A stretch of DNA of 64,000 nucleotides from an uncultured Dehalococcoidia bacterium (GTDB lineage: Bacteria; Chloroflexota; Dehalococcoidia; Lucifugimonadales; Australimonadaceae). The notes under the pieces were generated by a model, which was given only the letters and a program-made list of their open reading frames with translations, had not been told where the DNA came from and ran no database searches. Shown piece by piece: positions 1 through 64,000 of the stretch. The DNA is taken from NCBI GenBank assembly GCA_958295525.1, contig OY282355.1, positions 1,487,504 through 1,551,503 of the forward strand, given 5' to 3'. Numbering within the stretch: the stretch's first letter is position 1; each line of letters begins with the position of its first letter. The position numbers and the translations under genes were made by a program.

Positions 1-126
1 CGCGCGGCGCGTCCGCCAATGAGGCCCCGAATTCGCTTCCTGCCGTCCCCCGCCGCGCCCCGCTTCCCAAAGGTTGCGCCGTTGGGCGTATAATCGCCTA
101 ACTAAACCGCGAGGTCGAGGCAGCCG

Positions 127-507
127 ATGTCCGTTCCCGAAGACCGCCGCTACTCCAAAGAGCACGAGTGGGCGCTCGCCGAGCCCGACGGCCTCATCCT
201 CGTCGGCATAACCGACGTCGCCCAGCACGAGTTGGGCGACGTCGTCTACGTCGAACTTCCCGCCATCGGCGAGCGCGTCGCTCAGCACGCCAAGATGGGC
301 GAGATCGAGTCCGTCAAGGCCGTCTCCGAACTCTTCTCTCCCCTCTCCGGCGAGGTGGCCGACGTGAACGCCGATCTGAAGGACAACCCGGAACTCGTCA
401 ATGAGAGCCCTTACGAGAACGGCTGGATCATCCGCGTCAAGCCCGACGACGTTTCCGAACTCGGCGCGCTCTTGGACGCGCCCGCCTACGCCGCTCTCAC
501 GGAATAG
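127..507 (+). CDS. gcvH: glycine cleavage system protein H
   Basis: 126-aa ORF of typical GcvH length. Lipoyl-lysine region GEIESVKAVSELFSPLSGEV. A TATAAT box at 89-94 lies upstream. Directly followed by gcvPA/gcvPB. Confidence 0.93.
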   Translation: MSVPEDRRYSKEHEWALAEPDGLILVGITDVAQHELGDVVYVELPAIGERVAQHAKMGEIESVKAVSELFSPLSGEVADVNADLKDNPELVNESPYENGWIIRVKPDDVSELGALLDAPAYAALTE

Positions 508-515
508 CCCTACCT

Positions 516-1841
516 ATGTCCGGCGCTCCCTTCACCTCGCCCTTCATTCCCAACACCGGCGACGACCGCGCCGCGATGCTCGCCGCCGTAGGCGCGGCTT
601 CCGTCGAGGATCTCTTCGCGGACATCCCTGAGGCGTTCCGCCATCCCGGGCTTGGCCTGCCGGCGCCGACGCCGGAGATGGGTCTCCGCGCCGAGATGGA
701 GGCGCTGGCGCAGCGCAACTTTCACGCGGGCGAGCATCCGATATTCCTCGGCGCGGGGGTCTACCGCCATTTCTGCCCCGCCGTCGTCGCCCCGCTCGTC
801 ACGCGCGGCGAGTTCCTGACGTCCTACACGCCCTATCAGCCGGAGGTTTCGCAGGGGACGCTGCAAGGGACGTTCGAATTCCAGACGCTGACGGCGCAAC
901 TCTTCGGAATGGAGGTCTCCAACGCCGGAATGTACGACGGCGCGACGAGTTTGGCGGAGGCCGTGCTGATGGCGTGCCGCGTCACGAAGCGCGCCCGAGC
1001 CGCCGTGCTCGACACCGTCAACCCCAACTACCTCGCCGTGATCCGCGCCTACGCCCAGCCCCACGGAATCGAGGTCTACGAAACCGATCCGGCGGCGCCT
1101 CAACTTCTCCCTGAGACGGCGTGCCTCGTCTCGCAGTACCCCAACTTTTTCGGCTGCTTCGAGGATTCGCAAGCGTTCGCCGACCTCGCGCACGAGCAGG
1201 GCGCGCTTTGCGTTATGTCGTGCGACCCGACGGCGCTCGCGCTGTTCCGTCCCCCGGGCGACTTCGGCGCGGACATCGCCACGGGCGAGGGGCAGGCGCT
1301 TGGCGTCCCTCCCAGTTTCGGCGGGCCTTACGTCGGCATTTTCACTTGCCGACAGGAGCACGTCCGCCAACTCCCGGGGCGCATCGCCGGACGAACCGTC
1401 GACGCGGAGGGGCGCGTCGGCTACGTGCTCACGCTCCAGCCCCGGGAGCAGCACATCCGGCGGGAGCGCGCCACCTCCAACATCTGCACGAGCACGGCGC
1501 TCGTCGCGCTCTGGGCCGCCGTCTACCTCGCGTTGATGGGCAAGCATGGCCTGCGCCGCGTCGCCGAACTTTGCTGGCAGAAGTCCCATTACGCCGCGTC
1601 CCGCATCGCCGATTTGCCCGGCTACTCGCTCCCGCTGACCGGAACGTTCTTTCAGGAGTTCGTCGTCTCCTGCCCTGCGCCGCCGTCCGAGATCGGCGCC
1701 GCGCTGGAGCGAGCCGGCATCATCGGCGGTCTGGACGTGAGCGACCGTTTCCCCAACGGAATGCTGCTCTGCGTGACCGAAACCAACACGCGCGCCGAGA
1801 TAGACCGTCTCGTGGACGCGCTCGCGGAGGCCGCCCGATGA
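516..1841 (+). CDS. gcvPA: glycine dehydrogenase (aminomethyl-transferring) subunit 1
   Basis: 441-aa ORF. N-terminus FIPNTGDDRAAMLAAVGAASVEDLFADIPE is typical of GcvPA. Its stop overlaps the gcvPB start (ATGA at 1838-1841). Confidence 0.93.
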   Translation: MSGAPFTSPFIPNTGDDRAAMLAAVGAASVEDLFADIPEAFRHPGLGLPAPTPEMGLRAEMEALAQRNFHAGEHPIFLGAGVYRHFCPAVVAPLVTRGEFLTSYTPYQPEVSQGTLQGTFEFQTLTAQLFGMEVSNAGMYDGATSLAEAVLMACRVTKRARAAVLDTVNPNYLAVIRAYAQPHGIEVYETDPAAPQLLPETACLVSQYPNFFGCFEDSQAFADLAHEQGALCVMSCDPTALALFRPPGDFGADIATGEGQALGVPPSFGGPYVGIFTCRQEHVRQLPGRIAGRTVDAEGRVGYVLTLQPREQHIRRERATSNICTSTALVALWAAVYLALMGKHGLRRVAELCWQKSHYAASRIADLPGYSLPLTGTFFQEFVVSCPAPPSEIGAALERAGIIGGLDVSDRFPNGMLLCVTETNTRAEIDRLVDALAEAAR

Positions 1842-3319
1842 CGCCGGACGGCGCGCCTCCCCTGCGCGAGGCGGCCCATAACCGCCGCCGGCTGCTGATG
1901 GAGCGCAGCCGCCCCGGGCGCGAGGGCGTAACGCTTCCCGCGTCCGACGCGCCGCCGCAGCCGATGCCCGACGCCGCCATGCTGCGGGACGGCTTGGAAC
2001 TGCCGGAGGTCACCGAGGGCGAGGTCGTCCGCTACTTCACGCATCTCAGTCAGTTGAACTTCTCCGTGGACACGAACTTCTATCCGCTCGGCAGTTGCAC
2101 GATGAAGTACAACCCGAAGGTGAACGAGGCCGTCGCCGCCCTTCCGGGCTTCGCGCTCGCGCACCCCGCCCAGCCGGAGCGGCAGGTTCAGGGCGCGCTG
2201 GAGGCGCTGTTCCGGCTCCAAACCTTCCTGCAGGAAGTGAGCGGCTTGCCAGCCGTGAGCCTCGCTCCGCTCGCGGGGGCGCAAGGAGAACTCGCCGGGG
2301 TTCTCACGCTCCGGGCCGCGCTCGAAGCCCGGGGGGAAGGCCGGCGCCGCAAGATGCTCATCCCCGACACCGCGCACGGCACGAATCCCGCGTCGGCGGC
2401 GATGGCGGGCTTTCAGGTCGTTCACGTCCCGTCCGACTCCGGCGGCGACATAGACCTCGGGGCCGTGCGCGCCGAGGCGGACGGCGACATCGCGGGCGTG
2501 ATGTTCACGCAGCCCACGACGCTCGGCCTCTTCGACCGCAACGCTCTCGAAATGTGCCGCGTCGTCCATGAGGCGGGCGGGCTGGTCTACGCGGACGGCG
2601 CGAATATGAACGCCCTGCTCGGGCGCGCCAAACTCGGACAGATGGGCTTCGACGTCGTCCATATGAACTTGCACAAGACGTTCAGCACGCCCCACGGCGG
2701 AGGCGGCCCCGGCGCGGGTCCGATCTGCGTGAGCGCCGAACTCGCTCCCTTCCTGCCCGGACCCGTCGCCGTTCGTCGGGACGACGGCTCCTACGGCAGC
2801 GAGACGCCGGCGCGGAGCATCGGGCGCGTCGGCGGCGCGCAAGGCAACTTCGGCGTGCTCATCCGCGCCCTCTCCTACATAACGCTCTTGGGCGCGGACG
2901 GCATGCTGGACGTCAGCGGCAACGCCGTTCTCAACGCGAACTACCTTCTCGCCAAACTCCGCCCGCTCTACGATCTGCCTTTCGACCGTCCGGTGATGCA
3001 CGAGGTCGTCTTCTCCGCCCGCAAGCGGCCTGGGGCGACTGCGCTGGACGTCTCCAAACGCTTGCTCGACCACGGCTTCCATGCCCCCACGATGTACTTT
3101 CCGCTCGTCGTCCCCGAGGCGCTGATGATCGAGCCCACCGAAACGGAGTCGAAAGAGACGCTCGACGCTTTCGTGGAAGCGCTCCATCGCATAGACGCGG
3201 AGGCGGCGGCGGACGAATCGTTCCTGCATGGGGCGCCCTATGACGCGCCCGTCTCACGCCTCGACGAGGCGCGCGCGGCGCGCCGCCCCGAACTGCGCTG
3301 GCGCGAGCCTGAGGCGTAG
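1838..3319 (+). CDS. gcvPB: glycine dehydrogenase (aminomethyl-transferring) subunit 2
   Basis: In-frame ATG at 1838 inside the 1121..3319 ORF. Conserved motifs FYPLGSCTMKYNPK and NLHKTFSTPHGGGGPG (PLP-lysine region). The upstream 239 codons are Arg/Pro-rich out-of-frame overlap with gcvPA. Confidence 0.93.
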   Translation: MTPDGAPPLREAAHNRRRLLMERSRPGREGVTLPASDAPPQPMPDAAMLRDGLELPEVTEGEVVRYFTHLSQLNFSVDTNFYPLGSCTMKYNPKVNEAVAALPGFALAHPAQPERQVQGALEALFRLQTFLQEVSGLPAVSLAPLAGAQGELAGVLTLRAALEARGEGRRRKMLIPDTAHGTNPASAAMAGFQVVHVPSDSGGDIDLGAVRAEADGDIAGVMFTQPTTLGLFDRNALEMCRVVHEAGGLVYADGANMNALLGRAKLGQMGFDVVHMNLHKTFSTPHGGGGPGAGPICVSAELAPFLPGPVAVRRDDGSYGSETPARSIGRVGGAQGNFGVLIRALSYITLLGADGMLDVSGNAVLNANYLLAKLRPLYDLPFDRPVMHEVVFSARKRPGATALDVSKRLLDHGFHAPTMYFPLVVPEALMIEPTETESKETLDAFVEALHRIDAEAAADESFLHGAPYDAPVSRLDEARAARRPELRWREPEA

Positions 3320-3327
3320 GGGATGGG

Positions 3328-3395
3328 ATCGGCGCGCAACGCGCCTTCTGGATTCCCGCCTTCGCGGGAGCGGTGGGCAAGGGGATTCCCGCCTG
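3328..3395. repeat. small cluster of palindromic intergenic repeats (GGCGCGCAACGCGCC hairpin plus two ATTCCCGCC cores)
   Basis: TTCCCGCCTTCGCGGGA at about 3353-3369 and GGATTCCCGCC at 3383-3393. Same family as the large arrays elsewhere in the window. Confidence 0.7.
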
Positions 3396-3559
3396 ATTAC
3401 ACCCCCTCTTGTTTGCGCGAAATCCGTCTTACCCTTCAACAACGAGCGAGAGCGATATGAGGAAAGCAAACGCTGTTGAGCGTTGCGCTGATTGACGATA
3501 ACGCCCGGCGAGTGGTAGCGTCTCCCCTCGGTTTGACAGCATTGAACAGGGAGAGTCTG

Positions 3560-5089
3560 ATGAACCATCGCATAGTGCGGAACATGTCGCTCGCGCTGCT
3601 TGCAGCGCTGCTGGGTCTGCTGGCGGCTGCGTGCAGCGGCGCGGACGGCGCTCGCGGCCCCGCAGGCCCGCAAGGCTCCGCAGGCCCCGTCGGACCGGCC
3701 GGCTCGCAAGGCCCGGCAGGCCCTGTCGGCGCCGCAGGCGAGCGCGGCCCGCAAGGCCCCGTTGGCGCCACGGGCGAGCGCGGCCCGCAAGGCCCCGCAG
3801 GCGCAGGCGGCGAAACGGGCGCGTCGGGACTCCCCGGAACGCCGGGATCCCCCGGACAAGACGGCGGCGCGCGAGCGGTTATGCTCACGCAAAACACGTT
3901 TATGGCCAACCGCCCCGTGACTTCCACCGCGGCCTTCACCGGCTTCGGGGCAGGCGAGGAGATCGGCGTGGCGCTCATATCCGAAGATGGAACGCGACTC
4001 GACCTCGGCTCCGTAACCGCCAACGGCGGCGGCATAGCCTCTCTCGACGTCAGCCTCGACAGGCTCGACGCGGGCGTGTACGCCGTCGCCGGAGGCCCGG
4101 CCGCCGCCGCGCTCGTGATCAACCCCGCCCCTCTTCCACCTGCAAACCCCGCCTCCTGCGACGGCGTCTCGCAGCCGCTCACGTTCGGCTTCTACGCCTT
4201 CTTCAAACCGATGAGTTACAGCGCCAACGAGGAAGACCTCGACTCGCCGGGCTTCCGTGAACACCGCGGCTACGAGGCCGACCTCGTGAGCGCGCTGGCG
4301 GCGATGAACGGCGCGAGGCTCTCCTTCGAGCGCTCCCCCATCGCCGAGTGGGACGGCATCTGGCTGCGCTCCGACGGAGAATTCGACGTCGTGGGCGGCG
4401 GCATCACGATCCTGGCGTCCCGCACGCGCGACGCATCCGGCGCCGTCAAAGTCGCCTTCACCAACGGACACGTCGCCTTCCGCCAGTCGCTCCTCACGCG
4501 GATGGACGACGCGGCCCGCTGGCCGACCCACGCCGACCTCTCGAGCAGCGTTCGCGTCGGCGCGCTCGCCGGCACCACGGGCGAAGCCCGCCTGCTGCAG
4601 TTGACCGGCCTCGCCGACGGCGCGGGGACGCTGGCCGCCGGAACCCGCGTCGCCACGCCCTCAGGCGAAGTCGTCGCCGACGGGACTTCGGCCTACGCGA
4701 TCACTGCGGCCTCGGCGTCGCCCGCGCTAGAGGGCAGAACCGCCCTCACGCCGCCGGACGACGGCAAACCCCAAGTGATTTACCTCGGCGACGAACTGGG
4801 AGAAAACGAACTGCTGGACGCGCTCCGCAACGGCGAGATAGACGCCATCGCGCGCGGCGAGATCGGCAACCAGGACGCGGCGCAGGCGTCCAATCGCGAG
4901 TTCGCGGTGACCGCCCTCGACCCGGCCTCCGAATACGGCGGCTTCACGGTCGCGGCCTCGAGGACGGGCTTGCTCGCCTGCCTGAACGACGCCCTCGACT
5001 GGCTGACCGACAACCGGAGCATCGGCTACGCTGAGTGGCTCGCCAACCCCAATGTCTTTATGGAGCGCGCCCGCCGGTGGGGAAGGTAG
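3560..5089 (+). CDS. lipoprotein with collagen-like G-X-Y tract and a C-terminal region resembling a family-3 solute-binding domain
   Basis: ATG at 3560 preceded by GGGAGAG. Signal/lipobox [10 protein letters not shown]. 24 uninterrupted G-X-Y triplets (about 3647-3862). The C-terminal half ([11 protein letters not shown]...[11 protein letters not shown]...[10 protein letters not shown]) resembles periplasmic amino-acid-binding proteins; this domain call is by eye only. Confidence 0.6.
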
Positions 5090-5183
5090 GATTCACAGAG
5101 GACGGCTCTAGGTCGGAGTGAAGAGGTCAAGCGAGGCGCAGTCTCCCTCCTCTTCCTCCGATGCCCTGCGCCGCCGCCGTTTT

Positions 5184-5212
5184 TTGACAGGGGCGGGGCG
5201 GGGAGGTATACT
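5184..5212 (+). promoter_or_regulatory. sigma70-like promoter upstream of rpmH (TTGACA-17 nt-TATACT)
   Basis: TTGACA at 5184-5189, a 17-nt spacer, TATACT at 5207-5212, about 45 nt upstream of the rpmH GTG. An imperfect hairpin lies in the leader. Confidence 0.5.
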
Positions 5213-5256
5213 TTGCGCTTGGGCTTTTCGCCCGAAGCGGGAGGGGTCGCGCAGTC

Positions 5257-5394
5257 GTGCCCAAGCGTACTTGGCAACCGAAGAAGCGCCGCCGTCAGCG
5301 GCGGCACGGGTTCATGGCGCGTATGCATACGCCGGGGGGGCGGCGCGTGCTGAGCGCGCGGCGGCTCAAAGGCCGCCGCCGCCTTGCGGCCTAG
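5257..5394 (+). CDS. rpmH: 50S ribosomal protein L34
   Basis: Not in the ORF track (45 aa, GTG start). Translation (V/M)[44 protein letters not shown] is a textbook L34. GGGAGGGG lies upstream. Followed by rnpA. Confidence 0.9.
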
Positions 5395-5430
5395 GGCGCA
5401 GGGGCTTGGCTTTGCGGGATTCGCCGCTCT

Positions 5431-5844
5431 ATGACCGGGCAAGCGACCGGACGGACGGGGCAAGGGCTCGGCCGCGAACGGAGGCTCCGCCGCCGGAAGG
5501 ACTTCGAGGCGCTGCGCGAGCGCGCCGACTCGCGGGCGCATCCGCTGCTGGTGATGCGGACCCGGGCCAACGCGCTTCCGCATTCGCGCTTCGGGTTCAT
5601 CGTGAGCAAGCGGGTCTCCCCGCTCGCCGTAACGCGGAACAAGGTGCGCCGGCGGCTGAAGGAAGCCGTCCGCGCCGTCGCGTTTCAGAAGGGATTGGAC
5701 GTGCTCGTCATCGCGCGCAAGGACTCGCCGAACGTCTCCTACGACGCGCTGCGGAGCACCGTGGCGTCGCTGGCGCGGAGGCTGCGCGCGCTGGACGGGC
5801 AGGAGCGTCCGCCGGAAGCGGAGGCAGGGGGCGGTGATGCGTAA
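5431..5844 (+). CDS. rnpA: ribonuclease P protein component
   Basis: 137-aa basic protein with [26 protein letters not shown] (RNR motif region), in the canonical position after rpmH. Confidence 0.88.
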
Positions 5845-6103
5845 AGCCGCATTGGGGCTGATCACGCTCTATCAGCGGGCGCTCTCCCCCTACTGGCCGG
5901 CGTCGTGCCGCTACACGCCCACGTGCTCCCATTACGCGCGGGAAGCGGTGAGCGCGCACGGAACGGCGCGGGGCGGATGGCTCGCGGCGAAGCGGCTCGT
6001 CCGCTGCGGGCCCTGGGGAGGCTCCGGCTACGACCCCGTTCCGCTCGCGCCCTCGGGCGAGCCTTCCATAGAGCAAGAGAACGCCGGAGCAGGCTTGGCG
6101 TAA
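5834..6103 (+). CDS. yidD: membrane protein insertion efficiency factor YidD
   Basis: [31 protein letters not shown]...[14 protein letters not shown] matches the YidD signature. Overlaps the rnpA end by 11 nt. Confidence 0.9.
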
Positions 6104-6168
6104 GGCCGCCGCTCCGATTTGGCCGAGACGGACTTGCGGCGCGCCGCGCCGGATGCTCCGCAGTAAGG

Positions 6169-7353
6169 ATGCAGAGGTTGAACCGAACTGGCCCTGACGC
6201 CAGCCGGACGGGGCGCGCTCCCGCGCTCGCGGCGCTGGCGCTCGTCATCGCCGCCGCGCTGCTGGCCGGATGCACGCAGAGCAGAAACGCCGCCACGCAG
6301 AGTTGGTCGGGCGTCGCCGTCGCGGGAGAGTCCGTCTTCGTCGGCAACCGCGAGGGGCGCCTCGTCCAACTCTCGGTGGACGGCGGCGTGACGCAACTCG
6401 CCCCGTATCAGGCGCCGCAGCCAAGCCAGGAGCAAGGCTTCCCCGCAATCTACGGCTCGCCCGTGGTGAGCGGCGGGCGCATCTTCGCGGGCACCTACAA
6501 CGGCATCGTCTTCTCGCTCGACGCGGAGAGCCTGGGCGACGCGCGAACCTTCGAGATAGACGGCAACGACTTGGCGAAAGGCATCGCCGGAAGCGTCGCG
6601 GCGGAAGGCGGAGCCATCGCGGTCGCGGCGGCGGAAGACGCGGGCGAGGGCAGGCTCTACGTCCTCGAGGCGGCGAGCCTCGCCGAACGCTGCCGCTACC
6701 CCGCGCGCAACGAGCGCCCCACGGGCCAACTCTGGACGACGCCGGTCATCCGCGAGGGAATCGCCTACTTCGGCGACCTCAGCCACCAACTGCACGCCGT
6801 TTCGCTCTCGAACTGCCGCCCCGTATGGGACGCGCCCGCGAAGTTGGGCGGCGCAATCGTCGCGCCCCCGGTCATCGTCGGCAGGCGGCTTTATATGGGG
6901 GCGTTCGACCGCGAGTTCTACGCGGTGGACGCCGCGACGGGGGCGTCCGAGCGGCTCTTCGAGGCGGGAGGCTGGTTCTGGGGCGCCGCCGCGACGGACG
7001 GCGCGAGGCTGTACGTCCCGAATATGGACGGCAACATCTACGCCTACGACGTCTCCGCAGGGCGCGTCGTTTGGACGTATCCGGGCGGCGAGGAGCGGAA
7101 CGAGCCCGTGCTCGCCGCCCCTGCGGTCGTCGGCGACAGCCTCGTCTACGCCTCGGACTCCGGCGTGCTGTCGGTCTTGGACGCGCGTTCGGGCAATCGC
7201 CTTTGGGACAGGCGCGTGCGGAACGAAGTCCGCGCTCCCCTCACGACGGACGGCTCGCTCGTCTTCCTGCACTCCCTCGACGAGACGATTTCGGCCATCG
7301 ATCTGGACACGAAGCAACTCGTCTGGGAACGCAGCCTGGACGACGTACGGTAG
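6169..7353 (+). CDS. PQQ-like beta-propeller repeat lipoprotein (BamB-like fold)
   Basis: ATG at 6169 with lipobox ALLAGC-T. Repeated ...G.LYA.D..TG...W blades (for example HAVSLSNCRPVWD, FYAVDAATGASERLF, IYAYDVSAGRVVWTY, LSVLDARSGNRLWD). Confidence 0.7.
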   Translation: MQRLNRTGPDASRTGRAPALAALALVIAAALLAGCTQSRNAATQSWSGVAVAGESVFVGNREGRLVQLSVDGGVTQLAPYQAPQPSQEQGFPAIYGSPVVSGGRIFAGTYNGIVFSLDAESLGDARTFEIDGNDLAKGIAGSVAAEGGAIAVAAAEDAGEGRLYVLEAASLAERCRYPARNERPTGQLWTTPVIREGIAYFGDLSHQLHAVSLSNCRPVWDAPAKLGGAIVAPPVIVGRRLYMGAFDREFYAVDAATGASERLFEAGGWFWGAAATDGARLYVPNMDGNIYAYDVSAGRVVWTYPGGEERNEPVLAAPAVVGDSLVYASDSGVLSVLDARSGNRLWDRRVRNEVRAPLTTDGSLVFLHSLDETISAIDLDTKQLVWERSLDDVR

Positions 7354-7371
7354 AAGAGGGGCGGAGCGTCA

Positions 7372-8307
7372 ATGGAATTCCTGTCGCTGCTCTGGAATGA
7401 GGTCATCACCAAGCCGATGACGAACAGCCTGCTCGTGCTGTACGTCGCGCTGGGCGCCAACCTCGGCTTCGCCATCATCGCGTTCACCGTCATCGTGCGC
7501 GGCCTCACCTACCCGCTCGTCGTGCGCCAGTTGCGCCAGACGCGCAAACTGCAGGGGCTTCAGCCGCGCATCAAAGACATCAACGAGAAGCACAAGAACA
7601 ACCCGCAGTTGCGCGGCCAAGAGGTGATGAAACTCTACAAGGAGATGGGCGTGAATCCGGTGGGCTGCCTCGGCCCGCTCGTCATTCAGATGCCTATCTT
7701 CATCGGCCTCTTCTGGGCGATCAACGGCGTGCTGCCTTTCACGCCGGAGAATCTCGCCGGCCTATCGGGCAGGCTCTACAGTTGGTTGCCCTTCCTCGAC
7801 AGCGTCGTGCCCGTCGACCGCGCCTTCCTCGGTATGGACCTCGCGCTGGAGCCGATGCGCGCGGGCAGCATCCTCGGCTACATCCTCGTCGCCCTCTCCG
7901 GCCTCAGTATGTTCGTGCAGCAGAAGATGAGCCAAGTGGCCTCGGCGGATCCGCAACAGCAGAGCACTCAGCGGATGATGCTCTTTATGTTCCCCGTTAT
8001 GTTCGGAATGTTCAGCCTCTTCTTCCCGCTGGGGCTCGTCGTCTACTGGGTGGCGTCCACCCTCATCGGCATCGTGATGCAGTATTTCGTCACCGGATGG
8101 GGAGGCCTGTTCCCCCAGCGAGAGGAAGCGAAGAGCGCGGCCGCGCCGAGACTCGGCCCCACGCTCAGCGCCGCCCCGTCCGGCAAGGAGGAGAGCGATG
8201 GAAGAGGAGAGCCTCGTCCGGTCAGCGAAGACGGTGGAGGAGGCGATCGAACTCGCAACCCTGGAACTCGGCGTCGGCCGCGACGAAATCGAAATCGACG
8301 TCGTTAG
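7372..8307 (+). CDS. yidC: membrane protein insertase YidC (short, monoderm type) with highly basic C-terminal tail
   Basis: GFAIIAFTVIVRGLTYPL..Q......LQPRIKDINEKHKNNPQ....E.MKLYKEMGVNPVGCLGPLVIQMPIFIGLF is the YidC/Oxa1 core. The tail ends ...GTRRRPRRNRNRRR. Confidence 0.85.
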   Translation: MEFLSLLWNEVITKPMTNSLLVLYVALGANLGFAIIAFTVIVRGLTYPLVVRQLRQTRKLQGLQPRIKDINEKHKNNPQLRGQEVMKLYKEMGVNPVGCLGPLVIQMPIFIGLFWAINGVLPFTPENLAGLSGRLYSWLPFLDSVVPVDRAFLGMDLALEPMRAGSILGYILVALSGLSMFVQQKMSQVASADPQQQSTQRMMLFMFPVMFGMFSLFFPLGLVVYWVASTLIGIVMQYFVTGWGGLFPQREEAKSAAAPRLGPTLSAAPSGKEESDGRGEPRPVSEDGGGGDRTRNPGTRRRPRRNRNRRR

Positions 8308-8884
8308 CCCCGGCCGCGCCGGCATCCTGGGCATCGGCGCCGAAGACGCGAAAGTCCGCGTCCGGCGGATCTCCGGCGGCGCCGCAGCCGCTACCGCCAT
8401 GAGCATCGTCGAGCGGTTCCTCGACTGGCTCAACGTGGACGCCGACCCGACCATCCGAAGCGCCGGCGGCGAGGATCCGGACGACTTGCCCGTCATCGAC
8501 ATTCACGGCGAGGACGCGGGGCTGCTGATCGGCCACCGCGGGGAGACGCTCCGCGCCCTCCAGTTCCTCGTCAACATCTCGCTCGGCAGAGGCGAGGGGC
8601 AGACGACCCGCGTCGCGCTGGACGTGGAAGGCTACCGCGAGCGGCGCGCGCGCCAGCTCAGCGCTCTCGCCAACCGCGCGGCGCAGCGCGTCGTCTCCGG
8701 CGGCGGCGCAATCGCGCTCGACCCGATGTCCCCCGCCGACCGCCGCGTGATTCACGCCGCGCTCGCCGACTACGACGGCGTCGAGACGCAGAGCGAGGGG
8801 GAGGGCGCCGGTCGGCGCGTCGTCGTCAGCGCGACCGGGGCCGCGCGGGAGTCGCGCAGAGGGCGCGGCCGCCGCCGCGCCTAG
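8198..8884 (+). CDS. jag: Jag/KhpB RNA-binding protein (Jag_N, KH, R3H domains)
   Basis: N-terminus SAKTVEEAIELATLELGVGRDEIEIDVV (Jag_N), KH-like GHRGETLRALQFLVN, R3H-like PMSPADRRVIHAALADYDGVETQSEGEG. AAGGAGGAG lies upstream of the ATG. Confidence 0.85.
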   Translation: MEEESLVRSAKTVEEAIELATLELGVGRDEIEIDVVSPGRAGILGIGAEDAKVRVRRISGGAAAATAMSIVERFLDWLNVDADPTIRSAGGEDPDDLPVIDIHGEDAGLLIGHRGETLRALQFLVNISLGRGEGQTTRVALDVEGYRERRARQLSALANRAAQRVVSGGGAIALDPMSPADRRVIHAALADYDGVETQSEGEGAGRRVVVSATGAARESRRGRGRRRA

Positions 8885-8891
8885 CCCGCCG

Positions 8892-9722
8892 ATGGCGCGC
8901 GCCGCCCCGCGCCTCGCCGACCGGCGCAGGCTGCTGCTCACGCTGGGCGCCCCCTACGCGCTTCTGCTGCTCGCGTCCCTCGTCGAATGGCCGTGGCGCG
9001 CGCTTGGCGCGCCGGGCGTCGTCGTCGCGCTCACCCCGCCGAGTTTCATTCTCCTCGCCTTCTCCGTCGGCGCCTCCACCTACGCCCTCCGCCGGAAACT
9101 GCCCCTCTCGATGATCACGTGGCTTCCCGCCGGGCAAGGAGCCATCGTGTTGCTCGCCACAGGTTTTTTCGCGGGCGGCGCGCAAGACCAACTTACCGGC
9201 CTCGCGTTTATCATCGCCTACGGCTTCATCTTTCTCATCGTTCTCGCCGTCGCCACCGCGATAGCGTCCAACGGCGCGCCTGTCGCCGTCGCGTTCGTCG
9301 CCTTCTTCGCGCTCACGCAGGCCGCGCGCTTCCCCGTCTTCGGCGCGGACGGCGAGGCGACGGTTCCCTACGCGGGGCTGCTCACGCTCGCCGCTTTCCT
9401 CCGGGCCGGCGTCGAGTTGGCCGTCCTCGCATGGCTCGCCCGCCGTCTCGTCGAGGCCGCGGACTCCTCCGCGATGCCCACCGCGCTCTGGATCGTCGCG
9501 CTCACGCTCGGGCACGGCGCGCTCGCCGGATGGGAAGACCCGGCGCTCCGCGGCGCGCTGACCTTAGGGGAATACGTCGAGCAGATCACTCGCTGGCTGA
9601 TGCTCGCGTGCATCCAACTGGGAATGGCCGCCGTGCTCATTCGCTTCCGGCGGGCGCAATTCCGCGATCAGGAAGCGCAGCCGCGGACTGCGGAGCCGGA
9701 GCGTTCGGAGCCTCCCGCGTAG
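8892..9722 (+). CDS. polytopic membrane protein, function unknown
   Basis: 276-aa ORF with about 7 hydrophobic spans. No recognisable motif. Confidence 0.5.
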   Translation: MARAAPRLADRRRLLLTLGAPYALLLLASLVEWPWRALGAPGVVVALTPPSFILLAFSVGASTYALRRKLPLSMITWLPAGQGAIVLLATGFFAGGAQDQLTGLAFIIAYGFIFLIVLAVATAIASNGAPVAVAFVAFFALTQAARFPVFGADGEATVPYAGLLTLAAFLRAGVELAVLAWLARRLVEAADSSAMPTALWIVALTLGHGALAGWEDPALRGALTLGEYVEQITRWLMLACIQLGMAAVLIRFRRAQFRDQEAQPRTAEPERSEPPA

Positions 9723-9741
9723 AACGCAGCGCTAAGGGCCC

Positions 9742-10638
9742 CTACTCCGCCTTTGCGATGATCAGTTCCCCGAACGCGGCGATCTGCTCTATGATGATGT
9801 CGTTTTGGAACTGCACGTGGAACGTGTCCACGCCCGCCTCGCGGTAGCGCGCCACGATCTCCAGCGCCTGCTCCGCCGTGCCCATCACGCCGCCCGGGTT
9901 GCCGAACGTCGTCGCCAATTTCGCCGCCGGGTCCTCGTCTCCGACGTAGGCGTTGCAATTGACGACGCGCCGGAGCGCCGCGGGGTCGCGTCCGGCGGCC
10001 TCCGCCGCATCCTCGACCGCCGCCGCTTGCGCGCCGTAGGCGTCCAAGTCGGACGGCCATCCGCCGTTGCGAATCCAGCCGTCGGCGACCTGCCCCGTCA
10101 GCCGCAGCATGCGCGGCTGCGCCGCCCCGATGAAGATCGGAATCGTCCCGCCGACCGGCTTCGGCTTCACGGCGGCGTCCCGAACGCCGTAGCGCTTGCC
10201 CTCGTAGGTGAACCGCTCGTTCGCCCACGTGCCGCGCAGGATTTCGACGGCGTCCCGCAAGCCGTCCACGCGCTCGCCGGCGGAGCCGAACGCAACGCCG
10301 TAGGAAGAGAAGTGCTCCTCTTGCCCGCCCGCGCCCAGCGTGAGGATGAGCCGTCCGCCTCCCGTCATCGCGTCGAGCGCCGTCGCCATTTTGGAGAGCA
10401 GCGCGGGATTGCGGAACGGAACGTTGAGCGTCGAGTGCGTCACGCGAATGCGGCTCGTTTGCACGGCGACGGCGGTGGCGAGCGTCCAGCCCTCCAGATT
10501 CTCCTCCGGCGGCCTGTCGCTGAACGCAATCGTCGCGAACCCCGCAGCCTCGGCGGCCTGCGCGACCTCCACGATGCGGTCGTAGGGAAGACCTCGCGGG
10601 TTGAGCCCGAACCTAACGCCGTTGCCGCTGCGCCCCAT
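9742..10638 (-). CDS. LLM-class (luciferase-like) F420-dependent oxidoreductase
   Basis: Start chosen at the ATG at 10638, preceded by AGGAGGAG. FGLNPRGLPYDRIVEVAQAAEAAGFATIAFSDRP...LGAGGQEEHFSSYGV is typical of the LLM family. Confidence 0.72.
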   Translation of the reverse strand: MGRSGNGVRFGLNPRGLPYDRIVEVAQAAEAAGFATIAFSDRPPEENLEGWTLATAVAVQTSRIRVTHSTLNVPFRNPALLSKMATALDAMTGGGRLILTLGAGGQEEHFSSYGVAFGSAGERVDGLRDAVEILRGTWANERFTYEGKRYGVRDAAVKPKPVGGTIPIFIGAAQPRMLRLTGQVADGWIRNGGWPSDLDAYGAQAAAVEDAAEAAGRDPAALRRVVNCNAYVGDEDPAAKLATTFGNPGGVMGTAEQALEIVARYREAGVDTFHVQFQNDIIIEQIAAFGELIIAKAE

Positions 10639-10841
10639 TGCTCCTCCTTGCGCGGCGCGTCCGCCGCTCCGTGAGGATACATCAGCGGAGCGGCGGCGCA
10701 AGTTCGGAAGGGGCGGCGCGGCGCTCCTATGCGGCAGGCGGGGACTTCCGCCGCCGCGCCCCGGTCGCGCGCTTGACTATCGCGGGCGACAGGCGCACAC
10801 TCGCAGCATACAGGTCGCCGCGCGCGACGGAGGTGCAGGAC

Positions 10842-11456
10842 ATGGTCACTGCGACAAGGACCCGAACGGCCCTCGACCGGTTCGTGGAGAAGGCACGGGA
10901 GTTGTTCGCCCAAGAGGACGACCTCGACCGGCGGTGGGAGGCGCTCGCGCCGGCCCTGGCCGAACTGCTCGCCGACCCCTCCGTGGTGGAGGCGTCGCAG
11001 TCGTGGCCGGACTGCGTGCCCGCCGACGGGCGGGCGGAGAACCTCCTCTTCTACGAGGACCCGGACTACGGCTTCGCCGTGAACGGGCTGACGAAGGGGC
11101 AGGCGCGGCAGGGCGTCCGCTCGCGCATCCACGACCACGCGCATATCTACACGCTCTACGGCGTGCTGGACGGCCGCGAGCGCATCGAGCGCTACGACCG
11201 GCTGGACGACCGCTCCCGCCCGGACTACGCGGAGATCAGCCTGGCGTCCGACAAATTGGTCGGCCCCGGCGAGATCGACCTCGTGAAGCCCTACGAAATC
11301 CACACGGAGAACACGGTGGGCGAGCGGACGGTGGCCGTGATCATCCGCAGCGAGAAGTCGGGCGGCTTCAACCAGGGGCGCTACAACCCGGAGACGAACG
11401 AGTACTGGGAGAGCCTCGGCCCGCGCCAGACCCCGGTCTCGATGTTCGGCGAGTAG
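10842..11456 (+). CDS. cupin-fold protein, cysteine dioxygenase type I-like
   Basis: ATG at 10842 after GGAGGTG. A His-rich cupin motif SRIHDHAHIYTLYGVLDGRERIERY. The family call is tentative. Confidence 0.5.
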   Translation: MVTATRTRTALDRFVEKARELFAQEDDLDRRWEALAPALAELLADPSVVEASQSWPDCVPADGRAENLLFYEDPDYGFAVNGLTKGQARQGVRSRIHDHAHIYTLYGVLDGRERIERYDRLDDRSRPDYAEISLASDKLVGPGEIDLVKPYEIHTENTVGERTVAVIIRSEKSGGFNQGRYNPETNEYWESLGPRQTPVSMFGE

Positions 11457-11583
11457 CGGCGAGCGAGCCTCGTTGGACAGGGGGCTGCTCGGCGGCCCCC
11501 TATCTGTTCCGCGTCCGGGCCGTTCCGATAAGAGGCTAGGAGAACGGCAATGACCGCGCCGTCGTTCGTGAGGAGCGCGCCGC

Positions 11584-13848
11584 CTAAGCGTCCTGCTGTT
11601 CCCGCAGCGCCCGCCAGACGCGCTCCGGCGTGAGCGGCAGCGACGAGACGCGCGCGCCGGTCGCGTCGAAGACGGCGTTGGCGACCGCCGGAGCGACGCA
11701 GACGATGCCGCCTTCCCCCACTCCTTTCGCGCCGTACGGCCCGGGGCCGTTGCCGGTTTCCAGCAGCACGGTCTCGAACTCGCCGGGCAGGTCGGTGAAG
11801 AGAGGAACGCGGTAGTCCACGAGGTTCGGGTTCAGCAATTGGCCGTCCTCGTAGAGCATCTCCTCGAGCAGCGTGTGGCCGATAGCCTGCATCGCGGCGC
11901 CCTCGTCCTGCCCTTCCACCTGTTTCGGGTTGATCGCTTTGCCGGGGTCGGAGACCGAGTAGTAGCGGAGCAAGCGAACCTCGCCGGTCGCCGTGTCCAC
12001 CTCGACCTCCGCCGCGCCGATGCTGACCTCCCAGAAGACGGGATCCTGGCGCAGTTTGCCGCTGGGGTGTTTCGGCGTGACGTAGCCCCGCCCGATGAGT
12101 TCGCCGCCGGAGCCGCCGAACATTTCGCGGACGAGCGCGGAGAACGCGACCGTCTCGCCCTTGAACGACGCCTGGCCGTCCTCCGCATCGATCTCGTCGG
12201 GAAACGCCTCGAAATGCTCGGCGGCGAGGCGCAGCAGTTGCTCGCGGATATCCGCCCCCGCGCCCTGAACGGCGAGCCCCATCAACGTCGTGGAGCGCGA
12301 CGATCCGGTCGAGCGGTCCCACGGCACGGCGGCGGTGTCGGACGCGACGACGCGGACTTTCTCGTAAGGAATTCGCATCTCCTCGGCGGCGATCTGAGCC
12401 ATTGCGGAGCGCGAACCCTGCCCCATCTCCGCGCTGCCGATGAAAACAGTCGCGCTGCCGTCGGCGTGCAAGCGGGCGAGCGAGGTGGACGTCGGGCTCG
12501 CGCCGGAGTTGGTGACGGCGCACGCAAAGCCGACGCCGCGCTTCACGCCGCCGTCCGCGGGGCCGGACGTCCGCTCCGACGCCGCGCGTTCACGCGATGC
12601 CTCCCAGCCGAAAGCGTCCGCCACGCTGCGGAGCGCGGCTTCCAAGTCGCCTTCGATGGGGCGCTTGCCCCGCCGAACCTCCTCGCCTTGCGGCACGAGG
12701 TTCTTGACGCGGAACTCGAACGGGTCGAGGCCGAGCGCGTGGGCGATGACGTCCATCTGCGACTCGCACGCCCAAACCGCCTGCGGCCCGCCGATGGAGC
12801 GGTAGGAGCCCGCAGGCGTGGAGTTCGTGAAGAGGCCGTAGGACTTCACCCGAACGTGGGGAATCGCGTAGGGGCCGGGCATCCGGTCGGCTAGGCGCTC
12901 GGTCACGCGAACGCCGTTGTCGGTGTAGCCGCCCGTGTCAACGTAGCCGACGCAGTCGCGCGCGATGATCGTCCCGTCGTTCATCACGCCGGTGCGGATG
13001 GTCGCTTTGGCGGCGTGGCGGCGCACCGTCCGCATCGCCTCCTCGACGCTCAGCGCGAGGCGCGCCGGCCTGCCCGCCTCGCGGCTCAACGCCGCAACGA
13101 GCGGCTCTATCTTCGTGTACGACTTGCTGCCGTAGCCTCCGCCGACGAACGGAACGACGACTTGCACCTGATCGAGTTGCAAGCGGAACAGGCGCGCGAT
13201 TTCCGCCTGCACGAGGAACGGATGCTGCGCCGACGTCCAGAGGCGGATGCGGCCCGGCTCGTAACTTGCGATGCAAACGTGCGGCTCCATCGCGTAGTGG
13301 TACACCATCGGAAACGTGAACGTGTCCTCGAACACGCGGTCGCAGTTGCGGAAGGCGGCGTCGACGTCGCCCCACTCGTAGCCGTATTCGTGGCAGAGGT
13401 TGGACTCGTGAACGGGCTCGCCCCGCCAATCCAACGCGGCGTCTATGCCGGAGACGACGGGCAACTCCTCGTACTCGACCTCGACGAGTTCGGCGGCGGC
13501 TTCGGCGGTCGCCAAATCAACGGCGGCGACGGCGGCGACGGGCTCGCCCTGAAAGCGAACCTTGTCCATCGCCACGACGGGCCTGTCCTTTTTGTCGGAG
13601 CCGTAGCGCGTCTCCATATTGACGAGTTCGTCGGCGGTGAGGACGGCGTAGACGCCCGGCATAGCGCGCGCCCGAGCCGCGTCCACCCGGACGATGCGGG
13701 CGTGCGGAAGCGGGCTGGGCACGAGTTTGGCGAACGCCATGCCGGGGACGCTCATATCGCCGGTGAACTGAGCGCGCCCGGAGAGTTTGTCGTCGGCGTC
13801 CACGCGGCGGACGGCCTTGCCCACGGTTCGGAATTCGCGCTCCGTCAT
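11584..13848 (-). CDS. xanthine dehydrogenase family molybdopterin-binding large subunit
   Basis: Start MTEREFRTVGKAVRRVDADDKLSGRAQFTGDM at 13848 (ATGA overlap with the upstream gene). Conserved GGGYGSK, RSIGGPQ and PGPYGAKGVGEGG motifs. Confidence 0.88.
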   Translation of the reverse strand: MTEREFRTVGKAVRRVDADDKLSGRAQFTGDMSVPGMAFAKLVPSPLPHARIVRVDAARARAMPGVYAVLTADELVNMETRYGSDKKDRPVVAMDKVRFQGEPVAAVAAVDLATAEAAAELVEVEYEELPVVSGIDAALDWRGEPVHESNLCHEYGYEWGDVDAAFRNCDRVFEDTFTFPMVYHYAMEPHVCIASYEPGRIRLWTSAQHPFLVQAEIARLFRLQLDQVQVVVPFVGGGYGSKSYTKIEPLVAALSREAGRPARLALSVEEAMRTVRRHAAKATIRTGVMNDGTIIARDCVGYVDTGGYTDNGVRVTERLADRMPGPYAIPHVRVKSYGLFTNSTPAGSYRSIGGPQAVWACESQMDVIAHALGLDPFEFRVKNLVPQGEEVRRGKRPIEGDLEAALRSVADAFGWEASRERAASERTSGPADGGVKRGVGFACAVTNSGASPTSTSLARLHADGSATVFIGSAEMGQGSRSAMAQIAAEEMRIPYEKVRVVASDTAAVPWDRSTGSSRSTTLMGLAVQGAGADIREQLLRLAAEHFEAFPDEIDAEDGQASFKGETVAFSALVREMFGGSGGELIGRGYVTPKHPSGKLRQDPVFWEVSIGAAEVEVDTATGEVRLLRYYSVSDPGKAINPKQVEGQDEGAAMQAIGHTLLEEMLYEDGQLLNPNLVDYRVPLFTDLPGEFETVLLETGNGPGPYGAKGVGEGGIVCVAPAVANAVFDATGARVSSLPLTPERVWRALREQQDA

Positions 13849-14327
13849 CGCATCGCCTCCGCCGCTTCTTCCACGGCCTCCACGATCTTCTTGTAGCCGG
13901 TGCAGCGGCAGACGTTCCCGCTCAGCGCGTCCTTGATCGTCTCCTCCGACGGCGCGGGGTCGGCGTCGAGCAGCGCTTTCGCGGCGAGCAGCATCCCCGG
14001 CGTGCAGAACCCGCACTGGAACGCCGCGTTGTTCACGAACGCCTCCGTGAGCGGAGCCGACCGCTCGTCCGCCGCAAGCCCCTCAACGGTGAGCACGGCC
14101 TTCCCCCGCGCCTCGAACGCCGGAAGCGTGCAGGAACTCACCGGCTGGCCGTCCAGCAGCACGGCGCAGGCGCCGCACACTTGCGCATCGCAGGAGCGCT
14201 TCGTTCCGGTCAAGCCGAACTCGCCGCGCAGCAGGTCTATGAGCGGCATGCGCGGCGCGACGGCGGCCTCCGCCTCCGCTCCGTTCAGCGTGAACCGCAC
14301 CGGAATCTCCGTCATCCCGTCAGGCAT
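13845..14327 (-). CDS. (2Fe-2S)-binding small subunit of molybdenum hydroxylase
   Basis: CDAQVCGACAV...C and QCGFCTPGM...CRCTGY cysteine motifs. The start is at 14327 or 14315. Confidence 0.88.
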   Translation of the reverse strand: MPDGMTEIPVRFTLNGAEAEAAVAPRMPLIDLLRGEFGLTGTKRSCDAQVCGACAVLLDGQPVSSCTLPAFEARGKAVLTVEGLAADERSAPLTEAFVNNAAFQCGFCTPGMLLAAKALLDADPAPSEETIKDALSGNVCRCTGYKKIVEAVEEAAEAMR

Positions 14328-15201
14328 CGCCGCCGCTCCCGTTCCGCCCCAGCGCGCGCAGAAGCGTCCGCTCCAAAAACACGCGCGCCAGATGCGCTTT
14401 GTAGTCCGCCTCGCCGTGCAGATCGGCGACCGCGTCCGCGTCCTCGGCGGCGAGACGGCAAGCCTCCCGGAGCGCCGGAGCGTCTGCGGCGAGCCCGTCC
14501 ACGCGCTCGCCGCGCAGAACGTCCTCCGAGCGCGGAAGGCGGCGCGCCACCGGCGAGACGCAGCCAATGGCGATCCTGACGTCCGCGACGCGCCCGTCCT
14601 CGACGGCGACCGCCGCCGCAACGCCGAGCGTCGGGCGGTGATGCCGCCCGAACTTGGAGTACGCGCCGCTCATTCCGGCGGGGAACGGCGGAACGCGGAC
14701 AGCGGTGACCATTTCGTCGGGCGCCAGCGAAGTCTCGTAGGAGTTCGTCTGCAACTCGCCCACCGGAATGCGGCGCGAGGCGGACGGCCCCTGCGCGTCC
14801 AACTCCGCCTCGTAAATCAGCAGAAGAGTCGCAGGATCGGAGTGCGGCTCCGCGAAGCAGAGGTTGCCCGCAAGCGTGCCGACGTTCCGCACCCGCGCGT
14901 TCGCCACGCTATGCTCAACCTCGGCGAGCAGCGGCAAGCGCTCGCGTGCGAGCGCATCGCGCTCGACTGCGCTGTGCGTCGCGCTTGCGCCGATGACGAC
15001 GCCCCTGTCGTCCGCGGCGACGGCGTCCAGCCCCGCGATGCTCTTCACGTTGATCAGCGCGTCGTAGGCGAGCAGCCCCGACTTCATCGCGAGCAGCAGT
15101 TCGGTGCCGCCCGCGTACAGCGCCGCCGCTCCGCTCTCCTGAGCGAGCAGCATGGCGGCCTCCCGCGGCGTGGACGGCTCATGCAAGCGAAAAGGCTTCA
15201 T
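14320..15201 (-). CDS. FAD-binding medium subunit of molybdenum hydroxylase (CoxM-like)
   Basis: MKPFRLHEPSTPREAAMLL....AALYAGGTELLLAMK is typical of FAD_binding_5. It is the first gene of the three-gene operon. Confidence 0.85.
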   Translation of the reverse strand: MKPFRLHEPSTPREAAMLLAQESGAAALYAGGTELLLAMKSGLLAYDALINVKSIAGLDAVAADDRGVVIGASATHSAVERDALARERLPLLAEVEHSVANARVRNVGTLAGNLCFAEPHSDPATLLLIYEAELDAQGPSASRRIPVGELQTNSYETSLAPDEMVTAVRVPPFPAGMSGAYSKFGRHHRPTLGVAAAVAVEDGRVADVRIAIGCVSPVARRLPRSEDVLRGERVDGLAADAPALREACRLAAEDADAVADLHGEADYKAHLARVFLERTLLRALGRNGSGGDA

Positions 15202-15249
15202 CGCGCAGGGATGCTACCTTGCTCAGCGAGCGAGGGCAAGCCACACCGC

Positions 15250-15440
15250 CACGTCATTCCCGCGTAGGCGGGAATCCAGAGGCGCGCCCCCGGACGCTGC
15301 GCGCAGCGCATCGTCTCCAAGTCCCCTCACGCGCCACGTCATTCCCGCGCAGGCGGGAACCTACTGGAAGCGCCCCACGCGCATGCGGCTCCCCGCCGGG
15401 GCGCGACGGGGGCGAGATTCCCGCCTACGCGGGCAGGGCG
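15250..15440. repeat. cluster of REP/BIME-like palindromic repeats in a divergent intergenic region
   Basis: Three cores (CGTCATTCCCGCGTAGGCGGGAATCC, CGTCATTCCCGCGCAGGCGGGAACC, and inverted GAGATTCCCGCCTACGCGGGCAGG), plus a GGACGCTGCGCGCAGCGCATCGTCTCC hairpin module. Confidence 0.8.
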
Positions 15441-15469
15441 GGGAACCGCTGTCTGCTAGCATTCGCGCT

Positions 15470-17233
15470 ATGAGCCCGGACGTCATTACGCAAGAGGTGA
15501 TCCGCGCGCGGGTGGACGGGATTATGCGAGAGATGCAAGCCGCCGTGATGCGGACAGGCTTCTCGACCATCATCCGCGAATCCCACGACTTCTCCGCCGG
15601 GATCACCGACCGCGACGGAAACACCGTCGGGCAGCATTCCGCCCTGCTCCAGCATCGCGGCGCGTACCCCGATTGCATCGCAGGCGTCCTCCGCCATTAC
15701 CCGCTCGACGAGATGGAGGACGGCGACTGCTTCCTCGTCTCCGACCCCTACTCGTCCGGCTGCCCGCACCCGAACGATATGGCCGTCGTGACCCCCGTCG
15801 TCTCCGAGGGCGAGATCATCGCGTTCTGCTCTTCGATGGGGCACAAGAGCGACATCGGCGGGCAGTCGCCGGGCAGCCGCAACGCCATCGCCCGCGACGT
15901 TTTCGGGGAAGGGTTGAACATTCCGCCCGTCCGCTTTCACGCGCGCCACGAGCCCGTCAAAGAGGTCGTCCAACTCCTCACGGCCAACAGCCGCGCGCCG
16001 GAACTCGTCATCGGCGACTTGAACGCGCAGGCCGGGGCGATGCACGCCATAGGAGCGCGCCGCCTCAAGGAACTGGCCGCGCAGTTCGGCGCGGGAACCG
16101 TGACCGCCGCGTTCGACGACGTCGCCCGCCGCACCGAAGCGCGCGTCCGCACCGCCATCCGCGAGTGGCCCGACGGCGCGGCGGAGGCCGAAGGCTTCGT
16201 GGACGACATCGTCGACAAAACGCAGGCCGTCCGCATCCATGTCCGCGTCGAGAAGGCAGGCGATGCGCTGACCGCCGACTTCTCCGGCTCCGACGATCAG
16301 AGCCCCGGCCCCATCAACGTCCGCCCGCCCTTCATCTACGGCATGGCGCACTTCGCCCTCATCGCAATGATCGACCCGAATCTGCCCGGCAACGCGGGGC
16401 TCGCCCGCTGCGTCGAGTTCCGGTTCCGCCCGGGCAGCGTCGTCAACCCGACCTACCCCGCCCCCACCGGCTTCTACTCGATGACGATTCCGGTTGTCGA
16501 GGACGTTCTCTTCGAGGCGATGAGCAAAGTGGCCGGTCGCCCGCTGGTCGCGCACAACGCGCCGCCGAATCTCGTCGTCATCGGCGGCGCCGCGGGCTCG
16601 GGCAAGCGTTACGTTCAGTACGAACTGCTGCGCTCCGGCAACGGCGCCTACGACGGCGGGGACGGCTGGACGGGAACGGCGCACTCCGCGAGCGGCGGCT
16701 CCAAATTCACGAGCGTCGAGATCATCGAGAGCGAGTTCGACGCGGAGGTCGAGCGGTTCGAGATCATTCCCGACTCCGGCGGCGCGGGGAAGCACCGGGG
16801 CGGCGCCGGTCTGCGGCGCGTCTACCGCGTGCATACCGAGAGCAGATTCGCGGGAGGCAATCCGCGCAACCTCCGCCCGCCCCACGGCCTCGCGGGAGGC
16901 GGAGACGGCGCGCCCGGCGGCGTGACGATAATCCATCCGCCCGCCGACGAACCCCGCGGCGCCGGCATTCCGTCAATCAGCGCCGCCTCATCCGGCGCTC
17001 CGGCGGGGACGAACGCCGAAACGCACGTCGGCCTCGTCTCCAACGTTCCGCTGCCCGCGGGGTGCGTTCTCGAGGCGCGCACGAGCGGGGCGGGAGGCGT
17101 CGGCGACCCAAAGGAGCGCTACCGCGCCAAAGTGGTCCGCGACCTCCGCAACGGCCTCATCACGGAGCGCGCTGCCGTCGAGGTGTACGGGCTCGACGCG
17201 CAGTCCGCCGCCGAGGCGCGAAGCATCCAGTAG
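15470..17233 (+). CDS. hydantoinase B/oxoprolinase family protein
   Basis: Start MSPDVITQEVIRARVDGIMREMQAAVMRTGFSTIIRESHDFSAGITDRDGN matches the HyuB N-terminus. No HyuA-like partner is adjacent. Confidence 0.85.
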   Translation: MSPDVITQEVIRARVDGIMREMQAAVMRTGFSTIIRESHDFSAGITDRDGNTVGQHSALLQHRGAYPDCIAGVLRHYPLDEMEDGDCFLVSDPYSSGCPHPNDMAVVTPVVSEGEIIAFCSSMGHKSDIGGQSPGSRNAIARDVFGEGLNIPPVRFHARHEPVKEVVQLLTANSRAPELVIGDLNAQAGAMHAIGARRLKELAAQFGAGTVTAAFDDVARRTEARVRTAIREWPDGAAEAEGFVDDIVDKTQAVRIHVRVEKAGDALTADFSGSDDQSPGPINVRPPFIYGMAHFALIAMIDPNLPGNAGLARCVEFRFRPGSVVNPTYPAPTGFYSMTIPVVEDVLFEAMSKVAGRPLVAHNAPPNLVVIGGAAGSGKRYVQYELLRSGNGAYDGGDGWTGTAHSASGGSKFTSVEIIESEFDAEVERFEIIPDSGGAGKHRGGAGLRRVYRVHTESRFAGGNPRNLRPPHGLAGGGDGAPGGVTIIHPPADEPRGAGIPSISAASSGAPAGTNAETHVGLVSNVPLPAGCVLEARTSGAGGVGDPKERYRAKVVRDLRNGLITERAAVEVYGLDAQSAAEARSIQ

Positions 17234-17296
17234 ATTCCCGCCTACGCGGGAATGACGGGGCAAGGGGGCGAGGTTCCCGCCTACGCGGGAATGACG
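17233..17296. repeat. two tandem palindromic repeat units
   Basis: GATTCCCGCCTACGCGGGAATGACGG and GGTTCCCGCCTACGCGGGAATGACGG, separated by 14 nt. Confidence 0.8.
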
Positions 17297-17361
17297 GCAA
17301 GCCCGGCGCGCCGCCCCTGAGCGTATACTCTCCGCGCAAGATGCCCGCAGGAGGCCGCGCG

Positions 17362-18432
17362 ATGCCCGTCGTTGACGCCGATACGCACGTGGACGAGAAC
17401 GAAGAGACATGGGCGTTCCTTCTGCCGGAGCACGAGCGCTTCCGCCCGCTCACCATATCGCCGCCCGACGGCTGGGTGGACCCGGCGCTGGCGCCGAAAG
17501 GCTACAACCGCTTCTGGAGCATTGACGGCGCGCTCCGCATCCGCCGCAACCGCGACGACGTCCGCACCGGCACGACGGTCGAGACGCGCGAACTGACGGA
17601 CGTGCCCGCCCGCCTCCGCGATATGGACCGGCTGGGCGTGGACGCGCAGGTGATGTACCCCACGCTCTTCCTGACCGCCGTCACCGCGAAGCCCGACGTC
17701 GAGTACGCGCTCGTCCGCTCCTACAACCGCTGGCTCGGCGCGAAGTCGGAGGAGAGCGGCGGACGCCTCCGCTGGGCCGCCGTTCCGCCCATCCTGAGTA
17801 TGGAGAAGGCCGCCGAGGAGTTGGAGTGGGCGCGGGCGCACGGGGCGTGCGGCGTGTTCAAGCGCGGCGTCGAGGCGGGCGGCAGGTCGGCGAGCGATCC
17901 GTACTTCTTCCCGCTCTACGAGGCCGCCCAGCGGTTGGATATGCCCATCTGCATCCATATCGCGGCGGGCGACCCTGCGGTCACCGACACGCTCTCGTCG
18001 CACCTCACGATGTACAACTTCAGCCTCTCGCCCATTGACGCCTTCATCTCAATGGTTACGGCGGGCCTGCCCGCCAAGTTCCCAAGCCTGCGGGTGGGCT
18101 TCATCGAAACGATGTCGTCTTGGGTTCCCTACGCGATGGCGGAACTGCAGGCGCGGCATGAGCGCTCCGGCTGGATGGGCGCGTTCGAGTTGGGGCAAGA
18201 CCTCATCCGGCAAGGGCGTTTCTACATCGCCTGCCAGACGCACGAAGACCTCCCCTATGTTCTGAAGACGACGGGCGAGGACAACCTCATCCTCGGGACG
18301 GACTACACGCACGCCGACCACTCCGCTGAGATCGAGGCGCACGCCATCCTGCGCCGCCGCGAGGATCTGCCCCCGCAAGCGGCGGAGAAGATCGTCCGCG
18401 ACAACCCTTCGCGGTTCTACGCGCTCGATTAG
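17362..18432 (+). CDS. amidohydrolase family protein (Amidohydro_2/ACMSD-like)
   Basis: ATG at 17362 after AGGAGG. MPVVDADTHVDE metal-binding start. ...LILGTDYTHADH near the C-terminus. Confidence 0.8.
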   Translation: MPVVDADTHVDENEETWAFLLPEHERFRPLTISPPDGWVDPALAPKGYNRFWSIDGALRIRRNRDDVRTGTTVETRELTDVPARLRDMDRLGVDAQVMYPTLFLTAVTAKPDVEYALVRSYNRWLGAKSEESGGRLRWAAVPPILSMEKAAEELEWARAHGACGVFKRGVEAGGRSASDPYFFPLYEAAQRLDMPICIHIAAGDPAVTDTLSSHLTMYNFSLSPIDAFISMVTAGLPAKFPSLRVGFIETMSSWVPYAMAELQARHERSGWMGAFELGQDLIRQGRFYIACQTHEDLPYVLKTTGEDNLILGTDYTHADHSAEIEAHAILRRREDLPPQAAEKIVRDNPSRFYALD

Positions 18433-19130
18433 GGCGCGTGGCGGCGCGGTAGCCGCCTGCGCGGGGCGCTTCCAGTAGTTCCCGCTTTCGCGGGAATGAC
18501 GTGGCGGTGTGGAGTGACTTGGAGACGGGGCGCTGCGGCGCCCGTCCGGGGGCGAGGTTCCCGCATGCAAGTGGGGGCGCTCCGAGTAGGTTCCTGCTTT
18601 CGCGGGAATGACGGCAAAGGAGGGGCGGGTAATTTGGAGACGGGGCGCGTTGCGCCCGTTCGGCGGCGAGGTTCCCGCCTACGCGGGAATGACGTGGCCA
18701 ACAGGTTCCCCGCGTGCGCGTGAGGACGCTCCCAGTAGGTTCCCGCCTACGCGGGAATAACGTGGCGCGTGGGGTGGTTGGAGACGATGCGTTGCGCGCA
18801 TCGTCCGGCGCTTGCGCGCCGACTGGATTCCCGCCTGCGCGGGAACCTACTGGGGCAGGGGGCGCTGCGCTGCGCGCCGCGTCTGGGGCGAGGTTCCCGC
18901 CTACGCGGGAATGACGGGGCAAGGGGGCGAGGTTCCCGCCTACGCGGGAATGACGGGGCCAGTAGGGGCGGGGATGGCGATGCGCTGCGCGCCCCGTCAA
19001 GGAGTGAGGATTCGCGGCGGCGCGGGAATGACGGAGATGAGGGCGCTTGCGCGCCGACTGGATTCCCGCCTACGCGGGAACGACGATTGCAAGAGGGCGG
19101 GGATTCCCGCCTGCGCAGGGATGACGAGCC
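18433..19130. repeat. largest array of mosaic palindromic repeats (about 12 cores in about 700 bp)
   Basis: Cores (G/A)(G/A)TTCCCGC-N4-GCGGGAA(T/C)GACG with loops CTAC, CTGC or TTTC. They are interleaved with GGAGACG(A/G)(G/T)GCG...CGTCC hairpins and GGCGCTTGCGCGCCGACTG modules. Confidence 0.85.
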
Positions 19131-19211
19131 CGATGGGGCGCCTGCCGCCCCGTTTATGCGGCCCGCCTGCGCCCGTTCACGGAACGCGGGGACGATGCGG
19201 GGCGCCCGCGC

Positions 19212-19240
19212 TTGCCGAGCGGCGGGCGGAGCGCTACTAT
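19212..19240 (+). promoter_or_regulatory. sigma70-like promoter upstream of etfB (TTGCCG-17 nt-TACTAT)
   Basis: TTGCCG at 19212-19217 and TACTAT at 19235-19240. The leader contains a direct repeat, GCTCAATTCCC...TGCCG twice (about 19254-19292). Confidence 0.4.
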
Positions 19241-19329
19241 GCTTGTTGCGCTCTTGCTCAATTCCCATTCCCTGCCGCTCAATTCCCTGCCGCAAGCCGC
19301 CCGCGAACGGGCGCGAGGTTATCGCGTAG

Positions 19330-20124
19330 ATGCCCCTTCACATCGTCGTTACGGCCAAGCAGACGCTCGACCCGGAGACGCCGCTCTCGGCCTTCCAAAT
19401 CGTGGACAACGCCGTCTCGACCGTCGGCAATATGCCGCCGGTGATCAACGGCTACGACGAGCAGGCCGTCGAGGCCGCGCTCCGCATCAAGGAGGCGAGC
19501 GGCGGCGAGGCGCGAGTCACCGTGCTCTCGTGCGGCACGGACTTCGCGCTGGACGTGATCAAGAAGCCGCTGGCGATGGGCGCGGACGAACTCGTGCTCC
19601 TGCAGGACGCGGCGTTCGACAACGCGATAGACCCCACGCTGACGGTCGCGGCGCTCGCCGCCGCCATCCGCAAACTGGGGAGCGTTGACCTCGTGATCTC
19701 CGGCAGGCAGGCGAGCGACTGGGACAACGCGCAGGTTCCGCTCGGCGTGGCCGAGGCGCTCGGCTGGCCGGTCGCCACGATTGGGCGGAAGGTGGAGATT
19801 CTCGACGGGTCGGTGCGCGTGGAGCGCGTTTTGCCGGACGGCCACGAGGTGGTCGAGGCGCCGCTTCCCGCCGTCGTCACCGTGTCGAACGAACTGGGGC
19901 AGGCGCGCTACCCGAATATGCGCGGCATTATGGCCGCCCGCCGCGTGCAGCCCACCGTGTGGAGCGCGGCCGACCTCGGCGTAGAGGCGGGGCGTCCCGC
20001 GTTCGAACTCCTCTCGCTCGCCAAGCCCGAGCGGGCCGCGCGGACGGAGATGATCGAGGGGGATTCGGAGGAAGAGGCGGGGCGCAAACTCGCGCTGCGC
20101 CTCAGAGAGGAGCGGATTCTCTGA
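19330..20124 (+). CDS. etfB: electron transfer flavoprotein subunit beta
   Basis: 264 aa. IVVTAKQTLDPE...NGYDEQAVEAALRIKE...VLSCG...GADELVLL is typical of EtfB. Confidence 0.9.
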   Translation: MPLHIVVTAKQTLDPETPLSAFQIVDNAVSTVGNMPPVINGYDEQAVEAALRIKEASGGEARVTVLSCGTDFALDVIKKPLAMGADELVLLQDAAFDNAIDPTLTVAALAAAIRKLGSVDLVISGRQASDWDNAQVPLGVAEALGWPVATIGRKVEILDGSVRVERVLPDGHEVVEAPLPAVVTVSNELGQARYPNMRGIMAARRVQPTVWSAADLGVEAGRPAFELLSLAKPERAARTEMIEGDSEEEAGRKLALRLREERIL

Positions 20125-21080
20125 TGGCGGACGCGCTGATCATCGGAGAGGCGGCGGGCGGAGCGCCCGCGTCGGCGGCGCTGGAGTGCATCGCGGCGGC
20201 GCGCTCGCTCGGCGTCGAGCGCGTGCATGCGCTGCTGACGGGCCCGGCGGCGGCAGCAGCAGCCCCGGGAGCCATCGCCGGGGGCGCGGACGCGGTCTAT
20301 ACGGCGGCGGACGCGGAGGAACTCGACGCTCAATTGGACGCGGCGCAGGCGGCGGCGGCGCAATCTGGCGCGCGCTACGTGCTCGGCGCGAAAACGCTCG
20401 CGGGGCGCGACGTGATGCCCCGGCTGGCGTTCCGGCTCGGGACGGCGCTCGCATCCGACTGCTCCTCCGTCGCGCTGGACGGCGAGGGGCGGCTCATTGC
20501 GACACGCCCCGTCTACGGCGGCGCCGCGGAGGCGGCGGTCGCCTGCCTGGGCGACCCGGCGGTCGCGTCGCTGCGCCCCAAGAGCGTTGACCCGCTGCCG
20601 CCGGACGCCTCGCGTTCGGGCGAGACGACGCCTCTGGCGTTCGAGGCGAACGTCCGGACGCGGACGCTGGAGCGCGTCGAGGAAGCCGGCGAGGGAGTCC
20701 GCATGGAGAACGCGCGGGTCGTCGTGTCGGGCGGGCGCGGGCTGGGCGGGCCGGAGCCGTTCGAGAACGAACTGCGGGAATTGGCGGATATGCTGGGCGG
20801 CGCGGTGGGCGCGTCGCGGGCGGCGTGCGACGCCGGGTGGGTTCCGGCGGGCTATCAGGTCGGCCTCACGGGCAAGACGGTGACGCCCGACCTCTACGTC
20901 GCGGTGGGCATATCGGGCGCGAGCCAGCATATGGCGGGGTGCGGGAACGCGAAGACGCTCGTGGCGATCAACAAAGACGCGGGGGCCAACATCTTCAAGG
21001 AGGCGCGGTTCGGCGTCGCCGGAGACTGGCGGAAGGTTCTGCCCGCGTTCATTGAGCAGTTGCACGAACTGATGGGGTAA
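20124..21080 (+). CDS. etfA: electron transfer flavoprotein subunit alpha
   Basis: ATG at 20124 overlaps the etfB TGA (TGATG). C-terminal FAD-binding motif GASRAACDAGWVPAGYQVGLTGKTVTPDLYVAVGISGASQHMAG. Confidence 0.9.
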   Translation: MADALIIGEAAGGAPASAALECIAAARSLGVERVHALLTGPAAAAAAPGAIAGGADAVYTAADAEELDAQLDAAQAAAAQSGARYVLGAKTLAGRDVMPRLAFRLGTALASDCSSVALDGEGRLIATRPVYGGAAEAAVACLGDPAVASLRPKSVDPLPPDASRSGETTPLAFEANVRTRTLERVEEAGEGVRMENARVVVSGGRGLGGPEPFENELRELADMLGGAVGASRAACDAGWVPAGYQVGLTGKTVTPDLYVAVGISGASQHMAGCGNAKTLVAINKDAGANIFKEARFGVAGDWRKVLPAFIEQLHELMG

Positions 21081-21141
21081 GATAGAAGGAGCGCGGGCTT
21101 ATATGGCGCGCGCCCTCCAAATGGCGAGCGGAGGCAGCGAA

Positions 21142-21588
21142 ATGGCGGACTACGACTACGACCGCGAAATGGCGGAGGCGATAGAGCACGCCGAGACGGC
21201 GGAGGTGGTCTGCGTCATTCTCCCGCAGATCAACCAGTGCCTCGTCTACGACGGGCGGAGCGCGGCGAACGACCCGCCCCGTATCTCCGTTTCGCCTCCG
21301 CTGGGGTCGGGCGAGCGCAGGCTGCGCCACGTGAACCGCGCGCGCCCGAATATGCCCAACGCCCGCGAACTCGCCGTGCTGCCTTGGGTCAACTCCATCC
21401 GCAGTTTCGAGGAGTCCGGGGTCTGGGAGATGCTGCGGGGGCGTATGCGCGCCTCCGGTTTCAAGGGGACGGAAGCGCAGTGCGGCGAGGCGATGGACGA
21501 GATGCGGCAGTGGGAGCGGCGCTCCAACGTGGCGATGATTCGCGGGCAGGGCCCCTACCACACTCTCTGGTCGCGCAACGGCTCCTAG
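21142..21588 (+). CDS. hypothetical protein
   Basis: ORF directly after etfA. The ATG at 21142 is preceded by GGAGG with 6-nt spacing. No recognisable domain. Confidence 0.35.
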   Translation: MADYDYDREMAEAIEHAETAEVVCVILPQINQCLVYDGRSAANDPPRISVSPPLGSGERRLRHVNRARPNMPNARELAVLPWVNSIRSFEESGVWEMLRGRMRASGFKGTEAQCGEAMDEMRQWERRSNVAMIRGQGPYHTLWSRNGS

Positions 21589-21654
21589 CCGGGGCGCCGG
21601 CCCGCGAATGCGGGATTTCCGCCCGCGCGCGGGCGTGAATGTGAGCGCGCCGAG

Positions 21655-21663
21655 TGGTACAAT
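21655..21663 (+). promoter_or_regulatory. extended -10 element TGgTACAAT
   Basis: TG at 21655-21656 and TACAAT at 21658-21663, about 117 nt upstream of the 21781 ORF. Confidence 0.35.
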
Positions 21664-21780
21664 GCCATTGCTCGAGGAGGCCGCTGCCGACGGTCCTAAC
21701 CGCGTGGACGGGAACCGAGCAAGCGCCGAAGCGCCTCTCTAGCGAGGCCGCCGCAAGGTCTCCTCATACAGGACACGGCT

Positions 21781-22221
21781 ATGGTGATTTCCGAAACGCC
21801 CATTGAGAGCCACGCGGTTCACCGCGACCGCTTGCTAGACCACGCGCGGCGAATGCTCCGCGACGGCGACAGGCTGCAGGCGTCCGAGAAGATCTGGGGC
21901 GCGGCGTCGCACGGACTGAAAGTCGTGGCGGACAGCCGCGACTGGCCGTACACCTTGCACGCGGACGGCAGAGTCATCGCCGCGCATCTGGGCAAATTGA
22001 CGAACAACAGGAACATTCCCCTGCTGTTCAGCCACATGGAGGGGCTGCACCGGAACTTCTACTCGGACTCGTTCTCGCTGCAAGAGATCGAAGATCGTTT
22101 GCCGTATGCCGACGAGTTCCTGCGGCTCATCGAAGCCGCCGACCTCGGCGTCGCGCCGGACGCGCCGTCGCCGGACGACCCTCAGTACCTCCGCCGCCAC
22201 CCGCGGCGAACGCAAGACTAA
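21781..22221 (+). CDS. PaREP1-like (HEPN-superfamily) protein
   Basis: ASEKIWGAASHGLKVVADSRDW....H......HLGKL.......LFSHMEGLHRNFYSDSF matches, from memory, the PaREP1 pattern (AsEKaWgAa..AvKa.a.....H........A..LH.NFYe). Confidence 0.5.
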   Translation: MVISETPIESHAVHRDRLLDHARRMLRDGDRLQASEKIWGAASHGLKVVADSRDWPYTLHADGRVIAAHLGKLTNNRNIPLLFSHMEGLHRNFYSDSFSLQEIEDRLPYADEFLRLIEAADLGVAPDAPSPDDPQYLRRHPRRTQD

Positions 22222-22304
22222 ACAAACCAACATCCGCGCGCGGCGGCGCGCTCAGGCTAGGCAATCTCACGACGCGGCGGGGCGGACCCGCCGAGGCAGG
22301 CAAA

Positions 22305-22559
22305 ATGGCGTATCAGGTCTACTTCGCAAACCTCTCCGAGGAGAACAAAGCCCTCTCGCTCGCGCTCCTCCGGCTCAAAGAGGAGGCGGGCGGCATCGAG
22401 CCCGACGAGGCGAAACTCCTCGAAGAGTTGCGCGGCTCCCCCACTCCCTGGCCGCAGGCGCCCGACGAGCCTGCGCCCCGCCACTACGGGCGCAACAACC
22501 GCAACCGCAGCCCTCGCCGCGGCCCCCAAAACGGCCGCGCGCACCGGATGGACGTGTAG
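22305..22559 (+). CDS. small hypothetical protein
   Basis: 84-aa ORF with a helical-looking N-terminal half and a basic tail. Competes with an antisense ORF. Weak call. Confidence 0.3.
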   Translation: MAYQVYFANLSEENKALSLALLRLKEEAGGIEPDEAKLLEELRGSPTPWPQAPDEPAPRHYGRNNRNRSPRRGPQNGRAHRMDV

Positions 22560-22854
22560 GAAGTCGCGGCGGCGGCGGCGCTTCCGCCAACTTCAGGCGC
22601 TCGTCCGCGTTCATCTTCACCAGTTCCGGAACGCCTGCGGCGATGACCTGCGGGCGCGCTCCGCCCTTCCGTCGTAGTTCCATCGGCAGGTCGCCGCCGG
22701 ATGATAAGGCGCGCTTACGCGCAGGCGAATCCGCTTCCTCGCGCTTAGGCGGACGCCTAAACTTTGGACGGAAACGCCAATTGCCTGCCGGATTAGGCCC
22801 GCAAGGCGCCCGTTGCGCGCCGCGTGAGGCGTCCGGCCTCGGAGGGCGCGCCTT

Positions 22855-23157
22855 ATGAAGATCACGCAAATCGCCGATTACAGCCTGCCCGCGCAAGGGG
22901 GGCTTCCGCCAACGCAGAATATGGTGTACGAGGAACTGATGCGCCGGCCCGACGAGGTGTTCGAGTATCAGGGCGAGGAACTCATCCGCACGTTCCCCCG
23001 AATGAAGCGCTCCGCGCTCAACTGGTCGCTATGGCTGCTCGCCAAGACGGGGCATATCGGCAAGTTGCGCGTGCGCGTGGACGGGCGGCTCACGACGGTC
23101 TACGGCGCCCACGAGGCGATTCTCGCCCTCAAGGAGCGCGTGGGGCTCGACAACTAG
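22855..23157 (+). CDS. small hypothetical protein, possibly winged-helix
   Basis: 100-aa ORF. ...SALNWSLWLLAKTGHIGKLRVRVDGRLTTVYG resembles a recognition helix plus wing. Shares a CTAG stop overlap with the convergent DUF971 gene. Confidence 0.4.
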   Translation: MKITQIADYSLPAQGGLPPTQNMVYEELMRRPDEVFEYQGEELIRTFPRMKRSALNWSLWLLAKTGHIGKLRVRVDGRLTTVYGAHEAILALKERVGLDN

Positions 23158-23462
23158 CCCGCGCCGCCGCCGAGTTCGCGCAGCAGTTTGTAGGGATAGA
23201 TTCCCGTCTCGTGAAGGTCGCTGAAGAGCAGGCCGACGGCGTAGCGCCCCATCTCGAGGCAATCCTCCACCGTGACGTCCGACGGAACGTCTTCCACGCC
23301 GACGCGCCGCGCGCGGGTCATCTCGTCCACGCACTGAGCGCAGCCGCAATGCCCCCGCAGGTAGCGGTGCGGCAGCAGCGACTCGACGCCGTCTTTCCAG
23401 ACGATATGCAATCCGTCCGGCGTGATGTCCAGCGATTGGGGTTCGTACTGATCTTCCGCCAT
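23154..23462 (-). CDS. DUF971 domain protein (gamma-butyrobetaine hydroxylase-like N-terminal domain)
   Basis: LHIVWKDGVESLLPHRYLRGHCGCAQC........VEDCLEMGRYAVGLLFSDLHETGIYPYKLLREL matches the DUF971 pattern. Start taken at MAEDQ (23462). Confidence 0.75.
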   Translation of the reverse strand: MAEDQYEPQSLDITPDGLHIVWKDGVESLLPHRYLRGHCGCAQCVDEMTRARRVGVEDVPSDVTVEDCLEMGRYAVGLLFSDLHETGIYPYKLLRELGGGAG

Positions 23463-23569
23463 TCCGGTTCTCTCACGATGACCGTATTTTACCATGTTGC
23501 AGCAGCGAGAATTTCCCGCCCGCGCCGCAGCGCCGCAATCCCTTCCCTACAGGTGGTAGCCTTGCGCTG

Positions 23570-24670
23570 ATGACCGACGCCCCGCTCATTCCAACCGTCC
23601 TACACGCGGAACACGTTGCGCTCGGCGCGCGCATCGTTCCGTTCGCGGGCTACACGATGCCCGTGCAGTACGCGGGAACGCTCGCCGAGGCGCGGGCCGT
23701 GCGCTCCGCCGCGGGCGTGTTCGACGTTTCGCATATGGGGCGGCTCTTCGTCGAGGGGCCGGACGCGCGCGCGCTCTTGGATTGGGTTCACACGGCCGGC
23801 GCCGCGGAGACGACGCCCTTTGGCCGCGCGCGCTACGGCCTTATCTGCAACGAGGCCGGGGGCATTATTGACGACGCGATCGTCTACCGGCTCGGCGAGG
23901 AGCGTTTTATGCTCGTCGCCAACGCCGCGAACGCCGCCCGCGTATGCGCGTGGGTGGAGTGTTGGCGCGCCGGCCGATTCCCCAACGCCGCGCTCACCGA
24001 CCGTTCGGCCGGCATTGCGATGATCGCTCTGCAGGGGCCGGACGCGATCCGCATCGCCGGGGAGGCCGCCAGATTCGACCCGGCCGCCACTCGCCCGTTC
24101 AACGTCGCGGAGGCGCATTTTATGGACGCGCCGACGCTGATCGCCCGCACCGGCTACACGGGCGAGGACGGCGTGGAACTGATGCCGCCGTCGGAACAAG
24201 CGCCGGCGCTTTGGCGCGCGCTTCTCGCGGCGGGGGCGGCGCCTTGCGGGCTCGGCGCGCGCGACACGCTGCGGCTGGAGGCGGGGCTGCTTCTCCACGG
24301 CGCGGATATGGACGAGACCGTCAATCCCATCGAGGCCGGACTGCAGCGGTTCGTCCGCCTCGACCGGGATTTCTGCGGGGCGGACGCCTTGCGACCCGCC
24401 GTCGAGCGCGGGGTCGAGCGAACGCTGACGGGCTTTCTCGCGGCGGAGCGCGGCCCGGCGCCGCGGGCGCATTACGCCATCCTCAGCGGCGGCGAGCGGG
24501 TCGGCGAGGTTACGAGCGGCGGCTACTCGCCGTCTCTCAACGCGAACATCGGGCTGGGCTACGTTCCCACGCCCCTCGCCGAGCCGGGCACGCCCCTGAC
24601 GGTGGACGTCCGAGGGCGGGAGATTTCGGTCGAGACGACGGCGCTTCCTTTTTACGTTAGGGGGAAGTAA
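23570..24670 (+). CDS. gcvT: glycine cleavage system aminomethyltransferase T
   Basis: TVLHAEHVALGARIVPFAGYTMPVQYAGTLAEARAVRSAAGVFDVSHMGR is the GcvT N-terminal signature. 366 aa. Confidence 0.92.
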   Translation: MTDAPLIPTVLHAEHVALGARIVPFAGYTMPVQYAGTLAEARAVRSAAGVFDVSHMGRLFVEGPDARALLDWVHTAGAAETTPFGRARYGLICNEAGGIIDDAIVYRLGEERFMLVANAANAARVCAWVECWRAGRFPNAALTDRSAGIAMIALQGPDAIRIAGEAARFDPAATRPFNVAEAHFMDAPTLIARTGYTGEDGVELMPPSEQAPALWRALLAAGAAPCGLGARDTLRLEAGLLLHGADMDETVNPIEAGLQRFVRLDRDFCGADALRPAVERGVERTLTGFLAAERGPAPRAHYAILSGGERVGEVTSGGYSPSLNANIGLGYVPTPLAEPGTPLTVDVRGREISVETTALPFYVRGK

Positions 24671-24694
24671 GCCGCATGCACACGGGCCAAACGC

Positions 24695-26761
24695 CTAGCG
24701 GATGACGCGGTTGCGGTTGGAGACGTAGTCGGAGACGACGTAGGAGCCGAGGCTGTGGGGGCTTGCGACGAAGGCCCGCCCTTTGTTGATCTTGGTCATC
24801 AGTTGCACGAAGCGCAGCAGCGTCGGGTTCTGATCGAGCATAAAGGTGTTGATCGTGATGTTGTCGCGCGTGCAGCGCATCACCTCGCGCATCGTCGCCT
24901 CCAAGAGTCCCCCCTCCCGCCGCCCGCGCCGCCCGTAGCCCCCGGAGCGCGAGCCGTCGGCCCAGTTGTAGGTGGTCGGCTCGCCGTCCGTGATGAGGAT
25001 GATCTGCTTGTTCGTTCCGCCCTGCCTGCCCAGGATGCGGCGGGATTGCCGGAGCGCCTCCTCGAAGTTCGTGCCCCCGCCGAACTCGACCCAGTAGGTG
25101 TCGAGCAGCATATTGGACTGCAGCGGCAGCACGAAGTAGGAGAACGCGACGACCGAGACCTGGTCTTTGGGGAACTTGGAGCGGATCAGCGTGTCGAGCG
25201 CGAGGCCGACGCGCTGGCCGGCCTGAAACGCGCCGTCCCAGAACATCGAGTACGACATATCTATGGCGATGACGGTGGAGGCGCGCGTCTGGGCGATGGT
25301 CCGGTCTATCTCGAAGTCGTCCGGCCTGATGCGGACGGGCGTCCCTTGCCCCTCGCGCATCACGGCGTTGCTCACGGTGCGGAGCGTGTTGAGGTGGAGC
25401 GGGTCGCCGAACTCCCAGCGTTTCGTCTCGTCCGTGATCTCGACGCCTATGCCGCTCTTGTCGCGGTTGTGGTCGCCGATGCCGCTGCCGCGTATGCGGT
25501 TGAAAATGTCCGTGAGGGCTTTGTCGCCGATCTTCCGCATCGCCTGCGGCGTCAGTTCCCAGCCGTGCCCGCCCTTGCGAATGAGGCCGGCGTCCTCGAG
25601 TTCCTTCGTGAGGCGCTGGAGTTCCTGCGCGTAGCGGCGCGCCTCGTCGCCAAGCGCGTCGCCAAGCGCGTCGGCGTCTATCTGCGTCGCGTCGTTGGAG
25701 CGGATGGCGCGGCGCACCTGGCCCTCCAACTCCTCCATATCGTTCAACTCGCCCATCAGCCGCAGCGCTTCCTGCAGCGTCACCGGCTCGTCGCCGAACA
25801 TTCGGAAGTCATTGTCGGGGAAAGCGCTGGGATTCAGACGCTCCAGATTCACGCCTAACTCGAACATATCCCACGCGAGGCGGTTGTCCTGCATCAGGCC
25901 GTCCATCATCTCTTCCAACTGACGGCGCATCTCCGGAGTCATCGAGTTCATCAGCGACTGCATCTGCGCCATCTGGCGGGACATATAGTCCATCAGTTGG
26001 TCGAACGTCTCGATGCCCGGCGGAAACATAGCCCCCCACTTGGCCATAAAGGGAGCGATGTCAGGGTCTTCCCCTTGCAGTTTGCGCTTCACGAGTTCGT
26101 TGAGGTCGCGCACCATCTCGGCGATCTGGGAGAGGTCGGCCTGCGTCAGATTCTGCAGGCTTTCCTGCATGCCTTGGAAGTACTGCTGCAGCAGTTGCCC
26201 CTGCAGTTCCTTCATCAGCGCGTCGAAATCCTCCCGCGCTCCGCCGTCCATAAAGTCGTAGTCGCGCAACTGCTTGATGCGGCCTCCCGCGCCCGGGGGC
26301 AGCGCGTCGAGTTGCTCGAGGCGGCGGTTCGCCATCCGGCGCAGCATATCCGCGAGGTCGTCCGGGGGCGCCTCGCCGCCCGCCGACTGCGGAGCGCCGC
26401 CGCCTTGCGGCGCGTCAGGGTCGCCGGCGGGCGGGTCGACGCTGCGGAGGCGCTCCGCGATCCCGTCGCGCTCTTTGCCGACGATCTCGTCGAGCCGCTC
26501 CTGAATGCCGTCGAACATCGAGGAGAGGTTGTAGCGGTCGAGGTTGCGCTCGCGCGCCTCGCGCAGGCGTTCGAGGAGTTCCTGCAGCCCCGCCCCGCGC
26601 TGGCCTTCGCCGCGCATCCCGTGGCGCATCATCCGGTTGAGCGCGCCGCGCAAGTCGTCGCCCTGCAGGATCTGCTCGGAGAGGCGGTCGAACAGATCGT
26701 CGGCGGAGGGGAGCGCGACGTCCTGCGACCCGTCCCATTGGGAGTAGCGGTAGATGGCCAT
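24695..26761 (-). CDS. VWA domain-containing protein (COG4867-like)
   Basis: 688 aa. N-terminus MAIYRYSQWDGSQD..., a long helical acidic middle, and a C-terminal VWA/MIDAS region (VIAIDMSYSM...GGTN...ILITDGEPT). No MoxR-type ATPase is adjacent. Confidence 0.8.
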   Translation of the reverse strand: MAIYRYSQWDGSQDVALPSADDLFDRLSEQILQGDDLRGALNRMMRHGMRGEGQRGAGLQELLERLREARERNLDRYNLSSMFDGIQERLDEIVGKERDGIAERLRSVDPPAGDPDAPQGGGAPQSAGGEAPPDDLADMLRRMANRRLEQLDALPPGAGGRIKQLRDYDFMDGGAREDFDALMKELQGQLLQQYFQGMQESLQNLTQADLSQIAEMVRDLNELVKRKLQGEDPDIAPFMAKWGAMFPPGIETFDQLMDYMSRQMAQMQSLMNSMTPEMRRQLEEMMDGLMQDNRLAWDMFELGVNLERLNPSAFPDNDFRMFGDEPVTLQEALRLMGELNDMEELEGQVRRAIRSNDATQIDADALGDALGDEARRYAQELQRLTKELEDAGLIRKGGHGWELTPQAMRKIGDKALTDIFNRIRGSGIGDHNRDKSGIGVEITDETKRWEFGDPLHLNTLRTVSNAVMREGQGTPVRIRPDDFEIDRTIAQTRASTVIAIDMSYSMFWDGAFQAGQRVGLALDTLIRSKFPKDQVSVVAFSYFVLPLQSNMLLDTYWVEFGGGTNFEEALRQSRRILGRQGGTNKQIILITDGEPTTYNWADGSRSGGYGRRGRREGGLLEATMREVMRCTRDNITINTFMLDQNPTLLRFVQLMTKINKGRAFVASPHSLGSYVVSDYVSNRNRVIR

Positions 26762-26829
26762 AGCGGGAGTGTAGGCGCGCCCAGGCCTGCGGTCAACTTT
26801 GCGCTACAAGAGGAACGAGCGCTGGGTCT

Positions 26830-26875
26830 GGGATGGGTTCCCGCCTGCGCGGGCAAGAGGGAGGTTATGCAAGGT
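26830..26875. repeat. single palindromic core with a TTATGCAAGG extension
   Basis: GGTTCCCGCCTGCGCGGGCAAGAGGGAGGTTATGCAAGG. A near-identical composite is found at 55716-55762. Confidence 0.6.
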
Positions 26876-26878
26876 TTG

Positions 26879-27787
26879 TCACAGGCTCGCCGCGTAGAGT
26901 CCGGCGGCTAGCGACAGCCCCGTCCACCCGTGGAGTTTGGCGGTTCGGACGAGCAGACGGTTCATCGCGGCGCGGTCACCGGCGGCGAAGAGCGCCCGCG
27001 ACGCGCCAACCGCCCAGGGCGCGGGGGCGAGCGCGAGCAGCGCCCACGCGCTCAGCGCGCCGAACGCGACCGCCCCCGCGACGCTGACGTAGGCCGCCGC
27101 CAGCATCCCCGCGTACAGCCAACGCGACGCCCGAACGCCCACCGCCGACGCGATGCTGCGCTTCCCCGCATCCCGATCCTCTTCTATGTCGCGCAGATTA
27201 TTGACGTGTAAAATCGCAGTGACGACGAAGGCCACGGGCAGCGCGGCGTAGAACGGCGCGGCGGCGAGCGTCTCGCGCTGCACGTAGTACGACGCCGCCA
27301 CCATCAGCAAACCCATAAACACGAACACGACCGGCTCGCCGAGCCCGAGCGTCCCCAGCGGCTTCGGCCCCCCCGCGTAGAAATACGCCGCCGCGACGCT
27401 CGCCAGCCCCGCCGCGAGGATCGGCCAGCCCGTCTGCGCGACGATGATCAGCCCCGCGGCGACGCCGTAGCCAAACGCGACCGCCATCCCCACGGCGACC
27501 GCGCGCTCCGAGAGCAGTCCGCGCTGAATGACTTTGTGGGGCGCGAGGAACTTGCCCGCGCCCCCGCCCTTCCGGTGGTCGGCGTACTCGTCGGTGAGAT
27601 TCGTTCCGATCTGAATGGCGACGGAGCCGGTGAGCGCCAGCGCGAACAGCAGCCAGTCGAGCGGGCCGTCTCCCGCCGCCAGCGCCGTCCCCACCAGCAC
27701 GGGCGCAACCGCCGCCGACAGCGAGAACGGGCGCGCCGCCCAAAACCAAGAAACGACGGGGTTTTGCGTTGCGGGGAGCGTGGTCAT
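26879..27787 (-). CDS. menA: 1,4-dihydroxy-2-naphthoate polyprenyltransferase (UbiA family)
   Basis: WFWAARPFSLSAAVAPVLVGTALA...GTNLTDEYADHRKG and a polytopic 302-aa profile are typical of MenA. Confidence 0.8.
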   Translation of the reverse strand: MTTLPATQNPVVSWFWAARPFSLSAAVAPVLVGTALAAGDGPLDWLLFALALTGSVAIQIGTNLTDEYADHRKGGGAGKFLAPHKVIQRGLLSERAVAVGMAVAFGYGVAAGLIIVAQTGWPILAAGLASVAAAYFYAGGPKPLGTLGLGEPVVFVFMGLLMVAASYYVQRETLAAAPFYAALPVAFVVTAILHVNNLRDIEEDRDAGKRSIASAVGVRASRWLYAGMLAAAYVSVAGAVAFGALSAWALLALAPAPWAVGASRALFAAGDRAAMNRLLVRTAKLHGWTGLSLAAGLYAASL

Positions 27788-27803
27788 AGGCGAAATCGGC
27801 CAA

Positions 27804-28469
27804 TCAAGTCAGAGGCTCGAATTCTTCGCAGAACCACGCCGCTTCGTTGCTGGGTATGGCAACGCTCGTAAGCGATAACGCTACTGCTATGCCCCGGACC
27901 ACCTTCCTATCAGAGACGAGACGGGCAGGAACCCACGCCGTGTAACTTTCCAGATGGTCGGCCTCGGAGACCTCGGAGTGGACAGTTATTTTGCCGATCG
28001 GCTCTTGCCACCTCTCGCCGAGCAACGCCCAGGTCATATCGGTGTCCGGCAAGCCGAATGCTTTTAGCGGGTCGGCTTCGCTGGCGATTTCCCTGAGCGC
28101 GCCGATCACTTGCTTGCCGCCGGAGGCAGGGGCTTCGACTCTTTGGATCGGGTTGCGCTGTTCCTTGCGCGCCCGCCGACGGCCTTTCTCAACGATGGCG
28201 GGCTCGACGGCGAAATCCACGGCTGGCCGAATGAAGGTGACCTTGTTCTTCCACGCGACGCTTATGCTTCCGTTGGCCAGCGTGGTCTTGGGGAGGTTTT
28301 TCGCCCACTTGGCGGCGTCGCAATCGTGGACTGGCCACGGGGGGCCTAACTCGTCAAACAAAACGAGTGAACCGCAGTTGCACCGGAGGAGGAAGATGTC
28401 CGATTGGCATTCCCTACACTTGGTGGGAAACGTAATGGTCTGACACCACTCGCCGTGGGTGGGAATCAT
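27804..28469 (-). CDS. hypothetical protein with N-terminal Cys-rich zinc-ribbon-like motif
   Basis: 221 aa. CQ...C-x2-C...C-x-C...H-x-C within the first 50 residues. The rest is unrecognised. Visibly lower GC than the flanking genes. Confidence 0.5.
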   Translation of the reverse strand: MIPTHGEWCQTITFPTKCRECQSDIFLLRCNCGSLVLFDELGPPWPVHDCDAAKWAKNLPKTTLANGSISVAWKNKVTFIRPAVDFAVEPAIVEKGRRRARKEQRNPIQRVEAPASGGKQVIGALREIASEADPLKAFGLPDTDMTWALLGERWQEPIGKITVHSEVSEADHLESYTAWVPARLVSDRKVVRGIAVALSLTSVAIPSNEAAWFCEEFEPLT

Positions 28470-28478
28470 AGCGTCCCC

Positions 28479-29216
28479 TCATGCCGCCCGCGCCCGGATG
28501 CGCGACGCCACGTCCATCCCCAATGAGACGCGCTCCCCCGCGCAGGTAACGTCCACCACGCGCCGATAGTCGGCGACCTCCTCGACCCGGATGCGCTCGC
28601 CGGGCAGCATCTTGCTATTCACCAGATAGGAGAGCAGAGGGAATTCCTCGTCGGGTATGCGCGTAATGCGGTACACGCTTCCTTCCTGCGCCTCGCTCAG
28701 CCGGATCGTGCCCGGGTCGGCCGTCCGCAGTTCCTTGTCGGTCGACTTGTAGATGGGGCGTCCGTAGGGGCAAGCGTCGGGGTAGCCCAGTTTCTCCTCG
28801 ATCCGGCCAAGCAGAGCGGGCGAGATGCCGTGCTCCAGGCTGTGCGCCTCCGACTCCGCGAGTTCCAGCGGCACCCCCAACACGTCCACCAGCAGCCGCT
28901 CGGAGAGCCGGTGACGCCGCGCCACGTCGCGCGCCCGCGCCTCGCCCACCGGCGTCAGGTCTATCCGCTTCTCCTTCGTGACCTGCAGCAGCCCCTCTTT
29001 CGCCATCCGCTGCACCATGCCGGAGACGGACGCCAGCGTCGTGCCGATTTCCTCCCCCTCGGGAATCCGGCGCAGATACGAGGCGAGTTCGCTCATATGC
29101 GGCCTCAGGCCGTCCTCCCGCAGAATGGCGAGCGAGAGCAAGTAGTTCTCCGCCGTATGCGAGATGCGCTGCGATCCGACCGGGCGGTTGCGCGTTCGCG
29201 TCGTCATACCCCGCAT
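28479..29216 (-). CDS. DtxR/MntR-family metal-dependent transcriptional regulator with C-terminal FeoA-like domain
   Basis: SHTAENYLLSLAILRE...MSELASYL...SVSGMVQRMAKEGLL...RHRLSERLLVDVLG....ESEAHSLEHGISP. Start at 29216 or 29207. Confidence 0.85.
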   Translation of the reverse strand: MRGMTTRTRNRPVGSQRISHTAENYLLSLAILREDGLRPHMSELASYLRRIPEGEEIGTTLASVSGMVQRMAKEGLLQVTKEKRIDLTPVGEARARDVARRHRLSERLLVDVLGVPLELAESEAHSLEHGISPALLGRIEEKLGYPDACPYGRPIYKSTDKELRTADPGTIRLSEAQEGSVYRITRIPDEEFPLLSYLVNSKMLPGERIRVEEVADYRRVVDVTCAGERVSLGMDVASRIRARAA

Positions 29217-29318
29217 TATAGCGCGCCTGCCCGCCGACGCGGACGGACGGCGCGCGGCGGCCGGAATCAACGCCACCGGCGGGCGACGAGCGCACAGGCC
29301 GCAGACGCGGCGGCAGCG

Positions 29319-29564
29319 CTACAACTGCTCGAGCGCGGCGTCCACCACCGCCAGCGGGATTCCCTGGTAGTCGCTGAGTTCCCGCCGAAAGTCGGCTTCG
29401 GGGATGCCGCCTTGTCCGCCTTGGGGAAAGGAAAGCGTCACGAGAACCTCGTACCCGCTCAGGTCATACCGATAGGTTACGGCTTGGCCCTGCTCCAGGT
29501 GAACGGAGTACCCCATCTCCTTCATGACGAAGTCGGCGGCGGCTCGGCTGATGAACTCAGGCAT
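29319..29564 (-). CDS. small HicA-like (YcfA fold) protein lacking the usual GSH histidine
   Basis: 81 aa. The layout helix-(GY.V....)-strands-(IPEADFRRELSDYQGI) parallels HicA toxins. Assignment by eye only. Confidence 0.35.
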   Translation of the reverse strand: MPEFISRAAADFVMKEMGYSVHLEQGQAVTYRYDLSGYEVLVTLSFPQGGQGGIPEADFRRELSDYQGIPLAVVDAALEQL

Positions 29565-29572
29565 GTCGGAGC

Positions 29573-29866
29573 CTACGCAGGGACGAGGGCTTCCTGCTGG
29601 ATGCTGATACGGCGCGGCGGAAGGCGCCCCTCGCCGGGAGAGACGATGCGGTAGCCGACGCCCCGCCGGTCGAAGTAGTCGGTCATCTCCTCCCGCGATG
29701 CGAAACTGCTCGCGAGCAAGCGCATGGCCTCGTCCGCCCGAGGGCGTAACCCCTCGAACGTGTCCGCGTACACAAACGTGCCCATCTGCTCGATCATCCC
29801 CGCCCAGTACGTCCCGCGGTCGTAGGCGGTCACATCCATGGAGAAAGAGATTCCTGCGCCGTTCAT
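29573..29866 (-). CDS. HicB-like N-terminal-domain protein (putative antitoxin)
   Basis: ATG at 29866 preceded by AGGAGGAG. ISFSMDVTAYDRGTYWAGMIEQMGTFVYADTFEGLRPRADEAMRLL resembles the HicB fold pattern. The upstream 35 codons of the track ORF are translated tandem repeats. Confidence 0.4.
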   Translation of the reverse strand: MNGAGISFSMDVTAYDRGTYWAGMIEQMGTFVYADTFEGLRPRADEAMRLLASSFASREEMTDYFDRRGVGYRIVSPGEGRLPPRRISIQQEALVPA

Positions 29867-29929
29867 GCTGACTCCTCCTAACCCCGTCGCCGTGCGCTGG
29901 CTTGGGGCTCCAGCACAGCCTAGGAGCGA

Positions 29930-29992
29930 CATAATCTTAACAGAAAGCAACATAATCCTAACAGAAAGCAATATAATCCTAACAGAAACCTA
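29930..29992. repeat. three tandem 21-bp AT-rich direct repeats (CATAATC(T/C)TAACAGAAAGCAA)
   Basis: Units at 29930-29950, 29951-29971 and 29972-29992 (the last is degenerate at its 3' end), followed by TTGTCAAG-AC-TTGTCAAG (29998-30015). Lies between divergent genes. Confidence 0.85.
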
Positions 29993-30069
29993 ACATATTG
30001 TCAAGACTTGTCAAGGAGGGGCCGGGCGCGGCAGCCTCCCTTGCCTGCCGGAGGGCGCAGCGAACGGGA

Positions 30070-31083
30070 ATGGTCGACTTTCGCGTGATGAACCGCATAG
30101 CGCTGGACGAGCCCCGCGTCGTCTCCGAGCCGCCGCGACGGCAGCCGGGGCAGTGGGACGCCGGAGCGCGGGACGCCTTCCTCGCCTCGCTGCGAAGCAA
30201 CGGGCGTTACAAGTACAGCCGCTACAACGGCCTCCCCTTGCGCTACGCCGGAGGCAAGAGCCTCGCCGTCGGACACGTCGTCGAGAACCTCCCACGACGC
30301 ATCTCGAGGGTCGTCTCGCCGTTCATCGGCGGGGGCTCGGTCGAAATCGCCTGCGCTAGGGAACTGGGCGTTCCCGTGCAGGGCTACGACGTCTTCGACA
30401 TCCTCGCGAACTACTGGGAAGTCCAATTGCGCGATCCCAAGCGCCTCGCCGAGCGCATCAGGCAGTGGGAGCCGACGCAGCAGCGCTACCGGCAGGTGAA
30501 GCAGCGCCTCAAGGAGCACTGGACGCGGACTCGCCCTATCGCGGACGCGCTCGAACTGGCCGCGCACTACTGGTTCAACCACAACCTCTCCTACGGGCCG
30601 GGGTTCCTCGGCTGGATGTCCAATATCTACGAGGACGAAGTCCGCTACGAGCGGCTCGTCGCCAAAGTGGAGCGCTTCTCTTGCCCGACGCTCTCCGTGA
30701 CGCGCGGAAGTTTCGAGGAGACGATCCCCGCTCACTCCAACGATTTCCTCTACTGCGACCCGCCCTACTACCTCAACGGCGACAGCAAAATGTTCCGGGG
30801 CATCTACCCGCAGCGCAACTTCCCCGTCCATCACGCGAACTTTCCTCACGACCGCCTCCGCGACCTGCTGCGCCTGCACAGGGGAGGCTTCGTCCTCTCC
30901 TACAACGACTGCGAAACGATCCGTGAGTGGTACGCCGACTGCAAGATCATCGAGGTCGCATGGCAGTACACGCTTGGGCAAGGCGAGACGCGCATCGGCA
31001 AGAACCGCATCGAGAACGGAACGAACAACCACGTCAAAGCGTCGCACGAACTCCTCATCGTGAAAGAGGCTTGCAATGGCTAG
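30070..31083 (+). CDS. Dam-family (D12 class) N6-adenine DNA methyltransferase
   Basis: LRYAGGKSLAVGHVVENLP....VVSPFIGGGSVEI (AdoMet motif) and FLYCDPPYY (catalytic DPPY). Start at ATG 30070 or 30088. Confidence 0.85.
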   Translation: MVDFRVMNRIALDEPRVVSEPPRRQPGQWDAGARDAFLASLRSNGRYKYSRYNGLPLRYAGGKSLAVGHVVENLPRRISRVVSPFIGGGSVEIACARELGVPVQGYDVFDILANYWEVQLRDPKRLAERIRQWEPTQQRYRQVKQRLKEHWTRTRPIADALELAAHYWFNHNLSYGPGFLGWMSNIYEDEVRYERLVAKVERFSCPTLSVTRGSFEETIPAHSNDFLYCDPPYYLNGDSKMFRGIYPQRNFPVHHANFPHDRLRDLLRLHRGGFVLSYNDCETIREWYADCKIIEVAWQYTLGQGETRIGKNRIENGTNNHVKASHELLIVKEACNG

Positions 31084-31861
31084 GCGGCGCGCAATGACGA
31101 CCGAGCATGCCAGCGAAGTGAAACGCGCGGGACATTGGAACGAGGACGATTTCGCAGCCTTGATCGGCGGGCAGGTCAATCGCGGCTCGCACACCGACAA
31201 GAAGGACGTGATTGACCAGCAGGATCGCTCGCACTCCGTGAAGGCCGGAACCTGGTGGCAGGTATTCCTCTACGGCAGGGAGCGGTTGCGGACGAACACC
31301 ATCTTTCAGGGACTTGGGCAGGTGGCGAACATTATGATCGCCTGCCTTGACGCCTACCCGCCCACCTATGCCGACTACTTGCGAGACAAGCCTGCGGCCA
31401 AGCGGCGGCTCCAGCCGGAAATGCGGAATCTGCTCGCCGAACTCCGAAAGCCGGTCATCTTCCGCGCGTTCCTCGACAAAGCGTTGTTCGACGGCGGCAA
31501 CGCGGAGTACCTCACGGTGTTCCCCGGCCCCGCCGCTGCCCCCGCGCACCAGAAAGTGTTCCACGTGTTCCACAAAGCCGACGTGGTGCAGACGCTCACC
31601 AACGCTGTGACGCTGCGGAACTCAAAAGCGCGCAAGGCGAGCGAAACGGACGATCAGAAAGTGACTTTCTGGTCCAGCCTGCAAGGGAAAACTATCGGCG
31701 AGATAGAAGACCGGCACGACGGCCCAGTCCACTACAAGGAGATGAAATTCAGGCTCAACGCGAAGGGCGTCTTCGAAATTCTGACGAATCAGATAGCGGG
31801 CAAGAGCCAGCCCCGCCCGCGAGTCTTCGCCTACGGGCGCGCCGCGCGACTCTTCAAGTAG
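31076..31861 (+). CDS. putative Type II restriction endonuclease partner of the Dam-like methyltransferase
   Basis: 261-aa ORF overlapping the methyltransferase stop by 8 nt. Possible PD-(D/E)xK-like segment DKKDVIDQQDRSHSVKAG. No family recognised; the function is inferred from context. Confidence 0.45.
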   Translation: MARRRAMTTEHASEVKRAGHWNEDDFAALIGGQVNRGSHTDKKDVIDQQDRSHSVKAGTWWQVFLYGRERLRTNTIFQGLGQVANIMIACLDAYPPTYADYLRDKPAAKRRLQPEMRNLLAELRKPVIFRAFLDKALFDGGNAEYLTVFPGPAAAPAHQKVFHVFHKADVVQTLTNAVTLRNSKARKASETDDQKVTFWSSLQGKTIGEIEDRHDGPVHYKEMKFRLNAKGVFEILTNQIAGKSQPRPRVFAYGRAARLFK

Positions 31862-31901
31862 CACCGCTTCCGCGGCAAGCGGTCGGCGGCCCCCCTCCCT
31901 C

Positions 31902-31926
31902 CGTCATTCCCGCGCAGGCGGGAATC
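31902..31926. repeat. single palindromic repeat core
   Basis: CGTCATTCCCGCGCAGGCGGGAATC, followed by a C-rich run. Confidence 0.75.
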
Positions 31927-32001
31927 TGCTGCAATCGTCAACCCCCTCCCCCCCCCTTTGCGGTATGCTAAGCCGCGCCCTTTGGATCAGGAGGAACCGA
32001 A

Positions 32002-32646
32002 TTGCCCACCCTCGCAGGCCCGTTCCGAGAACCGCTCGCCGGCGGAGCGCCCAACGCGCTCGTGACGCTGCTGCACGGCATCGGCGCGAACGGCGAAGAC
32101 CTCATCGGCCTCGCCGACGCGCTCGCGCCCCGGTTCCCGCATGCCGCCTTCCACGCGCCCGACGCTCCGCATCCCTACGCCGAGGCGGGCTTCGGCTATC
32201 AGTGGTTCCCCCGCGAGCCGGAGCCGGCGAGGCGCGAAGGCGTCCGCGCGGCGTCGGGCGCCGTCAACGCCCACATCGCCGGCTTGCTGGCCGAGCACGC
32301 GTTGGACTCGCGGCGCTGCGTCCTCGTCGGCTTCTCGCAAGGCTGTATGACCGCGCTCCACGCCGCGCCGAGGATGGAGCCCCAACTCGCGGGCGTCGTC
32401 GGCTTCAGCGGCGCGCTGCTCGACGCCGAAACGCTGCCGGACGAGACGCGCAGCAAGCCGCCGTTCCTGCTCGCGCACGGCGGCGCGGACACGGTCGTCC
32501 CCCCAACCGCCACTGCCGAGGCCGCCCAAACGCTCGCCGGACTCGGCTTCGAGGTCGAGGCGCATATCATTCCCGGGCTTGGCCACGGCATAGACCAGCG
32601 CGGGCTGGAGTTGGCGACGCAGTTTATGGAGCGCGTTCTGGGGTAG
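32002..32646 (+). CDS. alpha/beta hydrolase, phospholipase/carboxylesterase family
   Basis: TTG start. LLHGIGANGEDL, nucleophile elbow GFSQGC, LAHGGADTVVP and GLGHGI (Ser-Asp-His triad pattern). Confidence 0.8.
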   Translation: MPTLAGPFREPLAGGAPNALVTLLHGIGANGEDLIGLADALAPRFPHAAFHAPDAPHPYAEAGFGYQWFPREPEPARREGVRAASGAVNAHIAGLLAEHALDSRRCVLVGFSQGCMTALHAAPRMEPQLAGVVGFSGALLDAETLPDETRSKPPFLLAHGGADTVVPPTATAEAAQTLAGLGFEVEAHIIPGLGHGIDQRGLELATQFMERVLG

Positions 32647-32660
32647 GCGGCGCGTCTTGC

Positions 32661-33401
32661 CTACGGAGCGCGGCTGTCCGCTTGCCCCTCCTGCAGAAGC
32701 GACGTAATGCGTCGGTCTATCCGCTGGCGTTCGAGGATGGCGTTGCACATTTGGCGCGCCATTTCGATCCGGTCTTCCGAAAGGTTGCGGTCGAGAACGG
32801 CCTCGTCAATGACCGTTCCCTTCAGATACTTAGCGTTAAGCGTAGGGTAAGTTTTGCCCCACCGCGACAGCGACGAGAGAAATGCGCGGAAGTCCCCGCG
32901 CAGCATCAGAAACAGCGCCGAAGTCGCTATTCCGTCGTCATCGCCGCAGGCTGAAAGCAGCCTTTCGCCTGGGCGAAATGGGTGCAATTTCGTCGTGAAA
33001 TAGCAATCCTCTTCCCCTGTGACGATCGTGAATTTCCCGAGGTAAACGCGCGTAGTTGGGACGAGGACGTGCCAGTCGTCAAGCGACATGATGTCCCCTT
33101 TCCGAGTTTTGCTTCGGACTCGGCCGGTCTGCTTGCCGTCTCCGGCGTCATCGCCCGACTCTTGCTGGCTGGGGTCTATGAACCGCGGGGAAATGCGCCC
33201 CATCCGATCTATGTCGCCAATCTCGCAGTAGCGGTACGCCGTGTCCGGCTCGGCCGGCTCGTGGTCTACGTCCGCAATGAAAAACGCCTCCGACGCGGGG
33301 ATAGGAGAGGCTATCCTCGACTGCGCGAGCGCGTAGTCGACGTCCAGCCGCAAGCCCGGCCCCCGCAGGAGGTCTGCCGGAGCTATAGCGCGGACTTCCA
33401 T
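32661..33401 (-). CDS. restriction-modification specificity (S)-like protein with a single target-recognition domain
   Basis: 246 aa. YCEIGDID..GRI......RKGDIM......LGKFTIV.......TTKLHPFRP and a helical C-terminal tail resemble a HsdS half-subunit. Overlaps the upstream methyltransferase gene by 19 nt. Confidence 0.5.
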   Translation of the reverse strand: MEVRAIAPADLLRGPGLRLDVDYALAQSRIASPIPASEAFFIADVDHEPAEPDTAYRYCEIGDIDRMGRISPRFIDPSQQESGDDAGDGKQTGRVRSKTRKGDIMSLDDWHVLVPTTRVYLGKFTIVTGEEDCYFTTKLHPFRPGERLLSACGDDDGIATSALFLMLRGDFRAFLSSLSRWGKTYPTLNAKYLKGTVIDEAVLDRNLSEDRIEMARQMCNAILERQRIDRRITSLLQEGQADSRAP

Positions 33402-35461
33402 AACCGCTCCCTCCGAAAGTAATCTAAGATGCCCGCGAGGTCGTTCCGGTCGTCCGGTCGCTCGTTCTTCGCGGTGCGCTGATACCCTAAGTAATTCGCC
33501 CGCGCGAACAAGATATGCTTGTGAGACTGAAGATGCTCGCTTGCCGTCTCGTTGTAATGGTCGGCCAATTCGCTCGGCGCCTTCTTCTGCGCGAAAACTA
33601 AAGAGGTTTTCGTGGAAGTGTAAGGATAGAAAGCGTCAGCGGGGAGAGACACCACCGCTTTGATCCAAAAATGCCGCAGAAGGTGGTCGCGGGCCGCGCT
33701 CTTCACCCCATCGAGCAAACTATTCGGAACGACGACACCCAATCTCCCGCCCGGCTTGAGCAGTTGGAACCAGCGGTCGAGGAACAACGCTTCGCTCGCT
33801 TTCGTTTGCGCGACTATAGCCAAAGATTTCGCGTATCTGGCAAGTTCGTCGTCGGTGTATTTGACTGAAAAAGGAGGATTGGAGATAACTGCGTCAAAAT
33901 GTTCGGAAACATCCCTGGGGTAGATTCCATGCGGAGCGGAGCCGGACAGTTCAGGGCAAGCGGAAGAGTACTGGGAAAACGCCGCCAAACCGTCGCCTTG
34001 CTGCGGCCCCGAAAAGATGCAGGACGATCCATCCGCATGCAACAGCATGTTGATCTGGGCGGCCAAACCAAGGTCTGAGTTGATTTCCAATCCATAGCAA
34101 TGGTCGCCTGCCCAGGCGTGACGACGCTCCTGATTGAGGGTTTTGTTGATTATTTCCCTGGCGCCGCTGTTCAACTTGTCCCATTCCGTGTCGCGCAGCG
34201 TTTGCACCGCCGCGAAAATGCGCTCCATCGCCTTGACTAGGAATGTGCCTGACCCCGCGGACGGGTCAATGACCACCGGAGGAGCCTCTCCTTTCCTGAC
34301 GCGCTCAGTTGTCCAGTTTTCTATGTCCAACGCTTGCACGACGAAGTCGGCGATGTTGGCGTGCGTGAAGAATTGACCTTTGTTTTGCTTGAATCCTTGC
34401 CGCATAATGCGCTCGAAGAAATCCCCCAGCATATCCGCGCCGCTTTCGGAATTCGCAAGCGAAAACAGGTCGTACCGCTCGAGTCGCTCTACTGCGTAAC
34501 GAATCTGCGCGTCCGTCCCCTTGCCTGCGTCGCGGACATTTTTCTCATCCGCCTGCTCTCTCGAGAAATTCAGCCTAGTCGTCAAACCGTCGCGGTAGAG
34601 ACCGTTAATCCGCTTCAACGAAGCGTCCAAAGACTCGCCTTCCAGCGTCTGGAATCCGTATTTTTCACCCGGCGTCGCGGTGCGTTCGTCGGTGATCTTC
34701 GCCAAGATAAGCCTCGTCAGAAGATTGAACACGTCCGTGTCCGTCGAACCGCCGCCTCCCCAGAGAACGTCGTGCAGCGTCATCCGGAGGCTGTCTAACT
34801 CGCCAACAGTGACTTCCCGCCGCAGGTCTTTTTTCCCGCCCTTAACGTAAGGCTCTTTGCTCGGTTTGCCGTAGTTGGGGCTAATGGCGTCGGCTGCGAT
34901 AATTTGCCCGTTGTCTTTCCAATCACGGTAGTCACGGCGCTGAGACGCATCCACAACCTGCGCTTCCAAACTAACGGTCCCGAATTCGGCATGCGCCGTT
35001 CCATAGACGAGAACGTCAGGTCTGGGCGTTTCGAACTGCGCCAGCCCGAACAGTTGCGACTCCCACGCCTCGTTCCGCTCCGCCCCGTAGCGGTCCTCGG
35101 TCTTGAGTTCCACCAGCGCATACGCCGACTCCGTTCTGTTCTCTTTGCGCGCGATGGCGATGTCCGCGTATTTGTCTCCCGCTCCCCGTCCCGCGCGGGC
35201 GCGGACCGGGTACTCGATCCACACCAACTCAGGCGCGTATTTCAAGTCGTGAACAATATGGATGACGAACAACGCCCGGACCGCTTCCTCCGGATCCGTC
35301 ACGCTCGTGAGCCTTCCCCTGCGAATCGCGTTGTCGTAGGCGGGGTATCCGCCGACGAGCGACACCACGCATTCGGGCACGCTCTCTATTCTGCGCCGCA
35401 ACGCTTCGCGGAGGCCGGATATGCCTCCGAGTTCCGGCGTATTCCCGTCTGATGAAACCAT
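33383..35461 (-). CDS. fused N6-adenine DNA methyltransferase with N-terminal PD-(D/E)xK (HSDR_N-like) domain; Type IIG/IIB-like RM protein
   Basis: Gamma-class motifs QFFTHANIADFVV, VIDPSAGSGTFLV and ISNPPFSV. The N-terminal GDKYADIAIARK....AYALVELK fits a D...E-x-K nuclease core. Confidence 0.72.
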   Translation of the reverse strand: MVSSDGNTPELGGISGLREALRRRIESVPECVVSLVGGYPAYDNAIRRGRLTSVTDPEEAVRALFVIHIVHDLKYAPELVWIEYPVRARAGRGAGDKYADIAIARKENRTESAYALVELKTEDRYGAERNEAWESQLFGLAQFETPRPDVLVYGTAHAEFGTVSLEAQVVDASQRRDYRDWKDNGQIIAADAISPNYGKPSKEPYVKGGKKDLRREVTVGELDSLRMTLHDVLWGGGGSTDTDVFNLLTRLILAKITDERTATPGEKYGFQTLEGESLDASLKRINGLYRDGLTTRLNFSREQADEKNVRDAGKGTDAQIRYAVERLERYDLFSLANSESGADMLGDFFERIMRQGFKQNKGQFFTHANIADFVVQALDIENWTTERVRKGEAPPVVIDPSAGSGTFLVKAMERIFAAVQTLRDTEWDKLNSGAREIINKTLNQERRHAWAGDHCYGLEINSDLGLAAQINMLLHADGSSCIFSGPQQGDGLAAFSQYSSACPELSGSAPHGIYPRDVSEHFDAVISNPPFSVKYTDDELARYAKSLAIVAQTKASEALFLDRWFQLLKPGGRLGVVVPNSLLDGVKSAARDHLLRHFWIKAVVSLPADAFYPYTSTKTSLVFAQKKAPSELADHYNETASEHLQSHKHILFARANYLGYQRTAKNERPDDRNDLAGILDYFRRERLWKSAL

Positions 35462-35559
35462 CGCCTGCGCTGCCCCCCTCGTTGCCGGCAGGAAGCCGTC
35501 CTGCCCGCAGGTTGCCGCATCCCGGATGCGTTGTCAACCGGCGGGCGTCTTGCCCGCCA

Positions 35560-36234
35560 TCAGCCTGCTCTCCTGAACTCCCGCAGCGAGGGCGAGACGA
35601 CCAGCCGCGCGTCCGTCGCCGCCTGCACGTCGCTGGGGGCGTAGCCCGGCGCGATCTCCTCCAGGACGAACCCCTCCGGCGCGACGCGGAAGAGGCCAAG
35701 ATTCGTGACGACGAGCGTTACGACGCCGCGCGCCGTCACCGGCAGCGCGCAGCGCTCGACGAGCCGCGGCTTGCCCTCTTTCGTCGTGTGCTCCATCAGC
35801 AGAAAAACGTTCTTCGCGCCGACGGCCAAGTCCATTGCGCCGCCGATGCCCCCTCCCCGCGCTCCCGCCACCTTCCAATTGGCGAAATCGCCGTTCGCCG
35901 CCGCCTCGTAGGCGCCCAGCGCGGTCACGTCCACGTACCCGCCCCGTATCAGCGCGAACGAGTCCGCGTGATCCTGCACGGCCATCCCCGCCATCTCCAC
36001 CACGTACTGCCCGCCCGCGTTCACCAGATTCGGGTCTTCCTCGCCCTCGGCCGCCAGCGGGCCGTAATTCACCAGCCCGTTCTCCGACTGATAGATAACC
36101 CGCCGGTCGGGGTGGACGAAATTCGAACAGAGCGTCGGAATCCCGATGCCGAGGTTGACCACCCAGCCGTCCTGAAACTCCATAGCGGCGCGGTTGGCCA
36201 TCGTCTGCCTGTCGAGCGGGCGCTGCTCCGTCAT
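35560..36234 (-). CDS. 3-oxoacid CoA-transferase subunit B
   Basis: RAAMEFQDGWVVNLGIGIPTL....SENGL...GGAMDL is typical of the B subunit. ATGA overlap with subunit A. Confidence 0.9.
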   Translation of the reverse strand: MTEQRPLDRQTMANRAAMEFQDGWVVNLGIGIPTLCSNFVHPDRRVIYQSENGLVNYGPLAAEGEEDPNLVNAGGQYVVEMAGMAVQDHADSFALIRGGYVDVTALGAYEAAANGDFANWKVAGARGGGIGGAMDLAVGAKNVFLLMEHTTKEGKPRLVERCALPVTARGVVTLVVTNLGLFRVAPEGFVLEEIAPGYAPSDVQAATDARLVVSPSLREFRRAG

Positions 36235-36947
36235 CGGTTGGGCGGCTCCTCGCGTATCCCGTCCGGCGGAACGACGACAATGCGGTCGACGAACAGCCCG
36301 GGCGTATGCACGTGATCCGGGTCTATCGCCCCCTCCTCGACGACGGGCTCGTCCACCTCGACGATGGTGACGGTCGCGGCGCGGGCCATCACGGGGCCGA
36401 AGTTGCGCTGCGAGCGGTGGTACTGCAGATTGCCGAAGCGGTCGGCGCGGCGGGCGCGGATGAGGGCGTAGTCGGCGGGAAGGGCGGTCTCCATTACGTG
36501 CTCCCTGCCCCCGAAGACCCGCGTCTCCTTGCCTAGCGCCGTTTCCGTTCCTGCGCCAGCCGGGGTGTAGAAGGCGGGAATGCCTGCTCCGGCGGCGCGG
36601 ATGCGCTCCGCCAGCGTCCCTTGCGGCATCAGTTCCGCCTCAATTTCGCCCGCCTCGTAGAGTTCCGTGAACGGAGACGCCGCCGACGGATGCGGCGACG
36701 CCGTGAACGCCGCGCGCACCATCGCCACGCGCCCTTGCTCGATCAGCGCCCCGCCGTCTATGCGCCCGTCTCCCCATCGCCCCGGCGTATTGGCGATGAG
36801 CGTGAGGCGCGACGCGCCCTGCCGGAGGAGCGCCGCGATCAGATTCCGCGCCGTGCCGGGCCCCGCGAAGCCTGAGAGCATCACCGACGCTCCGTCCGGC
36901 ACGTCGGCCACCGCGTCGTCGAACGTGGGATAGACCTTGTTCCGCAT
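36231..36947 (-). CDS. 3-oxoacid CoA-transferase subunit A
   Basis: Start MRNKVYPTFDDAVADVPDGASVMLSGFAGPGTARNLIAALLRQGASRLTLIANTPG at 36947. The track ORF's N-terminal extension runs into the repeat array. Confidence 0.9.
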   Translation of the reverse strand: MRNKVYPTFDDAVADVPDGASVMLSGFAGPGTARNLIAALLRQGASRLTLIANTPGRWGDGRIDGGALIEQGRVAMVRAAFTASPHPSAASPFTELYEAGEIEAELMPQGTLAERIRAAGAGIPAFYTPAGAGTETALGKETRVFGGREHVMETALPADYALIRARRADRFGNLQYHRSQRNFGPVMARAATVTIVEVDEPVVEEGAIDPDHVHTPGLFVDRIVVVPPDGIREEPPNR

Positions 36948-37019
36948 AGCGGGAACATTATCCGAAAGCCCGCGTCTCCGCCACCACGCCGACGCTTGCG
37001 TAGCCCTGCAGATCTCCGC

Positions 37020-37585
37020 CGCCCTTCCCTCGCCCCCTGCCCCGTCATTCCCGCGTAGGCGGGAATCTCGCCCCCTGGCGGGAGCGCATCGCATCGCCCT
37101 TCCCGCCCCTTGCCGTCATTCCCGCGTAGGCGGGAATCCAGTCGGCGCGCAGCGCCCCCCTGCCCCGTCATTCCCGCGTAGGCGGGAACCTCGTCCCCTG
37201 ACGTGGCGCGTAGCGCAATCGCCCTGCCCGCCCACCTCATCGTCATTCCCGCGTAGGCGGGAATCTCGCTCCCCTGATGGGAGCGCATCGCATCGCCCTT
37301 CCCGCGCCCCCACCTTGTCGTCATTCCCGCGTAGGCGGGAATCCAGTCGGCGCGCAAGCGCCGGACGGGGCCGCAACGCGCCCCGTCTCCAAAGCGCCCC
37401 ACCCGCCACGTCATTCCTGCGAAAGCAGGAACCTACTGGTGCAATCGTCATTCCCGCGTAGGCGGGAACCTCGCCCCTGGCGGGAGCGCGTCGCATCGCC
37501 CTTCCCGCGTCCCCCTTGCCGTCATTCCCGCCCACCTCATCGCCCTGCCCGCCTACGCGGGAACCCAGGCGGCGCGCCGCCCCGA
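37020..37585. repeat. array of about 9 palindromic repeat cores, opposite orientation to the 18.4-19.1 kb array
   Basis: CGTCATTCCCGCGTAGGCGGGAA(T/C)C units at about 40-80 bp spacing, with GGACGGGGCCGCAACGCGCCCCGTCTCC and CAGTCGGCGCGCA(A)GCGCC modules. Lies between divergent genes. Confidence 0.85.
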
Positions 37586-37684
37586 TTCGCCCCAATGCGA
37601 CACTTGCCCCTTCCGCAATAAACGCCTCGTTCCCTAACCTCGCCTGCGACCTGGCGGAACAGCCGAAAACGAAGGAGGCGAACA

Positions 37685-39208
37685 ATGCTGACGAAAGTGA
37701 AGACGTGCGCGCTGACCGGACTGGACGGACAGATCATCGAAGTGGAGGTGGACGTCGCGCCCGGACTCCCACACTTCGTAGTCGTGGGCTTGCCCGACGC
37801 GGCGGTGCAAGAGTCGCGGGAGCGCGTGCGCGCGGCGGTGCGGAACTCCGGCTTCGAATTCCCAATGCGCCGCATCACCGTCAGCCTCGCTCCGGCGGAC
37901 TTGCGAAAGGAAGGGCCCTCCTACGACCTTCCCATCGCCGTGGGCATCCTGGCCAGCAGCGGGCAGGTCGACATTATGCTCGGCGAGACCGTGCTCATCG
38001 GCGAACTCTCCCTCGAAGGCCACTTGCGCCACACCGACGGCATCCTCCCGATGATCGGCCTCGCCCGCGACAGAGGCATGCGGACGGCCGTCGTCCCCTC
38101 GACGAACGCCGACGAAGCCGCGCTCGTGGAAGGCGTCGACGTGCTCGGCGCGCGCACCCTGCGGGAACTCGTGGAGCACATCCGCGGCGACGCCCCCATC
38201 CTCACCCACTCCCCCATCGTCGAATTGCAATCCATCGCCCCGGAGGAGCACACGGTGGATATGGCCGACATCCGCGGGCAAGACCAAGCGAAGCGCGCGA
38301 TCGAGATCGCCGCCGCCGGAGGCCACAACATCCTGATGACCGGACCGCCCGGCAGCGGCAAGACGCTCCTCGCCCGCGCGATGGCGTCCATTCTCCCGCC
38401 GCTCACCTCCGTCGAGGCGCTGGAGACGACGAAAGTCTACAGCGTCGCCGGAATGCTCCACGCCAACGCCCCGCTCGTCTCCACGCGCCCCTTCCGCTCG
38501 CCTCATCACACCATCTCGCACGCCGGACTCGTGGGCGGCGGCAGGATTCCCAAGCCCGGCGAGGTCTCCCTCAGCCACCGCGGCGTCCTCTTCCTCGACG
38601 AACTGCCCGAATTCGGCCACAGCGTCCTCGAGGTGCTGCGCCAGCCCATAGAGGACAAAATGGTGACCATCAGCCGCGCCAACGGATCCGTCACCTACCC
38701 CGCCAACTTTATGCTCGTCGGCGCGATGAACCCCTGCTTCTGCGGCAACCTCGGCGACCCCAAGAAGCCGTGCTCCTGCTCGCAGCAACTCCTAAGCCGC
38801 TACCAAAAGCGCATATCCGGCCCCCTCCTCGACCGGATGGACATCTTCATAGACGTGCCGCGCGTCGAATACGAGAAACTCACCGGCGACGCCACCGGCG
38901 AGCCCTCCGTCAGCATCCGCGAGCGCGTCTGCCTCGCCCGGCAGGCGCAGCAAGCCCGGTTCCGCGGTTCCTGCGCCCAAGCGAACACCGATATGGGGCC
39001 GTCCGACGTCTGGACGCACTGCCGCCTCGACAACGCGGCGGAGGAGTTCGCCCGCGCCGTGATGGAGCGGCTCCACTTCTCCGCTCGCGCCTTCCACCGC
39101 ACCCTCAAACTCGCCCGCACCATCGCCGACCTCGCGGGCGCCGACGTCATCGGAATGCCCCACCTCGCGGAGGCAGTCCAATACCGGCAGCGCGGCTCCC
39201 AGGAATAG
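37685..39208 (+). CDS. comM: YifB/ComM family Mg-chelatase-like ATPase
   Basis: 507 aa. GLDGQIIEVEVDV..GLP.F.VVGLPDAAV.ESRERVRAA, Walker A GPPGSGKT, LFLDELPEF. Confidence 0.9.
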   Translation: MLTKVKTCALTGLDGQIIEVEVDVAPGLPHFVVVGLPDAAVQESRERVRAAVRNSGFEFPMRRITVSLAPADLRKEGPSYDLPIAVGILASSGQVDIMLGETVLIGELSLEGHLRHTDGILPMIGLARDRGMRTAVVPSTNADEAALVEGVDVLGARTLRELVEHIRGDAPILTHSPIVELQSIAPEEHTVDMADIRGQDQAKRAIEIAAAGGHNILMTGPPGSGKTLLARAMASILPPLTSVEALETTKVYSVAGMLHANAPLVSTRPFRSPHHTISHAGLVGGGRIPKPGEVSLSHRGVLFLDELPEFGHSVLEVLRQPIEDKMVTISRANGSVTYPANFMLVGAMNPCFCGNLGDPKKPCSCSQQLLSRYQKRISGPLLDRMDIFIDVPRVEYEKLTGDATGEPSVSIRERVCLARQAQQARFRGSCAQANTDMGPSDVWTHCRLDNAAEEFARAVMERLHFSARAFHRTLKLARTIADLAGADVIGMPHLAEAVQYRQRGSQE

Positions 39209-39411
39209 CCGAATAACCGCCATCGCCTGCCCGCGGGATTCCGGCAGGCGCTTAGAGCTGAAGGCAGCCCCCTTTCCCTTGTATGGGAACGTCAGGAATG
39301 GGCGGCGGGCGATGGCGGAGCGTCAGCGTGCGGTCCATGCGAGGTCTATCGCATAGGCGGTGGCTGCTTGCCTACGCGGGATTGACGGCGAGGCGCGCGC
39401 GTGGCGTTCCG

Positions 39412-40014
39412 CTAGTGGGCGCCCCAGACGTCCCAGTGGGTGACCTCGGATGCGGGGCGGCGGGTGGTCGGGCCATAGCCGTGCCCCTCTTGCGGCCAGC
39501 CAAGAGGAATCATGGCGGCTGTAGCCCAGTCGTCCGGCAGCCCAATCGCCTCGCGGATCTGCGGCTCGAAGCCCCGCCGGACACGCGTCGTGAGGACGCT
39601 GCCGAGTCCCAGCGCGCGGGCGGCGAGCAACATATTCTGCACGGCGGGGTAGATGGACGCGCCGTGGTGGATGTCCGTGCCCGGGTGCCGCGTCACCGCG
39701 AGAATCCACACCGGAACGTCCATCGCGCGCTGAGCGAGGTGGTCCGCGGACTCCGCAGCGCGGCGTTCGGATGGGGTCGCGGGCTCTCCGTGGCTGGGGC
39801 GCGCCGTCGCGGGGTAATGCTCCGCGATGATCCGCTTCGTCGCCTCGTCTTTGATGACGACGAAGCCCCACTGCTGGGAGTTCCCTCCGTTCGGGGCGCG
39901 CACCCCGGCCTCAACGACCTTCCGAATCAAGTCGTCCGGCACCGGGTCGGGCTTCAGGTAACGCAGCGCCCGCTGAGAGTAGATCGCCTCGAACAGCCCA
40001 ATCTCTTCGCTCAT
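39412..40014 (-). CDS. nitroreductase family protein
   Basis: LFEAIYSQRALRYLKPDPVPDDLIRKVVEAGVRAPNGGNSQQWGFVVI is a typical nitroreductase N-terminus. Confidence 0.85.
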   Translation of the reverse strand: MSEEIGLFEAIYSQRALRYLKPDPVPDDLIRKVVEAGVRAPNGGNSQQWGFVVIKDEATKRIIAEHYPATARPSHGEPATPSERRAAESADHLAQRAMDVPVWILAVTRHPGTDIHHGASIYPAVQNMLLAARALGLGSVLTTRVRRGFEPQIREAIGLPDDWATAAMIPLGWPQEGHGYGPTTRRPASEVTHWDVWGAH

Positions 40015-40193
40015 CGCTCCTCCTTACGCAGCATTAGGAACGCAGCCGTTTGCGTGGAATCCGGCGCCGCGAGCGGCCAGTCCGCCTCTAATCGCTGCCC
40101 TGCCTGCCTTAGTCACGCAGCTGCGGTAGTTTTACGCAAGGTCTCCTTGGGGAATTATGGCCAGCAGGGATGCTCAGCCTGGTCTTAAGAGGC

Positions 40194-40220
40194 GAAGAGC
40201 CCGGACGCGCCGGGCTCTTC
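40194..40220 (-). terminator. GC-rich hairpin immediately 3' of the 5S rRNA gene
   Basis: GAAGAGCCCGG-ACGCG-CCGGGCTCTTC (11-bp stem), 2 nt beyond the 5S 3' end. No clear U-tract, so terminator function is uncertain. Confidence 0.4.
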
Positions 40221-40222
40221 GT

Positions 40223-40343
40223 ATGCCTGGCAGTGACCTATTTTCCCAGCAAGTCGCCCTGCCAGTATCGTCGGCGCTGGAACGTTTCACTTCCGTGTTC
40301 GGGATGGGAACGGGTGGGGCCGCTCCGCTCCAACCACCAGGCA
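40223..40343 (-). rRNA. rrf: 5S ribosomal RNA
   Basis: The minus-strand sequence TGCCTGGTGG...CCCACCCGTTCCCATCCCGAACACGGAAGTGAAACG...GCGCCGACGATACTGGCAGGG...CACTGCCAGGCAT aligns along its length with the E. coli 5S pattern (CCGAAC..GAAGTGAAAC, terminal helix TGCCTGG/CCAGGCA). About 121 nt. Confidence 0.88.
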
Positions 40344-40348
40344 GGTTG

Positions 40349-40377
40349 ATCATAGCGCCGCGCCGCCCGCGCGTCAA
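40349..40377 (-). promoter_or_regulatory. sigma70-like promoter for the 5S rRNA gene (TTGACG-17 nt-TATGAT)
   Basis: On the minus strand, TTGACG (40377-40372), a 17-nt spacer and TATGAT (40354-40349). The -10 box ends 5 nt before the first 5S nucleotide. Confidence 0.55.
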
Positions 40378-40425
40378 TACCTGCGCTCGTTCAATGCATA
40401 CCTGCCGCCGCGCGGAAACGGCGGG

Positions 40426-41781
40426 CTAACGCTCTAGCGGCGGAACGCGCCGCAGTCTCAGCAACGCCCGCCTGCCGCAGTTGAGGAACGGGTAGGCGAG
40501 CCATGCGGCGCTGGGCGAACTGAAGAGGAGCCGGTTCGCCGCGCCGAAGACGCCGCGCCGCGATGAGAGGAGCGCCAGCGTGTTGAGCGCGTCGCTCCCG
40601 AAGCGCCAGCGTCCGCCTATTTTCAGCGCCATGCCGTCGTCGAGGTCGTAGTGGAGCGCGCGAACCTCCTCGACGAGCGGGCCGCCGCCGCGCGCATTGA
40701 CGAGGGTCAGTTCGCCGACGGACTCGCGCAGATTGAGGAGCCGGGCGTAGTTGCGGCAAAAGTAGCACTCGCCGTCGTAGACGAGCCACGCCTTGCCGTC
40801 GCCGCGCTTCGAGCGTTTGTAGGCTCCGGCGATTCGGAAGGGGACGCCGAAGACGGGCAGCGACTTGATTAGCCCCGTCAGTGAGAATCTGCCTTGCGCG
40901 AACGGCGAGAACACGAGGAATATCCCCAGGTAGACAAGGTTGTGAAAGAAGACGTTGAGCAGGTAGTCGGTTCCGAAGTGGAAGGCGATCAGCGCGGCGC
41001 CGAGCGGACGGTGCAGATGCGGCCTGAAAAGCGCGAGGAGCGCGAACACCTGCGCGTAGACTGCGCCGAGGAAGAGAAACTGCGCCAAGAGCGGCTGCGA
41101 CGCGAAAAACGGCAGCAGCCACGGTATCTCGTTAGTCTCTTCGAGCGCGCGCGCCACCATAATCCGAACGAATCCGTCGGGAGCGAGCAATTCGAAACGG
41201 CTGCCGTAGATTTTATACAAGCCCGACAGCGTGTAAGGGAGGAGAACGAGGCTCTGAGCGAACCAGAAGACCATTATGGCCGCCATCGCGTCCTTGCGTC
41301 TCATCCGCTCATGGGAAGCGATCGCGGAGGGCAGGAACAGCAGCGCGAAACTAACGTAGAGCGCGACGTGGCCGTGGTGGTTGATCGAGCCGTAAGAGTT
41401 CGCCAGCGCCACCGCGAACAGCAGATACAAGAACACGCCCAGACGGAAGACAAACTTGCCCGGGAAGAGAACCGCCAGTAAACCGGCCGCCGCCCCAACG
41501 ACCGCCAGCGGCATTTCGTAGGCGAGCCGCTCCGCTCCCGTCGCGCTGACGACGAGGCTGACAGGCCAGAGCGCATCGGTGGGCGGCCCGTCGTAGGCGT
41601 ACTCGTAACTGAGGCGCGTCGCCATCCAGTACGCCGTGAACAGGTAGAAGAATCGGACGAGCCAGGAGACGCCAACCGCCGCCCGCGAAAAGTCGGCGGG
41701 CGTCCGCATCGTCCCGTAGTCCGCTTGCAGGAAGAGCCGGCGGATATGTCGCGCGGCGGATAAGACGCGCCGCGTCCTCAT
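40426..41781 (-). CDS. membrane protein fusing an HTTM-like polytopic domain to a C-terminal DCC1-like (DUF393) thiol-disulfide oxidoreductase domain
   Basis: C-terminal WLVYDGECYFCRNYARLLNLR...LTLVNA matches the DCC/DUF393 CxxC motif. The N-terminal 300 aa have about 8 TM spans with an HTTM-like look (tentative). Confidence 0.6.
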   Translation of the reverse strand: MRTRRVLSAARHIRRLFLQADYGTMRTPADFSRAAVGVSWLVRFFYLFTAYWMATRLSYEYAYDGPPTDALWPVSLVVSATGAERLAYEMPLAVVGAAAGLLAVLFPGKFVFRLGVFLYLLFAVALANSYGSINHHGHVALYVSFALLFLPSAIASHERMRRKDAMAAIMVFWFAQSLVLLPYTLSGLYKIYGSRFELLAPDGFVRIMVARALEETNEIPWLLPFFASQPLLAQFLFLGAVYAQVFALLALFRPHLHRPLGAALIAFHFGTDYLLNVFFHNLVYLGIFLVFSPFAQGRFSLTGLIKSLPVFGVPFRIAGAYKRSKRGDGKAWLVYDGECYFCRNYARLLNLRESVGELTLVNARGGGPLVEEVRALHYDLDDGMALKIGGRWRFGSDALNTLALLSSRRGVFGAANRLLFSSPSAAWLAYPFLNCGRRALLRLRRVPPLER

Positions 41782-42404
41782 TCGCTCATCGTCCAGCGGC
41801 CTATCTCGGCCTCGGGCCGGAAGAAGTCGGTTTCGTGGGCTTCGCCGTCGGCGAGCCGCTGCATCTCGCGCTGCGCCGCCCGCAAGTCAACGCGCGTCCT
41901 GACGATGCTGAACTCGGCGTTGCCTCCGCCGGCGAGACGTCTTACAACTGGAAAGAGCAACCGCTCCGCCGCCGCGTCGCAACCGGGCGGGCTCCCGCAA
42001 GCGTCGACCGTCAGTTCGAGAACCTTGCGGTCTCTAATGGAGTCGTTCGGAATCAGGAAGCGGACGCCGCTCACCGGCTCGCCGTCCAGCGTATGCAGGA
42101 TGACGGCGTGATCGGTCCGCTCCCACCCGGGCGTCGTTGAGAAGAGCGACCACTTGGAGAACGGGTATATCTCAGTCTGGCGGAAGTCCACCGCCCAGTG
42201 CAGCAGAATCATCAGCAGGTAGAACGCCAGGAAGAGGGGAATCAGGGCTTTCACGAACCGGTAGCGGCTGATGGAAACGCGCACTGCTGCCTCCCGGACG
42301 ACAAGGCGGAGCGCAATCTCCCCCCGCCTCCGCATCATAGCAGAGAAGGACGCGGCGCCGCCCAGTAGGGGCGGGGTTGCCCTCCCTGCGTCCTCATCAG
42401 ACAT
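41778..42404 (-). CDS. hypothetical membrane-anchored protein
   Basis: 208-aa ORF with one TM span (ALIPLFLAFYLLMILL). ATGA overlap with the downstream HTTM/DCC gene suggests an operon. Confidence 0.45.
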   Translation of the reverse strand: MSDEDAGRATPPLLGGAASFSAMMRRRGEIALRLVVREAAVRVSISRYRFVKALIPLFLAFYLLMILLHWAVDFRQTEIYPFSKWSLFSTTPGWERTDHAVILHTLDGEPVSGVRFLIPNDSIRDRKVLELTVDACGSPPGCDAAAERLLFPVVRRLAGGGNAEFSIVRTRVDLRAAQREMQRLADGEAHETDFFRPEAEIGRWTMSE

Positions 42405-42557
42405 CGCTAGCGCTCCGTTGACTCGGGGCGCGACGCGACGCCGCTACGGGCGGGTAGGAGAAGCATACCGTCAGGCGCGGGCGAATCGCGCCCCGGAATC
42501 GAGGCGCAACGCCGGGGGCTATACTAGGCGAATCCGACGGTTCCCGCTTGGGGAGGC

Positions 42558-42977
42558 ATGCGACTCAACACGGACTACCTCAACCGCAGTGTCCGAGCGT
42601 TGGAAAGCGCGTTCGCTCTGCTTCAGGAGCAAGAGACTGGGAGCGTCGCGTCCGACGTCTATCGGGCCGCGTGCGTCAAAGAGTTCGAGATCGTCGAGGA
42701 ACTGTGCGGCAGCCTTCTCAAGAAGCGGCTCGCGCCGTTTTTGGGGAGCAACCGCGAGGCCGACCGGCTCTCGTTCAAAGACGTTTTCCGGCACGCGGCC
42801 AAACACGTTCTGATCACGGCGGACGAGGCCGAGCGATGGATACGCTATCGTGACGCGCGGAACGACGCGGCGCACCGCTGCGGAGCGCGCTACGCGGACG
42901 ACGCCCTCGCCGTGATTCCTTCGTTCATAGGAGACGCCAAGTCGGTCGCGCGGGTCGCGGGCGAGGAGTTCGAGTGA
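42558..42977 (+). CDS. HEPN-domain nucleotidyltransferase substrate-binding protein (HI0074 family), putative toxin
   Basis: 139 aa. CVKEFEIVEELCGSLLKKRL and the R-x4-H motif RDARNDAAH are typical of the NTase_sub_bind/HEPN family. Confidence 0.8.
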   Translation: MRLNTDYLNRSVRALESAFALLQEQETGSVASDVYRAACVKEFEIVEELCGSLLKKRLAPFLGSNREADRLSFKDVFRHAAKHVLITADEAERWIRYRDARNDAAHRCGARYADDALAVIPSFIGDAKSVARVAGEEFE

Positions 42978-43324
42978 ATCTCCGGCTCGACGTCCAGCCC
43001 CGGCATCTGGAGCAACTGGAGCGGCTGCTGCGCGAGCGCCTGCCGGGGGTGGAGGCGTGGGCCTACGGCAGCCGCGTCAACGGCAAGGGGCATGAGGGGA
43101 GCGACCTCGACCTCGCGCTGCGCGGGCCCGGCCTGCGCCCGATTCCGTTCGATGCCCTCAGCGGCCTGCGGGAGGCGCTGAGCGATTCGACGATTCCGTT
43201 TCTCGTGGAGGCGCGGGATTGGGCGCGGATGCCGGAGCATTTCCACGACGAGATCGAGCGCAGCCACGTTGTCGTCGCGGCGGGCGGGGGCGCGCCCCCT
43301 TCAGGCGAGGGCGGGCGCGGTTAG
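42974..43324 (+). CDS. minimal nucleotidyltransferase (MNT), putative antitoxin
   Basis: AYGSRVNGKGHEGSDLDLAL is the G-S-x(n)-D-x-D polymerase-beta NTase motif. GTGA overlap with the HEPN gene. Confidence 0.8.
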   Translation: MNLRLDVQPRHLEQLERLLRERLPGVEAWAYGSRVNGKGHEGSDLDLALRGPGLRPIPFDALSGLREALSDSTIPFLVEARDWARMPEHFHDEIERSHVVVAAGGGAPPSGEGGRG

Positions 43325-43333
43325 GAGCGAGCG

Positions 43334-44650
43334 TTGGCGGAGCAACGAGCGTTGGCGGAGCAAAAGGGAACCGCGGAGAGCGGGCGCGGCGTCTTCTACG
43401 GCTGGTACGTCGTGGGCGCGGCGTTCTTTATGGTGTTCGTCTCCGCCGGATTCCGGCAGGGCTACGGCCTGTTCGTGCCCGCTTGGGGAGACCATTTCGG
43501 GGCGTCCGTCGCGGTTTTCTCGTTCATCGCCTCGGCGGGGTGGGTGGTGAACGGCGTCGCGCAGCCTGTGGTCGGCATGCTCGCCGACACGCACGGCGCG
43601 AAGAGGGTGACGGCGTGGAGTTTGGCCGTTCTCGGCGCGAGCGTGGCGGGGATGGCGGTCGCGCCGAACGTTTGGACGCTGGCGTTCTTCTACATAACGT
43701 TCGCCTCGTTCGCCATCGCGGGGGCGCAGTTCACGCCGGTGACGCCGCTCATTGCGCGGTGGTTCGTTCGGAAGCGCGGCGCCGCCCTCAGCGTTCTGAC
43801 CGCCGGAGGGTCGGCGGGGGCGATGCTGCTCATTCCTCTGGCCGCGAATATCGAAGCGTTGTGGAACTGGCGCGCGGCCATCGGCGCCATCGCGGGGATG
43901 ACGCTTCTGCTCGCGCTGCCCCTCGTGCTCATCGTGCTCCGCGACAGCCCTTCCGAGATGGGGCTGGCGCCCGACGGCGACGCCGCGGACGCCGTGAGCG
44001 CGGCGCGGCGCGGGCCGATTCCCGAGGGCCCGCTGACCGTCGACCGCTGGCGCAACGCCTACCGCTCCGCTCCGATGTGGCAACTGACGCTCACCTACGT
44101 TGTCTGCGGGGTGACCACCGCCATCATCTCCGTTCATTTCGTGACGTTCGCCAAGACTGAGGGCGTGCCGGAGACGACGGCCGCCTACGCCTTCGGGCTG
44201 CTGAGTTTTATGAATATGACGTGCGTGCTGGCGTTGGGCGTCGTCTCCGACCGCTTTCTGCGGAAGAACGCCCTTGCGGTCATCTACGCCGCGCGGGGCG
44301 TCGGCTTCCTCGCGCTGCTCGTGCTGCCGGTGTCGAGCGGGTTGTGGGCGTTCGCGGTCATCGCGGGGAGTTCATGGCTGGCGACGGTGCCGCAGACGAG
44401 CGCGCTGGCGGCGGAGATTTACGGCATCCGCAACGCGGGGGCGATCACGGGAATGCTGACGATGGTGCATATGCTCGCGGGGGCGGTCGCGGTGCTCGCG
44501 GCGGGGCTCGCCTACTCCCTCCTCGGCTCCTACGACGTTGTTTGGCTCGCGTCGGCGGCGATGCTGGCGGCGGCGGCGTTCCTCTCCTGGCTTCTGCGGG
44601 AGCGCGAACTATCGGCGCGCTTCAGTCCGGTCCGCCCGGCGGAGGCGTGA
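43334..44650 (+). CDS. MFS transporter
   Basis: 438 aa, about 12 TM spans. GMLADTHGAKRV-type loop 2-3 motif. TTG start within an 18-nt tandem duplication. Confidence 0.85.
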   Translation: MAEQRALAEQKGTAESGRGVFYGWYVVGAAFFMVFVSAGFRQGYGLFVPAWGDHFGASVAVFSFIASAGWVVNGVAQPVVGMLADTHGAKRVTAWSLAVLGASVAGMAVAPNVWTLAFFYITFASFAIAGAQFTPVTPLIARWFVRKRGAALSVLTAGGSAGAMLLIPLAANIEALWNWRAAIGAIAGMTLLLALPLVLIVLRDSPSEMGLAPDGDAADAVSAARRGPIPEGPLTVDRWRNAYRSAPMWQLTLTYVVCGVTTAIISVHFVTFAKTEGVPETTAAYAFGLLSFMNMTCVLALGVVSDRFLRKNALAVIYAARGVGFLALLVLPVSSGLWAFAVIAGSSWLATVPQTSALAAEIYGIRNAGAITGMLTMVHMLAGAVAVLAAGLAYSLLGSYDVVWLASAAMLAAAAFLSWLLRERELSARFSPVRPAEA

Positions 44651-44700
44651 TGAGCGTCCGCCGCGGCTGCGTCCGCTTGGGCGATGTGTAGGAATCGGCG

Positions 44701-44883
44701 ATGGGCATTCGCGCGCACCACTCCGAACCCACCGACCCGGAACTGCTGACGTGGCTCGTCCACGCGCTGGACGGCGTTATCGGGCAGGGGCCGGTCGTGA
44801 TGGTCGCCGTCATTGGATTCGTGGCCATCGTCATTCCGCTCGCGCTGGCCGTCCTCGCGCTCAGGCGCCTGCGTCGGCGGTAG
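44701..44883 (+). CDS. possible small membrane protein
   Basis: 60-aa ORF with one clear TM span (VVMVAVIGFVAIVIPLALAVLAL) and a basic end. No other support. Confidence 0.25.
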   Translation: MGIRAHHSEPTDPELLTWLVHALDGVIGQGPVVMVAVIGFVAIVIPLALAVLALRRLRRR

Positions 44884-44904
44884 GCGCAGCGCGCTCCGTC
44901 CAGA

Positions 44905-45206
44905 GGGCGGGGTTCCCGCTTTCGCGGGAATGACGTGGCGCGTGGGGTGGTTTGGAGACGAGGCGCGTTGCGCCTCGTCCGTGCGAGGGGCGAGATTCCC
45001 GCCTGCGCGGGAATGACGGGGCCAGTAGGTTCCTGCTTTCGCAGGAATGACGTGGCGTGTGGGGCGCTTTGGAGACGATGCGCTACGCGCCTCGTCCGGC
45101 GCTTGCGCGCCGACTGGATTCCCGCCTACGCGGGAATGACGGAATTGGGGGGCGGATCGCGCCTGCGCGGGAACGACGGGACAGGGGGCAGGGTTCCCGC
45201 CTACGC
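44905..45206. repeat. array of about 6-7 mosaic palindromic repeats between convergent genes
   Basis: GGTTCCCGCTTTCGCGGGAATGACG, GGAGACGAGGCGCGTTGCGCCTCGTCC, GATTCCCGCCTGCGCGGGAATGACG, GGTTCCTGCTTTCGCAGGAATGACG and others. The last, truncated copy overlaps the mgtE stop codon. Confidence 0.85.
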
Positions 45207-46610
45207 CAGCCGGTCTATCGCCAGCGTCGCAAGCCCCAGGAAGAGCAAGAAGCCCATCACGTCCGTCGCGGTCGTTACGACGACCGCCGAAGAGACCGCC
45301 GGATCTTGCCCCAGGCGGCGCAGCGCGAGCGGAACGCCCGCCCCGACGACGCCGGCCACGATCATATTGCCGAACATCGCCAGGCCGAGAATCAGCCCGA
45401 GCAGCGGGCTGCCCTGCCAGAGCGCCGCGCCCAGCGCCACGAGCGCGCCGAGGAACGCGCCGTTGAATACGCCCAACGCCGCCTCGCGGACGAGCAGCCG
45501 CCTCCCGCGCCGCGCGCCGATCTCTCCCAGCGCCATTCCCCGCACTGCGAGCGTCAGCGTTTGCGTGCCTCCGATGCCTCCCTGCCCCGCGACCACCGGA
45601 AGGAAAACCGCGAGCGCGGCCACGCGCGCGATGGTGGACTCGAACATGCTGATCACGCCCGCCGCCGCGAACGTCGTGAGGAGATTCAGCGCCAGCCACG
45701 GGGCGCGACTCCGCACCGACCGGCGAAACGAGGACAGCGGGCGCTCTTTGCCCATTCCCGCCATGCGGAACATATCTTCCGACGCTTCGGCTACTGCTAC
45801 GTCCCGCAGGTCCTCGGCGTCTATCACGCCCACGAGCGCGCCCGATGCGTTGGTGACCGCCAGTTCCGAGAGGTCGTACCGCTCGACGAGGCGGGCGCAC
45901 TCCTCCTGGTCCGCTCCTGTGTCCACCGACGCCTGCAGCGGGCGCATCAAGTCGGCGACGAGGGCGCGGGGCCGGGCGAGGGCGATCCGGCGGATGCTCA
46001 CGTAGCCGACCGGGCGGCCGTCGTCGTCCACCGCGAACACGACGTTCGTGGCGCCGCGCTCCTCCGAAGCCATGAGCCGCAGGAGGTCGAGCGCCATCTC
46101 CGCCGTCGCGTCCGCCCGCGCGCCGGACACGCGGGACATCAGCCCGCCCGCCGTCTCGTCCGGGTACTGCAGCAGCGGAATGACCTCTTCCGCCTCGCTC
46201 ATTCCGGCGAGCGCCGCCTCCGCTTGGTCGGAGGGAAGCGCGTGCAGAATATCCGCCGCCACGTCGGGCGCGAGTTCGTCGAGCGCGCTCGCCACGTCTT
46301 CCGGCGCGAGGAGCCGCGCGACTTCGGCGGCGTCCTCCGGCTCCAACTCCTCCAGCACCGGGGCGACGGCGGCGGCGTCCATCGCCTCCAAGAGCGCCCC
46401 GCGCTCCTCGCCCGTGGCGTCGAGCACGACGTCGGCTTGGTCGGCCGGGTGCAGCGTGAGCAAGGCGCGAACGGCCTCGCCGACGCGCTCCCCTTCCAGG
46501 AACCCGCGCACCGCCTCGGCGGTGTCCTCGACCATTTGGCCGGAGACGACCGCAGGCCCTGCCTCTTCTATTCGTTCGCGCTCGCTTTCGGGCGTCTCCG
46601 CCATCGTCAA
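45201..46610 (-). CDS. mgtE: magnesium transporter MgtE
   Basis: 469 aa. N-terminal acidic MgtE_N, CBS pair region, YPDETAGGLMS, and a C-terminal 5-TM MgtE domain. Confidence 0.9.
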   Translation of the reverse strand: MTMAETPESERERIEEAGPAVVSGQMVEDTAEAVRGFLEGERVGEAVRALLTLHPADQADVVLDATGEERGALLEAMDAAAVAPVLEELEPEDAAEVARLLAPEDVASALDELAPDVAADILHALPSDQAEAALAGMSEAEEVIPLLQYPDETAGGLMSRVSGARADATAEMALDLLRLMASEERGATNVVFAVDDDGRPVGYVSIRRIALARPRALVADLMRPLQASVDTGADQEECARLVERYDLSELAVTNASGALVGVIDAEDLRDVAVAEASEDMFRMAGMGKERPLSSFRRSVRSRAPWLALNLLTTFAAAGVISMFESTIARVAALAVFLPVVAGQGGIGGTQTLTLAVRGMALGEIGARRGRRLLVREAALGVFNGAFLGALVALGAALWQGSPLLGLILGLAMFGNMIVAGVVGAGVPLALRRLGQDPAVSSAVVVTTATDVMGFLLFLGLATLAIDRLA

Positions 46611-46660
46611 CCCTCCTTCAGGCGCTTACATCGTTGCGGACGGCGCCGCATCGCGGGCAA

Positions 46661-49600
46661 TTAGCGCCGCCCGCCGGAGCGCGACTCCGGATCAATCGAG
46701 CGACCAGACTTGCAGGTCGTAGCCCGTGCCGTAGCCGGGGACTTCGTTGCCTTCGTAGAAGCCCGTCCCCACCCAGACGCCGCCCCTCCGCTCAGGTCGA
46801 GCGCGTCGGCCTGCTCGCGGTTCACAGAAAGAACGCCCGCGCCGCCAACCGCCATCAGCCATAACGTGTTCTCGGCGTCCGCGCCCAGGTTCACCTGCGC
46901 CCGGCCATAGTCGCGGTAGACGGAGGAAATGCCGCCGCCGCGCCGGAAATGCTCCCACGAGCCGTCGCTGCCGACCGTGACGGCGTCGAAGGCGTTGCTT
47001 CTGTTCGGGTCGTCTCTGAACGCGATCCCGTAATCCCAACTCCCCACGCCGGAGGAGTAGGGATTGGTGAACGTGGCCACGACGATGAAATCGCCTACGC
47101 CGCCAGTCACCGAATGCGATTTGATGAGGCCGTCGTTCGTATGCGCAAGTTCGCCGGACGCCGTCTCCGCTAAGCGCGGCTCACGGACGGAGAATCCCCG
47201 GAATTGGGTTGTGCTCCCCGGGCTCTCCGCGCCCTGATGATAGCCGGTCATCACGGCGACGTCGCCCGTCGAGGCGCCGCCCTCCAAGTCCAACCCTGTT
47301 ACGAATTCCCCATTGACGAAGAGCCAGCCTATGGAGACGGCCGCGACGAGGCGCACTTCATTGGACGCGCCCGCCTGCGTTCGCAGCGCGCCTGTCCATC
47401 CCCTGTCCATGTCTCTCGATTCCGCGCTGCCGTCTCGTAAGTAATGGAACCATCGCCCGTCGTCGGTCAGCGCCACCACATGGAACCTGTTCTCGCCTGC
47501 GCTGCGAAACAGGAACCCATAGTCCCAACCGGCGGATGAGGGGTTGACGAATGTTGCGGCTGCGCTGAAGTCGGAGACGTGAACGTTCGCCTCGTATTCC
47601 TCTATGTAGCCGTCGTTGTCGTGCGGCATTGCGGCGTCCGCCGGGCCGAAACTGTTGCGCGCGCCGCGCCACGGGGTGGGCGTCGGTTGGACGCGAGGGG
47701 TTGGCGTGGGAGTCGCATTTCCTATCACGCGCCCCGCTTTCAGCACGGGCAGAAGGTCGATGACGGTTTCGGACGCGACGGCGAAGCCGTAGCCCTCGAT
47801 GTTCAGTCCGCCGGCCGTCTCTCGCTGGATAAAGGCGTTGACGCCGACCACCTCGCCGCTCAATGCGAAGAGCGGGCCGCCGCTGTTGCCGGGGTTGATC
47901 TCGGCGTTGGTTTGCACGAGCCAGCGCTTCCCTTCCGTGTCGAGGAACACGCGGGAGACGACGCCGTCCGTGAGCGAGGCGACCCCGGAATCGAATGCGT
48001 CCAGCGGGTAGCCCATTGCGAAAACGCTCGCGCCTTGCGGGGCGCGGGCGCCGCTGAGGCTCGCCGCCATGAAGTCTTGGGAGCAGCAAATGGAGAGGAC
48101 GGCCAGGTCTCGCGCGGCGTCGGAGCCGAGGACGGTCGCGTTATGCCACGATCTGTCCTCGACTTGCACGCGGACGCTGCGCGGGGACTCTTCGATGACG
48201 TGATGGTTCGTTACGACGATCGCCCTGCCTGACGAGTCCGCCTCGACGATGACGCCGGAGCCGGCGCTGCGCCCCGCCGTCACCTGGACGACGCTGGGCC
48301 GGACGCGGTCGGCGACCGCCTCGAGGCTTCCTTGCGCCGGCGCCGGACGCGGCGCAGGCGTCGCGGTTGGCGCAGGCGTGGGCGGCGGAGTAGGCGCGCT
48401 GACCGAAGTTGCGCCGTCCGGCGAAGCGGGCGTTGGCGTCCAAGTCGGGGCGGGCGTCCATGTTGGGTTGGGTGTCGGCGAAGGCGTTGGAGTCCAGGTT
48501 GGGGCGGGCGTCCAAGTGGGGTTCGGCGTCCAGGTGGGAGCGCCGTCGGGCATAGGCGCGCGGGTAGGGCGCGGCGTGGCCGTGGGGTTAGGCGCGGAGA
48601 CGAACTGATGCGTCGGGGTCGGAGCGGCGGCGGCGGGTATGGACGCTGTAGACGGCGTTTCCTGGTTCAAGTAGACCACCACGGCGACGATGGCGATGAC
48701 GGCGGCGAGCGCCCAGAACCATCCCCGTCCGCCTCCGCCCGAAGAGCCGCCGCCCGCTCCCGTTTGCCCCCCGGCGCCGGCGCCGCCGGCGCCGCTCGCG
48801 CCCCTGCCTGCAGGCTCGCGCTCCCGCTCCCCGTGTTGCGCTTGCCCTTGCCGCGGCTGCTCGGATGCGACCGCGCCCCGCCCATTGCAAAGGGAGCACT
48901 CCGCGCCTGCGCGAATGCTCTCGGACCCGACGACCAAGGCGCGCGCTTCGGACACTTCCTGCATTCGCAAGGTGGCGTCCGGAGCCTTGTTCCGGTCGGG
49001 GTGATATTGCATCGCCTTCCGGCGGAACGCCTGCGTTATCTCCTCAGAAGAAGCGCCTAACGGAATGTCCAACACCCGGTGATATTTTGTGGCGACTTTG
49101 CCTGATCCTCCGCACGACGGGCATTGCGCCGCCGCCGCTCGCCCCGCGTATCCGCTCCAGGGCGGGCTCGCCTCTTGGCGGCGGCGGCTCTCTTCCGCCT
49201 CCTTACGCGCTTTCTCCTCGCGGCGGCTCTGCTCGTCCGCCGCCCTGCGGGCTTCCTCTGAGCGGCGGCGGGCTTCCTCCGCGGCGCGGCGATTCTCCTC
49301 GCGGCGGCGCGTCTCTTTCTCTTCTTGGCGCGCCCGCTCGCGCCGCCGTTCGAAGACGTCCTCGTTTTCGTAGCCGGCGCCGGAGCACTGCGGGCAGCGC
49401 CCCCATTCGCCCGTATGCGAGGCGGTCTGTCCATGCCCGTCGCAGACGGAGCAGACGCCGCCGTCCACGAATCGGACGTCGTGCCCCTGTCGGCGGTGGC
49501 GCATCAGATGCTCGCCGCAGAGCGGGCCGAGCCCGGTGGCGAACGGCGCCTCCGAGCAGTAGCCGACGCCGCGCTCCTGGCATCCGGCCTCGCCGCAATG

Positions 49601-49738
49601 CGCTTGCTGCGGGTTGTGGACGTGCATCCGCCAGAGCGTCGTCGGGAAGGACCTGCCGCACCGGGGGCAGGTCCTGATAAAGCCGGCGCCGGACGCGCCG
49701 CCTCCGTCGCGGTGATAGTCGCGGTCATCGACGCCCAT
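46661..49738 (-). CDS. multidomain membrane protein: zinc ribbons, charged coiled coil, J domain, TM helix, Pro/Thr linker, trypsin-like (S1C) protease, two tandem lectin-like repeats
   Basis: J domain with YHPDRN. TM WFWALAAVIAIVAVVVYL. Linker PTWTPNPTWTPAPTWTP. Protease motifs VVTNHHVIE and GNSGGPLF. Two repeats of about 190 aa sharing F.NP....WDYG..FR. The true 3' end is probably 46692 after correcting a 1-nt indel (see findings). Confidence 0.7.
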   Translation of the reverse strand: MGVDDRDYHRDGGGASGAGFIRTCPRCGRSFPTTLWRMHVHNPQQAHCGEAGCQERGVGYCSEAPFATGLGPLCGEHLMRHRRQGHDVRFVDGGVCSVCDGHGQTASHTGEWGRCPQCSGAGYENEDVFERRRERARQEEKETRRREENRRAAEEARRRSEEARRAADEQSRREEKARKEAEESRRRQEASPPWSGYAGRAAAAQCPSCGGSGKVATKYHRVLDIPLGASSEEITQAFRRKAMQYHPDRNKAPDATLRMQEVSEARALVVGSESIRAGAECSLCNGRGAVASEQPRQGQAQHGEREREPAGRGASGAGGAGAGGQTGAGGGSSGGGGRGWFWALAAVIAIVAVVVYLNQETPSTASIPAAAAPTPTHQFVSAPNPTATPRPTRAPMPDGAPTWTPNPTWTPAPTWTPTPSPTPNPTWTPAPTWTPTPASPDGATSVSAPTPPPTPAPTATPAPRPAPAQGSLEAVADRVRPSVVQVTAGRSAGSGVIVEADSSGRAIVVTNHHVIEESPRSVRVQVEDRSWHNATVLGSDAARDLAVLSICCSQDFMAASLSGARAPQGASVFAMGYPLDAFDSGVASLTDGVVSRVFLDTEGKRWLVQTNAEINPGNSGGPLFALSGEVVGVNAFIQRETAGGLNIEGYGFAVASETVIDLLPVLKAGRVIGNATPTPTPRVQPTPTPWRGARNSFGPADAAMPHDNDGYIEEYEANVHVSDFSAAATFVNPSSAGWDYGFLFRSAGENRFHVVALTDDGRWFHYLRDGSAESRDMDRGWTGALRTQAGASNEVRLVAAVSIGWLFVNGEFVTGLDLEGGASTGDVAVMTGYHQGAESPGSTTQFRGFSVREPRLAETASGELAHTNDGLIKSHSVTGGVGDFIVVATFTNPYSSGVGSWDYGIAFRDDPNRSNAFDAVTVGSDGSWEHFRRGGGISSVYRDYGRAQVNLGADAENTLWLMAVGGAGVLSVNREQADALDLSGGAASGWGRASTKATKSPATARATTCKSGRSIDPESRSGGRR

Positions 49739-49779
49739 AGGCCGCTCAGTATAAGCGAGGCAGGGCGCTCACGGCGATG

Positions 49780-49975
49780 CGGGATGCGCTGCGCGCTGCG
49801 TGCGGGGGCGAGGTTCCCGCCTGCGCGTGAACGACGGAGATGGGGGGGGGGACGGCGGCGGCAGGGGCGAGATTCCCGCCTACGCGGGAATGACGGAGAT
49901 GGGGGGCGGGAACGGCACCGTCAGGGGGCGAGGTTCCCGCCTACGCGGGAATGACGATGGAGTGCGGGAACGACG
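49780..49975. repeat. cluster of three palindromic repeat cores
   Basis: GGTTCCCGCCTGCGCGTGAACGACGG, GATTCCCGCCTACGCGGGAATGACGG and GGTTCCCGCCTACGCGGGAATGACG at about 60-bp spacing. Confidence 0.8.
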
Positions 49976-49993
49976 GAAGGAAGGGGACGGGCG

Positions 49994-50821
49994 CTAGACC
50001 TCCAGCGGCGTGTCGTCGCGGTTCGCCCATTCGCCCATCGAGCCGTCGTACATCCGAACGGACGGATGGCCGATGAGCGTGAGCGCGAGCGTTGCGTGCG
50101 CCGCACGCACCCCGCCCTGTCAGTAGACGTGCACTTGCTTCTCCGGCGCGATGCCGAGCCCGCGCGCGATTTCCTCGATCTCCTCGCGCGGCTTGAACGT
50201 TCCGTCCTCGGCGACGAGCGCTGTCCACTCCAAGTGGCGCGCGCCCGGCACGCGGCCGACGCGGGCGTTGCCCCGCGAGTTCGCTCCCGTGTGCTCGTCG
50301 AGCGAGCGCACGTCCCAGATCACGGCGCCGGGGTCGCCAATCGCCGCCCGCAGCGACTCGACGTCGGACGCGATAGCGCGATTCGGAGGCTTCGGCGTGA
50401 AGGCCGCGCCCCCGCCGGAGACGGACGGCGGCCCAGCCGCGACCGGCCTGTCCTCGGCGGCCCACTTCCGCCATCCGCCGTTCAGCACGCGGACATCGGC
50501 GTGGCCGTAGTACGTCAGAACCCACCAGAGGCGCGCCGCGTCGCGGCTGTTGAAGCGGTCGTAGCCGACGACGAGCGCATCGTCGCCGATTCCGACGGAC
50601 TCGAACCACGCCTTCGCCTCGTCGGGCGGGGCGACGAGCCTGGGGTTGGCGGAGCCTTTGATCTGCCAGGTGGGGGAGAGCGCGGCGCCCGGGATATGGC
50701 CGGACTCGAAGGCGGCGCCGTCCTGCGCCATTTCGATCACGCGCAGGTTGGGGTCGCCCAAATGCTCCGCGAGCCAGTCCGTCTCGACGAGCAAGTCAGT
50801 TCGGGGGTAGCCGCTCATCAC
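49994..50821 (-). CDS. tandem-rhodanese sulfurtransferase with in-frame TGA at the catalytic cysteine position (candidate selenoprotein; alternatively a nonsense pseudogene)
   Basis: Track ORF 50120..50821 (rhodanese: WLAEHLGDPNLRVIE..., GHIPGA, LNGGWRKW) ends at TGA 50122-50120. The frame stays open for 41 more codons: QGGVRAAHATLALTLIGHPSVRMYDGSMGEWANRDDTPLEV-TAG (49996-49994). The total of 275 codons is typical for this family. Confidence 0.6.
50093..50109 (-). promoter_or_regulatory. 17-nt hairpin 10 nt downstream of the in-frame UGA (SECIS-like position)
   Basis: The mRNA reads UGA-CAGGGCGGGG-UGCGUGC-GGC-GCACGCA: a perfect 7-bp stem with a 3-nt G-containing loop. Confidence 0.35.
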
Positions 50822-50900
50822 GCGCCTCCTCTTCCTATGGAACGCCTCGCCGGAGGTTACAAGCCCTGCGGGGGCGGCGGCAACCTTTCACGCCCTCCGC

Positions 50901-51926
50901 CTACCGCCCGCGCCTCGGGGCGATGGGAAGCGTTCCGGCGCGGGCGACCATTTCGGTCAGCGCCAGTTCGTCGGACGAGCCGGACTTCAGCGCAAGGTCG
51001 GTCTGCAAGAGCAGGCGGTAGAGCGCCGCGACCGCCTCGCGGGAGAAGCGCCGCGCCTGCTCCGAGGCTTTCCCCACCGCGAAGTCGGACGCGGTGCCCA
51101 GCCGCGGGCCCCACTCCTCGCGAGGAGCGTTGCGCGCCGCCAGTTCCTGCGCGAGCGCGATTCGCCGCGCCTGCCCCGTGATCAGCGCGATGAGATTCAG
51201 CCCCGTTTTCCCCTCGTCCAGCAACTGCTGCATCGTGGAGAGCGCCGCGTCCGGCCTGCGCTCCATAATCGCGTCCACGAGATCGAAGACGTTGGCCTCT
51301 TTCGCGCTGCTCACGAGCGCGCGAACGTCGTCCTCGCCGATGGCTCGATCGCCGCAGTAGATGGCGAGTTTCTCCAACTCGGAGTCCATCGTCCAAAGGT
51401 TGCCGCCGACCTGCTCCGCCAGCAGCGCGACGGCGCGGCGGTCTATGGCCGCGCCCTTCTGATCGGCGCGCTCCGCTATCCACGCGGCGAGTTGCGGCCC
51501 GCGCAGCAGAGGAAACTCCCGCGTTCGCGTCTGCCCGCCTCCGCCGACCGCAGCGACCGCTTTCAAGAACGGGTTGGCGGTGGAGAGTTTGCCTTCGAAG
51601 AAGACGACGTCCGAGGTGGGGGGAAGTTCGCCGAGAAGCGCGGCGAGTTCCGGCGGAGGCTTCGCCTGCGGGTTGTCCTGCCCGCGCCTGCCGCGCCGCT
51701 GCCCCGCTTCCGCCATCCCCATCAGCCCGCGCACGACGACGACCCGCCGGTCGGCGAGAAAAGGAACCACCATCGCCGCCGCGCCGAGTTTCTCGACGGA
51801 GAACGCGCCCGCTTCCAGCGTGGACACGTTGGAGTCGCGGACGTCGGGTGGCCCGACGGCGTCGAGCAACTCGCGCAGCGCCTCCGTCGCCGAGAACGAA
51901 TCGTCGCCGTGCAGAACGTAGATCAC
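50901..51926 (-). CDS. holA: DNA polymerase III subunit delta
   Basis: GTG start at 51926 gives (M)IYVLHGDDSFSATEALRELL..., the usual HolA N-terminus. The 109 upstream codons of the track ORF look non-coding. Confidence 0.75.
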   Translation of the reverse strand: MIYVLHGDDSFSATEALRELLDAVGPPDVRDSNVSTLEAGAFSVEKLGAAAMVVPFLADRRVVVVRGLMGMAEAGQRRGRRGQDNPQAKPPPELAALLGELPPTSDVVFFEGKLSTANPFLKAVAAVGGGGQTRTREFPLLRGPQLAAWIAERADQKGAAIDRRAVALLAEQVGGNLWTMDSELEKLAIYCGDRAIGEDDVRALVSSAKEANVFDLVDAIMERRPDAALSTMQQLLDEGKTGLNLIALITGQARRIALAQELAARNAPREEWGPRLGTASDFAVGKASEQARRFSREAVAALYRLLLQTDLALKSGSSDELALTEMVARAGTLPIAPRRGR

Positions 51927-51983
51927 TGCGCGCCGCCGCGCCGCCGCAGGCGTATAATTGCAATTGCGTAGGGAGAGCAAGTC

Positions 51984-52361
51984 ATGGCGTTGCTGATGCT
52001 GCTGAGGCGGCTCCTCACCGTAGTCTACCTGATGACGCATCCGGCGGTTCCGCTCCGCCTGAAGGCGCTGCCCGTGCTCGCGCTGCTCTACGTGCTCTTC
52101 CCCCGCGACGCCGTGTTCGACTTCCGCCCGTTCGGATTCCTCGACGATTTCGTCGTCGCGGGCCTGCTGGTCGGCGTGTTCACCTCCAAAGGATGGGAGC
52201 GCGTGCTGAACGCCAAGAACAAGCGCGAGGACGTCATCCCCGCCGACTTCCACGTGCTCGACCCCGACGCCCCGCCGTCAGCCGACCCGCCCTCATCCGG
52301 GCCCGACGCCCCGCCCTCAGCCGCGCCTGACGCTCCTCCCTCAGCCGACCTGCGGGCATAG
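51984..52361 (+). CDS. DUF1232 (YkvA-like) membrane protein with Pro/Ala-rich tail
   Basis: ALLYVLFPRDAVFDFRPFGFLDDFVVAGLLV fits the DUF1232 pattern. TATAAT at 51953-51958 and GGGAGAG lie upstream. Confidence 0.5.
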   Translation: MALLMLLRRLLTVVYLMTHPAVPLRLKALPVLALLYVLFPRDAVFDFRPFGFLDDFVVAGLLVGVFTSKGWERVLNAKNKREDVIPADFHVLDPDAPPSADPPSSGPDAPPSAAPDAPPSADLRA

Positions 52362-52371
52362 GCAACCCCCA

Positions 52372-52557
52372 TCGTTCCCGCCCCCTGCCCCGTCATTCCC
52401 GCGTAGGCGGGAACCTCGCCCCCGCTCCGTCATTCCCGCGAAGCAGGAACCTATTGGCCCCGTCATTCCCGCGTAGGCGGGAATCTCGCCCCCTGCTCCG
52501 TCATTCCTGCGAAGCAGGAACCTCCCACCCCGTCATTCCCGCGCAGGCGGGAACCCG
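52372..52557. repeat. array of five palindromic repeat cores at about 35-bp spacing
   Basis: CGTCATTCCCGCGTAGGCGGGAACC, CGTCATTCCCGCGAAGCAGGAACC, CGTCATTCCCGCGTAGGCGGGAATC, CGTCATTCCTGCGAAGCAGGAACC, CGTCATTCCCGCGCAGGCGGGAACC. Confidence 0.85.
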
Positions 52558-52633
52558 CCGCAGGGCGCTATAATGGCCTCGCGCCTGTGGGCGGCGGGGC
52601 CCGCACGCGCGCTACGAGAATGCGCAACGCCTA

Positions 52634-54193
52634 ATGACCACGAATCTTCGCCTTCGCTCCCCAACGCGCGCTTGGCGGAGCATAGCCGCCGCAGCGCCGC
52701 TCGCGCTGCTCGCCGCGTGCTCCGGCGCCGACGAGCCGTCTGCCACGCCCGCCGAAACGCCCGCGTCCACGCCGACCCAGTCAGCGGTTGCGGCGCCCGC
52801 GCCCACGCCGACCCGGTCAGCGGTTGCGGCGCCCGCGCCGACCGCCGCCCCCCTAGAGCGGACGGTGGGGCTGCTGCTCAACGAGCCCGAATCGTTCGCA
52901 GGCTACACGCTCTTCTCCAAAGAGGACTCCGCGAGCGGCGCGAACGCTTATCTGATCGACCATCAGGGGCGGCTCGTCCATCGGTGGCCGCTGGGCGAAC
53001 GGTTGCGTCCGGTGAACTTGCTCCCCAACGGCAACTTGCTCGCGGGGCGCGACGGCGCAGCCGAAATCGCCCCGGACGGCAGCGTCGTTTGGGAGTACGC
53101 TGACGAGGAGCAACACCACGACCTGCTGAAGTTGCCGAACGGGAACGTCTTGCTGCTTACGCGGCGAACGTTGACGAAAGACGAGGCCGTCGCCGCCGGC
53201 GCGAATCCCGACCTCGTCGGCGAGCAAGGCTTGCCCGGCGCGCGCGTGATCGAAGTTCGGCCAACCGGAGCCGCCGGCGGCGAAATCGTCTGGGAGTGGT
53301 CGGTCTTCGATCATCTCATTCAGGATTTCGATTCGTCCAAGCCCAACTACGACGCCGTCGAAGAGCATCCCGAACTCGTCGACCTCAACTTTACGCTGGC
53401 CGAGAGCGCCGCCGTCGCGCGCGAAGCCGCCCGGGAAACGTGGACGCACGCCAATTCGCTGGACTACAACGCGGAACTCGATCAGATAATGATCTCCGTC
53501 CGCCACTTCAGCGAGGTTTGGATCATCGACCACAGCGCGAGCGCGGAGGAGTCCGCCGGGCATAGCGGAGGCAACGCCGGCAAAGGCGGCGACCTCCTCT
53601 ACCGCTGGGGCAACCCGCGCGCCCACCGCGCCGGAACGTTCGCCGATCAGCGGCTTTTCTGGCAACACGACGCGCACTGGATTCCCGACGGCCTGCCCGG
53701 AGCGGGCAATATGCTCGTGTTCAACAACGGAAACGAATTTCTGCGGGACAGCCGCCGGTTCTATTCGACGGTGGACGAGGTCGCTCTCCCGGGCGAGGGC
53801 GCCGCCTACCGGCTGGAGCCTGGCTCCGCCTACGGGCCTTCCGGCCCCGCGTGGACCTACGCAGCCGGCCCGCCCCGCAGTTTCTACTCGCCCAACTTCT
53901 CCGGCGCGCAGCGGCTTCCGAACGGCAATACGCTGATCGCCAACGGCAACTTCGGCGTCATCTTCGAGGTCACGCCGGACGGAAGGAAGGTATGGGAGTA
54001 CGTCAACCCCGTCGCCGACCACGGCCCATTGCGTCAGGGAGAGACCGCGCCAATCGTGCAAGTCCGTAGGAGAGGAGTCGAGCGGCCCAGCAATCAGATG
54101 TACCGGGCGTACCGCTACGCTCCCGACTACCCCGGCCTGCAGGGGTTGGACCTCGCCTCGGGCGGCCTGATCGAACTGCCCGCCGCGCCGTAA
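52634..54193 (+). CDS. arylsulfotransferase (ASST) family lipoprotein
   Basis: Lipobox LLAAC-S and a Pro/Thr/Ala linker with a 36-nt tandem duplication. ASST-like propeller motifs (HHDLLKLPNGNVLLL, WTHANSLDYN, LPNGNTLIANG). Confidence 0.72.
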   Translation: MTTNLRLRSPTRAWRSIAAAAPLALLAACSGADEPSATPAETPASTPTQSAVAAPAPTPTRSAVAAPAPTAAPLERTVGLLLNEPESFAGYTLFSKEDSASGANAYLIDHQGRLVHRWPLGERLRPVNLLPNGNLLAGRDGAAEIAPDGSVVWEYADEEQHHDLLKLPNGNVLLLTRRTLTKDEAVAAGANPDLVGEQGLPGARVIEVRPTGAAGGEIVWEWSVFDHLIQDFDSSKPNYDAVEEHPELVDLNFTLAESAAVAREAARETWTHANSLDYNAELDQIMISVRHFSEVWIIDHSASAEESAGHSGGNAGKGGDLLYRWGNPRAHRAGTFADQRLFWQHDAHWIPDGLPGAGNMLVFNNGNEFLRDSRRFYSTVDEVALPGEGAAYRLEPGSAYGPSGPAWTYAAGPPRSFYSPNFSGAQRLPNGNTLIANGNFGVIFEVTPDGRKVWEYVNPVADHGPLRQGETAPIVQVRRRGVERPSNQMYRAYRYAPDYPGLQGLDLASGGLIELPAAP

Positions 54194-54221
54194 CTCGCCC
54201 CGCCCGCAACGACGGCTCCCC

Positions 54222-54485
54222 CCTGTCCTGTCATTCCCGTAGGTGGGAATCTCGCCCCCTGTCCCGTCATTCCCGCGTAGGCGGGAATCCAGCGGCGCGC
54301 CAGCGCCGGACGAGGCGCGTAGCGCCTCGTCTCCAAATTCACCCCAGGCGCCACGTCATTCCCGCGAAAGCGGGAACCTACTGCCGCGCCCCTGCGAAAG
54401 CGGGATCCTACCGGATAACGCCATTCCTCCCATCGCCGTCCCCGCCCCCCATCGTCATTCCCGCGTAGGCGGGAATCTCGCCCCC
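54222..54485. repeat. array of about five palindromic repeat cores between convergent genes
   Basis: TGTCATTCCCGTAGGTGGGAATC, CGTCATTCCCGCGTAGGCGGGAATCC, GGACGAGGCGCGTAGCGCCTCGTCTCC, CGTCATTCCCGCGAAAGCGGGAACC, CGTCATTCCCGCGTAGGCGGGAATC. Confidence 0.85.
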
Positions 54486-54488
54486 GGA

Positions 54489-55613
54489 TCAGCCCGACCC
54501 GACGCCCTCGACGGCGAACCGCTCCTCCTCAGGAGGCGAGGCTTGCTCGCGCTCGTTCCATCCCCAGCAGGCGGCTGCTCCGTCGGCGCCGAGCGCGCAG
54601 GAGAAGGCTCCGCCGCTGCTGACGGCGGAGAAGTTCCGGCCTTGCGGAGGCGACGTCTGGCCATATGGGTCGTCTCCCCAGCAGACGGGCGAACCGTCGG
54701 GGCGGAGCGCGCAAGTGTGCGCCCCGCCTGCGCTGACGGACGCGAACCGCTCGCTCTCCGGCGGCGACGCCTGCCCCCATAAGTCCCGTCCCCAACACAC
54801 GGGCGCGCCGTCGGGACGGAGCGCGCACGTGTGCTCCCCGCCTGCGCTGACGGACGCGAACCGCTCGCCTTCCGGCGGCGACGCTTGGCCGGAGGTATCG
54901 TCTCCCCAGCAGACCGGCGAGCCGTCAGGGCGGAGCGCGCACGTATGCGAGTCGCCTGCGCTGATGGCCGCAAACTGCTCGCCCTTCGGCGGCGACGCTT
55001 GGCCGAATTGGTCGTCCCCCCAGCAAACGGGAACGCCGTTGAGCCGGATCGCGCAGGAGTGCCCCAAGCCGCCTCTGACGTCTGCGAACCGCTCGCCTTC
55101 CGGCGGCGACGCCTGGCCGGAGCCATCGTCTCCCCAGCAGACCGGCGAGCCGTCGGCAAGAAGCGCGCACGTGTGGAAACCGCCGACGCTGACGGACACG
55201 AACTTTTGCCCCTGCGGGGGCGCCGTTTGGCCGAATTCGCTGTCTCCCCAGCAGACGGGCGAGCCGTCGGGAAGGAGCGCGCAGGCGTGCAACCCGCCGG
55301 CGCCGATGGCCGAGCGCCTGAGCGGCGCGCGGTACGAAGAGGGCGTCGGCGTCGAGTCAGGCGCCGGACCCGGCGTGGAAGTCGGCGCGGAGGCGGAGGT
55401 TGGCGTCGGAGTCAACGCCTGCGTGGTTGCGGAGGTTGGCGTCGGAGTCAACGCCTGCGCGGTTGCAGAGGTTGGCGTCGGCGCGGTTGCGGAAGTCGGC
55501 GCGATGGTTGGCGTCGGAGTGGGCGTAGGTTCCGACCGGCAAGCGGCGAACGCCGACAGCGAAGCGGCAGCGAAAAGCAAGAAGGCGGCGAGGCCGAGCA
55601 TATTGCCTAGCAT
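54489..55613 (-). CDS. RCC1-like repeat lipoprotein
   Basis: Start MLGNMLG at 55613. Lipobox SAFAAC-R and a Pro/Thr linker. Seven to eight repeats of about 37 aa: F..VS.G..HTCALRPDGSPVCWGDD..GQASPP.GE. Confidence 0.75.
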   Translation of the reverse strand: MLGNMLGLAAFLLFAAASLSAFAACRSEPTPTPTPTIAPTSATAPTPTSATAQALTPTPTSATTQALTPTPTSASAPTSTPGPAPDSTPTPSSYRAPLRRSAIGAGGLHACALLPDGSPVCWGDSEFGQTAPPQGQKFVSVSVGGFHTCALLADGSPVCWGDDGSGQASPPEGERFADVRGGLGHSCAIRLNGVPVCWGDDQFGQASPPKGEQFAAISAGDSHTCALRPDGSPVCWGDDTSGQASPPEGERFASVSAGGEHTCALRPDGAPVCWGRDLWGQASPPESERFASVSAGGAHTCALRPDGSPVCWGDDPYGQTSPPQGRNFSAVSSGGAFSCALGADGAAACWGWNEREQASPPEEERFAVEGVGSG

Positions 55614-55843
55614 AGCCCAGCCGGGGGCGGCGCTGCGAGGCAATTCATCAGCGGCGAAGGAACGATTTGGAGCGCGGATTTCGCGGTGAGAAGATAGCCG
55701 CGCCGCGCTGGTGCGCCTCCGATTCCCGCCTACGCGGTCAAGGTGGAAATTATGCAAGGCTCCGCATGCGGAAAGGTTCTACATGCGGAAAATGCGACAC
55801 GCGCCCCTTGCGCGGTCGGCGCTCGCCCGGCGACGATAGGCGT

Positions 55844-57238
55844 ATGACGCGCAACACGCTCACGAAAACGACCTTTCTCTGCCGGGATTGCGGCCACTCC
55901 TCGCCGAAGTGGAACGGACGCTGCGCGGCCTGCGGCGCTTGGGGAACGCTCGCCGAATTCGCCGAGCCCAAAGCCCGCGCCGCCCGCCGCGCTCCCTCCT
56001 TCCGCGCCTGCGCCGACGCTGCCCCCGCTCCCGCTCCCCTCCTCGAGCAGCCCTCCTCCGACGGCGCGCGCATGAGTTCCGGCCTCGCCGAGACCGACCG
56101 GCTGCTCGGCGGCGGCTTCGTCGCGGGCTCCGCCGTTCTGCTCGCGGGCGACCCCGGCATCGGCAAGTCCACGATCCTTATGCAAGCGGCGGGCTTCATC
56201 GCGGAATCGGGGAACGACGTCCTCTACGTGTCGGGCGAGGAGTCCGGGGCGCAGGTGCGGCTCCGCGCCGAGCGGCTCGGCGTCCGCAGCCCCCGCGTGC
56301 TCTTCTCCGACGAAACCGACGCCCTGACGATAGCCGCGATGCTCGAGCGCGAACGCCCCGCGCTCCTCATCGTGGACTCCATCCAAACGCTCTCCTCGCC
56401 GGACGCTCAGTCGGCGGCGGGCAGCGTCGCCCAGACCCGCGAGTGCGCCCAAATCCTCATCGGCGCCGCCAAACGGACGAACGTTCCCCTCGTGATGACC
56501 GGCCACGTGACGAAAGACGGGAACATCGCAGGGCCGCGCGTGCTCGAGCATATGGTGGACGTCGTGCTGGCGATGGAGGGCGAGCCCGCAGGCGCGCTCC
56601 GCGTTCTGCGCTGCCCCAAGAACCGCTTCGGCGCGGCCAACGGCGTCGCCCTCTTCGAAATGCGGAACGACGGCCTCGCCGAAGTGCGCGACCCCTCCGC
56701 CCTCCTCGTCGCCGAGCGCGACCTTTCCGCCCCGGGCTCGGCGGTCGCCGTCACGATGCAAGGCAGCCGGCCCCTCCTCTGCGAAGTGCAGGCGCTGACG
56801 AATCCGTCCGCGTTCAGCCCGCCCCGACGCGCCGCCACCGGCGTCGACTTCAACCGGATGGCGATGCTGACCGCCGTCCTCTCGCGCCGAGCGAGAATCG
56901 CGGTGGGCAATCAAGACGTGCTCGTGAACGTCCCCAGCGGCCTCCACGCCGCCGAGCCCGCCCTCGACCTCGCCATAGCGGCCGCCATCGCCTCCAGTTA
57001 TATGGACGCGCCCATCCATCCGGCGACCGTCGTCATCGGCGAGGTCGGGCTGAACAGCGAAACCCGCAGCGTCTCCCATTTGGAGCGGCGGCTGGAGGAG
57101 GCGGCGCGGCACGGCTACGAGCGCGCCGTCGTTCCCGAGGCCGCGCTGCGCTCGCTCGCGCCTCAGCCCGGCGTCGAGGCCATAGGCGCCGCGAATGTCC
57201 GCGCAGCCCTCGCCGCCGCCATCCCCGCGTCCGGCTAG
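55844..57238 (+). CDS. radA: DNA repair protein RadA/Sms
   Basis: ATG at 55844. Zinc finger CRDCGHSSPKWNGRCAACGAW, Walker A GDPGIGKST, KNRFG motif, Lon-like C-terminus. Confidence 0.92.
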   Translation: MTRNTLTKTTFLCRDCGHSSPKWNGRCAACGAWGTLAEFAEPKARAARRAPSFRACADAAPAPAPLLEQPSSDGARMSSGLAETDRLLGGGFVAGSAVLLAGDPGIGKSTILMQAAGFIAESGNDVLYVSGEESGAQVRLRAERLGVRSPRVLFSDETDALTIAAMLERERPALLIVDSIQTLSSPDAQSAAGSVAQTRECAQILIGAAKRTNVPLVMTGHVTKDGNIAGPRVLEHMVDVVLAMEGEPAGALRVLRCPKNRFGAANGVALFEMRNDGLAEVRDPSALLVAERDLSAPGSAVAVTMQGSRPLLCEVQALTNPSAFSPPRRAATGVDFNRMAMLTAVLSRRARIAVGNQDVLVNVPSGLHAAEPALDLAIAAAIASSYMDAPIHPATVVIGEVGLNSETRSVSHLERRLEEAARHGYERAVVPEAALRSLAPQPGVEAIGAANVRAALAAAIPASG

Positions 57239-57315
57239 GCGCTGTTCGCGCAGGATGCGAGATCACAAGTAGGCGAGACAATCCTGCGAAAGGCGTCCGC
57301 CCGCCCGAAAGCCGG

Positions 57316-58242
57316 CTAGCGCCTCGCGGCGCCCGCCGATCCGCACACGAGCGTCACCCAATCGTCGTCCCGATGCTCCTCGATGATAGCGAGCCCCGCT
57401 GCGGCGAAAGCGTCCACGACCTGGCCGCGCCGCTCCTGCAAGACGCCGGAGGCGACGAGCCGCCCGCCGTCCGCCGCCGCGCGGCGCAACTCCGGCGCGA
57501 GGTTGGCGAGCGCGACGGAGTTGACGTTGGCGAGCGTGAGATTCGCCCAGCCGGGAGGCACGCGCTCGTTGGGGAGCGTCCCCGCGTAGAGGCGAACGGC
57601 CCCGGAGACGCCGTTGGCCCGAACGTTGGCGCGCCCCGCCTTGAGCGCCACGCGGTCGATCTCCACGCCAAGAACGCGCGACGCCCCCAACTTCGCCGCG
57701 CCGATGCTCAGCACGCCGGAGCCCGCGCCGACGTCCAGCACGGCGTCCCCGGGGCGCAGCAATTGCTCCATGCAGGCGAGCGTCCGGTTCGTCGTGGGGT
57801 GGTGGCCGGTGCCGAACGCGAGGCCGGGGTCTATCTCGATGACGACGTCGCCGGGCCCGGCCTCGTCGCGCAGCCAGGGCGGCTGCACCAGCAAACGCTC
57901 GCCGACGCGCAGCGGTGTGAAATGCGCCTTCCACGCCTCCTCCCACTCGCGCTCCTGAATCTCGCGCTCCTCCAGCGGCGGCAGGTCGGTGAGTTTGCCC
58001 ACGAGTTGTAGGCCGATGTGGACGAGTTCGCGGTTGCGCCGGTAGGCGGCGGTCTGCGGCATATAGGCGCGGATGATCGCGCTCTGACGCGGAGGCGGAG
58101 ACTCGCCCTCGTCCGGGTTCCACCCGCCCGCCTCCTCGATGGCGACGCCGCCCTTTCCGTAGCGACGGAAAAGTTCCGCGACCGGCTCCACGAACTCGAA
58201 AGGAACGCGGACTTTCAGTTCCAGCCAGGAGCGGGGGGTCAT
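57316..58242 (-). CDS. prmA: ribosomal protein L11 methyltransferase
   Basis: WLELKVRVPFEFVEPVAELF...GVAIEE and AdoMet motif VLDVGAGSGVLSIGAAKLGA..VLGVEID. Confidence 0.9.
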   Translation of the reverse strand: MTPRSWLELKVRVPFEFVEPVAELFRRYGKGGVAIEEAGGWNPDEGESPPPRQSAIIRAYMPQTAAYRRNRELVHIGLQLVGKLTDLPPLEEREIQEREWEEAWKAHFTPLRVGERLLVQPPWLRDEAGPGDVVIEIDPGLAFGTGHHPTTNRTLACMEQLLRPGDAVLDVGAGSGVLSIGAAKLGASRVLGVEIDRVALKAGRANVRANGVSGAVRLYAGTLPNERVPPGWANLTLANVNSVALANLAPELRRAAADGGRLVASGVLQERRGQVVDAFAAAGLAIIEEHRDDDWVTLVCGSAGAARR

Positions 58243-58874
58243 GGGACGGCCCTCGGCGTCACGATTGGCGCGCCGCCGTCTACCGCATCGAGCAATTCTA
58301 TCAGCGCATGCTCCATCCGGCGGAAGGAACGTGATCGGCGAGCAATCATTTCAAGGTCGACAACAGCCGCTAGAGCGGGTTGATCTGTGGGCTCGGTATA
58401 GGAACTGGAACGCTCCATATTCCTTTGCAGCCATCCCTTCGGGTTTCTTGTTGCGTCGGGGTCATCAGGGCCGCGAACACCAGAGGTCAACTGCAGTTTC
58501 ACGCGAACAGGGTTGTCAGGGCTCTCGTCCAACGCGGCGATGAACCAGGCTTCGAACTCGTAATGAGGAACCACAGTAGCGATGGGGACTTGCAAACCCA
58601 ACGCGGCTGCTCGAGCGGACAGACTCTTCGCCAAATCAACCGGGCAGTCGTGGTCGGCGTCAACGACCACCAGGATGGCGCAGCAGTCCTTGTCGAAGCG
58701 TGCGTACTGGACGAAGTCCTCGAATCGCTTCAGGAGAGTCGACTTCCCCCCTGTGTTCTGGATCCGGCCCATCCGCACATCCCAGCGCGTATGAGAATTC
58801 AACAGGCGATCCGCCAGTATGCGGACTGACGGCGCATCCCCTTGGCCTTCAACGATTGCGCTAATCTTCATCAT
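58239..58874 (-). CDS. DUF4276 family protein (Toprim-like E...DxD signature)
   Basis: 211 aa. N-terminal ISAIVEGQGD, then AILVVVDADHDC and YEFEAWFIA, the pattern I associate with DUF4276. ATGA overlap with the prmA start and 14-nt overlap with the upstream ATPase gene. Confidence 0.7.
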   Translation of the reverse strand: MMKISAIVEGQGDAPSVRILADRLLNSHTRWDVRMGRIQNTGGKSTLLKRFEDFVQYARFDKDCCAILVVVDADHDCPVDLAKSLSARAAALGLQVPIATVVPHYEFEAWFIAALDESPDNPVRVKLQLTSGVRGPDDPDATRNPKGWLQRNMERSSSYTEPTDQPALAAVVDLEMIARRSRSFRRMEHALIELLDAVDGGAPIVTPRAVP

Positions 58875-60039
58875 TTGTCAGCTCTGGCTCAAGCCCTTCC
58901 CTCTGGTGCAGTTCGCCAAGCGTGAAGAGTTCTTCCCGCATAGCCCTAAGTTGACGGTTAGACACAGTACCAACCTGAGTGGTTCCGTCCTCAAATTTGA
59001 CGGCGCGAATAGATTGGGGGGGCAACGGATCTATAAGGTCAGGGCTGTGCGTTGTGATCAGCACTTGCGTCTCCGGCGTTACTGACTGCAGATAATGCGC
59101 CAATTTGGAAGCGGCGCCCGGGTGCACGTTCAATTCCGGTTCCTCTAGCGCAACGAATCGGGGAGCAGGGCGCTGGTGGATTGCCAGCAGAATGCCGAGG
59201 AGGCGAAGCGTGCCATCCGACTCTTGGTCGCCACCTATCCATGAAGGGGTCTCGTGTCCACCGGCGTCACGACGCTGAATTCGAGTAACCAAATAGCCGG
59301 TTGAAAGCCGGACGTCAACGCCGACGACGCCGGGGACAAGCAATCCTAACGCTTCCACAACCTGATGGAATTGATCAGGCGAACCTTTCTTGAGTTGGTG
59401 CAGCAACGATGCCGAATTTTCACCATTCTCACTCAGCGGATAGGGCGTGACTTGCTTCTGAATCCCTCCAATGGCCGCAGGCGATATGCTGTAGAAGCGC
59501 AGATCTTGCATTCGCCGTAGGAACGATCTCACCGCCATGCCGCGCGGATCACGGATGGTCAACCGAGGAGGCAACGAACGCAAAACCAGTTCAGTCGGCT
59601 CGAATTCAACATCATCTCGTACAAGGTCTCTGGGGTGCGTCAACTTTCCGTTTTTGACCCGGTATTCAAAGGGGGCGCGCTCTCTGGGCAACTGGAATTT
59701 CCCGCACTCCTGGCTCACCGCATAGGTTCCGCCCGGCTTCGCGGCTAGGGTGAACCTGTACTCGACGTTGGCAGGGGTCTGCATTGTCAGCCCGACTTCA
59801 ATGTTGCGTGGGCGGCTAGGCGACCAACGGCGGATCGCTTCTATGCCCCCGCGGCTGGAGACTGCCCGGTCAAGATCTATCGTGAGCGCGTCGGATATGA
59901 ACCTGGGAATGTCCACCAAGTTGCTTTTGCCCGCCGCGTTGCGCCCCACAAGCGCTGTGATCGGGCCGAGTTCAAGGCGCGCTTCGCCGATGGAACGATA
60001 GTTCCTCGCGTGGACGGCGCTGATGAACGGATCTTGCAT
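58861..60039 (-). CDS. ABC/SMC-like AAA ATPase (AAA_15/AAA_21 type)
   Basis: Start MQDPFISAV at 60039. Walker A GRNAAGKSN, signature-like ESDGTLRLLG, Walker B RFVALEEPELNVHP, H-loop ITTHSPDL. The 231 upstream codons of the track ORF are Arg/Gly-rich antisense of dnaJ. Confidence 0.75.
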   Translation of the reverse strand: MQDPFISAVHARNYRSIGEARLELGPITALVGRNAAGKSNLVDIPRFISDALTIDLDRAVSSRGGIEAIRRWSPSRPRNIEVGLTMQTPANVEYRFTLAAKPGGTYAVSQECGKFQLPRERAPFEYRVKNGKLTHPRDLVRDDVEFEPTELVLRSLPPRLTIRDPRGMAVRSFLRRMQDLRFYSISPAAIGGIQKQVTPYPLSENGENSASLLHQLKKGSPDQFHQVVEALGLLVPGVVGVDVRLSTGYLVTRIQRRDAGGHETPSWIGGDQESDGTLRLLGILLAIHQRPAPRFVALEEPELNVHPGAASKLAHYLQSVTPETQVLITTHSPDLIDPLPPQSIRAVKFEDGTTQVGTVSNRQLRAMREELFTLGELHQREGLEPELTNDED

Positions 60040-60083
60040 GCTTATGGCCTCAGGCGGAAGTCTACCACAGGCTCGCCCGCGCC

Positions 60084-61160
60084 CTAGTTCTTCTCGAACG
60101 AGCGCTGCAACTCCTCGAGCAGACGCTTCTGATCTTTCGAGAGTTTCTCCGGCGTGCGGACGCGGACGGTGACGAGTTGGTCGCCGCGGCGACCGTCGCG
60201 CCCGAGGTGCGGAATGCCTTTGCCTTTCATACGGAAAACGCTCCCGGGCTGCGTTCCGGCGGGAACCTTCAATTTCGCGTCGCCGTCTAGCGTCGGAACC
60301 TCCGCCTCGATTCCCATCGCCGCCGCCGGAAACGTGACGTCTAGGTCGAAGAGCACGTCGGCGCTGTTCTCGCGCCGCCGGAACGCGGGGTGCTTCTGCA
60401 CGTTGACGGTCACCAGCAGGCTTCCCGGAGGGCCGCCGTCCGGTCCCGCGTCGCCCTGCCCGCGCAACTCCAGCGTGGCGCCGTCGTAGACGCCTGCGGG
60501 CACGGCGACCTGGATGCGGCGCTTCGATTCCTCGCGCCCCAGCCCCCGGCACTGCTTGCACGGATTGACGATGCGCTGGCCGCCGCCGCCGCAAACGTTG
60601 CAGTACGCCTCCGTCACGAACTGGCCGAACACCGAACGCTGCGAGCGGCGGACGCGCCCGCTGCCCCGGCAGTTTCCGCAAGTCTCCGGCTCCGTGCCGG
60701 GCTCCGACTTGGAGCCTTTGCACGCTCCGCACTGCTCGACGCGCCCCACCGACACCTCGCGGTTGGCTCCGAACGCCGCCTCCTCGAACGTGACGCTCAC
60801 CTCGACGTGGCGGTCGCTCCCCGCCCGCGTCCGCGAGCGCGCGCCGGCAGCGCCTCCGAAGAACGAGTCGAAAATCGTGCCGAATCCGCCGAACAGGTCG
60901 GAGCCGTCGAAGCCGCCGGGCCTCGGCCCTCCGCCGTTCCCCGCCGCGTGTCCGAAGCGGTCGTAGGCGTTCCGCCGCTCCGGATCGCTCAGCGTCTGAT
61001 ACGCCTCGTTGACTTCCTTGAAACGTTCGGACGCGTCGCTCGCCTTGTTGCGGTCGGGGTGATATTCCATCGCCTTCTTGCGGAAGGCTTTGCGAATTTC
61101 CTCCTCTGACGCTTGCCGGCTGACGCCGAGCGCCTCGTAGTAGTCGCGCTTGGTCGTCAC
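60084..61160 (-). CDS. dnaJ: molecular chaperone DnaJ
   Basis: GTG start at 61160 (GTGA overlap with the hrcA stop). [35 protein letters not shown], a G/F region and four CxxCxGxG zinc motifs. Confidence 0.92.
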
Positions 61161-62236
61161 AGCGGGGCCGCCTGCCCCGAAGCGGGCGCTTCCAACGCTT
61201 GCACGAACTCGCTCAGGAACGCCGCGAGATAGCGGACGCTGGACATCGCGCGGACGTAGTCCATTCGCGTCGGCCCCATCGCCCCGACGACCCCCGTCGC
61301 CCCGTCCGGCGCGCCGTAGGTGGCGTAGACCACGCTGTAGGGGCGCAGATGCTCGTCGCGGCTTTCCCGCCCGATGACGACGCGCACCTCGGCGGGCTCC
61401 GCCGACTCCGAGAAGAGGCGCGTGAGCGAATCGTCGTCCAGGAACTCGGCGGCGTCCTGCGCGCTCTTGCTCGACTGGAACTCCGGCTGATTCAGCATCA
61501 GGCTGAGCCCGTTCAAGTAACGCTCCTGCGTCTCGCTGCCCTCCTCGTCCAAGAGAATGCGGACCGTCTCCGCGAGCGCGGTGGCGACGACGAGCGGCAG
61601 CGGCCGGCCGGAGTCGGCGAGCGATTGCAGTTCGGCGGCGCTCTTGCCCGCGGCGATCCGGTTGAGGCGGACCGCCGCCTCCGTGAGCGCGTCTTGCGCC
61701 GCGTCCTCTTCCAAGTGAATGATGCGCTGCCGGAGCCTGGCCTCTTGCATCACGACGACCAGCAGCGCCTCGCGGTCGTGCAAGTGAACCAGTTGCGCTT
61801 GCTTGACGCGGGCGACGGCGGGCTTGACCGTCGTCGCGATAGCGAGGTTCCCCACTGCGCCGGCCAGCAAGCGGGCGGCGCTGCGCGCCCATCCGGCGGG
61901 GTCCGCCTCGTCGAAGTTGATCGCCCCGCGCACCTGCTCCTGAAAGCGGCGCGGGGGGCGCGCTCCCGCCGCGCGGTCCACGTAGAAGCGGTAGCCGGGG
62001 TCGGAGGGCGCCGCCCCGGCGGAGGAGTGCGGGCGCGAGATGTACCCCATCTCCTCCAATTCGGCCATATCGTTGCGGATCGTCGCCGGACTCAGACGCA
62101 GTTCGTAGCGGCGGGCGAGTTGCCGTGACGCGACGGGAACGGCGGTCTCGATGTAGTCGCTGACGATGATCTCCAGCAACGTCTGCCTGCGCGCGTTGAG
62201 CGCCGGCGCGGGATGAGTGGCGGTTGGCTTGTTCAA
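61157..62236 (-). CDS. hrcA: heat-inducible transcription repressor HrcA
   Basis: TTG start. [71 protein letters not shown]. Confidence 0.9.
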
Positions 62237-62306
62237 GCGCTCGCTCCTGTGTGCGGCGCATTATAGCGCAGCGCGCCCGCGTGGTCTGCCCTGCCCGCCG
62301 CCGGGC

Positions 62307-62315
62307 TGGTATAGT
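62307..62315 (+). promoter_or_regulatory. extended -10 element TGgTATAGT ending 6 nt before the ATG of the enoyl-CoA hydratase gene
   Basis: TG at 62307-62308, TATAGT at 62310-62315, ATG at 62322. No Shine-Dalgarno sequence fits between them. Confidence 0.45.
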
Positions 62316-62321
62316 GCGCGC

Positions 62322-63119
62322 ATGAACGACGAACGCGATGCGCTGTTGGTGGAGCGCGACGGGGCGGTCGCGACGCTGACGCTGAACCGCCCCGAGCGGC
62401 GCAACGCCATCTCCTACGCGATGTGGCTGCGCCTGCCGGAATTGCTGGCCCGCTTGGATGCGGACGACGCCGTTCGAGTCGTGATCGTAACCGGCGCGGG
62501 AGAGCAGGCGTTTTCCGCAGGAGCCGACATCAAGGATTTCGAGGAGACTCGGAGCGACCCGGCGCGCGCGCGGGAGTACCGGCGGGCGGTTCACGCGGCG
62601 TGCGACGCGCTGGCCGGCCTCTCGAAGCCGACGATCGCCGCGGCGCGAGGCCATTGCCTCGGCGGAGGCTTGGAACTCGCGCTCTGCGCCGACGTCCGAA
62701 TAGCGTCAATGGACGCCTCGTTCGGGCTGCCCGCCGCGAAGCGCGGAATCGTAATCTCGCATGCTCACGTCGACCGTCTGCTGCGGCTCGCGGGGCCGGG
62801 GGAAACGGCCTACCTGCTCCTGAGCGGGCGCGCGATTCCCGCCGTCCGGGCGGCGGCGACCGGCGTGATCAGCATGGCGGTGCAAAGCGAGAACTTAGCC
62901 GAGCGGGCCCGCGAACTGGCGGAGGAGATCGCGTCGCTCTCGCCCGTGTCGCACCGGATGCACAAGCGCGTCCTGCGCGACTTGCTGGAGTTCGGCGCGG
63001 CTGAGCAAGTCCCGCCCGAACGCCTCGCCGCGCCGGACGAAACGGAAGCGAGCGAGGATTTCCTCGAGGGGGTGCGGGCGTTCCGCGAGAAGCGCGCCCC
63101 GCAGTTTCCGGGGCGGTAA
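62322..63119 (+). CDS. enoyl-CoA hydratase/isomerase family protein
   Basis: [16 protein letters not shown]...[21 protein letters not shown]...[19 protein letters not shown] is the crotonase signature. Confidence 0.85.
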
Positions 63120-63301
63120 TTTCCGGTTGGGGTCGCCGACATTGCATCCGCCGGCGATGCGCGCGCGGAACGGGAAAGCCCGAACTCGCTCTGGGCCTAG
63201 CCCGCATTGCGCGTTTGACGCATGAATACGCCGCCGATGGGGGTAGCAAACCGCGCCGCGCTCCCGTACAATGCCACTGACTCGCATCCTTCGGAGTTAT
63301 C

Positions 63302-64000
63302 GTGACCGAGCAGACCGCCGCCGGCAGCCCCGGCGAACCCACAATGGCCGAACTTCTGCAGGAGGAGACCCTTCCCCAGGAACTGCGGCGCGGAGACATC
63401 GTTCAAGGCCAGGTGATGGGGGTGGACCAAGACGGCATCCTCGTCTCCGTCGGCTACAAATCGGAAGGGGTCGTTCCCGCCCGCGAGATGCGGACGCTGA
63501 CGCCCGACCCTGCGGCGCACTACAGCGTCGGCGACTCCATCCACGTCTACGTGATGGACTCTTCGGGAACGGAGGGGCAGGCGCGCCTCTCGGTTGACCG
63601 CGCCCGCGCCTACGGCGCATGGACGCAACTCGAGGAGGCCGAGCGGGGCGACGGATTCATCACGGGCAAGATCTCCGGGCACAACAAGGGCGGCGCGGTC
63701 GTTGACTTGGACGGCCTGCAAGGCTTCGTTCCGCTCTCGCAGGTGGTCATCTCCCCCGGAGGCGACCCCGCCGCCGAATTGACCGCCCGCGTCGGCGAGG
63801 AGGTGCGCCTCAAGATCGTCGAGGTCAACCGCAAGCGCAACCGCGTCGTCCTCTCGGAGCGCGGCGCGCTCAAAGAGCAGCGCGAGGGGCTGAAGGATCA
63901 GTTGCTGGACACGCTGCAGGAAGGCGACGTCCGGCACGGGCGCGTCTCCGGCATATCCAACTTCGGCGCATTCGTCGACATCGGCGGCGCGGACGGCCTC
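63302..64000 (+). CDS. rpsA: 30S ribosomal protein S1 (5' partial, runs off the window)
   Basis: Open frame from GTG 63302 (GGAG 7 nt upstream) or ATG 63344 to the window end. Repeated S1 domains (GDIVQGQVMGVDQDGILVSVGYKSEGVVP; GFITGKISGHNKGGAVVDLDGLQGFVP; GDVRHGRVSGISNFGAFVDIGGADGL). Absent from the ORF track because no stop codon is reached. Confidence 0.85.
   Translation, partial: MTEQTAAGSPGEPTMAELLQEETLPQELRRGDIVQGQVMGVDQDGILVSVGYKSEGVVPAREMRTLTPDPAAHYSVGDSIHVYVMDSSGTEGQARLSVDRARAYGAWTQLEEAERGDGFITGKISGHNKGGAVVDLDGLQGFVPLSQVVISPGGDPAAELTARVGEEVRLKIVEVNRKRNRVVLSERGALKEQREGLKDQLLDTLQEGDVRHGRVSGISNFGAFVDIGGADGL

Follow-up and report, generated by a model that had tools for sequence, protein, structure and literature searches.

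The short palindromes that crowd the intergenic regions of this 64-kb stretch of Dehalococcoidia DNA (hereafter the window) belong to the repeat family known as the Ssn-related motif, NTS, dRS3 or CGTC-1 REP, and represent a very large expansion of this known kind. The hairpin family itself has been described before, and what sets this case apart is the extreme expansion, the head-to-tail stacking and the Chloroflexota host. We consider it probable that these Ssn-related repeats multiplied in a lineage-specific burst and then grew in tandem, that they are partnered by an Ssn-type nuclease, and that the resulting arrays lie at break-and-join points.

The repeat unit

The core TTCCCGC-N4-GCGGGAA is found 29 times without mismatch in the window (0 in 100 shuffles) and 41 times when up to two mismatches are permitted (0.83 expected). 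The 45-50 copies counted by eye in a first-pass annotation of this DNA were thus a slight overestimate. A census of the whole genome (2,512,416 bp) recovered 1013 exact cores, 1253 with at most one mismatch and 1447 with at most two, about 33 of which are expected by chance, and this bears out the earlier proposal that the family is dispersed rather than a local duplication. With roughly 1,400 copies in 2.51 Mb, 93% of them intergenic, the genome carries about 0.58 cores per kb. In a sample of 301 genomes from the class Dehalococcoidia, the next in rank has about one sixth of this repeat density.

The oriented unit has the consensus GGGGGCGAG(A/G)TTCCCGC-CT(A/G/T)C-GCGGGAA-TGACG. The opposite (NTS) strand reads CGTCA-TTCCCGC-GYAG-GCGGGAA-YC, with loops of the form G(T/C/A)A(G/A). 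The unit has the tail C(T/C)CGCC, and a G-rich or C-rich linker comes next. As ssDNA, the unit is predicted to form a hairpin with an 8-bp stem and a 4-nt loop (-9.6 to -10.1 kcal/mol, z about -3). The outermost A:T pair of the stem is present in 58% of copies and the remaining copies have a G there. A compensated stem variant, TTCCTGC..GCAGGAA, accounts for 25 copies. Outside the stem, the conserved positions are the CGTC tag (0.97, 0.96, 0.86 and 0.94 for C, G, T and C) and the C after the palindrome (0.91), with values of 0.3-0.6 further out.

A total of 70% of the cores are perfect, while the linkers differ by 17-29%. This combination of a near-invariant core and drifting G-rich linkers implies selection or conversion for a sequence-specific interaction. 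The exact 25-mer CGTCATTCCCGCGCAGGCGGGAATC is found in Neisseria and many phyla, and the CTAC loop subfamily occurs only in the three high-copy genomes. At the gathering threshold, 5S rRNA is the only Rfam match in the window. A CRISPR-like reading was rejected because the apparent spacers are a single G-rich consensus linker and not unique sequences.

Arrays in the window

In total, arrays take up 2.67 kb (4.2%) of the window, in agreement with an earlier estimate of 4-5%. The main array (18467..19146, - strand) follows an amidohydrolase gene that stops at 18432 and precedes etfB, which starts at 19330; its first core lies 47 bp past the amidohydrolase stop and its last core about 210 bp ahead of the etfB start. 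The NTS strand (CGTCA...) is assigned to the - strand because nine cores have their TGACG tail on the + strand. About 12 cores had been reported at 18433-19130, and this number is right, with 10 cores carrying at most two mismatches and 2 more that are degenerate. The array mixes 39-bp, 52-bp and approximately 88-bp composite units, and TRF reports a period of 39 with 100% matches at 18885-18959.

A two-unit array with a 39-bp period (17223..17316, - strand) begins 2 bp past the hydantoinase B stop codon (17233). A divergent spacer holds a three-core array (15245..15460, + strand), where the NTS strand lies on + for two cores and the third is ambiguous. Eight cores are stacked head-to-tail at 37036..37588 (NTS strand on +) in units of 52-95 bp with a TRF period of 75, flanked by a CoA-transferase gene (- strand) and a Mg-chelatase-like gene (+ strand). 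An MFS transporter gene and mgtE converge on a five-core array (44901..45198, - strand) that includes the variant TTCCTGC...GCAGGAA at 45030. Three-core arrays are also located at 49802..49976 (- strand, 59-bp period), at 52384..52578 (+ strand, 70-bp period) and at 54258..54500 (+ strand), the last between an arylsulfotransferase gene and an RCC1-repeat gene.

Solitary units are found at 31895..31949 (+ strand), where the GCAG loop makes an exact match to the Neisseria NTS core, and at 26826..26880 (- strand, 1 mismatch), with degenerate ones at 55711..55765 (- strand, 2 mismatches) and 3341..3395 (orientation ambiguous, 1 mismatch, copy at about 3353). All of the intergenic clusters listed in the first-pass annotation exist, and its degenerate single copies near 26836 and 55716 were recovered at about 26838 and 55723. 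No core within two mismatches is present near 39365, where it had placed another.

Array architecture and genomic placement

Copies form 508 clusters in the genome, placed just past gene 3' ends. Neighbouring units are head-to-tail in 775 of 852 pairs genome-wide (91%), in line with the earlier remark that orientation is mostly uniform within clusters. The mosaic structure that had also been proposed is supported, but not its BIME-like character, as the units do not alternate in orientation. Composite units have periods of 39, 52 and 88 bp. The two further hairpin modules described earlier do exist, but they are parts of the longer 52-bp and 88-bp composite units rather than independent families, and 96%-100% of their copies are within 120 bp of a core. 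Linkers of adjacent units differ by an edit distance of 3.6, against 4.25 for units of the same array and 6.0 for units of different arrays (p about 1e-24), and adjacent linkers are identical in 16 of 130 cases.

Arrays occupy a quarter of all spacers. The upstream stop is a median of 44 bp away and the next start a median of 100 bp, and arrays keep about 100-120 bp clear of start codons. The suspected association with gene ends is evident in co-directional spacers, 196 of 254 of which have their array closer to the 3' end. Cores are also present in 88 of 300 divergent, promoter-containing spacers. Where two-mismatch cores fall well within good genes, most are coding sequence that matches by chance, and true units within ORFs reflect over-extended gene calls. 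The recurring peptides IPAYAGMT, SFPRRRES and RHSRVGGN, attributed earlier to the repeats, are indeed frame translations of the unit present in such over-extended ORFs.

Orientation relative to transcription is weakly biased (418 versus 300). Array orientation is 65-67% concordant with coding GC skew in the source genome (p 8e-13 to 4e-9) and 71% concordant with GC skew in a relative with regular skew. Comparison of the source genome with the 2.53-Mb contig of ERZ19489113 revealed that all three compared arrays fall within a single 6.7-kb tract, and this tract is identical in the two strains.

Relation to known repeat systems

Ssn is a GIY-YIG nuclease of about 94 aa that, in other bacteria, binds this hairpin and cuts the same strand a few nucleotides upstream (PMC11893778). 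Both the CGTC tag and the C past the palindrome are critical for cutting and binding by SsnA, which does not act on RNA (PMC11893778). What the 2025 Ssn work demonstrates is limited to cutting and an influence on transformation (Chenal et al. 2025, Nat Commun 16:2388, PMC11893778). The published NTS is CGTCATTCCCGCGMAVGCGGGAATCYRG, with loop GMAV and 3' flank CYRG (PMC11893778), and this 23-28-nt motif is nearly identical here (CGTCATTCCCGC-N4-GCGGGAATC), with the same positions giving it an orientation. Copies with GCAG, GAAG and GAAA loops fit the NTS/SRM consensus fully. However, the commonest loop here, GTAG, departs from it at one position, and the flank is CTCG rather than CYRG. The two systems are also alike in their hundreds of mostly intergenic copies and strong lineage-specific expansion, and in a small single-domain GIY-YIG gene that has the same catalytic spacing and inverted motifs on both sides. 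The system described here differs in that it resides in a Dehalococcoidia (Chloroflexota) MAG, reaches a density of about 0.58 cores per kb and is built of head-to-tail 39-, 52- and 88-bp units.

The CGTC-1 family equals dRS3 (Di Nocera, De Gregorio and Rocco 2013, BMC Genomics 14:522, PMC3733652). Its members share with the present repeats the CGTC tag, a 4-nt loop on an 8-bp stem whose first letters are AT, the existence of loop subfamilies and the lack of a transposase gene; indeed, no transposase has been linked to CGTC repeats in any species (Di Nocera et al., PMC3733652). Such repeats are listed for five phyla, and Chloroflexota is not among them (PMC3733652). Head-to-head dimers are the rule in that survey, head-to-tail pairs are negligible and clusters are rare except in Neisseria and Wolbachia (PMC3733652), whereas 91% of neighbouring pairs are head-to-tail here. 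The usual tail there is CCA instead of the CTCGCC found here, although tail and dimer habit are descriptive rather than defining features.

The dRS3 elements of Neisseria have the same palindrome (ATTCCCGC-N4-GCGGGAAT), and NIMEs likewise form large intergenic mosaic clusters interleaved with other short repeats. In our case, however, the interleaved modules are extra hairpins of the same composite unit. Neisseria dRS3 is also targeted by an IS110-type phage recombinase. Such a gene is absent here, and a search of the genome with the IS110 profile (PF01548) was empty. A link of these elements to recombination and genome plasticity has been proposed for Neisseria, but we know of no description there of gene-order scrambling on the scale seen in the Dehalococcoidia subclade (see below). 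The REP, BIME and REPIN elements of Escherichia coli and Pseudomonas resemble the present system in outline, as they pair an extragenic hairpin, recognised as ssDNA, with a small dedicated nuclease encoded by a gene that has repeats on either side, and in their location near gene 3' ends. They differ in using an HUH/Y1 enzyme and a GTAG tag where a GIY-YIG gene and CGTC are found here, and in being inverted or alternating where the Dehalococcoidia arrays are direct.

A candidate Ssn-type partner gene

An intact ORF of 102 aa, located outside the window at genome positions 994,998-995,303 (- strand), matches PF01541 with 53 bits. The spacing of its candidate residues Y14, Y25 and E72 (11 and 58) equals that of Y6, Y17 and E64 in Nm SsnA. 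One core lies 51 bp upstream of the gene and an inverted core lies 12 bp downstream, with the CGTC tags facing outward, and the same [CGTCA-hairpin]-gene-[hairpin-TGACG] layout is present at most of the relatives' loci. We regard the gene as a putative ssn on the basis of the PF01541 match, the catalytic spacing and the flanking inverted repeats. The genome also carries one paralogue that is broken at its C terminus.

The candidate has no match in drafts of the commensals N. lactamica NS19 and N. mucosa, where the only GIY-YIG genes are of the YhbQ type and UvrC; the YhbQ-type protein of a Neisseria draft has 91 aa and no dRS3 nearby. PADLOC returned no match for the candidate, NCBIfam yielded nothing informative for the small GIY-YIG proteins, and a PDB sequence search gave only a distant UPF0213 match.

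The 120 NTS-bearing loci from other phyla yielded six homologues, none of them farther than about 150 bp from an NTS. Intact ssn copies are present in all three high-copy genomes, and in a genome that carries just one repeat copy the gene is a pseudogene. However, the ssn gene is undetectable in two single-contig relatives with 84-91 repeat copies, and several other genera have ssn homologues and lack the exact motif. The link between gene and repeat is therefore only statistical.

Gene-order shuffling and terminase-like genes

Gene order in the high-copy subclade is scrambled, with a median block of 1 gene between genomes at 89-90% identity, whereas a low-copy sister pair of the same divergence (89-90% identity) is collinear, with a median block of 13 genes. 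Broken gene junctions have cores more often than kept junctions, but adjacency is also often broken at spacers that lack repeats. The link between repeats and shuffling is a correlation only, drawn from a single clade contrast, and relaxed selection acting alike on repeats and rearrangements could be its source. It is conceivable that in this one subclade the Ssn-hairpin system has become a genome-shuffling engine, in which about 500 Ssn-nicked arrays would serve as break-and-rejoin points that move operon-sized cassettes, perhaps with help from orphan TerL-like ATPase-nucleases. This tentative model would explain why blocks have a median of one gene at 89% identity while the low-copy sisters are collinear.

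The genome has eight intact orphan TerL-like genes (phrog_2, E 9e-44) in eight different neighbourhoods, each inside a head-to-tail array. Identity is 85-95% for seven of them and 61% for the other, and nucleotide homology among the loci runs out within the arrays. High-copy genomes have 3-7.5 such genes per Mb and low-copy genomes 0-0.6 per Mb, and the source genome has a single portal gene. In other Chloroflexota, the TerL-like homologue is solitary, with at most one core nearby. PADLOC gave no match for a near-identical homologue of the protein.

Proposed explanation and alternatives

In the explanation that we favour, a lineage-specific burst carrying the CTAC loop subfamily would have seeded intergenic sites, and the arrays would then have grown by local tandem duplication through slippage or unequal exchange. 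Selection or conversion might preserve the core for a sequence-specific interaction, of which Ssn binding is the simplest candidate. In about two thirds of the arrays, the cleavable strand would be the C-rich strand, which we take to be the leading-strand template on the assumption that G>C marks the leading strand. Such an orientation is consistent with arrays avoiding self-cleavage where the lagging-strand template is exposed. These dispersed arrays may act as break-and-join points or accumulate at them, which would explain the operon-scale shuffled gene order of the high-copy subclade.

Of the competing explanations, passive DNA strikes us as unlikely. Under this account, selfish hairpins spread in an old burst and have since changed by neutral slippage and recombination, Ssn plays no part or lacks activity, and gene order was shuffled for some other reason, for example the small population size of a host-associated lineage. 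It draws on the relatives that keep 80-90 copies without an ssn gene, on the breaks at repeat-free spacers and on the identical arrays of the 6.7-kb tract, which indicate no fast turnover there. However, the contrast between perfect cores and diverged linkers points to constraint or conversion that is still at work, the ssn ORF is intact and keeps its catalytic residues, and cores are commoner at broken than at kept junctions. Restriction of the CTAC subfamily and the array habit to the high-copy subclade further suggests that the burst was recent. We also think it improbable that the repeats are RNA-level elements, namely 3'-UTR hairpins that stabilise mRNA or pause or terminate transcription, with the Ssn link incidental. 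The stable hairpins, the conserved stem with its compensated variant and the position of arrays past stop codons and clear of starts would suit such elements, which would work in either orientation and so fit the weak transcription bias. A role in intrinsic termination, raised in the first-pass annotation, is unsupported because no hairpin is followed by a T-run, and a terminator scan of the arrays was empty, with no terminator-like site within 18433-19130. Moreover, a plain RNA hairpin needs neither the non-palindromic CGTC tag nor the flanking C, which are as conserved as the stem; divergent, promoter-containing spacers have cores too; orientation tracks replication-type skew rather than transcription; and SsnA lacks RNA activity (PMC11893778). 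An RNA-level function is compatible with the explanation that we favour.

The arrays could instead be the ends at which gene cassettes recombine when the co-amplified TerL-like ATPase-nuclease moves them, with Ssn a bystander. The array-embedded intact genes, the homology that ends within arrays, the enrichment in high-copy genomes and the single portal gene all point in this direction. We nonetheless give this possibility only a small chance, as it has no known activity or precedent, the solitary homologue elsewhere in Chloroflexota has at most one nearby core, and, with arrays in a quarter of spacers and cassettes shuffled at arrays in general, a duplicated gene of any kind would come to have arrays on both sides. 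Very improbable, and largely refuted, is the proposal that these are classical REP/BIME elements mobilised by a RAYT (IS200/IS605-like Y1 transposase). In its favour, the palindromes are short, GC-rich and extragenic and form mosaic clusters close to gene ends, and GTAG/CTAC does occur in the unit. However, GTAG is the loop and not the terminal tag, which is CGTC, the units are head-to-tail and not alternating, and CGTC repeats have no linked transposase in any species (PMC3733652). The RAYT gene that the first-pass annotation had suggested looking for was not found, as PF01797 has no match at E<=1 in this 96.5%-complete single-contig genome, while control genomes were positive.

Significance

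For practical annotation, the arrays account for many spurious ORFs in these MAGs, with their IPAYAGMT and SFPRRRES peptides, and for gene calls that are mis-extended. More broadly, the genus bears on the question of how dRS3/CGTC/SRM hairpins multiply outside Neisseria and what role they have there. It offers a natural experiment among complete single-contig genomes, in which sisters of equal divergence have an approximately ten-fold different repeat load and also differ in array habit, GC-skew regularity and gene-order conservation. Thus, this genus makes it possible to test whether a burst of the Ssn-hairpin system reshapes chromosomes and whether replication constrains hairpin orientation.

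Abundance and architecture of the repeats

The mosaic palindromic repeat family described at window 18433-19130 in the first-pass annotation is borne out by the sequence itself. Exact copies of the 18-bp core TTCCCGC-N4-GCGGGAA occur 29 times in the window (0 in shuffled sequence), and 41 cores are recovered at two or fewer mismatches, versus 0.83 expected. The repeats form 12 clusters that occupy 2.67 kb (4.2%) of the window, in agreement with the earlier estimate of about 4-5 percent. The family is also dispersed rather than window-restricted, with 1447 cores at two or fewer mismatches (~30 of them expected by chance) across the genome (G000), a single contig (C1) of 2,512,416 bp and 67.7% G+C in which the window spans 1487504-1551503. 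The count is 1253 at one mismatch or fewer and 1013 for exact cores. According to our own codon-likelihood gene calls, which are approximate (2167 genes, 84.6% coding), 93% of the cores are intergenic and are spread over 448 spacers of all orientation classes. The 508 core clusters span 84 kb, or 3.4% of the genome and about one fifth of its non-coding DNA.

Copies oriented by their flanks yield the consensus GGGGGCGAG(A/G)-TTCCCGC-CT(A/G/T)C-GCGGGAA-TGACG-GGGCAAGGGGG, wherein conservation reaches 94-99% at stem positions, 75-97% in the TGACG tail and 91% at the G located two nucleotides 5' of the stem. Neighbouring cores within 200 bp share the same orientation in 775 of 852 pairs in G000. 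The dominant composite units consist of a core plus a 20-22-nt G-rich linker (period ~39 bp), a linker with the small hairpin GGCGC-TT-GCGCC (~52 bp), or a linker with a further hairpin, GGAGACGA.GCGC-loop-GCGC.TCGTCC (~88 bp). Two other hairpin modules had been reported as interleaved with the cores, and these do exist, but not as separate families. Between 96 and 100% of their copies lie within 120 bp of a core, and modules that almost never occur elsewhere are therefore parts of longer units. Folding of the unit as single-stranded DNA predicts hairpins on either strand.

The mean linker edit distance is 3.6 for adjacent units, 4.25 for non-adjacent units of the same array and 6.0 for units of different arrays (p ~1e-24), and linkers are identical in 16 of 130 adjacent unit pairs. 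Because adjacent linkers are the most alike, we conclude that arrays extend by local tandem duplication. Even adjacent linkers differ by ~17%, while 70% of cores are free of mismatches. Of 32 double changes affecting paired stem positions, 30 preserve Watson-Crick pairing, and most of these represent one variant, TTCCTGC..GCAGGAA, with 25 copies in G000. Perfect cores, drifting linkers and paired changes together indicate that the core is under constraint or conversion. In the window, the variant TTCCTGC-N4-GCAGGAA (a compensatory C:G to T:A change) is found at 45030-45047 and 37414-37431, both times with a TTTC/GAAA loop.

Relationship to the CGTC-1, dRS3 and NTS motifs

Read on the opposite strand, the unit is CGTCA-TTCCCGC-GYAG-GCGGGAA-YC, which matches the CGTC-1 family with its 8-bp stem, 4-nt loop and CGTC tag (PMC3733652). 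Di Nocera et al. equated CGTC-1 with the Neisseria dRS3 element, and no transposase was found for the family (PMC3733652). NTS is an extended dRS3 with the sequence CGTCATTCCCGCGMAVGCGGGAATCYRG that has been generalised to 'Ssn-related motifs' (SRM), and its partner SsnA is a 94-aa single-domain GIY-YIG nuclease that binds NTS as a ssDNA hairpin (PMC11893778). Cleavage by this nuclease falls a few nucleotides 5' of the motif on the motif-bearing strand, and the enzyme is inactive on the complement, dsDNA and RNA. Three bases 5' of the palindrome are critical for cutting, as is the C just 3' for binding; ssn genes typically have motifs on their flanks and occur in 81% of genomes whose motif count exceeds 200 (PMC11893778). 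The non-stem positions conserved in G000 are exactly those critical for SsnA in that study.

The exact 25-mer CGTCATTCCCGCGCAGGCGGGAATC is common to Neisseria, Kingella, Legionella and many Alpha-, Beta- and Gammaproteobacteria, and is also present in Planctomycetota, Nitrospirota, Bacteroidota and named Dehalococcoidia MAGs. Profile searches of G000 found neither a RAYT (PF01797) nor an IS110 transposase (PF01548). The RAYT-linked, BIME-like reading proposed earlier thus gives way to a known system: judged from sequence, the G000 repeats are an extreme, array-forming member of the SRM/NTS-Ssn system in a new host lineage. The 16S rRNA gene of G000 (2,363,203-2,364,665) shares 81-83% identity with two Dehalococcoidia-named MAGs and 73-76% with other phyla. 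It is the single 16S gene found and lies ~0.84 Mb from a lone 5S rRNA gene at window 40225-40341 (-); the rRNA genes are therefore unlinked.

Candidate Ssn-type partner genes

Matches to PF01541 (GIY-YIG) in G000 comprise UvrC and three small genes. The best Ssn candidate is an intact 102-aa ORF at 994,998-995,303 (-), whose residues Y14/Y25/E72 have the same spacing (11 and 58) as Y6/Y17/E64 in Nm SsnA, and which measures 94 aa minus its 8-residue N-terminal extension. It probably belongs to cd10448. One core lies 51 bp upstream with NTS on the coding strand and another 12 bp downstream with NTS on the other strand; given this inversion, the CGTC tags face outwards. This arrangement is repeated at the majority of homologues in same-genus genomes and in one named Dehalococcoidia MAG. 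Six homologues of the candidate were detected in NTS-bearing loci of other phyla (0.89 Mb searched), each within ~150 bp of an NTS. A search of two draft genomes of commensal Neisseria yielded none.

A second GIY-YIG paralogue, divergent after 'KKW', adjoins TTTC-loop units at the contig end (~2,511,990-2,512,416) and looks broken. The relative G008 has three intact genes of this type, and its TTTC loops are four times as common as those of G000. The third small protein (127 aa; C1 3467-3850) has weak Cho/UvrC-like matches. Two variant hairpins (TGACCGCG....CGCGGGAA) precede its gene, and a four-unit standard array follows it. This gene and the variant hairpins may constitute a second nuclease-repeat pair.

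Placement and strand orientation of the arrays

In co-directional spacers, arrays are located a median of 44 bp past the upstream stop codon and 100 bp ahead of the next start. Of 254 such spacers, 196 have the array closer to the 3' end (p 1e-18), which upholds the association with gene ends. Arrays in divergent spacers are ~120 bp clear of start codons. A terminator scan revealed no T-run or terminator-like site at arrays, which speaks against the termination role considered previously.

Array orientation is only weakly biased with respect to transcription (418 versus 300). It does follow whether the local GC skew of coding sequences is positive or negative, with a concordance of 65-67% in G000 (Fisher p 8e-13 to 4e-9). 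Concordance is 71% (p 3e-4) in the low-copy relative G002, whose skew is regular. Coding-strand skew is approximately zero, and therefore gene direction does not explain this concordance. The G-rich strand is the leading strand in most bacteria. If this also holds here, the cleavable NTS strand would preferentially occupy the leading-strand template, where it would be less exposed as ssDNA and self-cleavage might be avoided. It is also conceivable that the repeats have a function in transformation, as in Neisseria; the ComEC and DprA genes, both present in G000, are too widespread to serve as evidence.

Orphan terminase-like genes within arrays

Self-comparison of G000 uncovered a multi-copy 2-kb family of eight intact genes resembling terminase large subunits (TerL-like), located on C1 at 136201-137877, 361227-363074, 715475-717229, 851032-852549, 1004602-1006230, 1281531-1283327, 1784889-1786679 and 2276707-2278428. 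The protein matches phrog_2 (E 9e-44), gives only weak helicase-type matches in Pfam, and has visible Walker A-like, Walker B-like and RNase-H-like nuclease motifs. Seven copies are 85-95% identical to each other and one is 61% identical, and all neighbourhoods differ. Every copy resides inside an array of head-to-tail units whose NTS strand coincides with the coding strand of the gene, and nucleotide homology among copies stops inside the arrays. Only one portal gene is present in G000.

The density of TerL-like genes is 3-7.5 per Mb where repeats are high-copy, versus 0-0.6 per Mb where they are low-copy. Relatives of the family number more than 1,600, and the source names shown for them belong to Chloroflexi/Chloroflexota MAGs. 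Several large contigs hold multiple copies, and the genes are stand-alone, with cellular genes around them. In three other genomes, a TerL-like gene has no more than one core nearby. The protein may take part in cassette movement. Two other Chloroflexota genomes carry an 18-mer of the TTCCTGC-N4-GCAGGAA type, with a GGAG loop, inside their TerL-like genes (L290 5448, L293 4797).

A ~110-aa C-terminal module (...RFFLH..PER..DLP..R..HGFDNL.F.FFL.G..FDGKC.A...LP.Y...S.RTGQ...) on two large proteins with unrelated N-terminal regions (C1 610705-613173 and 345672-347939) explains several multi-copy DNA segments of G000. The 114/342-bp tandem repeat at window 54639-55312 corresponds to RCC1 repeats of a 267-aa protein (gene 54489-55292(-)).

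Distribution among relatives

Each of the other 21 genomes in the genus carries the tagged motif, with counts of 1 to 837. The four relatives checked (G003, 837; G008, 734; G004, 114; G002, 88) are single contigs, and the count differences are therefore real. In 400-kb samples, core density is 0.45-0.58 per kb in G000, G003 and G008 and 0.07 in G004, and the CTAC loop and head-to-tail arrays are confined to the high-copy trio. Across 301 genomes of the class, 54 carry at least one copy, and the next highest count is 139 versus 816 in G000. Homologues of ssn were found in 16 of 21 congeners. Two complete congener genomes have 84-91 copies without an ssn homologue, the single-copy genome carries an ssn pseudogene, and several other genera have ssn homologues without the exact motif.

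Repeat load and genome rearrangement

In both G003 and G008, the counterparts of 15.5 kb of window sequence are scattered over eight places that lie megabases apart, and three of the breakpoints are the window arrays at 15.3, 17.25 and 18.4-19.1 kb. In the high-copy trio, gene order is scrambled at operon scale, both at window 11500-27000 and across the genome. A 22.6-kb metagenome contig (L004; ena:ERZ19489113:s2110.ptg002461l) with 96-98.6% identity to G000 is, over the 15.1 kb examined, an assembled mosaic of five distant G000 segments with four junctions. All six of its cores lie at three of these junctions, and both G000 partner loci bear cores at three junctions. Its amidohydrolase protein is identical to that of window 17362-18432.

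A 2.53-Mb circular sister-strain contig from ERZ19489113 is collinear with G000 over four arrays and therefore supports the G000 assembly locally. A 6.7-kb tract (window 14750-21500) has one difference between the two, and its flanks differ by ~1.5%, which suggests a recent recombination exchange across three repeat arrays. The sister-strain contig (L003 20412-20594) either lacks a ~520-bp segment of window 27786-28476, which contains a low-scoring 185-aa ORF (27804-28361), or has other sequence in its place.

Gene-order conservation was compared at matched divergence in one low-copy and two high-copy pairs. The low-load pair, G004 to G002 (median gene identity 89.7%), stays collinear, with 287 orthologues in 15 blocks (median block, 13 genes), and adjacency is kept at 84% of repeat-free spacers of at least 60 bp, 88% of array spacers and 98% of spacers under 60 bp. 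For G008 to G000 (89.0%), there are 138 blocks for 233 orthologues with a median block of 1 gene (1.3 kb), and the corresponding values are 27%, 14% and 68%. For G003 to G000 (86.5%), there are 125 blocks for 235 orthologues with a median block of 2 genes, and the values are 31%, 4% and 74%. Breakage is more frequent at array spacers than at the remaining spacers of at least 60 bp (pooled odds ratio 0.28, p 9e-8; counts not fully independent). In the two high-copy comparisons, cores in at least one genome mark 57-63% of broken versus 13-40% of kept junctions. G002 and G004 have a regular coding GC skew; in G000, G003 and G008 the skew looks random, and its sign flips at about half of all 50-kb steps. 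In this single clade contrast, which is correlative, the repeat burst and operon-scale shuffling coincide in one subclade.

Follow-up and report, generated by a model that had tools for sequence, protein, structure and literature searches.

How does a single polypeptide come to carry a J domain on one side of a membrane and an HtrA-like protease on the other, and do the two halves work together? The question is raised by one gene in the window, a stretch of 64,000 nucleotides from an uncultured Dehalococcoidia bacterium (phylum Chloroflexota). A preliminary description had placed a single ORF at 46661-49738; exactly these coordinates were recovered, on the minus strand, with a product (P0001) of 1025 aa as assembled. 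Its N-terminal start, MG(V/I)(D/E)DRDY, is common to the ORF and the aligned orthologues P0002, P0004, and P0005. The domain order first proposed is confirmed by Pfam matches, motif positions, and AlphaFold models; in the terms used here it runs ZnN domain, ER/K helix, J cassette, Gly-rich segment, transmembrane (TM) helix, Pro/Thr linker, protease, and two β-sandwiches. The features, from the N-terminus onward, are:

46661..49738, minus strand: the ORF as assembled, 1025 aa
49364..49687, minus strand: ZnN domain, residues 18-125; predicted cytoplasmic, lineage-restricted
49169..49363, minus strand: ER/K single α-helix, residues 126-190; about 9.8 nm if fully helical
48869..49132, minus strand: J cassette, residues 203-290; CxxCxGxG (C206, C209), J domain 216-277, CxxCxGxG (C281, C284)
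48725..48853, minus strand: Gly-rich juxtamembrane segment, residues 296-338; 42% Gly
48668..48724, minus strand: single TM helix, residues 339-357 (GWFWALAAVIAIVAVVVYL); putative signal anchor
48329..48667, minus strand: Pro/Thr/Ala linker, residues 358-470; five PTWTP units, residues 401-435
47699..48328, minus strand: HtrA-like (S1C) serine protease domain, residues 471-680
47177..47647, minus strand: LamG/ConA-like repeat 1, residues 698-854
46787..47158, minus strand: LamG/ConA-like repeat 2, in-frame part, residues 861-984, ending ...LDLSG
46692..46786, minus strand: true C-terminus of repeat 2 (GGVWVGTGFYEGNEVPGYGTGYDLQVWSLD, then TGA 46692-46694), in the adjacent frame
45201..46610, minus strand: mgtE, the downstream gene, for context only; Pfam MgtE, MgtE_N, CBS

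Residues 339-357 are the only 19-residue window with a high Kyte-Doolittle score (2.4), in keeping with the one TM helix noticed at the outset. Because this single segment follows both the Cys/His zinc motifs and the J domain, we infer a type II single-pass topology, N-in/C-out. The genome also encodes a protease-plus-repeats paralogue which, in place of the head, has a signal-peptide-like hydrophobic N-terminus and then a Cys, which argues that the protease-plus-repeats cassette is exported. The preliminary description did not recognize the protein as a member of a described family. Likewise, neither the reviews on bacterial J proteins nor the other literature searched yielded a description of a J-domain head joined to an HtrA-type protease.

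The N-terminal head and its J domain

Twelve ligand candidates are invariant in the ZnN domain (alignment A4: C24, C27, H39, H41 / C48, C53, C74, H77 / C96, C99, C115, C118) and would form three zinc sites, the last of which is a pair of DnaJ-type CxxCxGxG motifs. A motif scan of the ORF product finds such motifs at residues 96, 115, 206, and 281; the Cys motifs first read as several zinc ribbons are real, but four of the five CxxC motifs are of this DnaJ type. ZnN is modeled by AlphaFold at pLDDT ~95 over residues 20-125. No Pfam family scores above its cut-off on this domain (the weak matches are DnaJ_CXXCXGXG and Anti-TRAP only); the A4 profile matches nothing significantly among PDB sequences, with weak last-site matches to the Q antiterminator, UvrA, and the DnaJ Cys-rich domain 1exk; and no structural relative is visible, the best 50 PDB matches of the head in Foldseek all being J domains. 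Some DnaJ-like zinc-finger proteins have no J domain, among them Anti-TRAP and, in plants, ORANGE/DnaJE (PMC12063368). ZnN shares with them the use of CxxCxGxG knuckles outside canonical DnaJ, and ORANGE is likewise membrane-bound; the Pfam matches stay below their cut-offs, and ZnN has two further invariant Cys/His sites upstream, which match nothing. A putative three-zinc cytoplasmic domain of a new type, ZnN is restricted to a few lineages of Chloroflexota.

The charged Arg/Glu stretch that follows had looked like a coiled coil. AlphaFold instead models residues 126-190 as one continuous helix (pLDDT 93-99), and only 2 of the 65 residues are hydrophobic, against 21 acidic and 24 basic; together, these features fit an ER/K single α-helix better than a coiled coil. 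Its length varies among homologues, with the motif-to-motif distance ranging from 42 to 142 aa, and tandem DNA repeats occupy 49162-49291 in this region.

The J domain, at first called canonical, is confirmed: Pfam DnaJ (PF00226) covers residues 219-267 at 45.8 bits (cut-off 27.8, E = 6.5e-12), with an intact HPD motif at residues 246-248, and the J cassette is modeled at pLDDT 95-97 over residues 205-290. Foldseek matches of the head include the J domains of T. thermophilus DnaJ, Ydj1, and chain B of the DnaK-bound structure 5nro. What sets the cassette apart is its frame: in the homologue table, the first flanking motif lies 40 aa before HPD and the second 35 aa after, distances that are constant in the J-cassette homologues which have both motifs. 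C206, C209, C281, and C284 would together form a fourth predicted zinc site, a clamp tying both ends of the J domain; helix IV of the J domain is short and continues into the second zinc knuckle, a point that counts against a fully working J domain and DnaK recruitment. Beyond the cassette, the Gly-rich segment is predicted to be disordered (pLDDT <50 over residues 294-337).

Which Hsp70 could such a J domain serve? The genome has one Hsp70 gene (PF00012, 848 bits) and four J proteins, two of which bear the ZnN-type head. The ORF product has the features of a class C J-domain protein: a J domain that exceeds the Pfam gathering score and contains HPD, the helical J fold, and an Hsp70 partner in the cell. 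Class C membrane J proteins include DjlA, with an N-terminal TM and a C-terminal J domain, and the tail-anchored DjlB and DjlC (PMC8215388). The ORF product shares with these a J domain at the cytoplasmic face of the membrane and a presumed role in localizing Hsp70; unlike them, it has the J domain before the TM helix, between CxxCxGxG knuckles, and a 670-residue ectodomain after it, and it has no dedicated Hsp70, the genome having just one. There is also a likeness to class A DnaJ: the J domain is 60% identical to that of the cell's own DnaJ, each protein has four CxxCxGxG motifs, and a Gly-rich segment follows the J domain in both. In the ORF product, however, the motifs are permuted, two preceding the ER/K helix and two flanking the J domain, and there is no C-terminal client-binding or dimerization domain; the class A family TIGR02349 gives 47 bits against a cut-off of 377, and the class A order of J, G/F, and contiguous four-motif finger, the last set within C-terminal β-sandwich domains, is absent.

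The ectodomain and the 3' end of the gene

The linker, whose PTWTP repeats had been noted at the outset, is encoded in part by tandem DNA repeats (48435-48542) and leads into a protease for which Pfam Trypsin_2 scores 87.6 bits (cut-off 27.6) over residues 493-633. Loss of the catalytic triad, a flaw that the preliminary description had considered, was not found: H513, D544, and S619 are intact and align with the DegS motifs TNKHV, TDLAVL, and GNSGG. The closest PDB relatives are DegS, DegP, DegQ, and MucD by sequence (E ~1e-21) and DegS, DegP, PepD, and MucD by fold (Foldseek, E ~1e-14). The earlier reading of an HtrA/S1C-like core without PDZ domains stands: no PDZ domain is matched by Pfam at E up to 1, and the scores fall far short of the NCBIfam cut-offs for Do/DegS/HtrA equivalogs (the best, TIGR02037, gives 126 bits against 416, on the protease domain only). 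In alignment A1, a vicinal Cys pair (C551-C552) shows conservation of at least 90%.

The two C-terminal repeats, described as lectin-like, are about 39% identical to each other, all-β, and LamG/ConA-like by fold. The AlphaFold model in which they are seen is confident (pLDDT 85, with 90-97 in repeat 1) and gives each repeat about 12-13 strands, at pLDDT above 90, in a jelly-roll β-sandwich. For the ectodomain, the PDB matches listed by Foldseek are HtrA proteases only, and BFVD was used for the fold search; it returned LamG and ConA-like lectin/glucanase proteins (E 6e-13 to 1e-8) and, with galectin annotations included, matches at E 6e-13 to 3e-8, all of which would belong to the repeats, although the search does not give the aligned regions. 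Curated sequence families stay below their cut-offs: Laminin_G_3 gives 16 bits against 27.6 in Pfam (E = 0.013), 3keto-disac_hyd gives 25.2 bits against 26.8 on the homologue P0049, and the repeat profile (A3) has no significant match among PDB sequences.

Membrane-anchored HtrA-family (MEROPS S1C) proteases are both the best sequence matches and the best fold matches of the protease, and E. coli DegS, M. tuberculosis PepD (Rv0983) and HtrA1, and B. subtilis HtrA/HtrB likewise combine an N-in single TM with a chymotrypsin-fold protease, the triad, and GNSGG. The ORF product departs from them on both sides of the membrane: outside, by a long Pro/Thr stalk and two LamG/ConA-like sandwiches instead of PDZ; inside, by a large structured cytoplasmic head with predicted zinc sites and a J domain.

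Is this copy of the gene intact? The preliminary description had allowed for a chimeric assembly or an ORF broken by stops. A chimera is ruled out by orthologues of full length found in at least four further assemblies, where the contigs measure 3.16 Mb, 694 kb, 37 kb, and 13 kb; the frame, on the other hand, is broken near the 3' end, which affects the last ~30 residues only. Orthologue C-termini all read ...LDLSGxxxxGGVWVGTGFYEGNEVPGY...VWSLD, and their comparison with a three-frame translation puts the last 41 codons of the ORF out of frame; a DNA alignment with L081 places a gap of 10 nt at about 46788/46789 when the gene is set against that of P0002. Read in its own frame, the displaced C-terminal segment is unbroken and differs from the orthologue mostly by synonymous changes, so the shift is either very recent or an assembly error. 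If real, it would cost repeat 2 its last strands. Programmed frameshifting was considered and rejected: the orthologues are in frame, the change is a 10-nt gap, and no canonical slippery heptamer was found by eye. A decaying or mis-assembled copy, with a real frameshift that makes the gene a recent pseudogene or damages its second lectin-like domain, is a possibility that we take seriously while holding it to be the less probable one. It is favored by the gap itself, which shifts the frame 41 codons ahead of the annotated stop, and by P0130 (apparently the same species in another assembly, 97% identical over 158 aa), which loses its frame in the repeat-rich ER/K region; yet the remainder of the 3-kb ORF is open, and the displaced segment has stayed intact with mostly synonymous changes.

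A portable head and its possible functions

The preliminary description went on to propose a single coupled device made up of J domain and protease. The distribution of the head tells against this: within the same genome it is joined to an HExxH protein, in relatives it is found on CAP, FN3, other, and near-empty ectodomains, and J-bearing heads form one clade regardless of ectodomain. The J cassette is itself optional, missing from many ZnN proteins, including those of representative genomes of three other species of the genus, and is thus dispensable for the ectodomain. We read the head as a portable anchor module specific to this lineage. A second Chloroflexota family (P0113-like) combines a plain J domain, an ER/K helix, and a TM with S1C-plus-repeats or CAP ectodomains. 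That J-containing anchors turn up in two families, each time joined to the same set of ectodomains, could mean functional coupling, which would run counter to independence of the two halves. A search of genome contigs with the head was dominated by ordinary DnaJ J domains and yielded no relatives.

The neighborhood offers little more. As first noted, mgtE adjoins the ORF on the same strand, and a rhodanese gene is the other neighbor, but four relatives have other, unrelated genes at the locus, and a functional link to mgtE was rejected on that ground. A promoter/terminator scan gave nothing above the shuffled background. Membership in an anti-phage defense system was also considered and rejected: PADLOC gave no full-length match, the RT-Protease_XI, LmuA, Avs1b, and PDC-M35A matches cover the trypsin-like domain only, and a weak PD-T4-6 match (E = 1.5e-7) lies on the low-complexity Gly-rich/TM/Pro-Thr region (residues 258-470).

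The best reading, in our view a fairly probable one, is a protease tethered at the cell surface by a membrane anchor that recruits DnaK. Outside, a Pro/Thr stalk of about 110 residues would carry a PDZ-less HtrA-family protease, predicted to be catalytically competent from its intact triad, with two LamG/ConA-like domains that replace PDZ and are likely substrate-binding or envelope/glycan-binding modules. Inside, ZnN would be followed by a stiff ER/K helix of variable length and, in this clade, by the J domain putatively clamped between two zinc knuckles, which would class the protein as a membrane-tethered J-domain protein of class C. The HPD loop should trigger ATP hydrolysis near the membrane by the one DnaK that the genome encodes, and this DnaK could be loaded onto cargo held by ZnN or onto the Gly-rich juxtamembrane segment of the protein itself. 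The role given here to the inside half is conjectural, as would be any effect of inside events on the outside protease; we lean toward two halves that act largely independently.

A rival reading is that the J domain aids biogenesis in cis: DnaK would hold the long head, together with the signal anchor that emerges late (residue 339), in a soluble and insertion-competent state until the anchor meets the targeting and insertion machinery, and the head would have no later role. In E. coli, DnaK/DnaJ help to target tail-anchored proteins, the J protein DjlC among them, and keep them from aggregating (PMC6794478); many short ZnN proteins are tail-anchored, and throughout the ZnN-head family 340 to 640 residues precede the anchor. 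We nonetheless think this unlikely, given that relatives whose head is the same and whose anchor comes just as late lack the J cassette, that the TM helix is internal here and ordinary co-translational targeting should suffice, and that conservation of ZnN would go unexplained.

Another rival, in line with the coupled device first proposed, is a trans-membrane switch. HtrA proteases are regulated through their oligomeric state; DnaK loaded in cis onto the head or the Gly-rich segment could control self-association of the heads, and with it HtrA-like trimerization and activation, coupling cytoplasmic folding stress to surface proteolysis or the reverse. In every S1C-type orthologue, 58-60 residues separate the J domain from the TM helix, J-containing anchors are found on S1C-plus-repeats ectodomains in two separate families, and the ERdj4-BiP-IRE1 mechanism is a precedent (PMC5733394). 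Such a switch is quite unlikely in a family whose head is also found on CAP, HExxH, FN3, and near-empty ectodomains and whose J cassette is optional; moreover, a flexible Gly-rich segment and a ~110-residue Pro/Thr stalk are poor transmitters of conformational change. A version based on chaperone titration is very doubtful: DnaK on the Gly-rich segment or ZnN would keep heads apart until unfolded proteins titrate it away, upon which the heads would associate into active HtrA-like oligomers. If true, surface proteolysis would report cytoplasmic folding stress, by an ERdj4-BiP-IRE1-like logic contained in one polypeptide and facing outward.

Many anti-sigma factors have a zinc-binding cytoplasmic N-terminus, a single TM, and a variable ectodomain. 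An anti-sigma-like device, in effect a fused RseA-DegS whose zinc head sequesters a regulator until its own DegS-like ectodomain cleaves the stalk, would match this layout and a protease closest to DegS by sequence and fold, yet it is highly improbable and was rejected: there is no adjacent co-oriented ECF sigma or other regulator gene here, no such gene in four other neighborhoods, and no match of ZnN to the Pfam anti-sigma zinc domains.

What does the tethered protease on a DnaK-recruiting anchor mean for its family? If the halves are independent, the result is a useful annotation and no new mechanism. If the head works as predicted, this would be a bacterial J protein that brings DnaK to the cytoplasmic side of the membrane while sharing one polypeptide with an extracytoplasmic HtrA-type protease. 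Three things are ready for the bench: the predicted three-zinc ZnN domain, a J domain whose ends are predicted to be tied by a pair of DnaJ-type zinc knuckles, and the widespread PDZ-less HtrA subfamily with two LamG-like domains. Reuse of one head on a serine protease, an HExxH protein, and CAP, with or without the J cassette, is a clean natural experiment in how domains are shuffled among the surface proteins of a poorly studied phylum.

Domain content and orientation of the window protein

The window gene (46661-49738, minus strand) has a reading frame open over 1025 codons; the numerous overlapping ORFs in other frames are a usual side effect of ~70% G+C. The Cys/His motifs, the HPD (residues 246-248) and the five PTWTP units listed in the preliminary description are confirmed in position, and three domains are delimited in the product:

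Residues 18-125, minus strand: ZnN, a Cys/His domain, from the alignment and the head model
Residues 219-267, minus strand: DnaJ domain (Pfam, 45.8 bits against a cut-off of 27.8)
Residues 493-633, minus strand: Trypsin_2 (Pfam, 87.6 bits against a cut-off of 27.6)

The NCBIfam Do/DegS/HtrA and DnaJ models match the protease and J domains, respectively, in part only and below threshold. By hydropathy, the protein has a single hydrophobic stretch, residues 339-357. An N-in/C-out orientation is strongly indicated, because this sole TM helix is not accompanied by an N-terminal signal peptide; because 14 cysteines in zinc-type motifs and the J domain, which needs cytoplasmic DnaK, lie N-terminal of it; and because an ectodomain-only paralogue elsewhere in the genome (C1) opens with a signal-peptide-like N-terminus in place of the cytoplasmic N-terminal half (the head):

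C1:1675964-1677883, minus strand: ectodomain-only paralogue; its hydrophobic N-terminus resembles a signal peptide and ends in Cys, and an HtrA-like (S1C) protease domain and two LamG-like repeats follow

The ectodomain was modelled with AlphaFold (residues 455-1025, 101 homologues, mean pLDDT 85). Its protease resembles DegS, DegP, MucD and M. tuberculosis PepD in fold (E ~1e-14) and in sequence (E ~1e-21). The catalytic triad H513/D544/S619 is intact, since all three motifs align with their DegS counterparts: TNHH(513)V with TNKHV, RD(544)LAVL with TDLAVL and GNS(619)GG with GNSGG. A Pfam search of the window protein finds no PDZ domain, so the HtrA/S1C-like, PDZ-less protease first proposed stands. 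Seven residues past the catalytic Asp lies a vicinal pair, C551-C552 (window 48083-48088), the sole cysteines of the true ectodomain, kept in at least 90% of the 101 homologues; the pair could be a vicinal disulfide that serves as a redox switch of the extracytoplasmic protease.

C-terminal to the protease, the model has two all-beta domains of ~160 residues each, which share ~39% identity. Sequence searches give a weak Pfam match to Laminin_G_3 (E = 0.013), a 3keto-disac_hyd hit in homologue P0049 that scores slightly below the cut-off, and no match of the repeat profile to PDB sequences. A fold search of the ectodomain model against viral structures retrieves trypsin-like peptidases and many proteins annotated as LamG, ConA-like lectin/glucanase or galectin, the latter group with E from 6e-13 to 3e-8. 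The repeats are thus probably LamG/ConA-like jelly rolls, an assignment that draws on the domain content of the fold matches, whose aligned residues are not displayed; it bears out the earlier impression of beta-sandwich or lectin-like repeats. G+C falls to 0.64-0.66 over the LamG-like repeat region (window 46500-48000), against 0.70-0.72 on either flank.

The 3' end of the window gene is displaced. All four full-length orthologues end in ...LDLSGxxxxGGVW(V/A)GTGFY.GNE.PG......VWSLD, and the terminal VWSLD is in frame in the ectodomain-only paralogue. Past LDLSG the window protein continues with the unrelated GAASGWGRAST..., and the neighbouring frame encodes the ending to be expected from the orthologues, GGVWVGTGFYEGNEVPGYGTGYDLQVWSLD, with its TGA stop at 46692-46694. 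DNA alignment with the gene of orthologue P0002 places one 10-nt gap at about 46788/46789; 3' of it, the differences between the two genes are mostly synonymous in the displaced frame, which marks the shift as an error of assembly or a lesion of very recent origin. In another assembly, fragment P0130 (97% identity across 158 residues) also loses frame, within the repeat-rich ER/K region, which suggests that the locus is error-prone. Immediately past the true TGA lies a perfect 6-bp inverted repeat on the minus strand (ccggag tcgcg ctccgg, 46674-46690), within the roughly 80-nt gap ahead of the mgtE start; it lacks a T-run and was not called by a terminator scan.

The predicted cytoplasmic head

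A head model of residues 1-345, built from 58 sequences, has pLDDT >95 at residues 20-190 and 205-290 and <50 at 294-337. Twelve ZnN residues are invariant in 25 diverse members (C24, C27, H39, H41, C48, C53, C74, H77, C96, C99, C115 and C118), as are a few Gly, Val and Tyr; as candidate ligands, these twelve are predicted to suffice for three tetrahedral zinc sites. The final four form two CxxCxGxG motifs, and this last site weakly matches the DnaJ Cys-rich domain (1exk), the phage Q antiterminator and UvrA zinc fingers in the PDB, and DnaJ_CXXCXGXG and Anti-TRAP in Pfam. Sites one and two have no match in Pfam or in a PDB-sequence profile search.

Residues 126-190, which had been described as a coiled-coil-like Arg/Glu stretch, are instead a modelled ER/K single alpha-helix of ~9.8 nm, because only two of the 65 residues are hydrophobic (21 are acidic and 24 basic), a heptad pattern is absent and the model draws one helix. 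The length of this helix is not conserved: the motifs on either side of it lie 42 to 142 residues apart across homologues. Tandem DNA repeats underlie the ER/K helix (window 49162-49291, periods 42/21) and the PTWTP stalk (48435-48542, periods 36/18). Both segments differ in length between orthologues; these repeat-bearing segments therefore expand and contract.

The J domain is nested between two DnaJ-type knuckles, an arrangement termed here the J cassette: CxxCxGxG, 40 residues to the HPD and 35 residues onward to a second CxxCxGxG, a spacing identical in every tabulated J-cassette homologue with both flanking motifs. Together the two knuckles may make up a fourth zinc site, which would clamp the two termini of the J domain together. 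All Foldseek matches listed for the head model are J domains, including the DnaK-bound J domain of 5nro. Hsp70 is encoded once in the window's genome and J domains four times: by dnaJ, by another gene for a soluble J protein, by the window gene and by its paralogue. The window J domain shares 60% identity with that of the cell's DnaJ, 43% with that of the second soluble J protein and 88% with that of the paralogue, and ~50 nt of its DNA are nearly identical to dnaJ. In one relative, P0010 (1248 aa), a single head precedes a CAP ectodomain and carries two complete cassettes, both with the layout CxxCxGxG, J, CxxCxGxG.

Distribution and modular reuse

Could the architecture be an assembly artefact, the concern raised at the outset? 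Full-length orthologues (J plus Trypsin, 61-76% identity) lie on four other contigs, of 3.16 Mb, 694 kb, 37 kb and 13 kb, which rules out a chimera. The headless protease-plus-two-repeats cassette is common (554 matches in a word-limited search) in Chloroflexota MAGs, where its only names are "S1C family serine protease" and "trypsin-like peptidase domain-containing protein", and patchy: in a phylum-wide sample of 401 genomes, 19 have it. The ZnN head is rare: 57 cluster representatives (E <1e-10) among 1.8 billion proteins, and, in a class-wide sample of 401 genomes, 8 with the head. These eight are the representatives of all four species in the window's genus, another genome from its family, and three genomes of one further genus with weak hits.

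In ZnN proteins the order ZnN, charged helix, TM is invariable; the part after the TM differs and may be S1C with two repeats, S1C alone, HExxH, CAP, FN3 with an unknown domain, or nearly empty (tail-anchored). The J-bearing paralogue in the window's genome is one such case:

C1:1724787-1727996, minus strand: second ZnN gene, with the same head of ZnN, ER/K helix, J cassette and TM (74-86% identical)

In its product, Pro/Thr linkers and a helical domain separate this head from a putative metallopeptidase, a C-terminal HEVLH-motif domain that has no Pfam match. In three further species of the genus, the ZnN genes of the representative genomes lack the J cassette; P0148 has a J domain of ordinary type, placed elsewhere in the protein. 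In the ZnN tree, J-bearing heads form one clade (support 97/86) spanning S1C, CAP and other ectodomains, and J-less ZnN-S1C proteins are spread over three other clades. The tree and the varied ectodomains show that the head is a portable module and the J cassette an add-on inside it. Six tail-anchored short ZnN proteins (P0155, P0158-P0161, P0165; 220-360 aa), with a conserved short segment after the TM (PLLPDAAAEQV.DLQ..V...F), look like a minimal form of the family, almost without ectodomain. The metagenome protein P0056 (696 aa, contig of 215 kb) switches, part-way through helix III of its J domain, from the ZnN-J head to an in-frame phage terminase large subunit (phrog_2, E = 3.7e-24); either a prophage inserted in the gene or the contig is chimeric.

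P0113 (1514 aa) is the type member of a second family, whose NCBI name is "DnaJ domain-containing protein [Chloroflexi bacterium]". Proteins of this family open with a plain J domain, go on to an ER/K-type helix, a TM helix and RCC1 repeats, and end in a CAP domain, ankyrin repeats or the S1C-plus-two-repeats cassette already met in the window protein. The P0113 gene is surrounded by defence-type and toxin-antitoxin genes (AAA_15/21 ATPases, ThsB_TIR, BrnT/BrnA). At its locus and that of P0022, a small stand-alone Trypsin_2 gene (339 and 360 aa, respectively) adjoins the large anchored protease.

The window gene has a rhodanese gene upstream on the same strand and mgtE directly downstream, as first described; the mgtE adjacency is not kept in orthologues, which neighbour acyl-CoA dehydrogenase and gyrA, or argininosuccinate lyase and an NMT1-like gene. 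Distant ZnN genes have yet other neighbours, and across all these neighbourhoods there is neither a conserved partner gene nor an adjacent sigma factor gene.

Two halves of one membrane protein

Neither a J-TM-protease protein nor ZnN is described in the literature searched, which included bacterial Hsp70-system reviews and a census of ~280,000 J proteins, with the census of bacterial J-protein architectures of Barriot et al. (2020) outside the search; the initial view that this is not a described family agrees with that. Singly, the HtrA-like protease, class C J protein and LamG-like domain are known in kind; ZnN, the zinc-nested J cassette and their combination with these known parts are new variants.

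Are the two sides coupled across the membrane, as the preliminary description supposed? The head is borne by unrelated ectodomains too and its J cassette is optional; because of this we lean toward a surface protease joined to a DnaK-recruiting membrane anchor, with the halves probably, on balance, largely independent. Real coupling is the less likely reading, supported by the recurrence of J-bearing anchors on the same ectodomains in two families. By analogy with ERdj4-BiP-IRE1 (PMC5733394), it might take the form of a DnaK-titration switch, which that recurrence would suit, and which fits less well with an optional cassette and interchangeable ectodomains. Alternatively, the J domain might act in cis in insertion, by analogy with the insertion role of E. 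coli DnaK for tail-anchored proteins (PMC6794478). On the outer side, the ~110-residue Pro/Thr stretch would hold the protease away from the surface, where it may cut envelope or external proteins picked by the LamG-like domains; on the inner side, the J domain would activate DnaK beside the membrane. The protein would thereby count as a class C J protein tethered to the membrane, with either a ZnN-bound protein or the head itself as client.

Follow-up and report, generated by a model that had tools for sequence, protein, structure and literature searches.

A selenocysteine (Sec)-containing "rhodanese-related sulfurtransferase" (COG2897) with a SECIS element was predicted in the Sargasso Sea by Zhang, Fomenko & Gladyshev in 2005 (PMC1088965) and predicted again in the GOS study in 2008 (PMC2398784), and a 2026 review (PMC13188914) places the Sec-rhodanese family outside its experimentally verified group. 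The predicted "form 4" of Sec-rhodanese is described by a PF00581 domain, the motif UxxG and, immediately downstream of the UGA, a SECIS (PMC1088965, PMC13188914). A first-pass annotation of the DNA analysed here (a 64-kb stretch, hereafter the window) had proposed a selenoprotein candidate of this kind and had noted that selenoproteins of the rhodanese type were already predicted from metagenomes. The latter point is correct, as the three papers cited above show, and the candidate itself is now strongly supported by comparative evidence.

All form 4 features are present at this locus (PF00581, U-Q-G-G and a hairpin directly after the UGA). Judging from the sequence comparisons described below, the gene encodes, with a probability that we put at roughly 0.9, a selenocysteine-containing rhodanese, i.e. 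a thiosulfate/3-mercaptopyruvate-type sulfurtransferase of the COG2897/SseA kind (the latter assigned by best match to 3-mercaptopyruvate sulfurtransferase and to solved SseA-type rhodaneses). It adds to an already predicted selenoprotein family and opens no new kind of system, both the (predicted) Sec-rhodanese family and the mechanism being known. Shared with the Sargasso COG2897 family are PF00581, Sec for the catalytic Cys, UxxG, a stem-loop with G in the loop and a marine uncultured source; no difference in kind was seen, the published representatives (AACY01016424 and MCY3690685.1) being compared by description only. Neither accession is among the cluster members found for 10 relatives. 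What the present analysis adds to that family is its taxonomic spread, the predominance of predicted Sec over Cys in the subfamily and covariation support for the SECIS.

Other Sec rhodaneses (the single-domain COG0607 forms 1-3, NF041203 rhodanese_LYCAU "CxU" and the TsoB rhodanese/DsbD fusion) are likewise rhodanese-fold proteins in which Sec lies at the active site or close to it, but their architecture and motifs differ from those of the gene described here. Every NCBIfam match is below its cut-off, including NF041203 (31.9 bits vs 115, in the N-terminal domain) and 3-MST (PRK11493; 125 bits vs 250). The Cys rhodaneses 1uar, 3hzu, A. vinelandii RhdA (1e0c) and E. coli SseA (1urh) are likewise built of two domains in tandem and carry their catalytic residue in the matching column, as Cys where Sec is predicted here; the alignments to all four are full-length and collinear (E from 3.7e-47 to 2.4e-33, phmmer). 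The active-site loop motif is CRxGx[R/T] in TST and CG[S/T]GVT in MST, and the loop U-Q-G-G-V-R matches neither exactly.

Gene structure and predicted product

The first-pass annotation had described a seemingly truncated two-domain rhodanese ORF (50821..50120, minus strand) that runs into TGA 50122-50120 and continues in frame for 41 sense codons to TAG 49996-49994. All of these coordinates hold, and Pfam finds two rhodanese stretches in tandem (PF00581, E=5e-30). Only the start has to be revised: ATG 50818 is more likely than GTG 50821, because a GGAGG precedes the ATG by 6 nt and homologues begin with MSGY... The features of the gene are as follows.

49994..50818, minus strand: complete predicted selenoprotein CDS (ATG 50818-50816, Sec-UGA 50122-50120, TAG 49996-49994), based on translation, Pfam and homologue starts
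50825..50829, minus strand: Shine-Dalgarno-like GGAGG, read from the sequence, with a presumed function
50821, minus strand: alternative start GTG
50021..50362, minus strand: C-terminal catalytic rhodanese domain, the best Pfam stretch (residues 154-267 in GTG-start numbering)
50120..50122, minus strand: in-frame TGA, read as putative selenocysteine, in the motif Y-U-Q-G-G-V-R (UxxG), based on the alignment to 1uar/3hzu and on orthologues
49997..50119, minus strand: 41-codon tail after the UGA (QGGVRAAH...YDGSMGEWANRDDTPLEV), based on GC3, pN/pS and orthologue conservation

Counted from ATG 50818, the predicted product is a two-domain rhodanese-type sulfurtransferase of 274 aa with Sec at residue 233, in line with the earlier expectation that the tail restores a normal length of about 275 aa. 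The 41 sense codons that follow the TGA in frame translate as QGGVRAAHATLALTLIGHPSVRMYDGSMGEWANRDDTPLEV, and GC3 is nearly the same before (0.90) and after (0.88) the TGA. The best Pfam stretch covers profile positions 2-101 of 102 and crosses the TGA into the tail; hence, the annotated 233-aa ORF is devoid of the active-site loop and of the last third of the domain. The claim that TGA is normally a stop in this DNA also stands, as it ends other coding-like ORFs in the window. Apart from the one discussed here, no in-frame TGA in the 64 kb looks coding-like, and two scans of the window found no further selenoprotein genes.

The UGA occupies the catalytic-cysteine column

The TGA had been suggested to sit at the position of the active-site Cys, and by phmmer it aligns exactly with the catalytic Cys of solved rhodaneses. 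In T. thermophilus 1uar, the sequence "vyCRiaeRssH" stands at the TGA column (E=3.7e-47), and the catalytic Cys of M. tuberculosis SseA (3hzu) is likewise found there. In the six-residue active-site loop U-Q-G-G-V-R the Cys column is thus taken by the UGA, with the chalcogen substituted if it is decoded as Sec.

A survey of orthologues agrees with this picture. TGA occupies the catalytic column in 62 of 80 species-level genomes and a Cys codon (TGC/TGT) in the other 18, so that Sec, as read from these codons, rather than Cys is the prevailing predicted catalytic residue of the subfamily. The TGA carriers belong to Dehalococcoidia/SAR202/Chloroflexota and Ca. Binatia (7), along with two "Deltaproteobacteria" sponge MAGs, one Anaerolineae and one Acidobacteria; in one TGA-carrying member (OZ251500.1) the protein is 92% identical, and OZ241751.1 and OZ241740.1 are further relatives with the TGA. 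The Cys forms are nested among the Sec forms in a neighbor-joining tree.

A conserved hairpin follows the UGA

A known bacterial counterpart of the downstream element is that of E. coli fdhF. The "minimal SECIS" rule (11 nt / 17 nt) reportedly goes back to Liu et al. in 1998. A perfect 17-nt hairpin beginning 10 nt after the UGA had been pointed out at first pass, and it is present exactly as described.

50093..50109, minus strand: bacterial SECIS-type hairpin UGCGUGC-GGC-GCACGCA, based on conservation, covariation, RNAalifold and the bSECIS fit

The stem has 7 bp, including an invariant 6-bp core (50108-50094) that begins at a distance of exactly 11 nt from the UGA, and the element covers codons V-R-A-A-H-A of the active-site loop. 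It resembles the fdhF element in the UGA lying within the CDS, the stem-loop core 11 nt downstream, the G(G/U) in a small apical loop and the fact that the element is itself within translated sequence. On the other hand, the stem sequence is unrelated, the loop has 3 nt (5 nt if the closing C-G opens) and the main rhodanese hairpin is devoid of a bulged U; the outlying TGA forms L080 and L081 have, at the same place, a long stem of the fdhF type that includes a bulged U. A conserved lower helix is unsupported in the rhodanese genes: an extended helix (columns 6-10 with 32-36) was considered and rejected, since only 77.7% of its cells pair, mostly as G-U.

By itself, the hairpin is statistically unremarkable in the window, where roughly one perfect 7-bp hairpin with a loop of 3-5 nt is found per kb and 0.7% of all TGA trinucleotides have such a hairpin starting 8-14 nt downstream. 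Its significance derives from cross-species conservation and covariation. It is found in 61 of 63 TGA forms and is missing from the Cys forms. Among 53 distinct sequences, five stem pairs are invariant and one pair covaries (CG in 26, GC in 26, AU in 1) without ever being unpaired; only this pair gives true covariation, because most stem pairs are invariant, overlapping the conserved active-site loop. Stem cells are paired in 94.9% of cases, compared to 14-75% in slid controls, and RNAalifold gives the same helix.

A published bSECIS consensus (PMC13188914) specifies a loop of 3-9 nt with a G in its first two positions, a stem of 4-16 bp, a UGA-to-loop distance of 16-37 nt and an MFE of -7.5 kcal/mol or lower. 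The rhodanese hairpin agrees with all four criteria, having a 3-nt loop (GGC or GUC) with G first, a 6-7 bp stem, a 17-nt distance and a folding energy of -8.0 to -10.2 kcal/mol in the Sec forms (-0.2 to -6.6 kcal/mol in the Cys forms); read alternatively as C-GGC-G, the loop fits the pattern N1-G-[G|U]-N-N2. Folding of the locus on its own did not reproduce the hairpin: the MFE fold of the 66-nt region of the window is a different structure in which the hairpin is unused, no stabler than shuffled sequence (z = -1.16). A single-sequence fold is uninformative in such GC-rich DNA, and for this reason we relied on the comparative analysis.

The hairpin also leaves its mark on codon choice. The stem requires CGT, which is rare among Arg codons (4.8% of them in the window, 1 of 21 in the rhodanese gene) and is used in 61/61 hairpin-type Sec forms vs 0/13 Cys forms. 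The covarying pair dictates Val(GUG)...Ala(GCx), Ile(AUC)...Gly(GGx) or Ile(AUA)...Val(GUA). Side-chain volume compensation was considered for this Val/Ala-to-Ile/Gly coupling and rejected as its main cause, because the base pair, but not the volume, is preserved in the combinations Val/Gly (L040, L044 and L046) and Ile/Val (L074), and because Ile...Ala, the commonest combination in Cys forms (4/10), is never seen in Sec forms.

Selenocysteine machinery and the identity of the inserted residue

Neither selA, selB or selD homologues nor a tRNA gene was detected in the 64-kb window (by tblastn, with approximate E. coli SelA, SelB and SelD sequences as queries, and by ARAGORN), and the flanks of 60 related loci contain no tRNA-Sec detectable by ARAGORN. 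The Rfam search had a 5S rRNA as its sole match. Over about 700 kb of related loci, tblastn gave one match, a SelB in L055, which lies beside a Cys form. A conserved selB-rhodanese synteny was considered and rejected, the selB neighbours in L088 and L089 including no rhodanese; also rejected as selD was the AIRS-domain gene adjoining selB in L088, which does not have the Cys/Sec-Lys N-terminal motif of SelD.

These results would also fit a reading in which read-through of the UGA inserts a standard amino acid, with the hairpin acting as a general read-through stimulator; the residue might be Cys, supplied by a Cys system resembling SelB/tRNA(Sec), or else Trp or Gly via near-cognate decoding. 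We consider this reading very unlikely. Among homologues the codon alternates only with Cys, and the hairpin fits the constraints of a SelB-type bSECIS, including the loop G and the spacing. Moreover, neighbouring genes in related genomes are members of families in which the position of Sec is known: L003 and L004 have a PrdB/GrdB-family gene, whose UxxC motif contains a TGA, ~6 kb from the rhodanese gene with TGA, and L051 has a UGSC-family gene with TGA ~0.9 kb from the corresponding rhodanese gene. Finally, a search with the L055 SelB as query (at least 120 matches) showed that SelB is common in Chloroflexota. We therefore favor Sec as the probable inserted residue.

BSepDB records 46-49 selenoprotein genes in Dehalococcoidia MAGs (PMC13326102), and an enrichment of SelA and SelB is on record for sponge-symbiont bins (PMC5649159). 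The present finding lends support to the view that marine Dehalococcoidia are rich in selenoproteins.

The downstream frame is under purifying selection

A tail of 40-45 codons is kept in all 62 TGA loci, with the closing stop at a similar position. Over tail codons 11-39, pN/pS against the window is 0.053/0.496 for L011, 0.09/0.49 for L024 and 0.12/0.53 for L039; pN falls well short of pS in each comparison, showing that purifying selection acts on the tail, as would be expected of the translated continuation envisaged at first pass.

This evidence bears on the possibility that the gene is a pseudogene or encodes a truly truncated 232-aa protein, with the TGA terminating translation and the tail as a decaying remnant. 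Gene callers and GenBank do annotate products of 231-238 aa. However, a short product would have neither the catalytic residue nor a third of the catalytic domain, and the 62 species-level genomes with TGA, whose proteins range from 38 to 92% identity, contain no second in-frame stop or frameshift, i.e. no trace of the additional disruption expected of gene decay. The orthologue and pN/pS data have, in effect, already refuted this explanation, to which we would give hardly any credence. Least probable of all is that TGC/TGT was misread as TGA during sequencing or assembly: a single base change would suffice, but the same TGA recurs in independent short-read and long-read assemblies from many projects (ENA, NCBI, JGI and Logan), and the hairpin-specific codon choices occur only together with it.

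Proposed mechanism of selenocysteine insertion and catalysis

By analogy with E. coli fdhF, with the UGA (50122-50120) in the ribosomal A site, the hairpin 10-11 nt downstream would be bound by SelB with Sec-tRNA(Sec). Sec would then be inserted in place of termination and 41 more codons translated, up to the TAG at 49994. As suggested by rhodanese enzymology, the selenolate may attack a sulfane sulfur donor, forming an Se-S(H) intermediate from which sulfur would pass to an acceptor. The lower pKa and higher nucleophilicity of the selenolate might render catalysis faster, or more oxidation-resistant, than in the Cys form.

Two further readings go beyond a Sec-dependent sulfurtransferase, and we regard them, taken jointly, as unlikely. 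In one of them, the Sec-rhodanese could be a dedicated chalcogen carrier, forming Se-Se or Se-S adducts and supplying the synthesis of selenophosphate or of cofactors with selenium (or sulfur); if true, this would be a selenoprotein serving selenium metabolism itself in the selenoprotein-rich marine Dehalococcoidia. In the other, more modest one, the SECIS, which overlies the codons of the active-site loop, would constrain the catalytic-loop residues, with RNA pairing setting the allowed residue pairs (Val/Ala, Ile/Gly and Ile/Val); if true, it would show, in a way that can be measured, how the active site of an enzyme is shaped by an RNA element.

Annotation of the clade

Nearly all of the best ~100 database homologues (92% to 52% identity) are called as proteins of 230-238 aa ending at the same residue, and GenBank names the relatives (231-238 aa) "sulfurtransferase" or "rhodanese-like domain-containing protein". 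Since public records and gene callers give the genes in this form, and no NCBIfam model reaches its cut-off, both the catalytic residue and the final third of the catalytic domain are missing from the records of an entire clade of enzymes, which extends over abundant Chloroflexota from the sea and from sponges, Ca. Binatia and others. The clean, covariation-supported SECIS could seed a search model. As a side observation, the tail contains the peptide MYDGSMGEWANR, and the tryptic peptide across the UGA would read QVHVY-U-QGGVR.

A catalytic-codon TGA in a two-domain rhodanese gene

The rhodanese gene can be read directly from the sequence as two consecutive parts of a single frame:

50821 (GTG) or 50818 (ATG) to TGA 50122-50120, minus strand: rhodanese ORF
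from that TGA to TAG 49996-49994, minus strand: tail of 41 sense codons in the same frame

The first-pass annotation had placed the ORF at 50120..50821; its end stands but its start probably does not, since GGAGG at 50829-50825 and the N-termini of homologues (MSGY...) make ATG 50818 more likely than GTG 50821. With this start the product has 274 aa and the putatively recoded position is residue 233. Pfam recognizes two rhodanese stretches in the read-through product (PF00581, E=5e-30), and the match to the catalytic domain covers residues 154-267, thus crossing the TGA into the tail. In a phmmer search against solved structures the product was collinear over its whole length with two-domain rhodaneses (best-quoted match T. 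thermophilus 1uar, E=3.7e-47; also M. tuberculosis SseA 3hzu), and the TGA fell, as originally proposed, in the column of the catalytic Cys (...vhvy-[TGA]-QGGVRAAH vs ...ivvyCRIAERSSH). GC3 is 0.90 before the TGA and 0.88 after it. All NCBIfam matches of the product were under their cut-offs, and the active-site loop U-Q-G-G-V-R has no exact match to the motif of classic thiosulfate sulfurtransferases or to that of mercaptopyruvate sulfurtransferases.

TGA terminates about nine other coding-like ORFs of the window and is therefore a normal stop codon there, as had been assumed; two scans of the 64 kb revealed no further coding-like in-frame TGA. Over 38 crude GC3-based ORF calls the stop codons were 23 TAG, 10 TGA and 5 TAA. 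The apparent dominance of TAG departs from the usual pattern at 68% GC, in which TGA prevails, and might be linked to extensive recoding of UGA in Dehalococcoidia rich in selenoproteins.

Rhodanese selenoproteins had already been predicted in metagenomic surveys, as the first-pass annotation noted. Zhang, Fomenko and Gladyshev (2005) reported "Rhodanese-related sulfurtransferase" (COG2897) as a new Sargasso Sea selenoprotein family and drew the SECIS of AACY01016424 (PMC1088965), and the GOS analysis includes rhodanese-related and COG2897 sulfurtransferase selenoproteins (PMC2398784). With its U-Q-G-G motif the window gene fits the published definition of the family and is a further predicted member of it. 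The present analysis adds the taxonomic breadth of this known, computationally predicted family, the finding that this subfamily has Sec more often than Cys, and a SECIS backed by covariation and codon usage; it also reveals that public records still hold truncated ORFs, named e.g. "sulfurtransferase".

Comparison with orthologous loci

A protein search gave ~100 closest homologues, with identities from 92% down to 52%; nearly all have database entries of 230-238 aa, which span 84-85% of the query and all stop at the same residue; full-length homologues (275-289 aa) turn up at 45-54% identity. We compared the DNA of 80 loci from one-genome-per-species bacterial genomes, plus seven further places. 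At the species-level loci the codon in the catalytic column is TGA in 62/80 and TGC or TGT in 18/80. None of the 62 TGA loci has a further in-frame stop, and all keep a tail of 40-45 codons ending at a similar position (consensus QGG[VI]RAAH...YD[GA]S...EW[AG]N...). The carriers are chiefly MAGs of Dehalococcoidia/SAR202/Chloroflexota, for many of which the source was a sponge or sea water, with additional cases in Ca. Binatia (n=7), sponge "Deltaproteobacteria" (n=2), Anaerolineae (n=1) and Acidobacteria (n=1); the closest genome is OZ251500.1, a chromosome from a Dehalococcoidia MAG, with 92% identity at the protein level.

The tail is under purifying selection: over codons 11-39, pN between the window and its relatives (Nei-Gojobori) is well below pS (pN/pS 0.053/0.496 for L011, 0.09/0.49 for L024, 0.12/0.53 for L039 and 0.20/0.80 for L038). 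Pseudogene decay is excluded by these data on orthologues, frame and tail selection, and an assembly error at the TGA by the same cross-genome comparison. In a rough NJ tree the Cys forms L043 and the L054/56/59/64/67 group nest within the clade of Sec forms, implying that switches between Sec and Cys took place repeatedly.

A conserved hairpin downstream of the UGA

The hairpin UGCGUGC-GGC-GCACGCA lies at 50109-50093 (minus strand), where the first-pass annotation had put it. Taken alone in the window, it is no more than chance expectation: at this GC content (68%) each kb has on average about one perfect 7-bp hairpin with a 3-5 nt loop, and for 0.7% of all window TGA trinucleotides such a hairpin begins 8-14 nt downstream. 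Folding of the 66-nt region, proposed earlier as a check, did not return it, the best fold being a different structure (z = -1.16). The case for the hairpin thus rests on comparison with other genomes.

There the hairpin was found to be kept in 61/63 TGA sequences (window plus 62 loci), as an 18-nt element running from codon +4 to codon +9 with -8.0 to -10.2 kcal/mol; the same region in 13 Cys forms gives -0.2 to -6.6 kcal/mol and no structure in common. Five pairs of the stem show no variation among 53 distinct sequences, and columns 15/29 covary (C-G 26, G-C 26, A-U 1, unpaired 0); paired cells amount to 94.9% overall, vs 14-75% with the 3' arm slid. RNAalifold returns exactly the same helix. 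A lower helix was looked for in the main hairpin type and not supported.

For the Arg encoded within the stem, all Sec forms of the hairpin type (61/61) use CGT, and all Cys forms (13/13) use CGC, CGG or CGA (CGT makes up only 4.8% of window Arg codons and 1/21 of those in the rhodanese gene); this codon choice shows that hairpin conservation acts at the RNA level. Synonymous divergence is depressed over the first 10 codons past the TGA (mean pS 0.34 vs 0.57 elsewhere). The covarying pair consists of base 3 of codon +4 and base 2 of codon +9 and so ties the two encoded amino acids to each other, the combinations being Val(GUG)-Ala, Val(GUC)-Gly, Ile(AUC)-Gly or Ile(AUA)-Val. A purely protein-level explanation of this coupling is disfavored, since Ile-Ala, the most frequent combination in Cys forms and not base-pairable, is missing from all Sec forms.

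The invariant 6-bp core starts exactly 11 nt past the UGA, the same spacing as in the minimal E. coli fdhF element. With a loop of GGC or GUC (or C-GGC-G, fitting N1-G-[G|U]-N-N2), an upper stem of 6-7 bp and a UGA-to-loop distance of 17 nt, the window-type hairpin falls within the published bacterial SECIS model (loop 3-9 nt with G in its first two positions, upper stem 4-16 bp, UGA to loop 16-37 nt, MFE -7.5 kcal/mol or lower; PMC13188914). Two outlying TGA loci without the main-type hairpin have an alternative SECIS:

L080 (Anaerolineae), 3709-3768; active-site loop U-Q-T-G-Q-R
L081 (Acidobacteria), 3688-3747; active-site loop U-Q-G-G-G-R

Their fold (-20 to -25 kcal/mol) is a long stem that starts at the UGA, bears GGU in its apical loop and has a bulged U, and so resembles that of E. 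coli fdhF. One site thus has two SECIS designs, suggesting independent origin or replacement of the element.

Overall, the observation of the first-pass annotation is confirmed and its selenoprotein interpretation supported. The TGA/Cys correspondence, the conserved downstream frame and the RNA element are observed directly. We consider it highly probable (about 0.9) that the hairpin would be bound by SelB carrying Sec-tRNA(Sec) while the UGA occupies the A site, that Sec would be inserted there, and that translation would yield a two-domain rhodanese with a selenolate as its active-site nucleophile; SelB binding, residue identity and catalytic benefit are here predicted from the E. coli paradigm and rhodanese enzymology.

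Selenocysteine machinery and other candidate Sec genes in relatives

The 64-kb window contains no tRNA genes (ARAGORN) and no SelA, SelB or SelD homologues, and no tRNA-Sec was found in the flanks of 60 related loci. Indirect evidence for such machinery comes from several relatives that have Sec-related genes close to the rhodanese:

L003 3671-4849 (TGA 4139-4141) and L004 3866-5044: PrdB/GrdB-family gene (TIGR04483, E=4.5e-45, below cut-off)
L051 about 5032-4490 (TGA 4741-4739), minus strand: UGSC-family (seleno)protein gene (NF041046, E=1.4e-29)
L055 about 1003-2856, minus strand: bona fide selB, complete at 622 aa, in which Pfam finds every SelB winged-helix domain
L055 3001-3843, plus strand: Cys-type rhodanese homologue, divergent from selB

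L003/L004 represent one 711-kb Dehalococcoidia contig, with a TGA-containing rhodanese 78% identical to that of the window. Their PrdB/GrdB-family gene, called as two ORFs (156 + 227 aa), lies ~6 kb from the rhodanese and comes after an RF-1-domain (ArfB-like) gene; its in-frame TGA sits in a T-U-P-N-C (UxxC) motif, and a hairpin (GCACAC-GGUCA-GUGUGC) begins 11 nt past it. In L051, a Dehalococcoidia MAG, the UGSC-family gene is ~0.9 kb from the rhodanese, its TGA being part of D-U-G-A-C, after which comes a hairpin with a GGUCU loop. A search with the SelB of L055, a Chloroflexota MAG, returned, among the matches listed, full-length SelB-domain proteins only, the named ones all from Chloroflexota; the pairing of selB with a rhodanese gene is not conserved, no rhodanese having been seen beside selB in two other loci (L088, L089). 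Dehalococcoidia MAGs with 46-49 selenoprotein genes are recorded in BSepDB (PMC13326102), and most sponge-symbiont bins have SelA and SelB together (PMC5649159).

Gene neighbourhood and other features of the window

In the window the rhodanese gene is placed between holA and a DnaJ/trypsin-domain gene, with an arylsulfotransferase also nearby. In Dehalococcoidia/SAR202 relatives (L001, L003-L007 and about 30 of L008-L039) a conserved order is seen, with MFS transporter(s) (an SBP_bac_5 protein in L003/L004), TGA-containing rhodanese, SIMPL (PF04402) protein, signal peptidase S26 and tRNA-Lys(UUU), at about 1.7-3.0 kb past the rhodanese gene (2.3-2.7 kb for L001 and L003-L007); no tRNA-Lys accompanies the rhodanese in the window or in the two relatives closest to it (L008, L009). 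This context gives no functional hint for the rhodanese.

A REP-like palindrome, TTCCCGC-N4-GCGGGAA, is present in 35 copies (<=1 mismatch) in the 64 kb vs 0.05 expected. The copies form tandem clusters within intergenic gaps, three of them just 3' of the rhodanese stop, and spurious ORFs over them read ...SRLRGNDG... and ...IPAYAGMT.... These repeats and one RNA gene are located as follows:

15257-15435, 17235-17291, 18479-19080, 37048-37563, 44913-45136, 49814-49951, 52396-52553, 54270-54475 and others: REP-like copies
40225-40341, minus strand: stand-alone 5S rRNA gene (Rfam RF00001, 92 bits)
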